The notes under the pieces: model-generated | Told to the model about the DNA's origin: nothing | The model's input: only the letters and a program-made list of their open reading frames with translations | Databases searched by the model: none | Assembly: GCA_004764695.1 (NCBI GenBank) | Contig: SMSO01000035.1 | Location: 310,001-374,000 of the forward strand | Source of the DNA: Schizochytrium sp. TIO01 | Lineage: Eukaryota; Protista; Bigyra: Labyrinthulomycetes | Reading direction: 5' to 3' | DNA: 64,000 nt | Program-made: the position numbers and the translations under genes | Shown: one piece after another, positions 1-64,000 of the stretch | Numbering within the stretch: position 1 is the stretch's first letter | Layout of the letters: each line of letters starts with the position of its first letter

Positions 1-495
1 GAAATTACATGATTTATAATCTCTCTCGTCGTTAGATTTTCTTTGAAACCTTCGCTACCCAGATTTGGAGTTGCCGGGGCGCTCGGAAAGCTTAACTAGG
101 CTGGTGTGTGGATGATGAGCATTGTTGAGACTCGAGAAACAGCAATTTCCTTTGAAACCTCTCGGGGTTCAAAGGCAATGTCCCGTAGGTGAACTTCGCA
201 GCCTGTTACATTGCTCGCTACCTTTACAAGTAGACAATCACCATTTGTCATCTATAGAAAGAGAAATCGGGAAAGGGACTTCATTTTATTTTTTTTCCTA
301 AAACATTAGTTTGCGCCAAGGGCAGACATTTTCAAGCACTTTCCAGATATCCAGGCTTGCTGTATGCTTGACAATCTCGGCAGACAATGATGAAATCTAA
401 CTCGTTGAATTTGACGAATCTTACTTTTCCTAATACACACTTGAAAGACAAGTAAAACGAGCATCATTATATGGAATGAAATTGCAGCAAGACGA

Positions 496-519
496 GAAAG
501 AAAGAAAGAAAGAAAGAAA
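496..519. repeat. (GAAA)6 microsatellite
   Basis: Direct reading: six tandem gaaa units. Confidence 0.9.
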
Positions 520-1199
520 AATGGTACCTAGTACCTAATACGTAAGGAGAAAGAAAGAAAGACATTTTAAAAAAAGAAACGAAAAGAGTGAGAGGTAAGA
601 GTTGACCAGACTGTCCGCCTTGCGTAGGTGCGACAACATTTGCGTGCCGTCATTGCATTAAAAACTATGAACTTAGGCTAATTGGAAGGTATAACAGTAG
701 ATGAGCAAAATATGTGTTGGGCAACATTTGTGCGTTAAATCGGACCCAATATCTACTAACCTCTCATCATGAAAGGGATGTGCAATTGGACATAATTCGC
801 ATGATGCGGAGTGATCTCGAATGCAAACCACTTTCTTTGTGAGCTCCGAGAAGGTTTGGTTGTTTGCGGGAATCCTGCATTGCAGACTCTACCTTGAGGG
901 TCGCGCACGAACAGCACTACATACTAAACAACGTTGCGTGGAATATTGCGTACTACGGCTATATGTTTTAAAGAACGGGGTATCAAGGATAAGAACTACG
1001 TTACAGTATCTTGCTATCGCAGACACACAGTCTGCGTAAACTTCAAGCTGCAAACAAGCAAACCATATACAAAATTAGCCTGGAAATAAACTAAGGAAGG
1101 CAGCTTGTTCGGATCTGCAGCGCAGCATTTCACATTGTCCTCTCTCTACACATAAACTCTTTTCGATCGCATCATCAAGAATTGCAAGGATATCTGCCC

Positions 1200-2693
1200 A
1201 TGGCCCGAGGAGCACATAATGGTATTGCGGTGGCGACAGTGTTGTTATTGACCTTGCTTTCAAGGCCCGTCAGAGGTTCCTACATACTAGACGAACACGG
1301 CAATCAAACTTTGGCCTCATTTGAATCGCCAAGGTTTCAATTTAGCCCTGATGCAGAGGGACAGTTGGGGGTCTTAGTAGGATTTAATACTTCTTGGTGT
1401 GAAGATGACTGCACAAATTTGCCAGAAAACTTCACAATGCCATCTGAGCCAGCAATCATGCTCCTCAACAGTTTTAGCTCTACCTGCTTCTTTTGCGGAT
1501 ATGCTAAACTTGCACTTATGGCACAAGAACTTGGTGCCATCGGCCTTTTACGCATAAGCGATCGTGTTCCAGGTCACGAATCTCGTGTCATCCAAAACCA
1601 CGAATCATGGGACGAAGCTCGAGAGGCAGAAGCTTTAGCTATGGAATTTTCACGTGAAAAAAAGGAATTGCTTAAAGTGGGTTCCTATGTGGAGCTTTGG
1701 AGTACAACAAACCCGTGGGTTGAAATGTATAACTCAGGATGGATCGCTGTGCAAGTACTCACAGGAGGAGCTAACCTGTTTGTTTCTTGTTGGGGAATAA
1801 TGAGACTTTTATCATTAAAGACAGCGACTCGTTTTCACAATGCAATCCTTTGCATTGCCCTGGAGGTAGTTGCTTCCTTGCTTCGAACCTTTTATTGCGC
1901 AACTGACCCAACTTGGAGTCGTGGAATTTTGACTTACTCTCAAGGGCGCTTCTTCATGACAATCAGTATTCCAGTGAGCTGGCTAGGCTCTACTGTTCTC
2001 TTCTTAGCATGGGAAGACCTCACCCAAGCCACACTGAAGCTCCGCACACATGGCAAAGCGACCCTCTCGAGTCGTGGACGAATCATATTTGTTACGTTTG
2101 CAATTTGTTTTTTTGTTGTAGATGTCACTCTTACCGTTGTTGCTGCCTATCGAGGTGTAGTGTTAGCTGAAGTTGCTCCCATCATGATGGGTATTGTAAA
2201 CCTCATCGTGGCAATCATGTTTATGGTTGCTGGTTGGCGCTTTACAAGTATGCTTCGCTCCATTAAACGCACAAACCAGTCCCGATCGGCAGACCCAACA
2301 CCGTCTGAGATCGACGCTATGCGCTGGCAGACGCGTTTCATGGAGTTCTGGACCTCGAATGATCCCTCTTTAAAGATGACTCGCAAACTAGTCAATACGT
2401 CTATCCTTATGTTGATCTCGACAGTGACTATCATTTTGTCAGGTTCAGAAGTGTCTTATACCCCGCTTGGTCGAGCTTTTATTCTTTTTGTGACATTCAT
2501 TTCTTTAGCAGGCCAGTCTATGCTTAAAATTTCTGCTTTCCGTTCTGGTAAAACACCATCCTCGTCTACTGCGAATGATGATACGAACCGTGATCCTACT
2601 ACCAAGGCATATGTCTCGCGTTCGAACAACGAGGATTACGGGTTGTCAATGGAGTCCTATTCAAGCAAGAAGGCAGTCGTCGCAGTTGCATAA
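1200..2693 (+). CDS. Signal peptide + PA (protease-associated)-like ectodomain + 7TM receptor-like membrane protein, 497 aa
   Basis: First ATG is at 1200 (the ORF track starts at an upstream TTG). Signal peptide MARGAHNGIAVATVLLLTLLSRPVRG. PA-like motif 'IMLL...TCFFCGYAKLALMAQELGAIGLL'. Sequons NQT, NTS, NFT. Seven hydrophobic segments, a long loop between TM5 and TM6, and a Ser/Thr-rich tail. Confidence 0.75.
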   Translation: MARGAHNGIAVATVLLLTLLSRPVRGSYILDEHGNQTLASFESPRFQFSPDAEGQLGVLVGFNTSWCEDDCTNLPENFTMPSEPAIMLLNSFSSTCFFCGYAKLALMAQELGAIGLLRISDRVPGHESRVIQNHESWDEAREAEALAMEFSREKKELLKVGSYVELWSTTNPWVEMYNSGWIAVQVLTGGANLFVSCWGIMRLLSLKTATRFHNAILCIALEVVASLLRTFYCATDPTWSRGILTYSQGRFFMTISIPVSWLGSTVLFLAWEDLTQATLKLRTHGKATLSSRGRIIFVTFAICFFVVDVTLTVVAAYRGVVLAEVAPIMMGIVNLIVAIMFMVAGWRFTSMLRSIKRTNQSRSADPTPSEIDAMRWQTRFMEFWTSNDPSLKMTRKLVNTSILMLISTVTIILSGSEVSYTPLGRAFILFVTFISLAGQSMLKISAFRSGKTPSSSTANDDTNRDPTTKAYVSRSNNEDYGLSMESYSSKKAVVAVA

Positions 2694-3323
2694 ATACTGC
2701 CCACAGTTTAATTGCAGGTGTGTCATCTCTCCAACGCTTCCTCAACATATGTTTCAAGAGCTACTCTGATAAGTAATCCTGTTAGGTATCGTCACGGTTT
2801 CTGCCACCGCTGTCATCATCGTTTTTGTTGTGTTGCTGTCAAATTTTAAAGAATAAAATTTTAATACCTCTCTATGAATCTTCTTCAACTCACATTCCTC
2901 ATTTTATCCTAAATTAGATCTCTACGCAGGTAATTTAAGGTTTGTAAGGCGTAATTCGGTTTTAGTCCAGGGCACCTTTTTATCTTCTTGAAAATGAAAT
3001 ATATCAAATTTCATCAGTCTGATCATAGAGAATGACTCTTGCATTATCAGTTTACAAAGAAATGTAATAGGTAGGTATGTCGGTAGGTATACAGGTAGGT
3101 GTAGCTTTCATCAGGTATTCATCAAGTTCTTTTACGGGCAAGCAAGATAAACGCCATGTATGGCGCAATTGGGTTTGACTCTAAAAAAGGGTAGTATAGT
3201 TGATGATCTGTGGTGATGGTAGTGACAACAAGAGAAAATTATAAGGTTTTTTGTTATGGATATTTCGCAAAGACACATGTTTGAAAGCCTGTTAAAGGAC
3301 TTGAATCGAAGATTGCATGAATT

Positions 3324-3449
3324 TTACTTCTTCTCAGCAGCAGGGGCAGCGGCAGGGGTCTCAGTCTTCTTCTCCTCTGTTGCACCAGCGGCGACGACGG
3401 CATCAGCCGGCTTCTCGCCGTCGGCCTTCTTGCTCTGGATGCAGCCCAT
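3324..3449 (-). CDS. 41-aa putative N-myristoylated/palmitoylated microprotein MGCIQSKKADGEKPADAVVAAGATEEKKTETPAAAPAAEKK
   Basis: Translated by hand (below the ORF-track cutoff). Strong start context CAAGATGG. MGCxxS-KK acylation motif. All 7 Lys codons are AAG and all 5 Glu codons are GAG. GC-rich island in AT-rich flanks. Confidence 0.8.
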   Translation of the reverse strand: MGCIQSKKADGEKPADAVVAAGATEEKKTETPAAAPAAEKK

Positions 3450-6400
3450 CTTGAAGATACACAAAGGAACTTAAGTCGTTCACGTCTGTAGTTGCTCTGT
3501 CCTTATAAGTTTAGAATTTGCTTCGCACGCAAGTTGCAGATTTGCTGCTCAGCTTTGTCACTCTGCAAGAAACCAGATGGCCACTACTACTAACGTTTCG
3601 CATAATAATCCATTAACCAAACAAGCAAATGTTAGGGGAAACTAGAAAAACGTTGTTTATTTAATTAAATTAAAAAAAAAAAATTAAGATAACTTCTTTT
3701 CTTCCTCTATTAGTTTGCTCTCTGCTACAGATATTTCATGGCAAAGTGATTGATTACACGCAGTAGCATTGTCAGCTTATGCTTTTCCACTTCTGCAGCG
3801 ACTAACACCACTCCTACTCCTTGCACGACTCACCAGTCAGTCAGCAACTTCTTGCCTCCTACCATCAACGCAAAAGTAATTGTTTTTTTCTTTTCTTCCT
3901 CTCAATTCAGATCGTGACTGTCTGTATTGAAAAGCTCCATAAAACGAAAAGCCTAGAGGGACAGGACCACAGAGTCTCTGGGGCTGCGAAGTTGTGTAAA
4001 CAAGCACTGAAGAAGTTGGGAGGCGAAGGTTTTGCTCGTTTGCACATCCGACTGGCCACCGGCTGAGACCAGCTTGGAGGTGATTCTCCCTTACACTATT
4101 TCTGTCTGATTCTATTTCTTGATTGTCAAAGGTCAGACTCCTACTCTGAACTTGAAACTCCTTAAGTAGGAATAGACCCAACCTAGTAAAACTTAGAATT
4201 TTAAAATAGAAGTTTTGGTGGAGACCACCGTTGGACCTGGGGGTGTGTGCTAGAAGGTGTGCACTGCTAGTATTCGAGGTTAGCATCACTATGGCAAAAG
4301 ATTCTAATTAGAGTTGTGGATAGTCAACTGCTAGTAGACGCGTCGCCAGGGCACTGGGTCTTGGACTTAAAATACTCAATGAATTAAATGATTCTAAAAA
4401 GTTCTTCATCCTGGATTTTTGCTGCAGGGCTCTGAACCCTGCAAGTTCGTAGGTCGTCATCATCTTCACATAATTAGCTTGCTGTGCGCGGAGTTATACG
4501 CTCGATCGTTTGCCACGTTCTCGTTGACCGCACGCCAGTTTTTGGCTGGCTGTCAGAAAGCTACTATACCCACCCGAGGAAGCAAACAAACGGTGGTTGG
4601 CGAGCTAATTCAACTCAGTTGCAAAGTTCCTGTTGTGGTGGCTCAATCTCAAATTTTTAGGGAAGGATCAGAAGATAATTAATTGTTTATTTGTAAGTCG
4701 CAGCTCAGAGAACTGTTTACTACGGGTGATAGTAAACTAATAGTACAAGTTTGCGTGTAGCATAAATGTATCACCGTCCAAGCTTAAAGGAAGATGGTAG
4801 GTACTAGATAGTAGGTGCAAACCTGCCGCTTGACTGACGATGCTAGCAACCTACTCACGCTGCACCCCTACATTCTTAGATGATAGGTCGTCTGCCAAGG
4901 CAGAGTGCCACGCTCATCTTGTCCTGTTTTACGTTGAAAGTGGCCCAAGCTTCAGGATTGTTAGCTTGCCAGGGTGTCCAGGCCAAGGCTTTCTCCAAGT
5001 CTTACAGTGGCCATGAAGACAACTTGAACTGAGCTGTGTGTGCTGTGGCAGAGACTGAGGCACTAGGTACTTATTGTTTGCACGTGCCGTGTGGAAAGCC
5101 TCGAATATACTTAATTGAAGTACCCGCCCGGTTGCTTGGAGGGCACTGAAGTTGTACCACTACATGATGCACAATACTAAGGACTTGAAGTTGTAAACAA
5201 AGTCAGGCAAGCCCGTGATCCACTGCAATAGGTAAGTTCCACCAGCCAATGGCCTTAATTATATATTTATATTTCAGATTTGAGGTTTTCACGCGCTGAG
5301 GCCTCGGATCGATTGCAATCCAACCACCGTTCTAGGAAATACCTTTTCACGTGCAATTATAGGAGTCTCTCCCCTGCTTGGCCTATTTAGTGTCCTCATA
5401 GGTATCCCAGGAGCATGGATGTAAAGCAATCGTGCCAGAGCTGAGCGAGTGATAGAACGGGCAAGCGGGCGAGCGAGTGAGTTGATCTTGCTCTGCATCT
5501 TGAATTTGTCCAATATCATGTACCTACCATATCTACCATACCATGCCAGAGTCGGAACCACGTAGACAATTTTCCACCAAACTTGTTAATGGTTCCTTTC
5601 GCATAGATTGGGCCCTGCTTCACGCTGGGGAATCAGCTTCACCTGTTGCGACTTGGAAATTTGTCAATGCTTTTAGAACCGATCATTGGTAGAGTTTCAG
5701 GTGCGACGCGGTGCGTAGCGCAGTGCTCCAGGTACTACCACTGGTTAGTTTGCTACTGCGAACCTCAAAAGCTACATAGCATCATGATACATGAGTGTGC
5801 GAAGCACCCACAAGAGCTGTAGAAGCGGATTACTGAAGGAAGTATTAAAAGAAGATCCAAGGATTCCTCCACAAATATATAGTTAGTTAGTATCAGAAAC
5901 AGCGGAATACCAAGAAACATTTGTCACATGGAAGTGCTTGATTAATAACTACGATGCAGCAAGATCTTTTCATCGGAATATTGCTTGTTGTATTTTTTTT
6001 GTAATGCTCAGTGTCGGCCCGAAAGAACAGGGGAAACTATACGAATAGATACACTCGGGCTTGGATGACACGAAAAATTTATTCGAGACCGGCTGGTTTA
6101 GAGACTTTTGGATCAAGAAACGGAATATTTGATAGTTTCCACTAAATAACTGAATGGGACGCCAAGATACTTTGAGGAATAGTGATATTTTTCCAAAAGT
6201 CCCAACTCAAGTTATTCTGTGGCAAGTACTAAAGGTCCAATACTCTGCCAATAAATTCCAACAGATAGTTGCGCGATCCCTTGTAGAAACCTAGGTAAAT
6301 ATTTGCGTCTAAACCCTAACAAATACTGGAACTTGAGCCACTCATAACATTCTTCTCTTCTCGAAATGTCAATGTCCCAGCACCTTACAAAGAATCTAAA

Positions 6401-7640
6401 AATCCCAACTTCCTCGGATTTGACCCAAGCCCAGGGTTATAGAAATCTGCCTATTGCACAAACTAAGAGTCTTGGACTATGGTTTTTGCCATCTAGGTCC
6501 TATACCTAGTAGTATGCGTTTTAAGAATGGGTTCTGCAAACCTTTGCACGTGCTTCTTCTTCCTGGTGCCGGACAGGCCGAGGGTCCGGGCCGCGATGAA
6601 TCGATACCAAAGCATCAAGAAGCAACAAGAGTCTCTAGAGAGTGATTGCTCAGGTACTCGAGAAGTGACTCATTGGTCGCTTGTTGCAGTAGCGTAGTAG
6701 TTTAACTTTAGCCTGATGCTGGACTTGCACACACCCAAGTGGACAAAATGACGACTAGAGCACGTTCCAAGCCGTCTATTGTTCAAGAATTAAGAGCTCT
6801 GTTTCTGGACATTCACCTTTCAAACTTAGATACCTAGGCGCCTACCCCGAGACCTTCTCATCAAGAGTGAAGCTCCTTGCGAAGTGGCCTCATTTGCTTT
6901 CGGGTTTTGCAACCCCAATCGGGTCTCTGACGAAATAGGTAATACGGACCCCTTTACTTCTGAATTGTGTACGCGATATTCTTAATCAAGAAACTTTACT
7001 ATTGACAACACTTCGATGAGGTCTCACTGCTGCTTGCTTCGTTGAGGCCGATGCAGCTGCAGAAAGTAGAGACTAATGCAGCACAAGGTACCTATTAGAT
7101 AGTAGACCAAACAGACCGGAGCTTAGGTAATCTTAAATGTGTAGAAACTAATGAAAGTGATCTTGACCGCTCCGGACACGCAGGTCGCCACCCTCAACAA
7201 AGCAATCGCCATGACAAGCTCCCACCAACCTGTGTCGTCATGGTAGCAGAGAAACTTTCGACGCCTTCACCGCAATCAAATGGGTCGGGCTCTTCCTTGG
7301 CTCTTCCTGGGCTTGGCGATGGACATCGATGACGATCTCAAATCTTGCGTTCAACTTGTGGATTGTAGCGCCATTATGCAGATGGGGTCGCCAGGATTTT
7401 GATTGCACTGGTCCATCCTTTCCTTCACTCATTCATAATTCCTCAGCGATGCTTGCCTTGGCCAGGAAACCTCATTTGCGCTAGGCCTCACACGTCACAA
7501 CCTTGGCTGCCTGCTGGTTTCGACCTCGTTTTGGCAGACCTCAAGTAAGACATGGGATCTGAGCTCAGTTGATAGACGTCAGCGTTTCAATCGTGGCTGA
7601 TGTGATGTGCACCGTGAACTGAGAAGTGTTAAGTCTTTGA

Positions 7641-7674
<34 letters not shown>

Positions 7675-7675
7675 G
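7641..7675. repeat. (TGT)~12 microsatellite
   Basis: Direct reading; it accounts for the spurious poly-Leu and poly-Asn ORFs here. Confidence 0.9.
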
Positions 7676-7921
7676 AACTTTACATACCTATTAGTATTGT
7701 TTACCACCGCCAAAGTGTTCACTCTGCTGCATACAAAAGTAGGAGTGCGCACTGTTCTGCTGGACCTTGCTAGAGTGGCTGCAATTGCTGCAGTACTGCA
7801 ACTCGAGGCGGCCGCAGACACTCTGTCCTTGCGTTAGGCTTCTTGCACTCGTCCTTGGGCTAGGCTTTGCTTTGCGTGCTAGAGGAGGCTTTGTGGGTCT
7901 TTGGGTTCGAGTCGAGGCAAG

Positions 7922-8443
7922 ATGGGTGATGACGATGGCTCGAAACGCAGACCCTGCTCTCTCATCTTCTTGACGGTCTTCTCATACCTGACGCTTTTCG
8001 CAGCTCTGCTGAATGGCGTCAGCTATGTGATTGGACTGATTGGTTCCGCCAAAATGTTTAAGAGTGATGCTGGAGATGCATGGTATCTCTTTTTCCTCAA
8101 CCTTTATGGTCTTCTTTTCGCAATTGGGCTTGTGTTCATTGAAGTCCGCTACAAAATCTTTTATGATCATTTCCCCGGATTCAAGAACTGGGTTATCCGT
8201 GGCTTCTACATTATTTTCGTAGGTATTCTCAGTCTTGGTCTGGCCACAGGATCGAACCCGTTCGAGGAGGGATCCACTGGATATGATGCCTGGGAGTCCG
8301 TTCGCAAGGCCTTTGCTTACATCCTCGTCGGTATAGGTCTCTTGTACATCCTTGGCGAGATCTTCTGCGTTCGCAAACATATGCAGAAAGTTAAGTCCAA
8401 CTATGTTGAGGACGGCTCTGTTATTCAGTCAAGCCTTGTTTAA
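7922..8443 (+). CDS. COPI-associated / Tvp15-like Golgi membrane protein, 173 aa
   Basis: First ATG at 7922. Four hydrophobic segments. Motif 'YGLLFAIGLVFIE...FPGFKNWVIRGFYIIFVGIL' resembles the COPI_assoc family (E...F.F...W..RG.FYIFVG). Confidence 0.7.
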   Translation: MGDDDGSKRRPCSLIFLTVFSYLTLFAALLNGVSYVIGLIGSAKMFKSDAGDAWYLFFLNLYGLLFAIGLVFIEVRYKIFYDHFPGFKNWVIRGFYIIFVGILSLGLATGSNPFEEGSTGYDAWESVRKAFAYILVGIGLLYILGEIFCVRKHMQKVKSNYVEDGSVIQSSLV

Positions 8444-9336
8444 GCAAGCCAATGCAAAATACAACTTTCTTTAAAGCTGAGGGTAATTTTTCTTTTACCT
8501 TTTTAAAAAAGAACCTCTGCTCTAAACCCTCCTCATGGCAAGGCCGGATTTGTCCCCTTCTTGCGCCACAATATATTGCGAACAAATCTCAGTTCTACCA
8601 ATATGTTTCTTCGGTTCCTTCGACAATAATACCAACGCTTCATGAAATTTCCCCCTCTTAACTCCCTAATGTTACTTTCTGTGTTCCATTTTAATGTCAT
8701 ATGTCTTCTCACTAAATATTCCAAATTAAAGTTGTACGTTTTAAGTGGTGTTTTGGTACGCAATATGCAAATTCGTTGGAATTCTACAATGTGTAACGCA
8801 GATTCAAGAACCCCTCTACCAGATCTCCACATCGAAAATTCGGACCCATCTCTTGTTACAAAAAGTTCTATAAAACCTCGACAACAAAATATAAAACATG
8901 CTTTTTAACTTCGTTGAAAGATGAGTCTAGTCGATTTTTACACACCGGCGGTCTCGATTTTAAGTCACCCCTTGTGGATAAGCCTGCAATATTCTGTCTC
9001 TAACGCGTTTTGCGATTGAAACTTAAACACTTCTGAAATCCAGATTTATAGATACAATGATAGTAGTATCCAGTACATTCTTAGGTTATTACTATTATTG
9101 ATAGGTAATACTAGGTATCTATAGTTACTTTCTTATTCTTTTACCTTTAACTTGTCTTTATTATAAACAGCATTCGTTGTCGCGGGTACCTTGGGGCTTT
9201 CGGGGGATGGTGAGCGAGGGATGCCAAGCGCTGTAAACCGGCAAGCCCTGAGCCTTGCAAGTGTCAACGCTGAAGTTTGACTTGCTGAGTAACTTGAGAA
9301 CGAGTTCTAACCAGCTAAACACTGTTGAAGTAGACG

Positions 9337-10311
9337 ATGTCAGCCCCTAGCAGCTCTGTGGCCATGCTGAGATTGGGCCAGCTACTTGTGGCAGCATGCA
9401 AGGACCGAGACTTGGACAGAATCAGGGAAGAGTTTGCTGCTGTTGATAAAGACTCTTCATACCATGAGGGAGCACGTGGAATGGGGAGTCATGAAAATAT
9501 GATGCACGATGGTAAATGTAAAACTGCGAATTCGCACCGAGATGAAAATCGGTTCTGCAATATTCTGCCCTTTGACGACTACTTGGCGCGGCTTATCGAG
9601 AGTGGCCGCTATGTCAATGCTTCAGTAGTCAGTCCACTTGAAAAAAAATTTATTGTTGCTCAGGGTCCACTTTTACACCCCGATACGCGAGAGGCGTTCT
9701 GGTCTGCAGCCCTGGCCAATGATGTGTCACTCCTTGTCAATTTAGCACCCTTCACGCGAGAATGTGGAGACTATATCAACCAGGGTCCATACGGAGAAAT
9801 AAAAGTCAAGGTCATCTCAGAAAGTCAGTATTACCCAGAATCGACAGAAATTGTCAACCGCACTCTGGAGGTATCAACAAATAATGACCGCCGTAATCGT
9901 TCTGTCGAACATCTTCAGTTCAATGCGTGGCCAAACTATGGAACGCCAGAAAGTGTCCTTTGCATGGTAGATGTAATTAAGATGGTCCTTCAACACCGAC
10001 GGGAAAGACCTGATTCTACCACCATGGTGAACTGCAGTGGGGGAGTTGGACGTTCTGGAACTCTTGTAACAATAGTATCTGTTCTAGAGCACTTCCAGCA
10101 AGAAGTGGAGGCAGGCAACTTAGATAAATACAATGTAGACAGCCCAAAACCTTTTAAGGAATTGGTCTCACTCACAATTAAATCTGCGATCGAAACTCTT
10201 CGTTCTCAACGGCACCCCTGGATGGTGGAGGGTTCTGAACAGTACAACCTCATTTACAAATCACTTCTGGCTTATGGAGAATTCCTTGTCAGCCAAAACC
10301 ACGAAAGTTGA
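9337..10311 (+). CDS. Classical (PTP1B-fold) protein tyrosine phosphatase with atypical catalytic loops, 324 aa
   Basis: Motifs ENRFCNILPFD (KNRY loop), YVNAS, FIVAQGPL, FW, WPNYGTP (WPD-loop position), VNCSGGVGRSG (P-loop CX5R), R..R..MVEGSEQY (Q-loop position). Confidence 0.92.
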   Translation: MSAPSSSVAMLRLGQLLVAACKDRDLDRIREEFAAVDKDSSYHEGARGMGSHENMMHDGKCKTANSHRDENRFCNILPFDDYLARLIESGRYVNASVVSPLEKKFIVAQGPLLHPDTREAFWSAALANDVSLLVNLAPFTRECGDYINQGPYGEIKVKVISESQYYPESTEIVNRTLEVSTNNDRRNRSVEHLQFNAWPNYGTPESVLCMVDVIKMVLQHRRERPDSTTMVNCSGGVGRSGTLVTIVSVLEHFQQEVEAGNLDKYNVDSPKPFKELVSLTIKSAIETLRSQRHPWMVEGSEQYNLIYKSLLAYGEFLVSQNHES

Positions 10312-10609
10312 TCCCTTAAATTAATAAAATAGTCATCGTACAGGTTTTGTATTGTATCGATACAGCAGCTACCCTAGTACGGCATCGATGGCATAATTCT
10401 GACTCTTCTTCTAGGTTGTTTAAAATAATAATAATAGGCCAAAAAAGACTTTCTGTCTAAACTTTTCAACCGAATTTGTTTCTGTTTTTAGTTTTAAAGA
10501 AATAATTTTTCTTGAAAATGCATTGCAAGACCAAGAATGCAAACCTCTCCATTCGCTATTGCCTCATTTCTCCTTCTACACCTCGTAGGCACGCAACAAA
10601 GTTCTCACA

Positions 10610-11131
10610 ATGCCTCTATTACTTCACAGTTCGCGCTCTCTTCTCCCTCTCCGTGGGCTTTTCTCCTCCCGTCTTCATGCTTTGCCTCGCCGGACATTTT
10701 CTGGTAGCCACGATGCCATGAAAACCAATCCTGCGTCTAGTCTTGAGCTTCCGTGGTCAAAGGCTTCTCCTGGCGGGTCGTGGTCAGTGGAGGCAACGCT
10801 GGTAGCATCTCCCGAGAGCGAGAACGGTGAAGAGCTTTCAGAAGTCCGCATGGAGCAGCTCGCAGACCTCGTTAACCTTGGCCTGCCAACCTCCGCTGCT
10901 CTCCGCGACGACCTTCGCAAGGATCTCGAATCAATCCTACGATTTGGGGATATTGTGACGGAGGCCCGAGCTGCACATAGAAATGATGGTCGGTCTTCTT
11001 CGCCAAGCTCTCACCAGATTACGCCGCTCAGAAATGACGAAGTTACCGAGGGCGGGAATAAGGATGACCTTTTGAGAAATGCAGCAAAGGCCGAAGATGG
11101 ACACTTTGTGGTGTATCAGAAACGTCCCTGA
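10610..11131 (+). CDS. gatC: Mitochondrial Glu-tRNA(Gln) amidotransferase subunit C-like protein, 173 aa
   Basis: Arg/Ser/Leu-rich, acid-free N-terminal transit peptide. GatC-like 'MEQLADLVNL...LRKDLESILRF' and C-terminal 'TPLRNDEV.....DDLLRNAAKAEDGHFVV'. Confidence 0.8.
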   Translation: MPLLLHSSRSLLPLRGLFSSRLHALPRRTFSGSHDAMKTNPASSLELPWSKASPGGSWSVEATLVASPESENGEELSEVRMEQLADLVNLGLPTSAALRDDLRKDLESILRFGDIVTEARAAHRNDGRSSSPSSHQITPLRNDEVTEGGNKDDLLRNAAKAEDGHFVVYQKRP

Positions 11132-12383
11132 AAGCGGACTCCTTCAAACTAAAACCTTGAGGGGCTGCATACCTCCAATGTTATTCTCATTTCGGTTTTC
11201 TTTGGTGAAACTCAATAGCAAATAATCTCCTTTTTGAAGGAAGTAAGCTCTACCCCAAAACATTGCAGAGAAGGCCTTCACTTGTAAATCTTGGTTTGTT
11301 TCAAGAAAGGCTAAACACAAATTCTGAAATTCTACTAAGGTTTTGTTGCATCAAGAAAATCCTAGCAGTGAGTTTTTTTTTTTTAAGTCAGTGAATGAGG
11401 ACTAAATAGAAAAATGTATTTGGCCCAGTCGAGTGAGGCGTGAGAGTACTTTCTGGTATGGTCGGGGCATTGGAATTCGATGTTTCGTTTCACGTGAGAT
11501 TATCAAGAAATCAACTCCATGAAGCAATATTCATTTATGAAAGAATGCAGTTTCAGTATTTACGGTGATCTTCCTGAGCCATAGTATCACCAAATTTGTC
11601 CAAATAAAGGAGTGTTTGCCTCTTTTGATGGTAGGTTAGGAGGAAGAGATTTAAATAAGGAATCCTCGGTTCAATTCTGAATTTATCGTTGAAGAGAAGG
11701 AGAAAAAATCTTGTACTGTCATAGATAGTGCTGTGGCCACTTGCGTTTTCATTTCCTTTTTTTTGTTTGTCAAATCCATGCCCACGCCCCTGCATCTGCC
11801 TAGACACGCTCCCTCTATTTAAAAGTTGAATAAGGGAGCAAGTTGGTCAAAGGTTATGTTATCAACACCTTCTTTAATCTACTTTCGCATTATTCAGTAT
11901 TGTTCTCTGTTTAGCATCTATATCCCGCTTTTCTTCGCTCACAATGCAAAGTGAGGATGTCGCAAGATCAAACACCTATAACAGGAAAGGATTATAACGA
12001 CAAAGGAAAATGTTGGGCTTTGAGTCTAGTTTTTACTCATAAAAGACATTTTTCGTCATAATCAATTGCTCGAAGAAGACCCAGTTCTTTTGGTGTCTTA
12101 TTTATTGCTCAAGTTCCTTGTTTCTTGCTTTTTTTTTTTGCTTTTTTTTTTACACGAAAATCATCAGGTCTAGTACTAGTAGTAGATTGGACCTACTATG
12201 CTACAAGTCCTAGTACTAATAGTCAGCGCAAAGCTTCGGTCAGGTTAATTTATGAAGTATTCTCTAATTCCATAGTGTGTTGTACTTCACTTGCAGAATC
12301 TTCATAGAAACAGGTCGCGGAATAAAGCAACAATCAACGAACGCAGGAACTGCCCAGTAGAGTAGCCAGATCTGTTCAAGACT

Positions 12384-13607
12384 ATGGAAGACATCGGTCA
12401 CGTTCGTTTGGATAGTGGCTTGCCAGAAGGCGAGCTTGCTGAGCACGATGGTGGTCTGGTGATTGCACAGTTTACTGATCTTCACCATTTTCCGCTTGGT
12501 GTGAAACACTTCGAGGCGCGAGGGCGTACTATCGACTTTGATAAAGAGGGATATAGTAGTGAACAAAGCCTCGCTCTCATGAAGCATGTTTTGAAAGAAG
12601 CCACTCCTGACCTTTGCATTCTAACTGGCGACATCATTGATGGACGTCCCTGCCAAGGCATGGACCGCGGAGCCTTCAAGGATGTAATGATGGAAGTGCT
12701 GCAGCCGATCCTCGAAGCCAATATTCCGTGGACCTTCACTCCTGGCAACCAGTAAGTCAATGTTGAATGCGCCTAATTCTTTGGTATAAATGCTTGGTGG
12801 TCAGCTTTGGTAATCTAAGTTGCACGAATACTAAACTAATTTACTTGGATTTTTGATGATGTTAATTGCAGCGATGATGATCACTCACCCTGGTCCCGAG
12901 AGGATCTTTTGGAGATCTATAAGCTCCCCCTTTGCGTGTCTGCAAAGGCAACTTCGTTCAACCACACATTCACGATCGGCCGAAAGGATCAGCCAGATGC
13001 GACAAACTCCCTTCGGTTGTGGCTCTTCGACTCTGGTGCAAACAGTGACGACCCAAATATCATGTACACAACTTTCTCGAAAGAGACCGTTAATGGCTAC
13101 AAGCAACTCTCTCAGAGTGGCAAGCTTGCGCCATCCGCAGATGGTCTGGCCTTCTTCCATATTCCTTTGCCCGAGTACAACGGACTGACCCCTCTTGCAG
13201 GTAAGAATGGTCTTTTTGACGCTGCTCTCATGGGCGAGAAGGTCCCATTCCCCTTCAATCATGAACCTTTGACATCTTTAGTACGTCTTCTTGGAAAAGA
13301 CAAGGTTGTTGGCTCGTCGAAGCTCAACAGCGGTCTCTTTGATGCAATGAAGGAGCAAGGGAATATCCTAGCGACCTTTTGTGGTCATGACCACCATTCT
13401 GATTTTGTCGCACGTAGAGATAACATCTACCTTTGCTATGGGCGTTGTGGGTCGTACACCCCGCCTCATGATTGGGAGGGGGCAGGAGGTCCACTGCCAT
13501 TTGACAAAGGCGCCCGTTTAATTGAATTCAAGGGTCATGACAAGGTCTTCACTTGGAATTGCACCCTTTCCACACCTGTCGAAGATTTTATCAAGCTAAA
13601 ACACTGA
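12384..13607 (+). CDS. Calcineurin-like metallophosphoesterase, Dcr2/PAP28-29 type; 2 exons (12384-12751, 12872-13607), 367 aa
   Basis: Motifs FTDLH, TGDIIDG, GNHD, FFHIP, CGHDH, YGR. The GNHD motif is restored only by splicing the GTAAGT...TTGCAG intron at 12752-12871, which has a branch-like CTAAACTAAT. Confidence 0.9.
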
Positions 13608-14142
13608 GCTTCCCACTTTTAAAGAGCTTGTTAGGAAGTGCGCGAGAATCGTCAGAGTCGCAGTTACTTTACTAATACTTTCATAACTCTGTATAAATCC
13701 TCAAACCAAATAGATCTTAGATTTGATATCTTAAGAATCATGTCTCTCTGACTACGTCCTCAAATTTATGTTTTTTCTTTGGCAAATTACCACAGGCATC
13801 TAAAGCAATTGTCCTATCCTTTTTAAAAGTTTATTCCAGCAGCTTTATTTAGACAAAGGCTGGACCCAAGCTCAGATGGAATGAGATAAGATTGAAGGAC
13901 ACGAACCAGGTAGTAACAAAGTTCGGGAAAGTCCAAAAATGAGATTGTGGCGAGGAGTGATCAATTCAATCAATTTGCAAGAAGAGAGATAAGGAAAAAT
14001 CAGGAAGTGAAGAAACAAAAAATCGATTGTATTGTTCTTTTATTATTATTGAATACATGCATAGTGCTGTCTTGAAACTTGATCACTGCTCCTGGTCTTC
14101 TTTGTGTATGAGTAATATATAACCAATATTCACATGGAAACC

Positions 14143-14951
14143 TTATTGTGTCTTTTTCGTATCTTTGCTAGTCTCGTCTTGTTGTGCACCAGTCTTGTCC
14201 TGCACAGGTGCCTTACCAATTCGATCTCCGAAAAACAAGAAAATTATACCTATAGAGAAAAACATACCACCGACTCCGCACAGACACATGTAGACCGGAG
14301 GGAGCATCAGGACGTGTACAAATTTCTCATAAGGATCTTCAGGCCATTCACTGAGTAGCCTTTGCTTCGGCACTACGAAGCCCATGGACTCTATTTCCGG
14401 AGATTGGCGGTTTTCATGAATATAGTTTGCAAATTGCAGCAAATTTTCCAGAGTAAAGTGGTCAGTGTAGGGGTATACCATACCATGCTGTAAATAAGCG
14501 ACATATGGAATAACATCACTCTTACCGATACGACGCAGGCGAGTGAGAGATTGACTGCTTTCGGAGGAAAGCATAGCTGCTACATTTACTTCGCCTGCAA
14601 GCTCATCGGCTATGTGTTCAAACTTTTCGAGCAAGGTTCGTGATCTCTTCTTCGAGTCATGGAACAAGATAAACCTAACGTCATGCCATCAATTGAGCCA
14701 GACAGTCAAATAGTAAACAGTCAGTGACCTTGCTAACAAATTATTCTGATGCCGTTGGTGGCCAAAGCTACAACTTACCAATCTCCAGTAGTAGATCCAG
14801 TCGAAGCTTGCGTGAGATGCTCAAAGTTCGTGTCGTCGAGCTTGATGAGCTTGGAGGAGGAGGACTGCGCTACCTCGCCGCTGCCATTAACTGCAGATAC
14901 AGCAGTGAGCAGTGCAAATAAGATCACGAAAAGCGACTTCGACAGCCCCAT
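14143..14951 (-). CDS. Type I ER membrane thioredoxin-fold (TMX/PDI-like) protein lacking CxxC; 2 exons (14951-14779, 14674-14143), 234 aa
   Basis: Exon 1 translated by hand: MGLSKSLFVILFALLTAVSA (signal peptide)...[22 protein letters not shown]. Intron GTAAGT...CGTTAG at 14778-14675. Exon 2 continues [12 protein letters not shown]...IADELAGEVNVA. One C-terminal TM segment and a terminal KKTQ (KKxx ER-retrieval signal). Confidence 0.85.
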
Positions 14952-17900
14952 TATATCACGTGTGTAGCCTCTGCGTTAGTGAGAGGACCTCCTGTCGCGA
15001 AGCAGTGAATTAATGAACTGCTATCTCGTCAAATCGAGAAGCGATCCTGGCGGAGGTTTCCATTTGTCCTATTTGCTAGAAACTGTTTACTACAAATCAT
15101 ATATTGATAAATCATGAAAATCCATTTTATTAAAAAGAACTCAAAACCCTTCACTTCGTTTAATCGTGCCCTGTCTGCAGTAGCTCAAGCCTTGAACTAA
15201 AGATGCCATATTTTGTGAATATAAATGATATCTCACAAGACCCACGTTACGCCTGCGAATCAGGTTTATTACTGTTCGCACGCGACGGCTATTTTGTTGT
15301 GTCTACAAGCATCATCAACGATTTGGAGAGTTAGCGTGCACCCGACATGTAAGAGTTAATTACCAAAGGATAAGACAACATGAAAGTACACTCCCTAATT
15401 CTGAAGGTACCATCGCGGCATTCACGGCAGCTTTTGGAGGAAGACCCACTTGTAGTGCTAGGTTGTCTCTTGTAGACTAGATAACCACCTAGGTAGGTAT
15501 CCTTTGCAAAATTGTATACCTACTGTTCGCACCGTGGTCATGACAGGGTAGCACAATAATGTAGAAAAGCCTCAATAAGGGCAGCTCACCAATGTCACAA
15601 GCAGACAGTATATCTTTTTAAAGCAAATAAATTGAGAAAATCTACCTGAGGCAATATACATGGTCATTATTAGTTGGCCAAGCAGTACATGCGAGCAGAT
15701 GCCCTGTTTATTTTGCAGCGGGGCGAGTGTTCATTTTGCGTTGCTCAGCACACAATGTGTGCATCAGAATCACCCAAACTCCTTCAGAATGCAGACTAAA
15801 ATGTTACCTCAAAGGTTTGCACAGGCAGACAGAAAGAGTAATGTATCTCTAAGTTTGAATCTTTATTTTCTTCGAACTCTGAACTCTCACTATTGAGAGG
15901 CTACCTCTATCAGTCACTTTACTTTGATAGAAACCCAAGGCGAAGCATATTACGCCAAATACAGTATCCCTAGTAATATTATGGGTTCGTACCCTGATAC
16001 GGAAATTTCCCTCTCGACGAGTTGGAGATAGCATCGTATCAGCATAAAAAAGGAGCCTGCCAAAGTTGGTCTTTATTAAAGGCCCAGTTATACTGAAGGT
16101 TGTTAATATATAACGCACTATCGATTCAATTCGAAGCTTTCTTTCGTCAGATACTACCCTCTACGCTCATATTCGATTTTGGCAAAAACTCAAGGCGAAG
16201 CATATCACTCTTCAGTTAAAGGTTATAATAATGAATGTGCTGGCTTCGGGCATCAAGAAATAACTCGATCTTGAACTTATGTAAAGACATTCAACGCGTA
16301 CAAAAACTTTGTACTTAGTCCCCCATTCATTTAAAGAGTAAACCCACAAATTAAGCAACACTTGTTTAGTACTCTACGAAGAACTCGGATCAAAATTGTT
16401 TGGAATCAAAGTATGATGAAACCTAGGCCAGCTGTACAATATGGTTAAATTATGATATTCAACTTTGAATTCATAGCCACTAACTGAGAACATGAAGCAC
16501 TCGCAAAGATAGTATGAGAGGTCAAAACTGTGTCTGTTCGCGGAGACACGTAACTCATGAATTTCTGACCTGCGAACCTCAAGCCCGTGTTTGCGCCACT
16601 GCTATCGTGGATCATCATAGCTCTTTCTTTCTAAACTTTCCTTCCGACGCAGTGATATTACTTGATTTCAGGATTTCCCCATATACGGACAAGTATTCAT
16701 AATAGTGAGAGTGCCTGTGGCGTGATATAAAGCAAAACGTTTGGGAGATAGCAACATGGTATATCAAGGAAATCTCAGTACTCAATTCTCATTCTTACCT
16801 CGATGCTCTACGCTGGAAAGTGCACTCGAGTGCTACAAACAATATTTGGAGAAGGAAGGATAGAATCACTACAGAATTGGAACCAGCTTATTGATTGGCG
16901 CCTGTCTGTATCTATTGCTTCCTTATCTATTACTTCCTTCGTGACAGCTAAAGCTTTACAGCAAGCCAATTTCTTGTTTGTTTCCTATGAGCCAGGTTGG
17001 GCTTCGGTTGCCAAACATATATTCGCGGCGACCCTATATCAAGCTACAGACATAGCGAGCAAGGTCTATTTGTGAGTCTGTCCAAATAGTGAACATCGAA
17101 TTTCGCCGTTCTCAGGCCTTGTTGATAGAACTATGGAGCTGTTAATAGTAGTCGCATTTATCTAGAAATATTAGTTGTATCAGTTCGTCACGGACTCACG
17201 GTGTGTCGTAGTAGAGGATTTTACAAAGATTGTCTCACTACAAAATGCTGAGTTCAGCTTGTCTTCTATGAGGTTAGCCCGAAGGCCAATTTTGATGTGG
17301 CAGCACTTTTCCTGACCTGGACCAGAATGCAAAGAAATCGAATGGTGCTCTAGTCCAACGACGGACGCTCTAGATGTTGGTGTGCTCTTTTTTTGTTTCC
17401 TTTATTAAAGGTGCGAGGTAAGACGTTCATTCGCGATCCGGACGCTCAGGATTATCCTACTCGTTGCCTCGCTTGGGCCCGTTGCAGAGGTCTTTGTATG
17501 TTTGTGGGAGTTTATTTTCCTTTGAGAAATAGATGATGATCAAGAAGGCGTCCCTTGGGCTGAGCAACAATTAATCAGGGAAGCAATTAGAATCTTCTGT
17601 TAGACAAATTAATTCTTTTGAAAAAATAAGAACAAAAACCCCATACCAGGTATGTATGAAGGTACTACTATGCCTGGGTACGATTTTCTGAAGCTTGCTT
17701 CCTGTTCACTAGTAAGACTTGAAATTCAAGAGCGCCCAAGATGACGATTAGTGCCCTTTTCCTATCGAGTGTTTGTTGTCTTCATTTCTTAGAACTAAAA
17801 ATATATTTCGAGCCTTCACGTGATGATTTCTACGAGGAACTAGAGTTGGAAGTAAGAAAAGTTGCAGAGAAATTGCATGTGAGAACCGGCATTCTATTCG

Positions 17901-20900
17901 CTAGTCGTTAGCACTACATCTCGTACTGCACACTCGGGTTCCCTAGCATATGAGTCAATTAGGAGCGCCCTGGGGTTATCAAACTTCAAATGAACATCTC
18001 GAAAGCCCGACTTATTTCGCAGACTTCGCTTTTCTGAATGAAGAATACTGCAATCCACAACACTGAAAAGCAAAAGTGGCACATCAAGTTTTCCTCTTTT
18101 TGTTACAAAGGCTTCGCACTGGATGCAGCCCATGGTTATAGCAACCTTCCCTGATAGCAACACATAATGGAAGCCGCTCTGCGTCGTTTTCGACTTCTTC
18201 ATTTATAAAGTCTATAAACAAATGGCCATGGAGGCTGCTGGCATTTCTTTCCCTCGTTTATCTTACAATGCCTTTGTACCAGTCCTTTAAGGTTGCAGTG
18301 TTTGTTGGCGGTGAAAGTGGAACCGCTACGATGAAAAGCTAATTTTCACAGACAGTGAAACTTCAGGTTGTGTGCCTGCTCACAAGAAGTTTGCCTACTC
18401 CAAAACTAGAAACTTTCTTCAGCCCCACGATTGTCCCCTGCCAATCATGCTATCGTCAATAAGTGTTTTTTCGCAGTGAGTATTCTAGGTGCCGAACCCC
18501 TTTGTGTTGTTCGACGCGTGCAGATGTACTCATTGCCACCCTGGTCTCAGCATTTCCTTCGCTGCGGTATCTAAACAAGGTCATTTGTCAAAGTAGAATT
18601 CCTATACCTGAAGAGGTGGTAATGAGATGTGATGATGGTGAAGGCTGTAACACACTGATGACAAAAATCGTACAAAACATGGAGGTGATTTGCAATTTTG
18701 AAGGTTCTGAGTGCTCACTTTCCAAAATGCAGCACTTGCAGATTTTCTTCCTCCCTTTCTCCTTTTTTCCCCCTTTTTTTAAAAACTTAATTGTGATTTT
18801 AAAAAATCGTTGTAATTAAAAATATATTATCTTGAAATCATGTAGGTTTACTCATGTAAGTTTACTTTATTTTAAAGAAGAAAAGGAAAGAAGAAAAAGC
18901 CCCCGCCCCATTTTCGAGCAACAACAACCATGAGCCATAAGCAATGTACAGTTAAAGTATAAACACGTGCCGAGAGAAACTCTTGGGGTGATAACGAGAC
19001 TAACAACTACCGAGATGCTATCTTCTGCCAGACAATACAATTCTCAACTTTTCATCCATTTATTATCTCTTTTTCTTCTTCGTTCATTCCATAGTAGTTA
19101 ACATTATAAGGTACTATACTATTTTATTTTTCATCTTCAAAATAGCAAATGTGTAAGAAGACAAAGCTTTGTCACGGCAAGTTGAAAGTTCTTTTCTTGC
19201 TAGATCCCTACCTACCTTCCTTCTTCTTCCAGCTACTCTCAGCGCCGTCACGGCTTATATTCCGAGCCCCCCATTCGCTTTGCGGATTGCCGGATCATGG
19301 TCCACTCGAATCATCAACCATGCTGCACCTACGTTTCAATCGCGAGTATCGAGTATGGCAAGACTAGTTAAATAATTCGTCACGATCATGGCAAACTAAT
19401 TCCCTGTTTGCGCGAAACTTGTAGCTTCGCATACTTACTTTTGTTCTTAGAGTTCCAGTACCCAGGTATCCAGGTACTTACTTCAATCAAAACCACTCAT
19501 CCAAAAGCTTCACGCGCGCGTATCTTTGCTACGTACGTGCCTGAATTTCGAGTGCGGGCTCGCGCCCAGCGTTGATCTCGGAGTTCTTCGAGCACCACGA
19601 GATCTTAGCGCGCAGAGTCTCGGTGAATTCTAAAACACTGGCATTGTCAGAAGAGCACCAATGGAGATGTACTCTACATCTTGAACCCTAGTTCACTCGA
19701 ACTCAGGTACGAATTGAGACGCTAATGATGTGCACGTCGTTCCCAAAGGACACGACGGACGCGTGCGCGCAAGTTGAGGCTGCGAAGTGAATTCTATTCT
19801 TAGGAGCGGCCAAATGTAGCGACGGAGTTGTCTCTCTTGGAACAGGTCTTGAGCTTGAGCTCGTTGGTCCCAAGCTTTGGACGGCCCGGTCGGGCCAGAG
19901 ATCGCAACCCAAGGAACTTTTACAACTAGGTCCATGCGTGACATTCCTACAAAAGCTACAACATTTTATCTATTATGAGTAGGGTATAATACATTTCTGG
20001 CCTTAACTTGGGCTTTTTACAGAGGTCAGTACTTTCATAGCTATTTTTTTTTCTTTTCATAGCTTTTAAAAAAGAATCAAATTTGTTAAAAAGAATCGAA
20101 GCCTTTTATTGAATTATAAAATAAATCTACCAACACCTAGCTTCTGCTTTAGGTTTAAGTTCTATCGAGTGTCTGTAATCGAATTTGCTCTTCAGCGTCC
20201 ATCCAGGATCCATCGTATTAAGTCTAGTTTTGCTACAGTTGACACTGCAGAAGGCAGAAGAGCGCAACTTTTATTTCAAGAACTCGTGGCTGGCTCGCAG
20301 AGAAGTAAGTAAGTGCTAAGGTGGCCTAGTTACTGCAACGAGTAAAGCTCGCGTCTGCTAGAAAATAGTACCTACGAGGCATGCATATTTGACGTGCTAG
20401 CAAGGAGATGATAGAGCCCCGCGATGGCCGGCGTGCCTTGAGGAGAACGTGCACGGGTTCTCCTAATCAGCGATCTTAGGATGCGAGCACTCTGCGAGCG
20501 ACTCGCTAGATCTTAACTTTGTATGAAGGACAGTGTAAAAAAGGGGGCTTCTTTCATAATTTAGATTCAAGCTACTGTGGGTGTGCTCTATGAAAAAAAA
20601 AAATGAACGAAGGACAGCGAAAAGCAGCAATTTGACATTTTAAACTACCTACTCATGATATTCTTCATCGTGGACTATTAATCTACGGAGCTACGGCTAG
20701 TAAAATTGAGTTCGCTTAATGATGGGTCGCATACAATTTACATCTTTAAATCACAGGTGTCTCTATATGTAGAGTCAAAGTTGCTACTTGCTAATATTTT
20801 CTGAGTCAAATGTTTGACAATCTTTTTTTTAAAGTAACCTTTCCTTATTTTTATTTTTTATTTTTTTAATCTCAATGGATATAATTTTCTATTAGCTAGA

Positions 20901-23115
20901 TATGAAAGCAAAAGAATTATCTAGGTTTTCATTTCTACATATTCCTAACCGAGTCTAAGGATTGCAAGAGTACTCATAGTAAGAAGAATGAGGCGCCATC
21001 TTGTTTCTTATCGTCCCGCATTTGATTATGCTTTATTAACTAAAATGACTTTAAAAAAAAGACTTTTTGTTTTTGATGAATAACATGTAGCGATTGGAAG
21101 ATAGTGCGAGCTGGAGGTAAAGACACAACGACGAACCGGCGCCGCAGAAATTTCATGGGCGAGCATTCAATGAAAATTTGCTTAGGTATCAAATCAGGCA
21201 TCTATATTTGCTCTCATATTCTCTTCACTCCAAAGGTATAGTAGTGATGGTGAGGTGTGGCAAGCTGTAACATATCTTGACGGGATCAGCATAAACCGCT
21301 AGCTAAAAGAACGCGGCGTTGGATTCTAAAGCCGGTCTGTATTTAACTTTCTCACTCTAAATATATGCCTTTCAGATTACAGGACATTGCACTTTGCCAC
21401 ATGCGCAAGAGTTATTGAAGGTAGAGAGGTTGAATATATTTAGTACCCACTCCTCGTCACAGATTTGATGTGAAACAGGTTTGCTTAGGCGCGGTATTTC
21501 GATCAGAAAAATGATAGTTTCGTGTGGTGCATTGGTCACGCCACGCGACCTGAGAGAAAAACTGTCAACGAAGAACATGTCGCATTCTCTACTATTCACC
21601 AACTCTACTCCATGTTGCCCTTGAAGAAGAATTCAACATCAACACTTCTTGGGTTTGTTCAGTCTTGCTTCCCTTAGATTATGTTGAAATAAGTCGATTA
21701 AGGTGTTACACAGCCATATCAGATTTAAATCATATAAGAGTTTGGGCAGCTAAGCATGTTCGTGGCGGTCAATTGCACCAAAGATGCGAAGAGGGAACTC
21801 CGTCAGATTAATTCTCTTAAAATAAAATTATAAAAAAAAAAACATGCGAAGTAGATAATGTCTGTCGTTTTGACCTCGAGCGCGAGTTAATTGTTTAAGT
21901 GAAAAGGGCAGCGAAGTCCCCTACCATGAGCACTTAAGTGTTATTCTTATGATGCGTGCACAACTTAAATGAAAAAGAAAGCTATACACAATTAAACAAA
22001 GAGCTGTGCATTGACACGAGCCCCTTCTTGCCGACCTTCGGCTGCCACTTGCACAGACACACGCCACACACCTAAGCACAGTTTTCATTCAAGTTATCTC
22101 GCATCCAAAAACCAGATTCGCACTTTTGTGGCCAACTTGCCAAGCAAGTTATTCTTGAAATCACAATGCTATTGAAAACCAGGCTGGCGATAACCTCACG
22201 TCATACACTTTGTAATTTTATGCAGATCTCATTTACATCTAGAAATGGAGCTGCAATCAATAATGCTCTCTTCATTTGAGAATTCTCTTCAGTGGATGCA
22301 CAACAAAGCCAGAAAATGCCACGGTGTGTTAAGAAACCGCATTAGAATAATGCAGAAACTATCCACAATGTTTCTACTCATACCTTAGCTAGTCCTGCAA
22401 TACCAATTCGGTCAATGGATCCGCTCTCCAATGAATTGGATTTATCCAGCCTTCTAAATAAAAGCATAGTTTCGCAGTTCAGACTTTTTTCTCCTCTTTT
22501 TCTCCTTTTTATTGAAAATAATAATAATAACTCTAAAGGAGATGTATGGAGGTTTTAGGATTTACTCATTCAACATTGTTTTTTTGTTTTTTTTCTCACT
22601 TTGAAAAAAATAAAGGAAAAAAGTTGATCTCATCCATAAGAGTTCATATCGATCATTAATGTCCATGGTAGTTTCTTTCTTTTTGTCATTCTTTCTATCA
22701 CTATAAAGCATCTTTCAATTGAATTTTCGAAAACTTGGAGTCAAGAACCCAAAAGCTGGCTATTCCTGGAGTAGTGGTGGGAACTGCATTGCAATGCACG
22801 ATGCCGGATCCGCGCGAACATAAGAAACGATCCAACATGCTGATCCCCCCTTTTCTGTGTAAACGATCCCATTCAATCCATGTCAAATGAACCAGGCAAC
22901 CGCGGCTGCTTCCTCACGTCTTCCCTTCATACGTTTCTTCTTAATTGGTTCTTCCTTTTTCCTTTAAAACTTTTTATATAATGTAACTTGAAATTGTTTT
23001 TCTAGTTGAAAATAAAGTGTTTTTGGAATCGTATTAATATAAATATATCTAATGATGGGTTGTCGTTTGTCGTTTATCAGTCTCACGTTGTGTCTGTCTT
23101 TTCAAGTTCAAATTA

Positions 23116-23138
23116 TGTCTGTCTGTCTGTCTGTCTGT
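23116..23138. repeat. (TGTC)~6 microsatellite
   Basis: Direct reading. Confidence 0.85.
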
Positions 23139-24092
23139 AGTTTGCCTGTCTGTCTTCCAGTGCTAACATTTCGACTATGGCTATGTCCATCTTAGCACGT
23201 ACTACACGAAATAACTAGGTACGTGTGTCTTTCTTCATTAGTAAAGCACAGATAGTTCTGGCCCACAGTGCGGGTTCCCCCGAGGTGGGCGCGTTTGTTG
23301 TGGGCGACAGACGGCTCGACACTCGTGAGTGGATCGCGAGGAGTCCATCAGATTATACATTCCTTCATTAATGCACATGTTTCATGAATCTGATTCATTC
23401 TGATAGTCGATCAACTACTGGCTCATGTGTTATACGCTCAACAACTCACACATCAACTCTGAACTCCATTAATTCATCTTTTTGATGGTTTAGGCTTCAC
23501 TTTCCTCTTTTCGTATTTTCAAGTTTAACAGCTCAGTTCGCTTCGACTCGACTTTCCATGCTCATGTGTTCTTGTGCGCTATTCTGACCACTCCTTCACG
23601 TTGGAGATATCTTTCTTCTAATCAAATTTTCTCAGTGGAAGCTCCACACTGCCTGCGGCCACTTGAGTGAACCAGCCTGACAAACCTCTGAGCCCGCGAG
23701 GACGCTGTGCCCGCGCGTCTATTCTAAAGGTGGCTTTTCTGCTGCTTTGTCGACGGCGCGTGACTAAAATTAAAGCACAACCATTTCATTCGAAATTGTA
23801 CTCCTCTTCAATTTTGATAAAGTTTTCAGGCACGTGAAAATATATTTCTCCGGCGGATGAGCGATGAAAACACGATGAACTTAATGTATGCAACCAATCA
23901 AGCGACAAAATGGGGAGGGGCGTTGCGTCGCACAGAATAGCGAATAGCGCAAGGAAGGAACTGCTGCCATACCGTCGGCTAACCCAGGTTGCCTTGACCA
24001 GAGTCGGAGTCATGATGTCATGATGTAGTAGGACTCAGGTAGTTGGCTGACCCATTCCCAGATATGGAAAACAATTCAACCAACCATCCATC

Positions 24093-24128
24093 CATTCATT
24101 CATTCATTCATTCATTCATTCATTCATT
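24093..24128. repeat. (CATT)9 microsatellite, preceded by CAAC/CATC variant units
   Basis: Direct reading. Confidence 0.9.
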
Positions 24129-25028
24129 TAGTTGTAAAGAATTTCAAATATATTTTTTTACTGATTCTTTTTTTTAGCTCTTCCATAATCTCCCTGAGTC
24201 AAGCAAGGACCGCTCGCAGCACGTTTCGCTCCTCACGTGCGGCCCCAATTAGAGTGCCAATGCATCATGAGCCGCCCATCAGAACTCCAGTCGGTAAAAA
24301 GGAGTCCTAGAACCGTGAAAAACCAGCCGGCGGCTGAATATGAGCAAGGATCGACAGGGCTGAGATAATGGAGTGCAAGTGCGTCGGCTGCTTAAGCTAG
24401 TTGGCAAGTGAACGTATTGCAAAATAACATCAAAAAATTAACCTTCTGGTAGAAAAGAAAGGAAAACTTTTTTGTTCAAAATCATAAATGTTTGTCACAG
24501 AATTTTATTTTTGAAGTAGCACTTCTTTTTTTTTTTTTTAATTAAATTGAATAGCCATGTATAGCTACCAGTATTAGTATCTCATAATTAAACTTTGAAC
24601 TATAATTTGTTTCCTTTCACTAACCTTGAAAAGCTTTTTCCTTTCCAACTAAAATCTTTTTAAATAGTGTAATACTCAAAGGAGAAGCAGAAGAAAGTGG
24701 AGAAAAAAGCGAAAAAGAATTTAGAAGAGATCAGTTGGAAGAAAGAGTAAGTGAAAGAAACAATACAGAACTTTTAAAATAAAATAAAAAAGTACAGGAA
24801 AGAGCGAGAATCAGCTCGAACAGAGCAGCAAAGCAAGAACTGCGTGTTGGACTTGGGCATCTTTAGCGAAGAAGTCCTCGAGGAAAGCTTAGAGCTTTGA
24901 GGAATATAACAGCACCAACATTGAGATTTAGCCAAAAGCACGAGAAGACCTTCAGGAGAAACACAGTCTCATCCGTGGTCGAAGTTCTTTAGTGCACGTG
25001 TTTGTCTACTCACGTGCAGGTGGACAGG

Positions 25029-26135
25029 ATGAGCGCTGTAGTTCGAGTGGCGCGTAGAAGCCGCCAAGAGGCCTCAGGGTCGCTGGATGAACATGACTCT
25101 GGGAGTGCAGCAGACCCTGCGTCGCCACGCAAATCAGCCACAGACTCAAGCTTGCGCAGGAAATGGCGAGAAGTTGTGCAGCACCAGCGTAAGTTTGATG
25201 GCCGTGGACGCACGGACTCGGACCAGAGCCAGGACAGCCAAGAGGCAAATGCAGCACACAAAGACTGGGAAGATATAGAGGACCCAAGACGCACAAACAG
25301 CATGCGCAATCGCTCATTAAGACTTTCGGCAAGGCTGCGCAGATCAATGGCCATTCGGAGGCGACCCACATCAGCTCCTGAAGGCAAAGCCAAACGAAAA
25401 CTCATGGTCCGCTTCAATGAGCAAGTCGATGTTCTCAATTACGACGTTCCCTCTGACGACGAGGATGATGAAGAAGATGGCGAAACAGCCAACGCTGAGG
25501 AGGAATTTGATGAGGAGGCAGAGGCAGCGGCCGTGGCCGAACTTTTCAAAAAAATGGGCATTAATCAGAATGGTCGTTCAAGAAATGGGAGTTTCATGAA
25601 GGGCTGGCCCAAAATGCCTCGTAATCGTGGCAGTATATACCGTGAAGCAGAAGATAAAGAGCTTATAAAAGAGCACCAAAAAGCTCGTCGCAAGGCGAAG
25701 CGCCGGGCTGAGAAACGACTTCGTAGTCTTGAGTACCTTCGCGAGGTGGAGTTTTTCGATTCTATTCAGGACTGGTGTCGTCGAGAGCTGACTGATGCTA
25801 CCTATGCTGGCGCTCCTATTGAGGAGTTTCTCCCTCAGAAGCGCGCGGCATCTGCCCGCGAGCATCATATCAGCTCATATGAAGAGCTTGTACGCAAGTG
25901 CAGGCGGTTTGTTGATGAGCGCATGTACGAGCCGTCCAGCTTGGAGCAGGACAACTCGGCTTTTGCCATTCACACAGAGGAGATCATCGCGAGTCTAGTG
26001 CGCGACTGCCTCGAGGGCTTCCTCAAGTACCGTATCGAAAAGACAAAGCGGGAAATGGACGCACTTTGCCATGACTGCTTCTACATTGCGCGTGAGATTG
26101 TTCTTGAACGCAGAACAGTCTTACAATCCGAGTAA
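25029..26135 (+). CDS. Hypothetical protein (368 aa), disordered and charged N-half, RVxF-like PP1-docking motif, helical C-terminal region
   Basis: Long GC-rich ORF, first ATG at 25029. KRKLMVRFNEQVDV is followed by an acidic tract. Several RxxS/RRxS sites. Confidence 0.75.
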   Translation: MSAVVRVARRSRQEASGSLDEHDSGSAADPASPRKSATDSSLRRKWREVVQHQRKFDGRGRTDSDQSQDSQEANAAHKDWEDIEDPRRTNSMRNRSLRLSARLRRSMAIRRRPTSAPEGKAKRKLMVRFNEQVDVLNYDVPSDDEDDEEDGETANAEEEFDEEAEAAAVAELFKKMGINQNGRSRNGSFMKGWPKMPRNRGSIYREAEDKELIKEHQKARRKAKRRAEKRLRSLEYLREVEFFDSIQDWCRRELTDATYAGAPIEEFLPQKRAASAREHHISSYEELVRKCRRFVDERMYEPSSLEQDNSAFAIHTEEIIASLVRDCLEGFLKYRIEKTKREMDALCHDCFYIAREIVLERRTVLQSE

Positions 26136-27474
26136 ATGGTTTTGGTGAAAGCGAATATCACCACTTTTAAACCTACCATTCTCAACGAGTATCTGTTATA
26201 TCTGCTAGCTCTACTTCTCTCATTCGAAAGGGAAAAAAAATGAAAAAGTAGAAGCAACGAGTTGGTTACAGAAGCTGTCCGCTGATATAAACTATCTCTT
26301 GATGTCGGCAAAACTCACACGTACTTAATGTTATTTACAAAGCAGCTCCAAAGCATGAAAATTAATTGATGCAGGGAAAAAAACTCCGTTAGACTGCGAA
26401 ACAATTCAGCAAGCTCTCTTTTGTGTGACTGTGCCCGAAATCAACCGCATCCCCTTTGACAAAATAAATAAAACTCGTACTCGGTGTTCTCAGATGGCAG
26501 CACCATCTGTAGGTAATTCACAGAAAGAGAGCAAATTATTGCTGTCTCTTGATACAATAATCTTTTTGACCCCTACTACTACTACTACTAATGATACTAT
26601 CAACTAATTAACTGCAACAATAAATATTAATTGTTTCAATGTTTAGGTCTTCTCTCGACCGTTGACGAGTCTGCCTGCATAGTTGGAATAACAGAATGAT
26701 GTCGACTGTGATTGGTCTTATTTCGTGCTCTTGCATTATCTTCATGTTTCTCCCACAATAATTCACCAAGGGTGGGCGATTTCTCTAACGCAGCTTTTGA
26801 ATGATTCTGTTGAACAAAGCTTAATTCTTGCATCATTATAAAATGCGCTTTTTGAAGTAAACAAACCTCAAAATAACCAAATAGGACCATGAACACTTGG
26901 CTGGATTCAGGCCTTTCCATTGAACAAAACAAAACACGAAACGAAATACTGATTTGAATAAAGGTACTTATTCTATTTTAAAATTATTGCATGCTACACT
27001 AATAATCATCATGCACCAAGCTGCTCGACTAAAATAGAATGATGAATTTGTAGATAAAAAGTTTGTTTGTCAAAGTGAGCTCAGTACAATGGTTTATTTC
27101 GGCATGCCCTCGTCAGCTCACTACATCGTGCTTGGCCTAACCTACTAGGTCTAGCAGACCGTGTCGTCAAATCATAGCTCCTTCATGTTGTATTACGCAT
27201 TAATTACTCTTACCCACAACCCCTCCCAGTAACAAGATCCCGCATCATAAACACGTCTGAAGCAAATTAGCTGACATGATAGGATCGTATCTTCTTGATT
27301 AACAAATAATAATTAAAACATCATCATGGCCAACACAAAGCCAAGCAGTAATTCAAAGTGACTATAAAGGGACATAAAGGTCCATAAACTCTCGACACGC
27401 CCAAAACCAAGAGGATAAAATCCTGCGTAGCGAAGAATATGACCTCATTCAAACATTCAATCATCAACCGCATC

Positions 27475-28014
27475 TCAAGCAGCAGCTGCTTCATTTGCAA
27501 CGAGTATAGCATTAACAGAATCAATCCAAAGTGCATAGTCCCGAACAAGGTCTCGGATCTTGGTTCCCAGACGGCCCCTCTGTGCCACTGCAGCAGCCAG
27601 AGTAGCCTCTCGCGCAAGAACAGCATCAACAGGCTTAGAGGTCTGTTCTATAACGCCCTCAGTTGCCGCGAGCGCGCGGATCTGCTCACAGTGGCGGTGC
27701 ATATCGCGAAGACGCTCAGCGTGGAGCATAATCATCTCCGCGTCAGAGGCAAGTGCCGCAACACGTAGCCTCTGGGTGTGTTTAGCAAGATGAGCAGCTC
27801 CCAGCACGGGCCTTCCGCTTTCGAGGCTTCGCAGTCTCTCCTGGAGTGCTGCAACGCGCCGTGAGAGGTCATCCCCGCGGTTTTCACGGGGCTCCTGTGT
27901 TGCAAGGTCATCCAACCTAACGTCACTACCACGAGGGAGCTCAAGGCCGGCTCCAAGCCTCAGTGGCCCGGAGCCAGATATCGCACGCTCGAGCAGCTCT
28001 AGGCGCGCCTCCAT
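27475..28014 (-). CDS. Dynactin subunit 3 (p22/p24)-like coiled-coil protein, 179 aa
   Basis: Size and pattern resemble DCTN3 as I recall it: N-terminal 'EARLELLERAISG' (cf. QARVEELERWVYG) and C-terminal 'KIRDLVRDYALWIDSVNAILV' (cf. [21 protein letters not shown]). Confidence 0.55.
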   Translation of the reverse strand: MEARLELLERAISGSGPLRLGAGLELPRGSDVRLDDLATQEPRENRGDDLSRRVAALQERLRSLESGRPVLGAAHLAKHTQRLRVAALASDAEMIMLHAERLRDMHRHCEQIRALAATEGVIEQTSKPVDAVLAREATLAAAVAQRGRLGTKIRDLVRDYALWIDSVNAILVANEAAAA

Positions 28015-28781
28015 CGTGCCCCAAACACTTAAGACTTTGCAGAAGCGGACCTTAACCTACCTTGGCAAGTCATCGTGGAAATTCTTTCTGGGTAGTCCTT
28101 GCAGTATAATAGAGAATGGGCGCTCTACTATACGCTAAACGAAGGGACAAAGTGGACTATAAAGAGCACACAATAGGTTATTGAAGCCTACAGTAGGACA
28201 TTCGACCAGATCACTGAAAGGATCTGAACAGTCGGATACATTGTGAGAAGATTCTCAGACACCACGAGACGCGCCGAGACACTCACAGGAAACTCAGGGA
28301 CCAATTGGCAGACATTGGCAGACATCGGGCATTCGTACCGGCGAAAACTCGCCTCCAAGCATGGCTGCGAACGCAATGCAGTTTCGTCTACTTTGACATG
28401 AGTTTCGAGCTTTCCATTAATATGCTGTTCATCTACAGTAGGAAAAAGAAATGCCACAGTATTTAGATATATCACTACTCCTCTGAAAAATCTATAACTA
28501 TAGAGATACGAAAAGAAAGGGATTGACAATAGCATGGAAAACCCGTTCGCGGGATCGCCGGGGCCGCGCTAGAAGGCGTGGGCCTGGCGCGGTTCAGTCT
28601 CCATAGGAGATTCTCTATCGTCGATTCCTTGCAAAAAACAACTTTCACCCCTTGGAGACCCTCGGCAGCCGCGCCTGCGGCTCAGTTAGATCCGGATCAT
28701 CTACAGTTGGCCAAACATCGTGCGCCGCCCCGCGTCCTAACGTGGTGCTTTGAGCGTGGTTGAGACGCTTTCAAAAACGCC

Positions 28782-30086
28782 ATGGGCGACTCCGAGGATG
28801 CCGGGGGGCTTCGGCTCATTGCAGCTCACCTGGCAAAGGTGAAACTAGCGGCGGCAGAGCAGGAGTTCTCCATGAGAACACGAATCTCGGCCCTGGAACG
28901 CCAGCTGGCTGCAGCCGGCGCAAAGCTTGAAGAGGCGCAAAGCGACGCTGCTAGCTTCCAGCGACAGGTGAAGCAGCTCCAGGCCCAGAACACCTACAAA
29001 GCTCTCGTACAGGAGCGCGAGAAGTGGAAGTCCCTCATCGACACGCTACGCTCCGATAATCGTGGACTCAGAGCACGAGTTGCCACTCTTGAACAGCAGC
29101 ACCAAAACGAAAACGAAAATCAACACCAAGACCAAAACAAGAACCGAAATCATACCCAGCAGGTTCAGAATCCGGAGCAACCTCAAGTTGAGTCTCAGTA
29201 CCAGCAGCAGGGCACTGTGCTGCATGTTTCAACTCATCAAGCTCAAGATTGTGATGGCGTCGAAAAGAAAAGATCAGGAGATCCCAGAGATACAAAGGTG
29301 GAAGAGACTGTCCCCGGAAATGCCGAGAGTGTTAGCGAAATGTCTAAAAAGTACCCCAGCCAACCTGAGGGTGATAAAAAGCTTAACAAGGATGGAAATA
29401 CCGCCAGTGGTAGTTCTCTAAATGCCGATAGCCCCCGGCAGTTTGGGGGGGCAATTGCAGAAGAGCCTAATGAAGGTAGGGCCGTTGAGGCAATGCGCTA
29501 TGCGATACGTAGGACGCCATCACAGGGATCTGAAAAGCTACTGGTGCGAACATTGAGCAACACGTCAGCGTACTCACACTCGTCTGTGGCCTCAGCTCAA
29601 GGGGGGGCTGGGTGTGCATGGATGGGAGCCTCGCCGATTAATGCAAGAGACGCAGTAGCTATGCGGAACGCAGCAATAACAGGCTCGCCATCGGGTGGAA
29701 TTGGCCTTCTCGACGGTCGTATTCGCAAAGATTCCCTCTTTGACAGCACGTCTGAGGTATTGCAGCTCAAGTCTGAAATCAGCTTCCTAAAACACGAACT
29801 CGAAACGAAAAGCGTAGAGATCAACGCATTGCGCGCAAAACTTGACCGAGAACTCGAGCTCAAATGGGAACGAGACCACCGCGGGGGCGGAGGTTGGCAA
29901 AGGTCTCTTTTTGAGAGCTTCGCTGAAGTGCTGGCGCCGTATCCGCACGATGAGCAACCTGTCGAGGACCCTCAGCCTGAGCATTACGATGATGCGCACA
30001 GGTCCTTGTCATCTCCTTCAAAGCGAATACCAGGTCTCTCCCCCTCGTTGAACCACCCTAATGTAGTGGAGTCCGCGAGTTTCTAG
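28782..30086 (+). CDS. Hypothetical coiled-coil protein (434 aa) with N- and C-terminal coiled coils and a Q/N-rich disordered linker
   Basis: Long ORF with heptad-patterned segments at about aa 15-105 and aa 325-362. Confidence 0.8.
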   Translation: MGDSEDAGGLRLIAAHLAKVKLAAAEQEFSMRTRISALERQLAAAGAKLEEAQSDAASFQRQVKQLQAQNTYKALVQEREKWKSLIDTLRSDNRGLRARVATLEQQHQNENENQHQDQNKNRNHTQQVQNPEQPQVESQYQQQGTVLHVSTHQAQDCDGVEKKRSGDPRDTKVEETVPGNAESVSEMSKKYPSQPEGDKKLNKDGNTASGSSLNADSPRQFGGAIAEEPNEGRAVEAMRYAIRRTPSQGSEKLLVRTLSNTSAYSHSSVASAQGGAGCAWMGASPINARDAVAMRNAAITGSPSGGIGLLDGRIRKDSLFDSTSEVLQLKSEISFLKHELETKSVEINALRAKLDRELELKWERDHRGGGGWQRSLFESFAEVLAPYPHDEQPVEDPQPEHYDDAHRSLSSPSKRIPGLSPSLNHPNVVESASF

Positions 30087-31548
30087 ATTCTCTACTGTTT
30101 CGAATTTACATACCTATAATTATTCGCCTACTTGCTTGCGTGTTCGCCTTTCTCTCTGAGCTCACTCAACCATGATAGCTTAGGGCTAAATATGAAAATG
30201 AACTAGGCAACATATATTGACGATAGGCTAGTTCGTATTAAACCATGTTCCAACCTCACTACCCCCACACCAACTTTGGGGATGCTGTCAGTCAGCTTCG
30301 CTGGCGTTGATCCAGCAATCTCGTGGATACAACTACCTTACCTCTGTCCCTAATTTCCTTTCCATTTTTATTTTTTTTTTCAGGCATACGCAACCCGAGT
30401 GAGTGTCTGTGCCATGCGAATTAACCCAATCAATGCATCTGGGATGTACCCAACGATACCCATTTACTCTTATTTCCCTTGGGCAAAACTTCATTTTGAA
30501 AAACCTATTAAGATTTCATGTTTTTCTTTCTGTCACTATCACTCGTTATTTTCCTTAATAACTCTTTGAATTCAAACAAGATTTGACCATATTGATAAAT
30601 CGAAAATAAAAAGCCTCCCAGTTAACACATGTTCTACATTATGAGCTATTAGATTTTATTGCAATTAACGGGAGCTATTCCATATTTTATGGACTAGGTT
30701 GAAACGATCATGTTACTCCTACAATAATTGAGAGAAGAAACTGATACTGTGGACAAAGTAACATTGATTCTAATAGCTAGTTTTGAAGCATTTATAGGAG
30801 AAAGAGGAAGAAATTCTCATCAAAAACAAACGCGAATAACAGGTGGTTAGGCGAGACAATTTGCTAAGATAGTTTCCGAACTGGGGGGGGGAGGGGTAGA
30901 GCAATTATAGTCACTGATGAGTGCGTACTGACAAACAGAAGTAAAGATAAGAGTGCAACCTTGTTGCTCGCTGTCATCAAAATGATGCGAACATCTAAAT
31001 TTTAATTCTATTTTATGTTTCTGGGTGGCTTGGTTTTGTTCGGAAGAAATTGTACGATGGTACTTCCAGAGGAGAACGCAGGCAGGAAGGCAGGCAAGTT
31101 GGCAGAGTTAGCACATATGTTAAGTTTCTGCTCTTGTTTTTGTTAAGGCCAGAGTCCTAGCGAAATAAAATTCCCACTCTCTTCACTAGACTTCGTTGTT
31201 AGCAAACATGCATATTTTTGCGCATTTGCACTATGGTAATGAAAAAATGACCAAGGTGATCACGCAAAAGCAATAAGCTCCGAGAGGTTACCACAGAACT
31301 AGTGCAAGCCAAATGAGCCTAAACGTGAGCTTGTTGATGCATGAGAGAGGAGTGCAAAGACAATGAGATCAAAAAGAAGGGAATGAAAGAAACAGACGCG
31401 AAAAAGAGAGAGGAAGATATGCCAGTTCTGTCTAATGTCGAGCCATCAGTGTGTTCGTTCTTTCAAACATTGGGGATGTTTCGTGTGTTTGTAGACATGG
31501 GATGTGTTATCAAGAAGGTTTTGTGGGACTGTTATGGCAGATTGATAC

Positions 31549-32958
31549 TTAGGAAGATTTAACTGACTCCCAGTTGGTGATCATAATCTTAGAACACGCC
31601 ACAAGAGCTTGCTTTTGCACATCAGGGTTTTCGTGATTCAACAGGCTCATGATTGCCTGCTTTCCGCCTTCCTTCTCCACAATTGCCTTGCCGTTGGGGA
31701 AATACTGAACGAAAAAGCCGATGTCCGAGCAGGCAATGGCCACAGTCTCTGGATCCTCTGAAGCGAGCAAATCAATGAGCTGCTTGATGGAAGAAAAGTT
31801 ATTGTGCTCGAACTTGAGCGCATTCTCCTTCCAAAACAAGTCTTCATGCAGCATAGATTTGGTGAGTTTCTTCGAGCGAAGCTCCTGCGCGTGGCGCTCA
31901 AAGGTGCTCAGAACCTTAAAGTTGCGGCTCAGTGTGTCGCGAAGCCACTTGAGGTTATCCCGCATTTCTATGTCGGTAACATTTTTCTTATTGGCTAGCT
32001 GTGTAAGAATCTTTGGAAGCTTGGCTTCAATCACGGCCTCGCAAAGCGCCTGCTGCTGGGCAGGGTCAGCTGACAACACGATGCGAATCGCCGCGAGGAG
32101 CAAGCGTGTTGTTGGGAGGCGCGGCTCGCTGCGTAAAAGTCGCACCATGGTGCTGAGGCCTGCCTGGTCCACGCGAGATGCGGCTGATTCACTGAAGCAA
32201 GAAAGCCAGATGCAGAGTGCCAAGGAGTACTGCGAGTTGGCCACGAGTTTTGGGAAGGCACGATCGGCAAGATCCAGGAGCATCAAAACTCCAGCGCGAT
32301 TGTCAAAGGCCGACCGAAGCGAGTAGTTTCGAAGCAGCACTGAGAGAGTCTGGAGGCCAGCCTGAAGACCAAAGGTCTCCACGCGGAATTCAGCGGTGAT
32401 CTCGTCACACAGAGAGTTTAACACTGTCTTGCCAGCAGACGACTCGCCAGCTTTGGCACCGCCGACACTGAGAAGCATTGCAGAGACGTATCGGGATCGA
32501 AGTCGTACCATTTCGTCACTGTGCTCAAGGAGCTTAGCGTAGCTACTAGCCGCGATGACTGCAGGGTGTTGCGAAGGCGTACTTTCCGGAGTCGTTGTTA
32601 GAAGATCTGTAGGATGCGCAGCATGGCCGAAGATCATGTCTACGCGCTTGGAGAGGTCCGTGAGGAGGACTTCTTCAGTAAGTTGAACAACATAGTTCAA
32701 CGCTCCTGCATCGCTAACAGAGCTAACGACCTTGAGAAGAGCCTCACCGAGATCTGTGGCGTTGTTCCCGCTCTCCAAGAGCTCCGTGGTAGCCTGGGAG
32801 CTCTGCTCCTCCACGGCTCGAAGTGAGCTGATGTCATGGTCAGATAAATTTGCAGCAGATGCTAGGGAACTCCAGTTGGGTGACTGCGCGTGCGTAAGCG
32901 TGTTGGTGTCGAGCACGAACCTGCTTTCCTGAAACTTAGTACCTTCGAACGCCGCCAT
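31549..32958 (-). CDS. ATP6V1H: V-type proton ATPase subunit H, 469 aa
   Basis: N-terminal 'PNWSSL' and 'QYSLALCIWL.CF'. C-terminal V-ATPase_H_C motifs 'LSTFE...EL.S..L..S.LHEDLFWKENA.KFE', 'AIACSDIGFFVQYFPNGK', 'GGKQAIMSLLNHENPDVQKQAL.A.SKIM..NW'. Confidence 0.96.
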   Translation of the reverse strand: MAAFEGTKFQESRFVLDTNTLTHAQSPNWSSLASAANLSDHDISSLRAVEEQSSQATTELLESGNNATDLGEALLKVVSSVSDAGALNYVVQLTEEVLLTDLSKRVDMIFGHAAHPTDLLTTTPESTPSQHPAVIAASSYAKLLEHSDEMVRLRSRYVSAMLLSVGGAKAGESSAGKTVLNSLCDEITAEFRVETFGLQAGLQTLSVLLRNYSLRSAFDNRAGVLMLLDLADRAFPKLVANSQYSLALCIWLSCFSESAASRVDQAGLSTMVRLLRSEPRLPTTRLLLAAIRIVLSADPAQQQALCEAVIEAKLPKILTQLANKKNVTDIEMRDNLKWLRDTLSRNFKVLSTFERHAQELRSKKLTKSMLHEDLFWKENALKFEHNNFSSIKQLIDLLASEDPETVAIACSDIGFFVQYFPNGKAIVEKEGGKQAIMSLLNHENPDVQKQALVACSKIMITNWESVKSS

Positions 32959-32968
32959 TTTCCAAGCA

Positions 32969-33010
32969 GATATATATTATATATATATAGATGTGTATAT
33001 ATATAGATAT
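32969..33010. repeat. Imperfect (TA)n tract immediately upstream of the V-ATPase H start
   Basis: gatatatattatatatatatagatgtgtatatatatagatat read directly. Confidence 0.8.
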
Positions 33011-34633
33011 AGCCTTTGCTCAAGATACCCTCAAGATGGTATAAATCTGACTAATGGAGGAGCTTCACAGCTCAGTGATCTCGAAAGGCGCTGCAAATGA
33101 CGCGTAAAGGACCCTCTAGATCCAGAAAGCGAGAGAAAGAGAGAGAGAGAAGTGGCAGATTCGAGGAACAAACCTATAGTTATGTATCCTTTGGGGCAGA
33201 AGCCTCAGCGTCGCGGCGCGTCTACGGATGCAGAGACTGAAGGGTCACCTGCGAAGCGGCGGAAGCAGTCCGAAATCCTTAAAGATATCCTTGCACGCGG
33301 CTCGTTGACTCTCTGGTCGAAGCGCTCGCGGTATCTACGATGGATACAGCTGCGCTCGCGATGGAGGAATGGATGAGTCGGAAACTTTATCTATCTATTC
33401 AAGTCAAAAAAGAGGGAGTAAATAGATCATCAAGGGGCATATACTATACAACAAACACAGTTACTGTCAACTATTCTGATAAACTCCATAATGGTTGACA
33501 GCCATTTACAGTAGAATATTCCAATCGGATATCCAATATACAATGGTTATACAAAGAACACTATCCATTCTACAAACGCTTTGATAAGAGGGGAAAATTG
33601 ATAAGAGAAGAGAATAAAAACTTCTAGTGCTATTTATCTCGAGGCCTATAGCATTCTATAGTAATATTTAATACATTTATAGTTTTAATTCACAAAAACA
33701 ATAATGATAATTATAAATCTCAAAATTGCTAACACCTGCTATTCAGATTAGTAGTACTACCTGGTATGAACTTGGAGAAGACGGTATGTAGGTATGCAAT
33801 TGCTCATAAATTGTTCTGATGCAATTGCGAATCGGTTCAGAAAGGTTTACTCGAAGATACTGACAGCAGTGATGACAGAACTGCTCTCCGCCACGCTATG
33901 ACGAACGGAGAAGAGCCTATCCTGAAACCTGCATTAAAATGCGCAGCACAAGCTCTTTCAAAGCTTCAATGATAGAAATACATACTAATAGTAGGGTCTA
34001 CATAGGAGCTAATGAAGAATGAAGATCCTACTATTAACGCATACTACTTGATTAAATCAGGTATTTTGACCTCTTTGTTGGACTCTAGAGATAGCTTCTA
34101 TTTATCGTCAAAGAATTGTCATTGGTGGTGAGAGTATGGGTAAATGGTCAAAGCCACGTCTGCCTTTATTGAAATGGTGTCTTTAGCACTGCATGACGAT
34201 ATAGAGAGTTTCCTCCAAGTACGTAGCTGAAAGTGCATAGCAAAGATGGGTCGAGGTGATGTATCCATCCCGAACATGTGCCATTGAAGATGTGAGTATG
34301 TACTTTTGAAGCCATCCATAATAACCTCGTTCGATGGCAAATAAATTCAGATGTACGCTTGTCAATAGCCACAAAGGCGCAGTTCCTGCCCTCAGAATAA
34401 AGAAGTTTAACCAATATGCAAACTTTAAAGTTGTTCCTGATCCAAGCCATCGATGTTCTATCAGCCTGATTGTACAATACAAGAACTATGTATTTGAGGT
34501 GTGCACTATGCAAACTGGGCATGTTTTTTCTTTTTTTTCTTTTTTCAAAAGAAGTGATTCTGCAGAGCAGAGTTTTGCGATTGAGCTTGAAGCAAACCCT
34601 CAACTGGGCCATTAGACCATTGTTCAGGCTAAA

Positions 34634-35335
34634 ATGAGCGAGAGGGTTGATAACGTGCCACTGGCAACAGCGACCAACGACCGAGGCATCGTTAGGGGAG
34701 CTGCAACAACTTGGGGTACTACGGCAACGTTACTCGTGGGGGCCACTGATGAGCAGATTGCCCGTGCGGGCAAAGCTACTTCGGCAGACTTCATGTGCGT
34801 TGCGATCGGGCAACGCTACGGATACAACCAAGCATGGGTACCGCCGACTCGGATTCGCTATATTGGATTTTCAAGTGATGTGGTCCTGGATTTTTCGTTT
34901 GCGCAATTCGTGACCAATAAAGTTTATGTCACATTGGTTGGCCTCTTGGTGGGACTAGAAGTCATTGTGCCTCCAGGAGTCTCTGTTTATCTAGATGGGC
35001 ACGGGGTGCTCGTCGAGAACGATAATGATACACACGGAGGCATTCCGGGCATTGAGGAGATGGTAGAAATCCACCTTGGGGGGTTTGCCGTCGGTGGTGA
35101 GATCAAATGCCACCTCAATTCGAACTTCCCACCCGTTCGCGAGATCGAGAATCGACCCATCGCTGCTGTTCTTGAGAATTCACCAGTTGCAGAAAATGCA
35201 GACTCGAAGACGTTCTCTACAAAAGACTCTTCTAGAATCAACACAGACCACACAGAAAAGTATGGCGGAGGACACCATGGCGTTAGCGGTAGCGACGGGA
35301 GTAGTGATGACGGTGGTGACGGTGGTGGCGACTAA
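34634..35335 (+). CDS. LiaF-C / DUF1707-associated beta-domain protein, paralog 1 (233 aa)
   Basis: 'WVPPTRIRYIGFSSDVVLDFSFAQF...VYVTLVGLLVGLEVIVPPGVSVYLDGHGVL' matches the pattern W.VP......G...LD...A.F......I.....G...I.VP.GV.V...G.G..G that I recall from actinobacterial DUF1707 protein C-termini. Gly/Asp-rich tail. Confidence 0.65.
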   Translation: MSERVDNVPLATATNDRGIVRGAATTWGTTATLLVGATDEQIARAGKATSADFMCVAIGQRYGYNQAWVPPTRIRYIGFSSDVVLDFSFAQFVTNKVYVTLVGLLVGLEVIVPPGVSVYLDGHGVLVENDNDTHGGIPGIEEMVEIHLGGFAVGGEIKCHLNSNFPPVREIENRPIAAVLENSPVAENADSKTFSTKDSSRINTDHTEKYGGGHHGVSGSDGSSDDGGDGGGD

Positions 35336-36078
35336 AAGAACCATGAATAACACCAATTCTGTCGAAGCAACAACGCAAAAGCGTTTCTCTCCAGCTGGTT
35401 TCATAAAATGATTATTATTTTTAATACATGGGGCTGTGAGTTTTGGACTAGACTTAGTGTATCTGCTTTCCTGCATACTTTGCAATCTCAAACAGACTTG
35501 ATGACTTCTCCCAACCTTCCGATGTGATATTGTTGAAATCACTATCATAATTGACTGTGTCAGTTCAATCTATGCAAACTTCTCTAGGCCAAGTTTCACA
35601 TTGCAAAGGATTATTTTTTTCTTTATCATGATCTTAATTTCCTTCTCATAGGAAGCCTCACAGCTTTTGAGATCCTGATGAGCAGAAACATGATCTTTTT
35701 ATACCTAAGCCACAGCCTATACGAAGTATAATGACTCGTTCTATATAATGGCCAGCTACTAGAAGTAATGTTAGTATGTTTCCTGTCTTCTTGAAGCGAC
35801 GCGCGTGCATTTTTAAACTCTTTTCCATTGCTTTTCGGAAAATGCCTAGTACGTACTTACCTGCTTAGGTAGAGAGAGGGGTACCCATTTGTGAACCAGC
35901 CTGAGCAAAGATGTTTCTGGTCCTACTCTTTCTCATAGTAATAGCTAACAATGCGTCACTAAGTAAATTGGGTACCGCAATTAGAGATACCAGACTTGGG
36001 TTTGCAAAATGAGACATCACTACCTTAACAAGCTTTGTATGCACAGATCGATTAAGATAACTTCAGCCATCGACGATT

Positions 36079-36651
36079 ATGTCTCCTGTATCAGATAAAA
36101 GCTCCGGGCTAGGCACAGAACTGCCCACAGCCACGGCCGTAGTTGCAAGTGATGATGCGGACGACGACTCAGAAGATTACCGCCGGCACGGCGAGTACAT
36201 TCTGAATCCCAGTGATGAGGACTTGGCACGTGCACGGCACAACAGGTGTGCCTTCTCTCTGCTCTGCTTTATAGTTGGGTCTGCAGGCAAGCGTGGTGGT
36301 GTCTGGACACCACCAAAGAATATCAGGTTCTTCAACTTCTTGGGCCTTGGTACTGAAATTGATTTTGCGCAAGCGAGGTTTGTTCACAGAACAATTTACG
36401 TTTCTGCCTATTCATTTCTCGGTGGCGACCTGAAGATTACTGTGCCTCCAGGCGTAAGACTTATTGCTCGAGGCGTGAACATCCTTGGGAATGTGCGGCT
36501 TCCTGCAGGTGGTGCTTCAGAAACCGTAGGGGCTGCCTTGCATACTGTTGATGAGGTTACGATTATCGTCACTGGAGCATCCTTTGCACTTAATGTGGTG
36601 TGCTCGGTAGACAATAGTGTAGCGCCTGTGCGTCTTCGGGCCTCAGCCTAG
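36079..36651 (+). CDS. LiaF-C / DUF1707-associated beta-domain protein, paralog 2 (190 aa)
   Basis: 'KRGGVWTPPKNIRFFNFLGLGTEIDFAQARF...IYVSAYSFLGGDLKITVPPGVRLIARGVNILG'; aligns with 34634-35335. Confidence 0.7.
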   Translation: MSPVSDKSSGLGTELPTATAVVASDDADDDSEDYRRHGEYILNPSDEDLARARHNRCAFSLLCFIVGSAGKRGGVWTPPKNIRFFNFLGLGTEIDFAQARFVHRTIYVSAYSFLGGDLKITVPPGVRLIARGVNILGNVRLPAGGASETVGAALHTVDEVTIIVTGASFALNVVCSVDNSVAPVRLRASA

Positions 36652-37082
36652 ACTTATACGACTTAAGACTTCAAAGGATCGTTTACAAAAGCTGACCTAA
36701 TCAATATAGCTCCGGAGAGAGTTTAGATCCATCATTGGTCTCTTCACGAGCTGCTCGTTCATTAAATATATGTCAGAGTTTTTGTTTCTTAACCGACAAG
36801 TGAACTCTAGTTAATGGTCTGAAGATGATTATTATTGCCCTATCGTATACTTATATCATATTGCAATGAATATCTTTGCTATTTTTCTTATATTAGACAA
36901 TCATTAGCTCTGTGCATGTATTGCAAATATTTCTTCGCAGAATACAGGGCATATTCCGCATACTTATACGAAATTACTGTATAATCCCTCAAGAAAGAGG
37001 AAGAAAATAGCACCACTGGAGAGATTTAAATGCATACAAGCCAAGATTATTATTTCCTGATTTAGTGAATCTAAAACTTGGT

Positions 37083-38247
37083 TTAGAACTCGATCAATCT
37101 CGTCTTCTCGTGGCCAACCTTCTCCAGGTTTGGCCGGCAGGCATACTTGATCATGGGCGGCGGACCACTTTCGTAACGATTTAGTTATACCAGTCCCCAA
37201 AAATCCCACATTGTACATGCACAAGTTTTGCAACGATTGGTAAAGATAGTATAGGTTAGTTTGCTTGTCCGCATCTGATTTCTCGAGCAACGTGCCAGGA
37301 GTGGCATTACCAAGACGCTCTTTTCGAAAGCTTGTTTTTCTTTTCAAGTGACATGACACTGTCAAGCATAGATGAGTAACGTACCACATGAGGATAACTG
37401 TATCCTCTCCCGGCGCCGGCAAGTGCTCGCGTACCATATCTTCATTGATGAAACCTTTTGAAAACGCCCATCCATTGGGCGGGTTATCCAACGTGTAGTG
37501 TACCTTGAGGCGGTCTGGGTTCTCCTGCGCAAGCTTCTCAAGCATATCGCGCACAAGAATATCCTCCTCAGTCTTGTTTGCAAAAAGCAAGTTAACCTGT
37601 GTAGGATCATCTTTCTTATCCATAATGGCTGTAATAACCTGGAGCATTGGAGTAATGCCTGTACCGCCCGCAATCATACCGATGTTCTTGAATTGGCGCT
37701 CCTTGCGCATGATTACAAACTTGCCATTGCCCTTGTACTCATAAAGACCAAAAGGGCCTTCAATGTCAACCTTGTCGCCAACCTTAAGAGACTCAAAATA
37801 CAAAGACATCTTGCCACCATCAACAAACTGCTCGAGAACGCCACCGTGGTATACCTTGATAACGAGGTCAAAGTATCCTAGGTCACGATCGGACGAGGTG
37901 GGGGTGTACTTGCGCTCAATCTCGACCTTTCCGTGGTCATCATCAGGGCGACCATTCCACTCACCGTCCTTTGCCCCCTTTGGAGTTGGGCAGTATACCT
38001 TGATGTGTTTGCCAATCGGCAGACCAAACACCGAGTTTGGCTGCGGGAGACCAAAACGGTAAAGACGAGTGTCGTGTGAGAGATCCTTGCGCTCAATCAA
38101 TGGAACAGAAACTCTCTGTTTATTGAGAAATACAGCACCTGGCTTGCCTTCATTTGTGCCAGAATTTCTTAGCAAAAATACAATCAGGGTCACCAGCACG
38201 ACGCCAAGCGCCATGATGTACGGAAGCAGCTCATTAAGATTCTCCAT
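37083..38247 (-). CDS. Membrane-anchored NADH-cytochrome b5 reductase; 2 exons (38247-37385, 37167-37083), 315 aa
   Basis: N-terminal TM anchor. Motifs [55 protein letters not shown]. Intron GTACGT...CGAAAG at 37384-37168 restores [19 protein letters not shown]...F*. The 438-aa ORF in the track is read-through into the intron. Confidence 0.95.
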
Positions 38248-39523
38248 TGTACTTTGAAATTGGTTTTGCCCCACTCGCAAGACCGCCTTTTATACCCACG
38301 AGCTACTGCTGTTCACCAGCAAGCAGCACACACTGCAGATTCTAAGAGCCCCACTCTGCTGCTGCCACGCACAAAGGCACGCAGGCAGGTGCACCAATAT
38401 GGGTATTGCCTCGCCTCACACACTTGAGAGCTCCCTATCTACTACTTGCTGAGAATTGGCAGCAGAGAGGACACAGCGCTAACAACTTTTGATGATAAGT
38501 ATAAGTTGATAACTACCTAGTATGTAGTACTAAAGAAACATAGAATGGCAGTGATGACGATGAGCATAGGTTAGTAAAATTAATGCCAACAATAATCCCT
38601 ACTAACAGGAAGAGGTTCGCGCAATCTTGCCCAATCAAGACCCAAGTTTGCCAGTATTCTTCGGCAGATTTGACCGCTTCGAAATACGCTCTCGTCAAGC
38701 TGGCCTACAACACTCGTGTACCAGCCGCCAGAGTCTCAATGCTCGCACGTTCAACCGTATTGCCAAGTGCCGCAGCCCATCGCAGTAGGTACTGTTTTCT
38801 ACGTTTTGCGCAAACACCGTGTTCGCGACAACTGAGCAGACCGGCCTTCCTATGGCTTTCTCCTACTATTCCTTAGCGCACGCTACACCCCAAAACCCAA
38901 GTGAATGAATGCCGTCAAGCCACTTGCTCACCTTGCTCACCTGCCTGCAACGCCCGCAGCACTCTGCAAACCACGCGATGTAAAGGAGCGCTGCCTCCTA
39001 CCATAGGGTGCACTAAACTCACATCGGAAATTGTTGTCACGCCTCGCAAGTACGAGCGTCCGATACTGCACAACAACAGACGCTTGTATAATCCAAAATC
39101 GATGATTAGCTAGCTATTATGTAGTTTTATCTAGTATTGATTACCTTCCCAGCCGCGGTGTGAGGAACCCATTTAACAAGACTAATTTGCGCAACCCGAA
39201 ATTAGATGAAAGGGTCTGCCAGTGGTCGATCGTGTAACGTTTGGAGCCAGGGTTTCCTAAACTTGCGAGAGGGCCTCTGGAGACCTGCTGTCACCATGCT
39301 TTGGGGCTGCGACTTGTTGGTTACTGTGGACAAATCGCTGTTGAAAAATGCTGCGCGTATAAAAGATTGAGGAATTGACTTAATCTGATTATAATACTGG
39401 GTCAACTTTGGTATCTTATTGTAAGTAACCATAGTCATAACGAGAGGCTGATGCTCAAGTGATCTTTTTCTGAAGAATCTCTAACCATCTCATTTCTCAA
39501 AACAAGATAAGGACGCAGTAATC

Positions 39524-40698
39524 ATGCGGACGTCGATTCTTGCTAGTCGCGGTACCCTCAAGAGCTCGGCCCTACGTGGACCTCGCTCTACCTCAGTGTC
39601 TAGCGCGTCGTGCGAATCTGTGAAGGTCTTGGCGAATGCTGCTTCAGCCTCAAGAGCGTACTCTCAGCAAACGGTGCTTGAGAGCAGCAAGAACGACTTT
39701 GTACTTGTGTTCCCGGGCCAAGGCTCTCAGGCCGTCGGCCGGGCACAACCTTGGATCAATTCATTCGAGTCGATCGTACAGCCAGTTTTTGATGAAGTCG
39801 ATGAAGCCTTGCAAGCTCGAGTATGCAATGATTTGCTGCTCAAGGGACCTCAAAGCGACCTGGATATGACGGAGAACGCGCAGCCTGCAATCCTAGCGCT
39901 CTCCATTGCAGTAAGCCGTGTCGTGGAGCATGAAAGAGGGATTAGTGCTTCAAGTCCTCATTGCAAGATGGCGATGGGTCACTCTTTGGGTGAGTTCACA
40001 GCAATGGTTGCCACTGGCGCACTCGAACTTACAGATGCGGTTAAGATTGTGCGAGCTCGTGGACGTGCCATGCAAGCGGCCAGTGACAATTTTTTAAAGA
40101 CTGCAAGTGAAAACCTGGCTTTGCAATGCTGGCACTTATGCCAATTGGCTTTGATGACGCCGCAGCGGCGTGTAAATTAGCGCTCGAAGAGTTTGAATCT
40201 GATGGTCAAGTTTGTCAGGTTGCAAATGCCAACAGCCCCAAGCAGGTCGTCATCAGTGGAACTTCGCAGGCTGTAGAACGTGCAGCCTCCATTGCCAAGG
40301 AAAAATTTCGCGCTCGCAGAGCCACTCCTCTAAGAGTTTCTGCACCATTCCATTGTGAGTTGATGGCTGCTGCTCGTCCAGCGCTGAGTGAAGCACTCAA
40401 CAGTGCTAAGTCTTGGCGCCATCCCGACGTGCCCATTATCTCTAATGTTACAGCAAAGCCTGTCCTCTCTGTAGACGATCTTCGTGAACTTGCTCTCGAA
40501 CAACTCACCAGTACAGTGCGCTGGGATTCCTGTGTCCATACCGCTCTTCAGGGTGCCTCTCACGCGAGCTTTATCGAAATGGGCGGCAAGGTACTGTCGC
40601 CACTCATTAGCTCAATTGGTGGCAAAGAAGTTCGCACATTTGCAATCAACGATGTCATTGATATTCCCACAGCTGAGGATTTTTCAGATATAATGTAA
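39524..40698 (+). CDS. fabD: Mitochondrial malonyl-CoA:ACP transacylase, interrupted by an apparent 1-nt deletion at about 40110-40113 (391 aa if restored)
   Basis: ORF1 has a transit peptide, VFPGQGSQ, TENAQPAI, GHSLGEF and RGRAMQ. ORF2 has ANANSPKQVVISG, VSAPFHC and QLTSTVRW. Adding one A to 'agtgaaaacct' joins them as ...SEKPGFAMLALMP... Confidence 0.9.
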
Positions 40699-43600
40699 GA
40701 ATGATCCAAATTTATGCAACTATGTACTGAAAGAATGGTTAGAAAACCAAATGAGCAAACTTTTCATTTGACCTACGTATATGTCTAGCTCATTCAATGC
40801 GGCAATATTTGGAAGGCTGCGGAGGCCGTCGACTATCCTCAATCACATACCGAATTATGAGTCGATCTCCCAAAAGTAAATGTGACGATGCTGAAGCTCT
40901 CCCTATCATATACTTATCAAATTATATCCTCAAATTTAAAGATACTATAAGCTTTGCATTTCAGAATAATTATGTTTTAGCATGCTTTTCATTTTAAATT
41001 CTTGCTTCTATGACAGCGAAATGTAAGTCTTTTGTTCAGATCATTGATAGAAGCAAGGAAGCTAGTCCAATGAATACAGCTACATGAACCTTCCAGTCTA
41101 TCTCCTGCATTCTACTTCATACACCTCACGCAGTTCAGATAACAAACATGTTAACTTCTAACGACCTGGTATCTGTCAATTGAGCGTTGTATTTTCGCCA
41201 ATACTTTTCAATATAGAAGGTATCTGTACACATTCATGGTATCGTGTGTTTCAACTATCTCATATTTATGCAAGATTTTCTGTAGCCTCCATGAGTTAAT
41301 TTCAAGCTTAACTGCGATCCACAATCCCTTTCTAAACTGCTTTGGAGATTTCTATTCCAAATTCCACATAGATAAATAGGGAAAAAGTTATGTTTTCCAA
41401 TTCTCTATCTACCTTTCAACAATTGGCATAGACTAATGAACAAGAAATTCCTCTGGGCCAACTTTTTATCTATCCATCTATCTATCTTCATGTAAGCGCC
41501 TGTCAACGCGTATGAATAGTGTACTTTTTAATGATGCCTTTTAAATCATGTACAACATCGAAATTCCATCTTAATCAAGTTGTGGAACGAGCTCAAGTCT
41601 GGCGATGTTTAAAGTGTGGTATAATGGAAAATCAGCAGTTTGAGCTAACCCTTAGACCAATACATTTTTAAAGAGAATAGTTACTTAACGCACACTAAAT
41701 GTATGTTGTACATACTTTATAGACGGAATTGTTAGCAACTAGGTAGCTAATGGATAAAAAATTGCAAGAAACAAGCAAGAAAATAAACAGGTAGGTGTGC
41801 ATGTTGTTTCAGTGAATCGACTAATCGTTTGTAGACAGAGTTCATGAACTCAGTGATGGATATAGGTATCAAGATAGTAAGAAAGATGTCGCGTATTCAG
41901 ATCTAAAAGAACTAAATTGATTTAATGGTGCTGAAATTTCCAATAAAAACAACTAGAAGACAGAACATTATATCAGTTCTTAGCGTTGAGCTTCAGCCAT
42001 CAAGAATTTTCAACTTGCATATGAATAGAAGTAGACAATCAGATGTGTGAATAGCAACTCAAGATAGACAAGAACTAAAACTAAACATATGTATTCGCTA
42101 GGATTGAATATGGTCGAACCTGAATTAATGGTTGAGAGACACGGTAATCTCTTTACTTGGGTCTAGTACAAATCAGGTCTGTATATGTCTCCTAATTGTA
42201 ACATGGATCTATCTGCCTTGGAGGTGAACCCCAAGAAAAAGCAGATCCCTAAATCTTAGATTATCAAGCCTTTTGCTATCATCTTCTTAGTTAAGCTCTC
42301 TAGCCGACCAGATTCATCTTTAGCAATTGGCTACCGCTTGCAATTCAATGTCGTTTATGTGAGTTGGAATCATGTCCTTACTGCGTAGATTCAGTGTCTG
42401 CGGGCCGTCGACGTATTCCAGGATTCTCCCATGTCTTATTTAGAACAGGTGCCTAACCAAGTTTTGCATAATAACGAGAACGCGATACTAAATGATTTGT
42501 TTGGCCCTTCCAGGCACTGATAATAATACTTAATAAAGGAAATTTAGATAACTCTGGAAAAATTAATTCTACTGGGTCAAACAGATCATCTTTTGCCTAG
42601 GAAGTTAGTTAACAGATTCTATGTTTTTGCGATACCAAAAACTGTGAGACCATTCAAGCCACAAGAACCACCGTTCTTACAACAATTGCAATACACTGTG
42701 GGTAATTGATAATGATGCGAATACGTATAGTAGATTATCAATCACTCTGTGCGTACGACATTGATGCTCTCAAAAAGTATGCACTTTCTAGTTCTAAGTA
42801 ACGTAATGTTCTCCCATAACTTGGATTTGGGTATTGCATCGGCCAACATATGCTATATGCTGCATATAATACGCCTGATACTTTTGATTCAACATTTGAA
42901 ATCCATTAAATCTTTATATCATAATAAGTTTTTTACGCCATTCAAGCGAATACTATCGCAGGCGATGAATCAATAAATTTCATGATGCTAGTAAATCTTT
43001 TCCATTAAATATGATTTCTGGGGAAACCTTGAATCAATCTTTGTACTAAAAGCACGGCATATTTTAAGAAGTGCTCTCGCATCTGTTATGTCATCGCATA
43101 TTCGTGATATATGCAACGGTCATGGGTAAACATTCGAGGATCGGCACATCCTGACAACTTTTGCGCACGATGAAAGAGTTACAAGGAAAATTATAGAATC
43201 CCCAATTAAGGATTTCTGTTTTTCGAAGTGCGAGCGAGGGATTTGTACTAGTTTCTTTCTAGGTTTAGAACTATGAATAACTAACCAGCTGGAACGTCAC
43301 AATGGTAAATGTTGGATTAGCTTTACTAGTTAATGCAGCCATTATTGTAGTCAATTGCACAGCAGATTACCAGGTACCTATTTCTAATAATCTGCGAAAC
43401 AAAGAAATCACATTTGCTCATATCAGACTTTTGTGAGACATCTTGAAGGTAAAAGAAGACTGTCAGAGATGGCGATTATTCTATTCGCCGACTTTCGATA
43501 TGTTTTCAATGGCAACTCTCGCCATGCAGCGTCTTGCGGCCATTCATAGCTTTGTACACGCTGACTGACAAAGCATGTTCGAAATGTGGCTGCGAGGCAG

Positions 43601-44218
43601 TATGAAAAGCGCAAGGTCATGGCATACTTTTTGAACGCCTTTATCCCCTAATTGCCTCACTTCCTTTTTCAAGTTTCGAGTCAATAAAAATATCTGCTAT
43701 TCGATATCGGCTTAAAAAGAAAGGAAAATGAAAGAATGAAAATGTTAAAGTGATTTTATCGTTCTGACTCTTGGGGTTTCACAAGCCTAAGTCCAGCCCA
43801 GATTACCCTAGCTATGTCAATCTCGTGCAAGCGTATCGACCTTTACATTTTCTGCTGATAACCCAAGTTTTCGTTGCCAGGGTTTTTGCTGCCTCATGTG
43901 TTCATTATCGCTACTTGCCAAGTTAATCAAATACCTTTTTTATAATTTTAAAGTTGAGGTTTATCCCTTTGTTTATATCATGATTAGTTTTTTTGTTTTT
44001 TTTAAATTAATTTCAATAAAAAGTTTATTCATGTTCTTTCTGTTTCTTTCTTTTTTTCATTCCTTTCTTATCAAATACAATTTTGAGCCGGGCGAGTGCT
44101 GCTTCCAGTTTCACAATTCCAAGCCCAAGCACTCGCAAGGCACAAGTCTGCCTCATACACCGCTGGATCACTGTCGGTCAAGTCCCAGAGAGTTCCAGCA
44201 CGGTGGAACTTGTGCTAG

Positions 44219-45283
44219 ATGGCATCTGCAAACATGAGCGTGCGCGACAGATCTGAAGGAGATTCAAGTGCGGTAGTAGTAGCAGCAGACCTAGAAAAAC
44301 CTGATGTCATTGTTGTGCAAGAGCAAGCGCTGAAGCAGGAGTCAGAGACACTGAAGACCGAGCAAAAGTCACCGCAACCCCACGACAATCAGGCAATTGC
44401 TGTCAACCAGGCGCTGCAACTACAGAGACAAAACGAAGCAAAGCCTAAGGTGCAAGCGACTTCAGCGACAAACTTGAGCAATACGTGCGCACAAAGACAC
44501 GTGACCGGGCTTGAGGCAGCCCACACGAGGATGGCGCGTGCAGGCGCCAAAGCAGGGGGGGGCTTGGAGTCCTTGGTGCAAGGCGAAGAGCTGGATATGT
44601 GCCGCAAATTTTATGAGCGGGTCCCAGATGCTCGACCAGATCAGATTGTGCGCTTCCTCAGGGCTAGGGAAGGTGACCTTGACAATGCTGAGCAGTTCTT
44701 AAAGACGCACCTCAGTTGGCGCAAAACTAACCTCCCTGTGGAAATTACCCCTGAAGTTCGCACAGAACTTGAGAAGCTCAAATATGCTGTCTATGGCAGA
44801 GACAAAGACGGCCGTGTTGTCGTAGTTGTACGCGTCCGTCTAATGGGCAAACATACTTATGATGATCTTAGCAACGTCGAAAAGGCCTGTATTGTTTTTG
44901 CTGAATATCTTGAGCATGTGCTTGATCCCCTTGGGCAACTTACAGTCCTCTATTCACGTGTGGACGCTGGTAGAAAGAACTTTGACCTTGATAATGTTAA
45001 GCTTATTGCTACCCTCTTTCAGGACAACTATCCTGAGCGACTGTACCGAGCATATGTAGCACCTGTGGGAATCTTCTTGCGAAGCGCTTGGCATCTGATT
45101 CAGGTGTTCCTGGATCCTGACACGAAGGCGAAACTATCTCTTGTCAAAGATCCTGCTGTTTTCAAGGACCCTGTGAGCGAATCAAGCCTTCCTAAAGAGC
45201 TTGGTGGCCAATGTATGGACCCTTTCTCTGTTCAAGATCTCTTACAGGTAGCAGATGAATGGTACAAAACTGGTCAGCAGTAA
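44219..45283 (+). CDS. CRAL-TRIO (Sec14-like) lipid-binding protein, 354 aa
   Basis: Motifs IVRFLRAREGD....A...L..HLSWR, GRDKDGRVV, FQDNYPERL, FLDPDTKAK, LPKELGG. Confidence 0.93.
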   Translation: MASANMSVRDRSEGDSSAVVVAADLEKPDVIVVQEQALKQESETLKTEQKSPQPHDNQAIAVNQALQLQRQNEAKPKVQATSATNLSNTCAQRHVTGLEAAHTRMARAGAKAGGGLESLVQGEELDMCRKFYERVPDARPDQIVRFLRAREGDLDNAEQFLKTHLSWRKTNLPVEITPEVRTELEKLKYAVYGRDKDGRVVVVVRVRLMGKHTYDDLSNVEKACIVFAEYLEHVLDPLGQLTVLYSRVDAGRKNFDLDNVKLIATLFQDNYPERLYRAYVAPVGIFLRSAWHLIQVFLDPDTKAKLSLVKDPAVFKDPVSESSLPKELGGQCMDPFSVQDLLQVADEWYKTGQQ

Positions 45284-45502
45284 AGCCGCACAGCCTGTGT
45301 CTAAGAAGCCTAAGTCATATTTTCTAAATGTATATATGTCTGCGTCATACAATTTTCAGGATAATATTCTCAACAGTGAAATTATATGCTACAATTCTTC
45401 CTGACCCATTTTAGATAAATATGATAGACGGCATCTATGTTATACTGCTCGAAGAGAGATTCACCTATTCGTGAAGTTCCTCAACCTGTGTTGGCATCGT
45501 TA

Positions 45503-46861
45503 TCATAACGAGATCAGGCTTTGCGCGGTTGCAAAAAAAATTATTGTCATAAGACATACCATGACGTTGTTGAGATTCTCCCGCAAATTAAACATGTGCG
45601 GTTCTATTGTGGTAACACTCAGGCCAGAGTTATTCAACAGTAAACGTCTCTGGATAAAATCTTGTACTACTTCTGCGGATAAAAGAATGATCCCACGAAG
45701 GCAGACGTGTAGAACTGACATTTCAATGTTGAATAGATGTAAAGCAATTAGAGAAAGGGCAATCGCGCATGTAATTACAAGTTTTTCGCCAATCGACTCA
45801 TCATGGATATGAAGTATAAGTCTCTCACTTGAAAGAGCTGCCCTTATTACCAGCCATTGATGGATGACACTTTCACTTTCGCTCGTAAGCTGCATGGTAT
45901 AGACCCTTTTACGTATATAACGAGTTGCCTGAATATTGACGTAGGTACCTATCACCTCTGCGATGCTTGAGACCAAAGTGGCTAGAACAAAGGTTCTCAT
46001 AGATGAAACAAACATGATCGCAATCTGCCCAATCATATAAAACGCAACCTTGACTAGGATAGATTGGAAAGAAATGACATTCCGACTTGACCCTTTAGGG
46101 AATCCATAAAGTAATATAAAACTAAGGATATCCGCAATCAATATTCTGCCTGCCAAAAGCGAAATCACAGGGTATGCTACACCAGTAGCAAACCATTCAA
46201 CCACCCAGGAAGAATGACTAAGAGTTGATGCAATATAGCCATATCCTACTATCACCATGATAGAAGTAACGGAGCATAAACCAGTAGTAGTCGCAACAAC
46301 AAAGGAAATGCGCAAGAGCTTTCCATAAAAAAAGAGTTGTGCGACTAACATACTCAAAAATGTGCTAATGCCAAAGCTTAAGCTTATGTATGCAATAGTT
46401 GGATATATCCTCCACGGAAAGCCGCTGGCAACTGCGATAGAAAAGGTGATAGGAAATGTCATAAGCATTGCCAACGCTGACAAAGAACTTTTTAAAAAAC
46501 TCAAATTAAACTCTCTGTATAGGTTCCCTAGAGCTATTGAAAACTGCACCATTCCGGCAAGAAATCTAACCATTAAGTTGTAGCCTCTTGCAGGACTGTC
46601 TAACAACAATTTTGCGCACAAGACTTCATTTGAAATCACCATCATAACTGAAATACATATTGTAGGCAATAAGTACACTTGCCATGCTAAAATATGCCTT
46701 AGTTCGGCATGCCATGAAACTGGACCTGGCGCCGCATTGATCAATTCAGTTAAGCTGTCTGAGCGAAAATTTCGGCTTGTGGTTCTAAGCTCCAATGGTC
46801 CCGGTGAAAAGCACGGTTCAAACCCCTCCGGAGCGACCTTACTACTCGTGGTGGTTGTCAT
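45503..46861 (-). CDS. Uncharacterised multipass (~10-11 TM) membrane protein, array member A (452 aa)
   Basis: Intronless ORF with family motifs FRSDSL, GFPW, YPVISLLAGRILIADILSF, SILVKVAFY..GQ, ERLILHIHDESIGEK, EVVQDFIQRR. Confidence 0.9.
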   Translation of the reverse strand: MTTTTSSKVAPEGFEPCFSPGPLELRTTSRNFRSDSLTELINAAPGPVSWHAELRHILAWQVYLLPTICISVMMVISNEVLCAKLLLDSPARGYNLMVRFLAGMVQFSIALGNLYREFNLSFLKSSLSALAMLMTFPITFSIAVASGFPWRIYPTIAYISLSFGISTFLSMLVAQLFFYGKLLRISFVVATTTGLCSVTSIMVIVGYGYIASTLSHSSWVVEWFATGVAYPVISLLAGRILIADILSFILLYGFPKGSSRNVISFQSILVKVAFYMIGQIAIMFVSSMRTFVLATLVSSIAEVIGTYVNIQATRYIRKRVYTMQLTSESESVIHQWLVIRAALSSERLILHIHDESIGEKLVITCAIALSLIALHLFNIEMSVLHVCLRGIILLSAEVVQDFIQRRLLLNNSGLSVTTIEPHMFNLRENLNNVMVCLMTIIFFATAQSLISL

Positions 46862-47802
46862 GATTGGATTTGCTGGAGCACGTTCGGTGACAATGTATTC
46901 GCTTGAAAGAGTACATGCACAGCCAGAATGTCAGTACTATCTTCTAGCTAGAGAACAAACTAAGGCAACGGATCTCTTGTTCCAACTTTTTAATCTATTT
47001 TTTCCTTAATTTGGTCACAAATTCTCGAGAACTATGATGTGACAACCTTATAAATAAAGTTTTCGAAGGAAACTAATGCTAGTATCAGAGTTTATACTGT
47101 GAATGGATGCGCAAGGACGCCATGTGCAACGTCGGATACTTATCCCGATGTAGTTCGTTCCGGCACGGTTTGGAATAATAGAATTTGTTTATTTTTCTAA
47201 TATATATCATCACTGAATAGCCCTTCTGTTTATGCAGAGCGAAACAAAATTTCGGTCATATAAGAACGATTGGTCCATACTATCTTGAAGTAGATTCAAA
47301 GAGGTGCGCTGATTGCTTGCTTTTGGCCGCAATCATTATGATCCACATTGTTAACATTTAAACTGCACAAACCTTCCTTGTTACACAGATGCAATGGAAT
47401 CATACAATTTCAACAGAAACGACACTGGTTTACATTTAGCTATAAACGCTGGGGGGGATGGCTCGTTCAAGGCTATACCAAAGCCTCTGATCTACTGTAT
47501 GTATTGCAGAATAACTTCTCCTGTGAAGCGTGCAGAGGTAGTCTGACAAGGATGGCGAACTCAGGAGAAGAGAAAGAGGATGATATATGAGTTATTGGGG
47601 TTTCGGGTCTGGATACAGGCAGGGATGAATGTATGATGTCAGTCCATTACACAGGATGTGTCGGACATGAGAGTTTGGTTAGGTTAGGCTAAGTGAGGTT
47701 AGGCAGTAGCTGTATATTACTTCAATAGTATGCTAGCTGGTATGTGATGCATACTTGACGCCAAATTATCTTGGAATCCTCCGAAAAGCTGTGATTCTTT
47801 CT

Positions 47803-49275
47803 TTAATTAGTCGAGATAGATAATAAGTAGACTGCATATGTGGTGTTTGCAGCAGTCAAAATCAGTGTTATGAACGAAACTGTCTCCAAGAGGGAAGGGA
47901 ATCGAGGCTGTAATATAGTCAAACTCTCCCCAGATAAATAGTAAAGTAACCTTCGTTGAAGAAGATCTTGACCCATTTCAGCAACCAGTAAAATCATACC
48001 TCGAATGCAGTAGTAAGTTGGTGGGTACGTAGAGGTTAAACCTAAGGCTGAAACTGCTACAATAAGCCCCGCTGTACTAAAAATCACAAGCTTCTCACCT
48101 ATAGCTTCATGATGGGTATGAAGAATAAGCCTTTCACTTGATAGAATTGATCTAACTAGCAGCCATTCTTCTACAATTCCCTCATTGTCTGATTCACTGG
48201 TCGGTAAATTTTCTACTTTGCGTTTGAGAATCTTGGATATTTTGATATTTAATGCAGTCCCCAATATCTCAGTGATTATGTTCATTCCAATCGAGAAGAA
48301 AAAGGTATATGGAGAAGAGAGGTTAATGATTGCGAGTTGCCCAGCAAAATAAAAGTCTGTCTTTACCAGAATTGAGAAAAATGTCATTACCTCCCTGATC
48401 GAACCTTTCTCAAAGATCCTGAGCAGTAAGAAACTGAGGACATCCCCAACGATAAAACGACCAGCTAGTAAGGAGAGAAAAGGGTATAGAAGACCAGTTA
48501 TCAACCATTCAATTTTCCATGTTGCTGCTTTCGGAAATATATACGTGTATTCTAGAATGAGTATCTTTGCCAAAAGGCTTCCGCTTCCTACCGTTGCAGC
48601 AACAGCGAAGGTCCTTTTTTCATTCCATCCCTGTCCATTCAAAAGCTGGGCTATGTACACGACAATGGTTGAACTTATTGCGAATGCCGAGGAATAGTAA
48701 ATCAGGGCGGTGTGTGGGGTCCTGAGAAAATTATTAAACAAAGCTGGAATTATGAATCCGAAGGTTGTCACAATCTTCGTAAAGGCAATTACCAGTAAAG
48801 AAACACCTCGTAAGCCAAGCGTGTGGAATAAGCAAACTAGCGAAACAGAAAACGCTACAATTGCGAACGAGAATCCAATAGCTGGATTTTTCACCTCAGA
48901 TCCGCTGCTGGATAAATCTTGAATATATTGATTCAAAGAAAGGCTTGCACCAGACAATATCATAATTGGAAAAAGTAGGACTTCCCAATGTAGAAGATGC
49001 TTTATTTCAGCTTTCAGGGTTACGTATTCCGGTGCAAGTCTGTTTTTGAGCTGGACAATGCTTGCGGAACGAAAGCGCTGAGTTTGGTGCCTTCCATGTA
49101 GCTCGCTCTGGCTTGAAATATCCACGCTGGTACTTGTGCTCTTTTCATCTTTAGATTCTTTACAAGGCTTGTTGTTAGCTAGTTCCAAGTTATCTGAGAG
49201 CTGGACGTCAGAAATAACATGGTGCACACCTTCCACCAGGGAGTACGGGGTAACACGAGAAGGTGCTAGACTCAT
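47803..49275 (-). CDS. Uncharacterised multipass membrane protein, array member B (490 aa)
   Basis: First ATG at 49275 (MSLAPSRVTP). Motifs FRSASI, YPFLSLLAGRFIVGDVLSF, SILVKTDFY..GQ, ERLILHTHHEAIGEK, EMGQDLLQRR. Confidence 0.9.
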   Translation of the reverse strand: MSLAPSRVTPYSLVEGVHHVISDVQLSDNLELANNKPCKESKDEKSTSTSVDISSQSELHGRHQTQRFRSASIVQLKNRLAPEYVTLKAEIKHLLHWEVLLFPIMILSGASLSLNQYIQDLSSSGSEVKNPAIGFSFAIVAFSVSLVCLFHTLGLRGVSLLVIAFTKIVTTFGFIIPALFNNFLRTPHTALIYYSSAFAISSTIVVYIAQLLNGQGWNEKRTFAVAATVGSGSLLAKILILEYTYIFPKAATWKIEWLITGLLYPFLSLLAGRFIVGDVLSFLLLRIFEKGSIREVMTFFSILVKTDFYFAGQLAIINLSSPYTFFFSIGMNIITEILGTALNIKISKILKRKVENLPTSESDNEGIVEEWLLVRSILSSERLILHTHHEAIGEKLVIFSTAGLIVAVSALGLTSTYPPTYYCIRGMILLVAEMGQDLLQRRLLYYLSGESLTILQPRFPSLLETVSFITLILTAANTTYAVYLLSISTN

Positions 49276-51526
49276 TCTTGTCGAGGGCGGACACAACACG
49301 ATGGAATGTTCTTTGACAAAGGTTAATCATGAATCGCATTGAACAATCTGCCCTGATTGCAAAACAATATGATACTGCACAATAAGATGCAGTATTCTGC
49401 AATCTGGTACAATTACAAAAGGCAGCTCCCAAATCAATGTGATTAACAACCGAACTATTTTGCAATGTAAACGACGGTCTGAGGTTCGTGGTTTACAAGA
49501 GATTTCACCAGAAGGTTTGCATAGTTTGAGATATACATCATTTCTTAACGAAAGTTTACTTCATGGAATACAACAGGCTAAGCAATGATTACTATTCAGA
49601 ATAAACTGTGACTGGTACGCTAAGGAGACAAAACGATTAATCTCCCTTTCTGGTGCGCCTCCTTTCTTTGTCTTTTCTTGTTGCAATCCTTAGCTTCGTG
49701 ATAAACATGTACACTTTATTATGTTGCTTAAAGTGTTGTTGAAAGAAGCGAACCCGACATCAAGCATGGCTTTATAAAGGGATGAGAAAACTAGATGCAG
49801 CCTTCCTATGGAGGCTGCAATTTTTCCGTTGAAGGTGAGTTATGACGCCGCACCCAGTGTCCTATTACTACATTAGAAGCGGGCATGGTTGAACCGGCGT
49901 AGTAACAATTTTTTTTTTTAAGTGTGGTAGAATAGCTCCCATACTAGACCTAGCAGTAAGAGGAGCTTGACGAACAGTTCCAGTGGTTAAAGAGGGTAAA
50001 GTGCAACCCTTGCTCTGAATTAAAAATTAGGCAACAGGCAGTTTTTCTTTCTTTCTTTAATTAAGCAAGATTCTGCTTCAGCTCTTCAACTACATCCAAC
50101 CGTTGCTGGCTACTACAGACAAAAACAATAATATTTAAATTTTAAAAAATTAAAGAATAGCTTTTATTAATTTATTTATTTCCAAATTCGGGGCCGGTGG
50201 TTGAACTTGCGCATCTTGTCCACGAAGGGGAAAAGAATTATTTGGATAAGATCTTCCTTGTATCCGATTCGGTGTGATTTTTCTGACCAACTTTCTTTCT
50301 TGGCATAACGGAACCACCCAACTAAACGTCCCCGCAATGTTGATTTTCTACTGTCATAAGGTGTGCAGAATACTCAATGGAGACAGGTATCCGGAACTTC
50401 CCCGTAAATGGATAATAACAATGGAGAATGAGTGCCCATGTAGTGAATGACATTCTGAATTTCTACAAGAGCATTCGTGACACGAAGAACCACCAAAAAT
50501 TTGAGACTACCAGTTGTGTGGGTCACTACTACCTCGCTGACATTCTATTTTACAATGAGTAGTTTATCAGGATAGTAAACCGTGCTATGGCTCGTTTGTT
50601 CGAATACTTTCGGTAGTTGAAATTAAAGAGAAATCGCAGATTTCGCGGTCAACTATGCAACTTTTTGATTCGTGCTGGGTCACGACTCTGAAGTTGAGGC
50701 GATGTAATATGGCTCAACCTGTCAGAACATTTCACCAAATTCTATTTATAAAATTTTCATGTGTGTGGATCATTGCGAACATTCTGAATTAGCCCAAAGA
50801 TTATCACTCTTAATATTGGCCTGAATTAGAATCTTGATGAAACCATTGTAACATTTAAAGTTGGCTTTTCTAAGTACAGCATGTAAGGGTATAGGTCTTA
50901 CAATTTGCATTTTGTTTTTTTAACGAAAAAACGAAAAAAACGAAAAAGTGTTCAGAAAGAAAGAAATTTAAGTATCTGTAGAGTTTTGAAACATATTCTG
51001 AAGTGTAAACTGCTCGAGCAAAAAAACATACAACATACGAGTCTTTAGTTATTTCAACAAGCATCCAAAAACAATAGGCTATCTGGCGTAAAATATACTT
51101 TGCCGAGAACACCTATTGAAGAAATGTCTAATTACATATAACATGAGTTGTTGGGATTCCTACATACATATGGTCCGCAAGTGATGCTTGAGTGAACGTA
51201 TATTCATTATGTCCGGTAGCTATCATCGCTTGACATGTTTGGAAGAAACATGATTAGAACTTCCAAACATGATTAGAAATGGATAGAATGGAGCTCTGCA
51301 GAACCAGAACCAAAAACTGAAGATTTGAAAGAAAACCTAAAATACACAACTTTCTGAGAGATTTGCAATACCTTTCGCATCTCATAAATTAATCGAGACC
51401 TAACCTTTTCTCGAGATGCATGTTTAGGTCAGAAAATATTGTCTTTCAAGCATATGCTCTTTTAAGGTCTTCAACGTGCCACTGATACGCTCATAGAAAG
51501 ATTAAATCAATAGAACTAAGCTTGGC

Positions 51527-52975
51527 TTAGTCAAGTCGAAGTATGTTGAGAATCATCAATATAAACAGGAGCATCGCTACATTTTGGCGAGCATTTATGA
51601 GTTCTGGCAGGATTCCAGTTAGACTAAAGCCAGTGCAGCGGTAAAGAATCCTTCGTTGAACTAAGTCCTGGAAAACTTCGGTAACTAGAAGTATTATACC
51701 TCGATAACAAATTACAATCGGAGGTAGTTTGCTGCCTATATTTTGGGAGGTGATGGTCGTATTATTATTATTCTGAATTAAGTCTGGCAAAGAATTCAAT
51801 AATGCAACACAAGTTGACGCAACGATAACTAACTTTTCAGCAACAGCTTCATCGTGGCTGTGGAGTATGAGCCTTTCTTTTGTGACTGAAGCTCTTGTTG
51901 CGAGCCATCTCTCGAAAAAATTATCGCTATCTTCTTGCAGACAATTCGTTTCTGCTTTGAGTTTGATACGAATTGTCACTTGGATATTTACAAAAGTGCC
52001 AATAAGCTCAGCTATGCTTAAAATCGTGATTGACATAACGAAAGCATAATTCGACTGAATTAGTAAAATTGCAGTTTGACCTGGAAGGTAGAATGCAATC
52101 TTGACTAGTAGTGAATAATAGCTCAGAACAGCAGTTGCAGAACCCTCAGGAAAAGCGTATAGAAGAATAAAACTATAAATATCAGCGATGAGTAGTCGTC
52201 CAATCATTACTGAGACCATCGGGTAGACCACACCAGTCACAATCCATTCAAGAACCCACCAATCCAGTAGAGGTACTATATAAGCATATTCTTGAATAAA
52301 GAACGTTGATAACCCGGCGCCAAAGCCCATTAGAAATGCAACTTTGAAACCTTGCAAAAAATTTGACATGCAAGAAAACGAATTTTCTTGCACACGAGCA
52401 TTCAATTGATGTGCAACGAAAACATTCGCAACAACTGCTGCTAAGACAGTATGGGAGTATAATAGAATATTATAATGCATTACACTCCACGGATATCCAT
52501 GTTTGTGCGCTACAATCAACATTGAGAATGCAACTGTGAGCTTTACTATTGATGCAGCAGCAATATGAGACCACGCCAGGCGGAAATCTAACCAAGTTAT
52601 CACGATGGCTAGCGCATAAAGCAGAAAAGCAGCTCCGGAACTGAGTAACAGAATATTTGACTTGTCATGGCTTTTCAAAATTAAGAAAACCATATTATTG
52701 CAAAAGACGCCAAGGCATATTAGTACCGTGGATGGAATTAGCATCGCCTCCCATAGTAGAATATGTTTTACATCCTCCTGCCAGGTCACATTCTTCGGAG
52801 ATTGGTTTCCTATAGCCCGAAGACTCTGCGACCGGAAATTACGTGAGCGAAATGATGTTGATGAAGTGGCAATACTATATTTCCTTGATTCATAGTTGAG
52901 CTCATTGTTTTCCTGTGTAATGTCTTTAGCCTCTTCAATGACCAGCTCAGCTGGAAGTATGCGACTACCTCCCAT
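51527..52975 (-). CDS. Uncharacterised multipass membrane protein, array member C (482 aa)
   Basis: First ATG at 52975 (MGGSRILP). Motifs FRSQSL, GYPW, YPMVSVMIGRLLIADIYSF, SLLVKIAFY..GQ, ERLILHSHDEAVAEK, EVFQDLVQRR. Confidence 0.9.
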   Translation of the reverse strand: MGGSRILPAELVIEEAKDITQENNELNYESRKYSIATSSTSFRSRNFRSQSLRAIGNQSPKNVTWQEDVKHILLWEAMLIPSTVLICLGVFCNNMVFLILKSHDKSNILLLSSGAAFLLYALAIVITWLDFRLAWSHIAAASIVKLTVAFSMLIVAHKHGYPWSVMHYNILLYSHTVLAAVVANVFVAHQLNARVQENSFSCMSNFLQGFKVAFLMGFGAGLSTFFIQEYAYIVPLLDWWVLEWIVTGVVYPMVSVMIGRLLIADIYSFILLYAFPEGSATAVLSYYSLLVKIAFYLPGQTAILLIQSNYAFVMSITILSIAELIGTFVNIQVTIRIKLKAETNCLQEDSDNFFERWLATRASVTKERLILHSHDEAVAEKLVIVASTCVALLNSLPDLIQNNNNTTITSQNIGSKLPPIVICYRGIILLVTEVFQDLVQRRILYRCTGFSLTGILPELINARQNVAMLLFILMILNILRLD

Positions 52976-53849
52976 GCTGCAGCAAGGACACAAAAGCTTG
53001 CATGGCTTTTATCCACCTGAACAAGTTTTGAAGCTATAGCTGTTCTGTGCCCCTTGGAACTTGTTTGTGTCTCTATCTCAAAGAAAATAGAAGGTATAAC
53101 TCAGTTGCCCACATCTTGTGTTTAATATATCCGTTGAGCAATCTTTTGGCAATGTAGACTTTTATGACGGACACTTTTCAAAATAACCTTATAAGCCTAG
53201 GTATGACAATATTATAAAACCTAAATCCAAGGAAATTCATTAACTCTAACGTTTTGTCATTAAGTACTGAGTGTATAAGCTAATCAGCCTGCACATAGAT
53301 ATGCTTCCTCATCCTGCGTGAAACAAAATCGAAGACGAGATGAGATGCTTTTATTACTATTACTATTACCATTTAATTCATGGATGATCAATCTCCCAGT
53401 TCTGTCCAGCTGGTAAAGCGGTCATGAGCTCTTCGAGCAAAAACAGTGCTCCGGCTTCGTCCTTGCGATGTATTTTGCTGCGTGGCTTATTTCGATTTTC
53501 TTTATTTAAAGCAAATCATATTGGTTACGTGCATTATAGCTTTGGTAGTATTTCATAAAATTAAGAAAGTAATGAGCTGTGTTTAACAATACATGTATTT
53601 AGGAAATGTTATGATGATACTATGGAGACAAGGACTATCCGTGGTTGAATTGAGAAAAGCTGCTCGTACTTTTACAGAAAATTGCAAATCAAAGATTCAA
53701 AGAATCCCCAGGCTCTTTACATGAGCAAGATCCGCGTACCGTACCCGAGGTTCTGAATTTACGAATAAAGTTTCAACATGTGGAAACTCCAAACATCCAC
53801 TACGAACATTGTTAATTTGACTCAAAATCCAACGCAGAAGGCGATCGGT

Positions 53850-55232
53850 TCAACTATTTAATGCAGTCCTCGATAGGTTCTGTGCCATAAATATAACACA
53901 CGTATTACTGAGGTTCTGCATAAAGCTGAGCACGCGAGGCTGTCTTGCTGTCGCTGACAGACTCGCAACGCAATTTAATAGGCGCCGCTGGAGAAAGTCT
54001 TGGCAAAATTCTGCAAAGAGAAGGACAACTCCCCTGAGAAGTAAACTGTTGATGGTCAAATTTTCCGCGAGCTCTTTGTTAACTAAAAGGACGAGGCACG
54101 CTGCGAAAATAATAAGTTTTTCTCCAATAGCTTCATCAATCATATGCATAATTAAGCGTTGATTAGAAAACTCTGAGCGAACAGTACACCACTGGCCAAT
54201 CAAGGTGCTTTCTCCAAACCTTTCCTTGTACTTTGTAGAATTTCTTTGGAAATGACGCATCATGATGATGTTGATGTAGGTTCCGAAAAGTTCTGTGATG
54301 CTTGAAATTGTGATGGCAATATAAAAGGATGATGAAGACTTCACACGAAGAATAGAAATTTGTCCCGAAAAGTAAAAGCAAGTCTTAACGAGGATAGAGT
54401 AAAAGCTAAGTAAATCAGTGGTAGAGCCATGAGTAAAAACCGAGAGAACCATAAAGCTAAGCACGTCTGCAATCAGTAATCGACCAACCAACAAGGATAT
54501 TAAAGGGTATATTAAGCCCGTGACAAGCCACTCAAGAACCGATGAATCTAAATTTGAAGAAATGAAGGAATATTCGAGGATTAACAAAATCGAAGTCCAC
54601 GAGCTAGAAGCCATAAACGTAGCCTTTAGTAGACGATTGAAGGTACTGTCTGGCTCTCCTGCTAAAATCTGAGCAACGAACAGATTACATCCGGATGCTG
54701 CGGCAAATGTAATGGCCAAGTAAAGGAAATTCCAATGTGAGCTCCATGGAAACCCTTGAGATATTGCAATCCCAATGAACGAAATGAAGCAAACAATTTT
54801 GCTGAAAATGATCCAAAAAATTGGTAACCACCCAACTTCGAAATTTCGATACATTGTGATGGATGTTAAAGAAAAACACAAGTATCCTATTGTGTAAAAT
54901 AGCAGTCGAGCATCAAAGGGCCACATATCTCGTAGTTGTTGCAGTGTGAAAGCCATCAGAATATTCATTGCAACAATAAGTATGCTCGAAGGGAGGAGGC
55001 ACAGTTCCCAACGAATCAAATTTTCTAAATCTTGAGTCCATGTTGTTGTCTGGATTGCTCTTTTTCCAAGCTCTACTAAGCTTTGTGATTTAAAAAACCT
55101 TGCACTTGCAGCGGGTGTTTCTGATTCATCACGCTTTGAAGATGTCCTACACACGGGACAACGATGGGCACTAGCTTCGATAATTGATGCATTAGCTTCT
55201 GGAGCAGGTGAAACTTGTGCAGAACTGCCCAT
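53850..55232 (-). CDS. Uncharacterised multipass membrane protein, array member D (460 aa)
   Basis: First ATG at 55232 (MGSSAQVSP). Motifs FKSQSL, GFPW, YPLISLLVGRLLIADVLSF, SILVKTCFY..GQ, QRLIMHMIDEAIGEK, EFCQDFLQRR. Confidence 0.9.
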   Translation of the reverse strand: MGSSAQVSPAPEANASIIEASAHRCPVCRTSSKRDESETPAASARFFKSQSLVELGKRAIQTTTWTQDLENLIRWELCLLPSSILIVAMNILMAFTLQQLRDMWPFDARLLFYTIGYLCFSLTSITMYRNFEVGWLPIFWIIFSKIVCFISFIGIAISQGFPWSSHWNFLYLAITFAAASGCNLFVAQILAGEPDSTFNRLLKATFMASSSWTSILLILEYSFISSNLDSSVLEWLVTGLIYPLISLLVGRLLIADVLSFMVLSVFTHGSTTDLLSFYSILVKTCFYFSGQISILRVKSSSSFYIAITISSITELFGTYINIIMMRHFQRNSTKYKERFGESTLIGQWCTVRSEFSNQRLIMHMIDEAIGEKLIIFAACLVLLVNKELAENLTINSLLLRGVVLLFAEFCQDFLQRRLLNCVASLSATARQPRVLSFMQNLSNTCVIFMAQNLSRTALNS

Positions 55233-55480
55233 GGTCAAGTTGGGGATTTGCTTTTGCTGCACCACGGACACATCATTTACCAAGTGTAAACTTCGCCCTT
55301 GTATACCATGAAGGCACTTATCACCGGCCCTTGTAAATCTTTGAATAAAGCACAGCGATAGTACCAAAATTCGCCATCAGGAACTTCCGGTTGCCGTAAT
55401 ATGGAATGTTCTCTATTTATTTTTTTAAACTAAAATGTTCTTTTTGAAGATCCGTTACCTTGAAGGTACCGCCGCCGGGT

Positions 55481-55501
55481 GGGTGCGAAAGTTTCGCACC
55501 C
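55481..55501. repeat. Perfect 10-bp inverted repeat with 1-nt spacer (GGGTGCGAAA-G-TTTCGCACCC)
   Basis: The arms are exact reverse complements. Lies about 250 bp upstream of member D. Confidence 0.85.
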
Positions 55502-56151
55502 GGTCAGGGATTCTTTTACCTTTAACTGCTACCTAATCCATACCATTGCGATCTAGTAAGTTGAATCTTCAGGAGATACAGTGTGCTGTTGCCTCGTTTG
55601 CGTACTTTATATACTACCTGTGCGAAGGGTAAATGGGATAAATTTATCCTCTCGTTGGTATAGGTTATATAGACCTGCAGTAGAAGTCAACTGTTACAGA
55701 AGGAGACCCAACAGACCCTTGCCTAGACCTTGAAAAAGATACAGTATTATTAAAGTCATTTACACGTAGGAATTTTCGGGGGGATCCATATTTTCTGGTA
55801 TCTAGTCAAGTTCATTTTGCCAATTAATCAAAAAGGTAGAAGCCCAAAGCAAAATGAAAGACCATCAAGGCTTCAAGCAAGGTTTCGAGCGTTAGTCTTT
55901 ATATGAAATGCAACAAGAACATCTCACGTAATCAGATTTCATTTCAATCCTTAAAAAAAGTTCGAACTAGTAGATTTAAAAAACGTATTATTGTTAAGGA
56001 AGTTTTGTACCGGCTACTCTAATTATATCGGCAAATGCTGCTTTTGCTGTGCTTTCCATATTTGACAACATAATGTACCACAATAAATATTAGGAGAGCT
56101 TGGGTGTTTTCTAAAACTCTTCGAGACAATATAACCTTTACAATTTGAGCG

Positions 56152-57513
56152 CTATCGCGATTGTTGCGTAGCGGCCACAAAAAGGCTGCGCGCCATAAAA
56201 ATGACACAAATATTACACACATTCTCTCGAAGTGAGAGAAATTTAGGAACCATAGCGGTAACGGTAAGGCCGGCAACTTTTTGCATAAGTCTACGCTGTG
56301 TAAGATCCTGGAAAAACTCAACCACAATTGTAACAACACCCCGAAGTACAACTGAAGTCATATCCTTGTCAACCGCAGATCTGTATACATCAAGTATAAG
56401 GAGAAGAGATGCTGAGTAGATCACAAGCTTTTCCCCTATAGATTCGTCATGCGTGTGCATAACAAGACGTTGCTCAGCATATTTCGTTCGTGTAGCCAAC
56501 CACTGAGCAAAAAATCCGTCAATGTTTAATGTATCCTCATACTTTCTTGCTGCTGACTTGAAAAACATTGTAAGTTTGCAGTTAATGTACACTCCGAGAA
56601 GCTCGGTTAGGCTTGTGACGGCTAATGCTATGACGAAGGAGTAAGATGAAGTCACGTTCAAGATGGAAACTTGGCCTGCAAAGTAGAAGTTGCTCTTTAC
56701 AAGAATTGTGTAAAAACTCATCAAATCTATGACAGAGCCTTCTGGAAACGTTGAAAGTACCATGAAACTTAACAAATCAGCAACGAGTAGACGACCTAGA
56801 AAGAGTGAAGCAAAAGGGTAGGCTAGCCCTGTTACTAACCATTCTAGCATCCACCCATTTAAATGTGTTGTCATATAAGCGTATTCCATCACAACAAAGC
56901 ACGATGCGAATGATGAACCTAAAGTCAGCACCATTTTAAAAACCATGCTTTTCCAACTTTGAGGTAGACCTGCAAATCCTTGAGCGACTTGAAGATTTAA
57001 AGCTGCTGGCACACAAAAGGCAACGCCTAGAAAAATTTTATCTGTATGCCCTTGCCACGGGAAGCCCTCAATTACTCCAAAAGCTACGATGCCAATGTAT
57101 GAGCCATACTCTACAGCTATGATGCACACTAATATATACCAAGGAATTTGTAAACCTATGTACATATAAAGCATGGTTATCGAAAAACAGATAAAGCCAA
57201 ATGAGAAATGAGTTAAGACAAATTGATCAGCCCATAGGTTTTGCAAGGCACTCTGCATAAGGCCATACAGTGCTACACATGCACAGATTATCAAGATTGA
57301 GGGAATGAGTTTAATCTCCCAGGCTAAGAGATTCAAAATCTCATGTTTCCATGTTGCATGTATCTTAATTCTCTCTCCAAGAGCTACCAAGCTACTGGAC
57401 CGAATAAATCGTTCACTGACTGTGCGACTTAATTGGGTTGACTTTGGTTGCAAGACGTACTCCCTTTCTAATGGATCTCCTTCTGAGGTCGGTGAAACGC
57501 GCGACGACTGCAT
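56152..57513 (-). CDS. Uncharacterised multipass membrane protein, array member E (453 aa)
   Basis: Starts MQSSRVSP. Motifs FIRSSSL, GFPW, YPFASLFLGRLLVADLLSF, TILVKSNFY..GQ, QRLVMHTHDESIGEK, EFFQDLTQRR. Confidence 0.9.
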   Translation of the reverse strand: MQSSRVSPTSEGDPLEREYVLQPKSTQLSRTVSERFIRSSSLVALGERIKIHATWKHEILNLLAWEIKLIPSILIICACVALYGLMQSALQNLWADQFVLTHFSFGFICFSITMLYMYIGLQIPWYILVCIIAVEYGSYIGIVAFGVIEGFPWQGHTDKIFLGVAFCVPAALNLQVAQGFAGLPQSWKSMVFKMVLTLGSSFASCFVVMEYAYMTTHLNGWMLEWLVTGLAYPFASLFLGRLLVADLLSFMVLSTFPEGSVIDLMSFYTILVKSNFYFAGQVSILNVTSSYSFVIALAVTSLTELLGVYINCKLTMFFKSAARKYEDTLNIDGFFAQWLATRTKYAEQRLVMHTHDESIGEKLVIYSASLLLILDVYRSAVDKDMTSVVLRGVVTIVVEFFQDLTQRRLMQKVAGLTVTAMVPKFLSLRENVCNICVIFMARSLFVAATQQSR

Positions 57514-59053
57514 TGCTTGTGCATTGCAAAAAACAGTGAAAAGGTAAAGGAGATCTTGGTATTGCTGCTGTCTATTTCACCATTCGAACCCTTTCTTGCG
57601 TCAGAAAACATTAATAGGCAATAAAATACAACATTAAGGCTTACTCTTACGCAGAGAGAGTGTGCCTACTAGTACCTCCTTTTACTTCCAAGCAAACAAT
57701 CAACGGATCACTTGCTTTGAAGACATCTTACAATGTATCTATCCAAAAACGTAGAGACCAACTTGCTGGTCTGCCACGCTACCCCAGGCCGTATTCAGAT
57801 TTTCTTTAAAACTCGAGCCACTTAATACTACAGGAATGTCTTTGGCGAGTCAATTTTTTCCGCTGTGAACTTGCAATCATACAGATTCTCCCCCAACAGC
57901 GATGCAGAGACTTAAAATAATATGTTAGTCGTTATTTCTGTCATGATTGCAAAAAAGGAGCGTAGTCTGAGGACATTTTGAGTTGAGGAAGTTTCCCCTG
58001 CTTACTAGACCATGCTGGCGAATCCCTCACTAGAAAAAGTAGAACCGGTTGGAACTCCACTATCAAGAAGTAGTCTGAGTGAGAATGCTGCATGATGCAT
58101 GTTAGGCAACACAATACCATTGAAATTAATACCAGCATGAGGTTCTCAGGAATAGTTGTTTCCGTTACATAACTCTTCAACCTTTTACACAAGGACAATT
58201 GATCACAAGTGTAAAAAAAACTAGTGGGAGGAAAGTCAATGCCAACTGAGCCCGGGCCAGGAACGAATCAACGATCACCAACTTGCTATAACTTGTGAAG
58301 CCTGATGGAGAAGAGGCTTTATCTTAGAAACCTAGGTAAAACTCAACCTCAAGCGAGAAGTTGTTACACTACCACTGTTGCATACAGTACATGAATGCCT
58401 TTGGCAATGTCTTTGTGTGCGTTTTGCGGACTTGGAAGATTACACACTCAATCAATTTTGAATATGTTACCGTTTTTACCCATCAGTCAACTCGTTCTTA
58501 TTAATTAGCTTGTATTTAAAGAAATAATTAACTTTTAAAAAAAAATCGAAACCCTAAAATAGTTGTTAGTTGCTCACCTCGGCATTTTTGGGCAAACGCC
58601 GGGCAGTCCTCAGCATAGGCGACGGATATTGTAATTTAATCGGAAGACGAGTGAAATTTGATATTTATAAGAACCATTTAGTGACTAAAGATAATTTACA
58701 CAGAGTACTTTAAACCAACAGTTTGAGACGGCAGCCTGCCGATAGCATCATGTACGCGTATTTAGTTTCTGCTTCAATTTGTCGAATGGAAACATCTACA
58801 ATAGTAACAACTGCGATGAAGCATGCACAGGATATTATTAAATAGTGACGAGCTGCTGCATTCTATACTCAATCGTGCAAACAATCTCGATCCTTATTTT
58901 GCCGTACGTGTAAACAACGCAGATACATATCCCTCAATGAAAACTTGAGGTAATCTTCTTTTGACAACAATAACTATTTTCTCAGAGTATGTGATTTTCT
59001 AAACTTTGTGGAAATATAAGTTGTTGTTTGCACGTACAGAAGGTTAATGCTAT

Positions 59054-60483
59054 CTAAGAATAGTTTGCAATAGCAAACAGTTTCCGAGATACAAGAACAA
59101 TGCATAAAAAGTTGACAATGTCTTTAAAATGTGGGAAATATGGACGCAGCCCAACTATACTGATCCCTGCGCACTTTTGCAATATGCGACGTTGGGCAAC
59201 ATTCTGTATGAAATCCAGCACAATTAAAATAGCGCATCGAATGAGAGTGGATCTTTGGAAACTTCCAGCAACTAAAAAGTCTTTGGTCATTTGCAAAGCG
59301 CACGCTGAAAACAAAACGATTTCTCCCCAATTTCTTCGTCATGTATGTGCAGAGCAAGCTTTTGGCGAGAAAGAGATGTACGCACAGTAATCCAGTCCAC
59401 TAAAAGAGGAAACCTTTGGAGATTTCCTTCATAGTATGTATGCGATTTGGCTGCGAAATGTTGCATGGTAGTGATATTGATGTACGTCCCAGAAATCTCT
59501 GCAATAGAATTCATAATTGCCGAAATAAAAAAGGCATCTCTCGACTCTAATTGTAAGATTGCTATCTGCCCTGCGAAGTAATATGTGCATTTTACCATGA
59601 TGGAGTAAAAGGAGAACACATTCTTCGAAGATTTTGATTGGAAAGTAGATAAAAGCAAAAAACTGAGGAAATCGGCAACAATAAAGCGTCCAAATCCTAA
59701 TGATATTGCCGGATAAACGAATCCGGAGACCAGAAACTCCACAACCCAATCATGTGATAATCCACAAAAGTATCCGTATTCTACAATAACAAACATAGAC
59801 ATTGCTGCACTGAAAGCTGTGAACGCACTTACAAAGAGAGAGTGCAACAGGTTCCTTTGCATACTTCCTGTGAGAAATTGAGCAACTTGGGTATTAACAG
59901 CACCTGAACCACCATATACAAGACTCGCAAATAGTACGCTTGTGTGCAATGACCAAGGAAAACCGTGCGCTTTAGCAACACTGAGGAAAGTTACGATTGT
60001 GCAAATTAATGAAGATAGAGTAAGGACGATTTCCCAGAATTTGAAACCAAAATCTCGATACATAATGCCTAATGTAATTGAAAAACATGATACAATTGTT
60101 GAATAAACTACAACAAAATGGTTATCAGTCCAATATCCCGCGCTTTTTCTATACAATAGTTCATCCATACTCAGCAAAAAACATAAAAGCAGAATACTGG
60201 GGAATACTTTGAATTCCCAAACAAGCATGTTCAGAATTTCTTCTTTCCAAGAGTGATGATTGTCAACCAGTTGTCCTATTTCGGCGAGGCTAGCTGATTT
60301 GATGATTTCAAGACTACGATCTGCAAGGCGAAATGACGATGTGGAACGAACAAACTTGTTCGCCCCTTCAGGCGAACCAACAATGTTTTCGGCATGACTT
60401 AACGGTGCGACTTGGGTCCCTCTGGCAGGGCCCCATTGTGCTGCTATTGTAGGGGTCAGATTATTGATCATCTTTTTAAGCAT
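59054..60483 (-). CDS. Uncharacterised multipass membrane protein, array member F, frameshifted at about 59320-59322 (476 aa if restored; sequencing error or young pseudogene)
   Basis: ORF 60483-59287 carries the family motifs up to HIHDEEIGEK. ORF 59314-59054 carries the rest (DFIQNVAQRRIL...GIS). Adding one A after GGG GAG AAA gives GEKIVLFSACAL. Confidence 0.85.
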
Positions 60484-62041
60484 CCACTCTTCTGTTCCTC
60501 CATAATTCGGTTGCCATGAAGCATTTGAAGTTTTGCATAGGCCTCAGAGCGCTCAAATATAATCCAGCAAAGGTTGTTAACGGCATAAAATTGGTACAGA
60601 GGCACGTTCTAAACATTTACTAGGAAGATTGTGGTGGTAGTTAGTACGTTATCTTTAAAAGGTGAAAGGCATTGTGCACTCTGGGTAAAATGTATGAGCA
60701 AGAGTACATGAAATCAGACAGCACACAATGCGTAGGTCTTCGTAAGAAGACAGTACTCACTAGTCCGTCGCTAATTCTAACTGGTAACGTGCAATCATTT
60801 GTCTTTAGATCTCTAGAGAAGTTTTCTTATTTGGGACAAATCCAGTTTATTTTTTAGTTTTGAACGCGGTCTGATTGGTAGATGGCATCAATTCATCACA
60901 CTTTTGCTTTGCCGTGCATTTGCTACTGTACGTTCTTTGTCTTACTTGGTTCATTGCACGTCTTGCGCTTCTTTTGCTTTGGGTGTAGATTATGCATATG
61001 TATTAGAATGGTTGCTTTTTAAACAATTATTTACTACCTTGTTCTATTTTCTAAAACATGACTTTTAGGAAAATAAAACATATATAGAAAAAATGGCATT
61101 TTGTCACTACTACTATTACTATTACTAAGCGCCCAACTACTACAAGAAGAAGAACAAGAAGAAAGAGACCATAAAACGGCGCATGTCTCTTATACACTTA
61201 ACCCCGCTGACAAAGGTGGCTTGCAGCATGTCGATTACAGTAAATAGTAGCTTGTGTCTAATCCTATAATAAGGGCTTTTTCGCTGAGAGCAACTAGGAA
61301 AGGACAGCTTGGTCCTTGATTGCCAATAAAAACTCTTAGAATGAACACTTATACTCCAAGAGACTTGCATTCTATAGGTATCAAGATACCGAATTTAACT
61401 ATTTATAATGAAGCATACCAGTTCGGTTTAACTATAAGTTAGTTCCAGTTAGTGCATTCTATTCAGCGCTTTTGCAAATGTGTTACACGCCTGTCTGGAT
61501 TTGACAGCAGCTCCTTTCCTATGCATGTATCCTCCCACTCGATGTTTTGTTGTCGTTGCAATCGCGAAGTGCGGCTATGGATCGATGCTAGTCACCATTC
61601 AATAGATCGATATAAATTTAACTTTTAAAAAAGAGATGTTTTAAATCCTCCTTTCTTTCCTCTTCTGATATACAATAACATCTAGCATTCTAAAAGAATT
61701 GACTATATATGCATTTCCAATGGTATAATATTTTCAGTGCAGTACGTACAATGGTGGAAAGTTGAAATTGCAAAGGCCGCAGTAAACGGAATATGAATTA
61801 GAAAACTTAAATTTTGCTACTGTTATGGCCTAGGGGCCGATGTAAGCTCACAACATCAAGTAGAAGTACATCGTACCGACTTTTTTTTATGAAGAACAAT
61901 TAATTGTCGGTAGCGAGGAACATGATAGATTTTCTGCTGGAATGTGCAACCTTTCCCCCCTATTTCGGTTGCACGCTCATAGTTTACCTCTTAACATAAG
62001 ACAAATCTTTTGGATGAGCGATGATTTCACAAATTCATTTG

Positions 62042-63493
62042 TTAGGTCCAATTGCGATCACTCACCGTCGCCCTAAAAAAATTTAGTGTCAAAAGAATGC
62101 TGCACAAAATCAAAAGGCTTTCTTGAAGTGGTAATATTTTTGGTTTGATCACAGCCAGATTTAGCCCCGTTAGTTGGTAAAGGATCCGTCTTTGGCATAG
62201 GTCCTGACCGTGTTCTACAAATGCAAGGATCAAGCCACGAATGCAGACCCCTACTGGAGATACACCATAGTTTATAGACATGTAAATTGCTACAAATGTT
62301 GCAGCAAATATAACAACTTTTTCTCCAAGGCCTTCATCATGCATGTGTAAAAGAAGGCGCTCAGTAGCAAGGTCTGCTCGGATAACAAGCATTGTCACAA
62401 ATGTGGTTCTCGGTACTGGACCTTCCTGTCGAGATTTTAACTTCTTCTGCATATATAATGTAGCTTTAATATTTGCATATGTACCCAAAAGCTCCGTAAG
62501 AGATGTAATGAATATTGAGAGAGCAAATGCATAAGGTGATTGTAGAAATAGAATTGCAGTCTGTCCCGAAAAGTAGAATGCAATCTTGACAAGAAGAGTA
62601 TATCCGGACATGATCGTTCGACGAGATCCGTTTGGAAACATCCATAGCAACACAAAACTAACGACATCTGCGACTAAGAATCTTCCTACGAGGATGCAGA
62701 TAATAGGGTATAGGATTCCTGTAATGATCATCTCCATGAGCCAATCTGTAATGTGTGATACGACATAACCATATTGAAAAATCACAAATACAGATGACCA
62801 GCCGACCACACCCATCAGCAAAGAAGTTAGTATTGTTGGTTTTGAACACGCCCTTCCTCCCTCGATTATTTGTGCAATGAAACTCTGAAGAAAAGCGCTA
62901 ATTCCAAATATGAGACAAAGAATGAAAAGAGACATTTGATCATTCCATGGGAAACCTTGTTGTACACAGACCATCAACAGGCTTGCAGTGCAAGCTGACT
63001 TCCCCAAGACAATGAGCGCAATGCTAAAGGGATGAAGCTCAAAATTGAGATAGGTCAGAACAATAAACACAGTGAAGTAAACGTCGCCCATAACAAAGTA
63101 TACCATTAAAGGGGACGCCGGAGAGTCATCTTTCAAGAATGGATCAATATAATATGTAAATGCATCATTCAGACCTATGCTTACCACGAGCATCAAGATA
63201 AGGGGCACAAGCTTGAAAGTCCAGGTGAAGATGTGAATAATATCTTGTAGTAGCGTAGGTGTGGCTTTCGCATCGTTATGCAGCTCCAAAATACTTGGCG
63301 TACGAAATTGTCTGCCATTTATAAATGTTGGTGTAAAGTCACTTCCTATTTGACTCTTGTCTGGTTCAGATTCGGTGCTTCTCTGAATGTTGCTTTGCTG
63401 ACTTTCAAAGCTCTGCTCCCTTTCGCAAAGCTGTAGACTCTCGCAACATGATTCAGGTGCAGGGGTAACACGAGCTGTTCCTTTTCCAGACAT
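62042..63493 (-). CDS. Uncharacterised multipass membrane protein, array member G (483 aa)
   Basis: First ATG at 63493 (MSGKGTARVTP). Motifs FRTPSI, GFPW, YPIICILVGRFLVADVVSF, TLLVKIAFY..GQ, ERLLLHMHDEGLGEK, EHGQDLCQRR. Confidence 0.9.
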   Translation of the reverse strand: MSGKGTARVTPAPESCCESLQLCEREQSFESQQSNIQRSTESEPDKSQIGSDFTPTFINGRQFRTPSILELHNDAKATPTLLQDIIHIFTWTFKLVPLILMLVVSIGLNDAFTYYIDPFLKDDSPASPLMVYFVMGDVYFTVFIVLTYLNFELHPFSIALIVLGKSACTASLLMVCVQQGFPWNDQMSLFILCLIFGISAFLQSFIAQIIEGGRACSKPTILTSLLMGVVGWSSVFVIFQYGYVVSHITDWLMEMIITGILYPIICILVGRFLVADVVSFVLLWMFPNGSRRTIMSGYTLLVKIAFYFSGQTAILFLQSPYAFALSIFITSLTELLGTYANIKATLYMQKKLKSRQEGPVPRTTFVTMLVIRADLATERLLLHMHDEGLGEKVVIFAATFVAIYMSINYGVSPVGVCIRGLILAFVEHGQDLCQRRILYQLTGLNLAVIKPKILPLQESLLILCSILLTLNFFRATVSDRNWT

Positions 63494-64000
63494 AGTGCCA
63501 TGAGCGCTACACTGAGTTGCAAACAAGCATTTTCGAAATGTATATTAGCCTTGGACGTTATTTCTGAAGGCTTACTTTACACCGTCATGATGAAGGCTAC
63601 AAGTTATACGAGTCACAAAAGACACTGTGAGAGAAGAGGGAAATCGTACTTCTTTGTATAACATCATAAGACTACTTATCAATCCTTCTGGTTCCCAACT
63701 ATATCTGATATTTAAAGTGCGTAGTCGCTACAGCTATGGCTATTACGGTAATCATGAGCTTAAATGTACTACGATGAATATCCGTTGAAATCTTGCATAA
63801 AAATCTTCTCCGGCAAGCCTCCCACACATGCTAACATATAAGCCTCACTTTGATTTCCGTGCTTCCGATGGAGGTTCAAATACACTTTCACATAATCACA
63901 ACACAAAACGTTTTAAAAGATGCGTTTCAGAATCCGTGCCGGACCAAAGGAGTCCTTCAAGTTGCGCGCTGTTTTGAAATCACTCCCGACATGCAAAGAG

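Follow-up and report, generated by a model that had tools for sequence, protein, structure and literature searches.

What the proteins of a tandem array in Schizochytrium sp. TIO01 are, and what they might do, is the question raised by the window analysed here, a 64,000-nucleotide stretch of contig SMSO01000035.1. Seven long, intronless minus-strand ORFs (copies of 449-490 aa) lie where the original prediction had placed them (Table 1), and a scan of the gaps between copies found neither a further ORF nor a relic or pseudogene of the family, in keeping with the claim that no other gene separates the seven. The suspicion that the array runs beyond the window was also correct, since an eighth copy lies ~1 kb past its end; a profile search of the whole genome (64 Mb) found no copy besides these eight. 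Six of the seven copies in the window are intact; copy 6 is frameshifted in this assembly. Copy 2 is 99% identical to its counterpart in another assembly (P0006). Apart from conserved coding motifs the DNA of the array is free of repeats, and the upstream regions of the eight copies share no exact k-mer above the shuffled level.

Table 1 Features of the array. ORF coordinates of the copies count from ATG starts; positions are those of the window unless stated otherwise.
Feature	Position	Strand	Length	N-terminal motif	Conserved core	Remarks
Copy 1	45503..46861	-	452 aa	KVAP 46829-46840	45644-46198	Own-genome profile E 1.3e-182
Copy 2	47803..49275	-	490 aa from ATG	RVTP 49246-49257	47950-48510	
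Copy 3	51527..52975	-	482 aa	RILP 52952-52963	51650-52249	
Copy 4	53850..55232	-	460 aa	QVSP 55206-55217	53982-54533	Copy used for modelling
Copy 4, C-terminal seven helices	53850-54650	-	Residues 195-460			
Copy 5	56152..57513	-	453 aa	RVSP 57490-57501	56290-56844	Transcript evidence
Copy 5, transcript span	55494..57634	-				CDS; 5' leader, 42-121 nt or longer; 3' tail, 180-660 nt
Copy 6	59054..60483	-	398-aa ORF (59287-60483)	QVAP 60403-60414		Frameshifted
Copy 6, C-terminal piece	Other frame, down to stop at 59054	-				Second profile match 59066-59323
Copy 6, 1-nt deletion	Between 59319..59320	-				Directly after G-E-K codons
Copy 7	62042..63493	-	483 aa	RVTP 63461-63472	62186-62734	
Copy 8	Outside window, G000:C34:374983-376332 (L008:1498-2847)	-	449 aa	RIVP		

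The paralogs are highly diverged and unevenly conserved. Full-length pairwise alignments give 31-41% protein identity, at which synonymous sites are saturated, and the tree places the divergence among copies at ~1 substitution per site, with copies 4, 5 and 6 in one clade and copies 4 and 5 as sisters (support 97/93). Mean pairwise identity by helix is 0.15-0.28 in TM1-5 and 0.37-0.55 in TM6-10, which bears out the proposed variable N-terminal and conserved C-terminal halves. The C-terminal motifs listed originally are all invariant columns of the alignment, of which there are ~35, several being kept in relatives at 15-20% identity. The coding sequence is AT-rich as noted, with a GC3 of 0.36-0.40 that is below the 0.43-0.60 of adjacent genes; intergenic GC is 0.375-0.40. 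Eight adjacent paralogs, one of them broken, uphold the idea of local tandem duplication with turnover. The array grew by local duplication and turnover continues, copy 6 having been broken recently in this strain.

Sequence searches returned few relatives. When the family profile was run against 1.84 billion cluster representatives, it recovered 23 family proteins, from this species, Hondaea fermentalgiana and Mucochytrium and from a small number of other protists, as anticipated for a lineage-restricted family; H. fermentalgiana carries a tandem set of about 4 copies, a layout deduced from locus tags that follow one another on a single contig. A Pfam search with 17 members (E<=10) yielded no family match and only scattered DUF noise, with nothing for anoctamin (PF04547), RSN1_7TM (PF02714) or TMC (PF07810); the true anoctamins of the host genome score E 1e-122 to 1e-33 on the Anoctamin profile. 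A sequence profile search of the PDB likewise gave no match. Comparison by hhalign of the whole family and its C-terminal parts with host anoctamin (3), OSCA (6) and TMC (1) alignments gave a probability of 0.1, which is uninformative because such shallow profiles barely connect the known families with each other. A word-index protein search (3 queries) returned essentially the array's own copies alone, a blank that counts as no evidence because proteins of this family escape the prefilter of the search. Nearest in the ESM Atlas are clusters of unnamed Oomycota proteins labelled 'hypothetical/transmembrane', at 0.92-0.94 for copy 4 and 0.85-0.86 for Hondaea, with a cnidarian cluster carrying PF28488 also near; the ESM Atlas structure search, run with a poor model (pLDDT 0.61), found nothing.

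Structure prediction was more telling. The array proteins comprise 11 helices, with the N-terminus cytosolic by the positive-inside rule and formed by 48-90 disordered residues. The inner loops ahead of TM8 all have 4-5 residues and the outer loops 4-9, and therefore there is no extracellular binding domain. AlphaFold2 modelled copy 4 with a pLDDT of 80.1 and a pTM of 0.78 for the whole protein, and 89.2 and 0.85 for the C-terminal half. Searched with the model of the whole protein, Foldseek found nothing above TM 0.25; the fold signal came solely from VIA-align and from the model of the C-terminal half. In the copy 4 model seven helices map one-to-one and in order onto the module of the TMEM16/OSCA/TMC superfamily: the TM3-TM9 pore/groove module of TMEM16 is matched in helix order and packing, and the seven-helix pore module of OSCA/TMEM63 is also present. 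The last helix is the TM9 equivalent, and the protein ends 2-10 residues after it. The predicted structure thus resembles this superfamily, and we infer that the array proteins are homologous to it. The original statement that the proteins match no named family stands at the level of sequence but not at that of the predicted fold. The original suggestion of a channel or transporter gains support from the model, because the superfamily comprises channels and scramblases, sensory ones included.

The resemblance is accompanied by clear differences from each known group. Compared with TMEM16/anoctamins (nhTMEM16, TMEM16A/F/K; Ca2+-activated Cl- channels and lipid scramblases), sequence similarity is undetectable, and the array proteins are far shorter (450-490 aa versus 876-1007 aa for the host anoctamin ORFs). 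They lack the N-terminal cytosolic domain and TM10, the dimer interface in TMEM16 structures, and have four helices ahead of the TM3 equivalent, where TMEM16 has two. Unlike OSCA/TMEM63, which are mechano- and osmosensitive cation channels and to our knowledge have no TMEM16-type acidic Ca2+ site, they show no RSN1_7TM/PHM7 match and no large cytosolic domain between TM2 and TM3. They also lack a sequence match to the domain of TMC1/2, mechanotransduction channels that are far larger and operate with auxiliary subunits. Conserved charged residues (E314/N321 in TM8, E367/E371/K372 at the start of TM9 and R400/E408/D412 in TM10) are modelled in the cytosolic leaflet on the equivalents of TMEM16 TM6, TM7 and TM8. 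In TMEM16, two Ca2+ ions are bound by five acidic residues and an Asn on TM6-TM8 (PMC7118279). In the model, E314/N321, E367/E371 and E408/D412 are candidates for a comparable site, with the right orientation and a similar spacing; only one acidic residue per helix is near-invariant in the family. The two polar positions on the helix equivalent to TM6 read E...N (i, i+7) in the array proteins and N...E in TMEM16.

On balance, we lean towards the array encoding a new, pared-down branch of the TMEM16/OSCA/TMC fold, represented here by eight paralogs of a rare protist family without a Pfam model, whose members are probably channels or scramblases and may reside in the flagellum. In such a protein, a disordered cytosolic N-terminus with a probable sorting signal would be followed by four fast-evolving helices (TM1-4) and by TM5-11 in the TM3-TM9 arrangement, which in the superfamily builds the ion pore or lipid groove, TM5 being variable and TM6-10 conserved, with cytosolic domains and a TM10 equivalent both absent. 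The proteins would act as ion channels and/or lipid scramblases, with the conserved charged residues lining the pathway or binding a gating cation (Ca2+). If the fold is true, the array proteins would be by far its shortest members known to us, a pore/groove module plus four extra helices, and would represent a minimal working unit of the superfamily behind hearing, osmosensing, Ca2+-activated chloride currents and lipid scrambling, as well as a small target for structural and mechanistic studies.

Alternatively, the proteins could be solute transporters or other membrane proteins of an independent, still unsolved fold, their likeness to the superfamily reflecting a generic helical bundle or AlphaFold's leaning towards folds already known to it. 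We regard this as unlikely, though it deserves weight, given that two aligners and two models picked TMEM16/OSCA/TMC and nearly no other membrane family, with coverage of 75-85% and the seven helices in order, while MFS, LeuT, APC and ABC folds are far commoner in the PDB yet missing from the high ranks.

The favoured channel or scramblase reading extends to the flagellum through the N-terminus. Every copy begins with [K/R/Q]-[V/I]-x-P, in the pattern M-x(3-7)-[K/R/Q]-[V/I]-x-P, within the first 5-11 residues of seven of the eight copies and at position 24-27 in copy 6. The motif recurs in P0016, P0021, P0024 and Hondaea 087772b, distant relatives included. A second element, R-x-[FI]-[RK]-S-x-S, is found in the N-terminus of seven copies, copy 7 having Thr in place of the first Ser. 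The first motif matches the ciliary-targeting motif of polycystin and rhodopsin; as in polycystin-2, it lies close to the N-terminus, on the cytosolic end of a channel-like protein that crosses the membrane several times, and it is kept throughout the family (PMC3172256). However, this signal is known in animal cells alone, via Arf4 binding, and a four-residue motif may mean something else. The host genome encodes IFT57 and BBS1, components of flagellar transport. The motif fits a flagellar location, and targeting, possibly to the zoospore flagellum, may follow from it. With such a motif conserved in a stramenopile family, one could test whether this code for sorting to cilia is older than the animal-stramenopile split. 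A bolder version, which we consider rather unlikely as a whole, is a minimal, ~450 aa and probably monomeric superfamily branch, delivered to the flagellum by an ancient VxP signal common with animal polycystins and forming a small repertoire of mechano-, Ca2+- or chemo-gated sensory channels in which TM1-4 would set what each paralog senses.

The sensory idea was originally framed as a zoospore repertoire of chemoreceptors or ligand-gated channels. On that reading the variable TM1-5 would hold diverse ligand pockets and TM6-10 a common signalling or pore core, as in insect OR/GR arrays. The confirmed variable and conserved halves and tandem birth-and-death evolution fit it, as do the ciliary-type motif and flagellar transport genes, and insect OR/GR and nematode chemoreceptor arrays likewise combine tandem duplicates and gene loss with a helical N-terminal half that varies and a C-terminal core that is conserved. 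However, those arrays hold tens to hundreds of copies, against just eight here and about 4 in Hondaea; the short outer loops offer no extracellular binding domain; the model matches insect Gr43a (probability 0.21, TM 0.21) and the GPCR 7TM fold poorly (probability <=0.21); and copy 5 was found in ordinary culture-type runs. We therefore judge this reading distinctly unlikely in its own right. It can be combined with the TMEM16/OSCA/TMC explanation, because the ANO-TMC-TMEM63 superfamily has known smell and taste roles (PMC13164078). At ~21 kb, the array is a compact candidate locus, removable in one step, for thraustochytrid zoospore sensing or membrane-lipid handling.

In copy 6, one missing base splits the gene into two pieces. 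An intact version of 476 aa (P0008) is present in another assembly, and run X19, whose source is a related strain of 98-99% likeness, carries an additional base after 59319, with which the frame again reads '...GEKLVLFSA...' like P0008. Run X2, which is near-identical DNA of a different study, shows the same deleted state as the window. That the whole cluster consists of decaying, fast-evolving, AT-rich and weakly expressed duplicates without important function is very improbable. In its favour, GC3 equals intergenic GC, copy 6 is broken and differs between strains at 9 nonsynonymous and 5 synonymous sites, and copies 4 and 6 appear just as low-depth fragments in probable RNA runs. Against it, seven of eight ORFs are intact despite their divergence, several of the invariant columns persist into remote relatives, the array is kept in a second genus, and copy 5 shows 4 synonymous and 2 nonsynonymous differences together with clear transcript contigs.

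The transcript of copy 5 is a single unspliced RNA. Two runs, each of a different study and both probably RNA, cover the gene with single collinear contigs that have no joints, spanning 55494-57531 in X16 (depth 21) and 55970-57634 in X19 (depth 17). Twenty-five 'loose' letters at the end of the X16 contig are neither a splice nor a leader sequence but the next genomic bases with 2 mismatches.

The window has seven long minus-strand open reading frames (ORFs) between 45.5 and 63.5 kb. They can be aligned over their full length, with 31-41% identity and approximately 35 invariant columns. The spacers between copies (0.9-2.3 kb) were searched for other genes, family relics, shared repeats and shared upstream k-mers, none of which were found, confirming the original prediction of a same-strand array without intervening genes. 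For four ORFs the automatic list gave a TTG or GTG start; their first ATG was adopted instead, since it lies 3-7 codons upstream of a conserved [K/R/Q]-[V/I]-x-P motif. A genome-wide screen of the 64 Mb assembly with a profile of the seven copies recovered these, a second fragment of copy 6 and the anticipated continuation of the array past the window edge (copy 8, 1 kb beyond the end), and no matches elsewhere. The array therefore comprises eight members over ~21 kb and is the sole locus of this family in the genome. Two further predicted properties held: the N-terminal transmembrane (TM) half is variable and the C-terminal half conserved (mean pairwise identity 0.15-0.28 for TM1-TM5 versus 0.37-0.55 for TM6-TM10), and the coding sequence is AT-rich, with a GC3 of 0.36-0.40 versus 0.43-0.60 in adjoining genes, equalling that of intergenic DNA. 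Elsewhere in the window, a Pfam search at E≤0.001 left three long ORFs without a match.

Coordinates of the array, associated features and superfamily genes (window positions unless indicated otherwise; G000, source genome assembly, with its contigs as C-numbers)
Feature	Position	Strand	Description
Copy 1	45503-46861	-	452 aa
Copy 2	47803-49275	-	490 aa
Copy 3	51527-52975	-	482 aa
Copy 4	53850-55232	-	460 aa
Copy 5	56152-57513	-	453 aa
Copy 6	59054-60483	-	476 aa when intact
Copy 7	62042-63493	-	483 aa
Copy 8	L008:1498-2847	-	449 aa; genome profile match
Low-side neighbour of array		opposite to array	CRAL/TRIO protein
Long ORF	28782-30086	+	434 aa; GC-rich, GC3 ~0.53
Long ORF	25002-26135	+	377 aa; GC-rich, GC3 ~0.53
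Long ORF	1182-2693	+	503 aa
R-x-[FI]-[RK]-S-x-S-[LIF], copy 4	55080-55100		
Copy-5 contig, run X16	55494-57531		depth 21
Copy-5 contig, run X19	55970-57634		depth 17
TM6 (= TMEM16 TM4)	residues		conserved E234, G239, Y242-P243, G250-R251, D256, S259-F260
TM7 (= TMEM16 TM5)	residues		conserved V282-K283, G290-Q291
TM8 (= TMEM16 TM6, out to in)	residues		conserved E314, N321
TM9 cytosolic start (= TMEM16 TM7)	residues		conserved H363, E367, E371-K372
TM10 (= TMEM16 TM8, out to in)	residues		conserved R400, E408, D412-x2-Q-R-R
N-terminal motif, relative P0016	position 2		MRVAP
N-terminal motif, relative P0021	position 4		MSAKVAP
N-terminal motif, relative P0024	position 5		MVWSKVSP
N-terminal motif, second Hondaea 087772 copy	near N-terminus		VQIAP
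Canonical anoctamins	G000:C31:6455304-6456953; C30:1228834-1230132; C30:3532918-3534690		
OSCA/RSN1_7TM genes	G000 C3, C36 (two), C24, C6, C7		above cut-off
TMC-domain gene	G000:C34:4337154-4337471		

The claim that these proteins match no named family stands for sequence, as 17 family members had no Pfam match at E≤10 and the family profile had none among all PDB sequences, but it does not extend to fold. An AlphaFold2 model of copy 4 from an 8-sequence alignment was confident and all-helical (pLDDT 80, pTM 0.78), with residues 1-48 disordered and 11 long helices in addition to a short amphipathic segment. Foldseek found nothing in the PDB for this whole model; in a second structure search, nhTMEM16 or TMEM16K filled nine of the best ten rows, with TMC-2 in the remaining one. 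Residues 195-460 were modelled separately from 21 sequences, since domains are better folded apart, yielding seven TM helices (pLDDT 89.2, pTM 0.85), and the originally suggested Foldseek comparison placed TMC-2 first (probability 0.97, E 0.05, TMq 0.40), with TMEM16K and OSCA3.1 lower in the list. Two aligners and two models all pick the three branches of one superfamily and almost no other membrane fold, even though the PDB is dominated by MFS, LeuT, ABC and GPCR folds. Coverage of the matches is 75-85%, and in all TMEM16 entries the matched part of the chain is TM3-TM9. We consider it rather probable that the conserved half adopts the TMEM16/OSCA/TMC fold, and on these models the family is not a fold-orphan. 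The assignment is one of fold, as sequence-level membership gains no support from hhalign (probability 0.1 against the three anoctamins, six OSCA-like genes and one TMC-like gene of the source genome, with profiles so shallow that the anoctamin-OSCA link scored only 33% and anoctamin-TMC only 3%).

The best-supported reading of these models is that the family is a reduced and highly diverged form, either related or analogous to the TMEM16/OSCA/TMC pore module; its members would most likely act as channels or scramblases. The confident housekeeping-family match that would have refuted the original prediction did not emerge, since the matched channel/scramblase superfamily has sensory members. 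A chemoreceptor array, as first envisaged, is compatible with a fold of this type and is in our view a minority possibility beside the pore-module reading. No description of so minimal a family turned up in a literature search. The source genome also encodes three canonical anoctamins, six OSCA/RSN1_7TM genes above cut-off and one TMC-domain gene, all long intronless ORFs (840-1365 aa), so the minimal family coexists with all three classical branches. A weak, sub-cut-off RSN1_7TM match (E 9.9e-4, 23 bits) in a 1211-aa open frame on the same contig as the array, 1.6 Mb away (C34:1915467-1916096), could mark a further OSCA-like gene that has diverged strongly.

Lysine plus arginine counts (13.3 on the proposed inner side versus 1.9 on the outer side) indicate a cytosolic N-terminus and a short external C-terminus, and the outer loops span just 4-9 residues. 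Under the fold mapping, family TM5-TM11 are equivalent to TMEM16 TM3-TM9; the family has four helices ahead of the TM3 equivalent, whereas TMEM16 has two, and lacks TM10 and the cytosolic domains. In TMEM16A, two Ca2+ are held by E654 (helix 6), E702 and E705 (helix 7), and E734 and D738 (helix 8), assisted by N650, N651 and N730 (PMC7118279). In the family, each of the three equivalent helices bears a polar/acidic pair at matching membrane depth and orientation; the pairs are spaced 46 and 37 residues apart, compared with 48 and 29 in TMEM16A, and the TM10 motif E-x3-D-x2-[QK] resembles E-x3-D-x2-K in TM8 of the genome's own anoctamins. E314, E367, K372, R400 and E408 are 90-100% conserved in relatives at 15-20% identity. 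Helix order, as opposed to superposition, hints at a possible site comparable to the TMEM16 Ca2+ site, and the activity could perhaps be cation-gated. Alternatively, these residues could form salt bridges with K372, R400, R251 and K283.

The [K/R/Q]-[V/I]-x-P motif occurs in all eight copies (residues 5-11 in seven, 24-27 in copy 6) and in distant relatives, with P0020 and P0022 carrying V-x-P. Because the surrounding sequence is unconserved and variable in length, the motif itself is under selection. It literally matches the Arf4-binding (K/R/Q)VxPx signal, on which polycystin-1, polycystin-2 (N-terminal R6VxP) and rhodopsin depend to reach the cilium (PMC3172256). By this analogy the motif may have a sorting role in a stramenopile too, and the proteins may perhaps be flagellar; the genome encodes IFT57 and BBS1, a sign that flagella are built here with the standard membrane-trafficking apparatus. 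Just ahead of TM1, seven of eight copies (1-6 and 8) carry R-x-[FI]-[RK]-S-x-S-[LIF] at approximately residues 30-73, which looks like a basophilic-kinase-type phosphorylation site; its second Ser is invariant among the paralogs, the first is Thr in copy 7, and the motif is not conserved in distant relatives.

The broad profile search originally proposed, run exhaustively with HMMER against 1.84 billion cluster representatives, returned 23 proteins, eight of them the source species' own. The next three belong to Hondaea fermentalgiana (FCC1311_087742, 087762 and 087772), with consecutive locus tags on one 119.5 kb contig. The 890-aa public model of the last (GBG32553.1; P0004) fuses two tandem members; the probable start of the second is the Met of 'MQAWRHQACSSVQIAPE' (~residue 604), with the N-terminal motif recurring there. 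Tandem copies, at least four of them, are thus also present in a second thraustochytrid genus. Members further removed (15-27% identity, E 1e-26 to 1e-4) derive from Mucochytrium quahogii, MMETSP transcripts, metagenomes and one Durusdinium (dinoflagellate) record. Maximum-likelihood analysis places source-species and Hondaea copies in one clade (100/99), within which two Hondaea copies pair (100/99), as do copies 4 and 5 (97/93), joined next by copy 6 (97/98), all array neighbours; the tree is otherwise unresolved, and branch lengths are near one change per site. The pattern is one of old tandem duplication with ongoing local birth and loss, in a genuine family that is rare and evolves under selection.

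Copy 6 appears to illustrate such loss. In the source assembly it ends at 398 aa and the remaining protein continues in a different frame, whereas P0008 from another assembly is an intact 476-aa copy 6 (first 388 residues identical, then ...GEKLVLFSA...). Among public contigs placed on the region, those of run X19 (a related strain, 98-99% alike) have one additional base behind 59319, restoring the frame, and those of X2 (another study, near-identical DNA) share the 1-nt deletion at 59319-59320; the loss of this base, which takes away the last helices, therefore seems to be genuine, recent and confined to the strain level. A comparison of strains gives nine nonsynonymous versus five synonymous differences for copy 6 and two versus four for copy 5, small numbers that fit relaxed constraint on copy 6.

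None of the runs covering the region is recorded as RNA, and five were guessed to be RNA. In two of these, from two studies, copy 5 lies under a single collinear contig that starts and stops close to the gene borders, with nothing or low-depth fragments on adjoining DNA. Joints were looked for and none found; a splice as the source of 25 loose letters was ruled out, these being the next genomic bases with two mismatches. An unspliced mRNA of ~1.7-2.1 kb is thus the very probable transcript of copy 5. For copies 4 and 6 the guessed-RNA runs show no more than small, low-depth pieces. One such run, X15, has small contigs (depth 2-3) on intergenic DNA of the array (57549-57814, 58825-59030 and 55364-55755), which could represent DNA carry-over, long UTRs or weak transcription between the genes.
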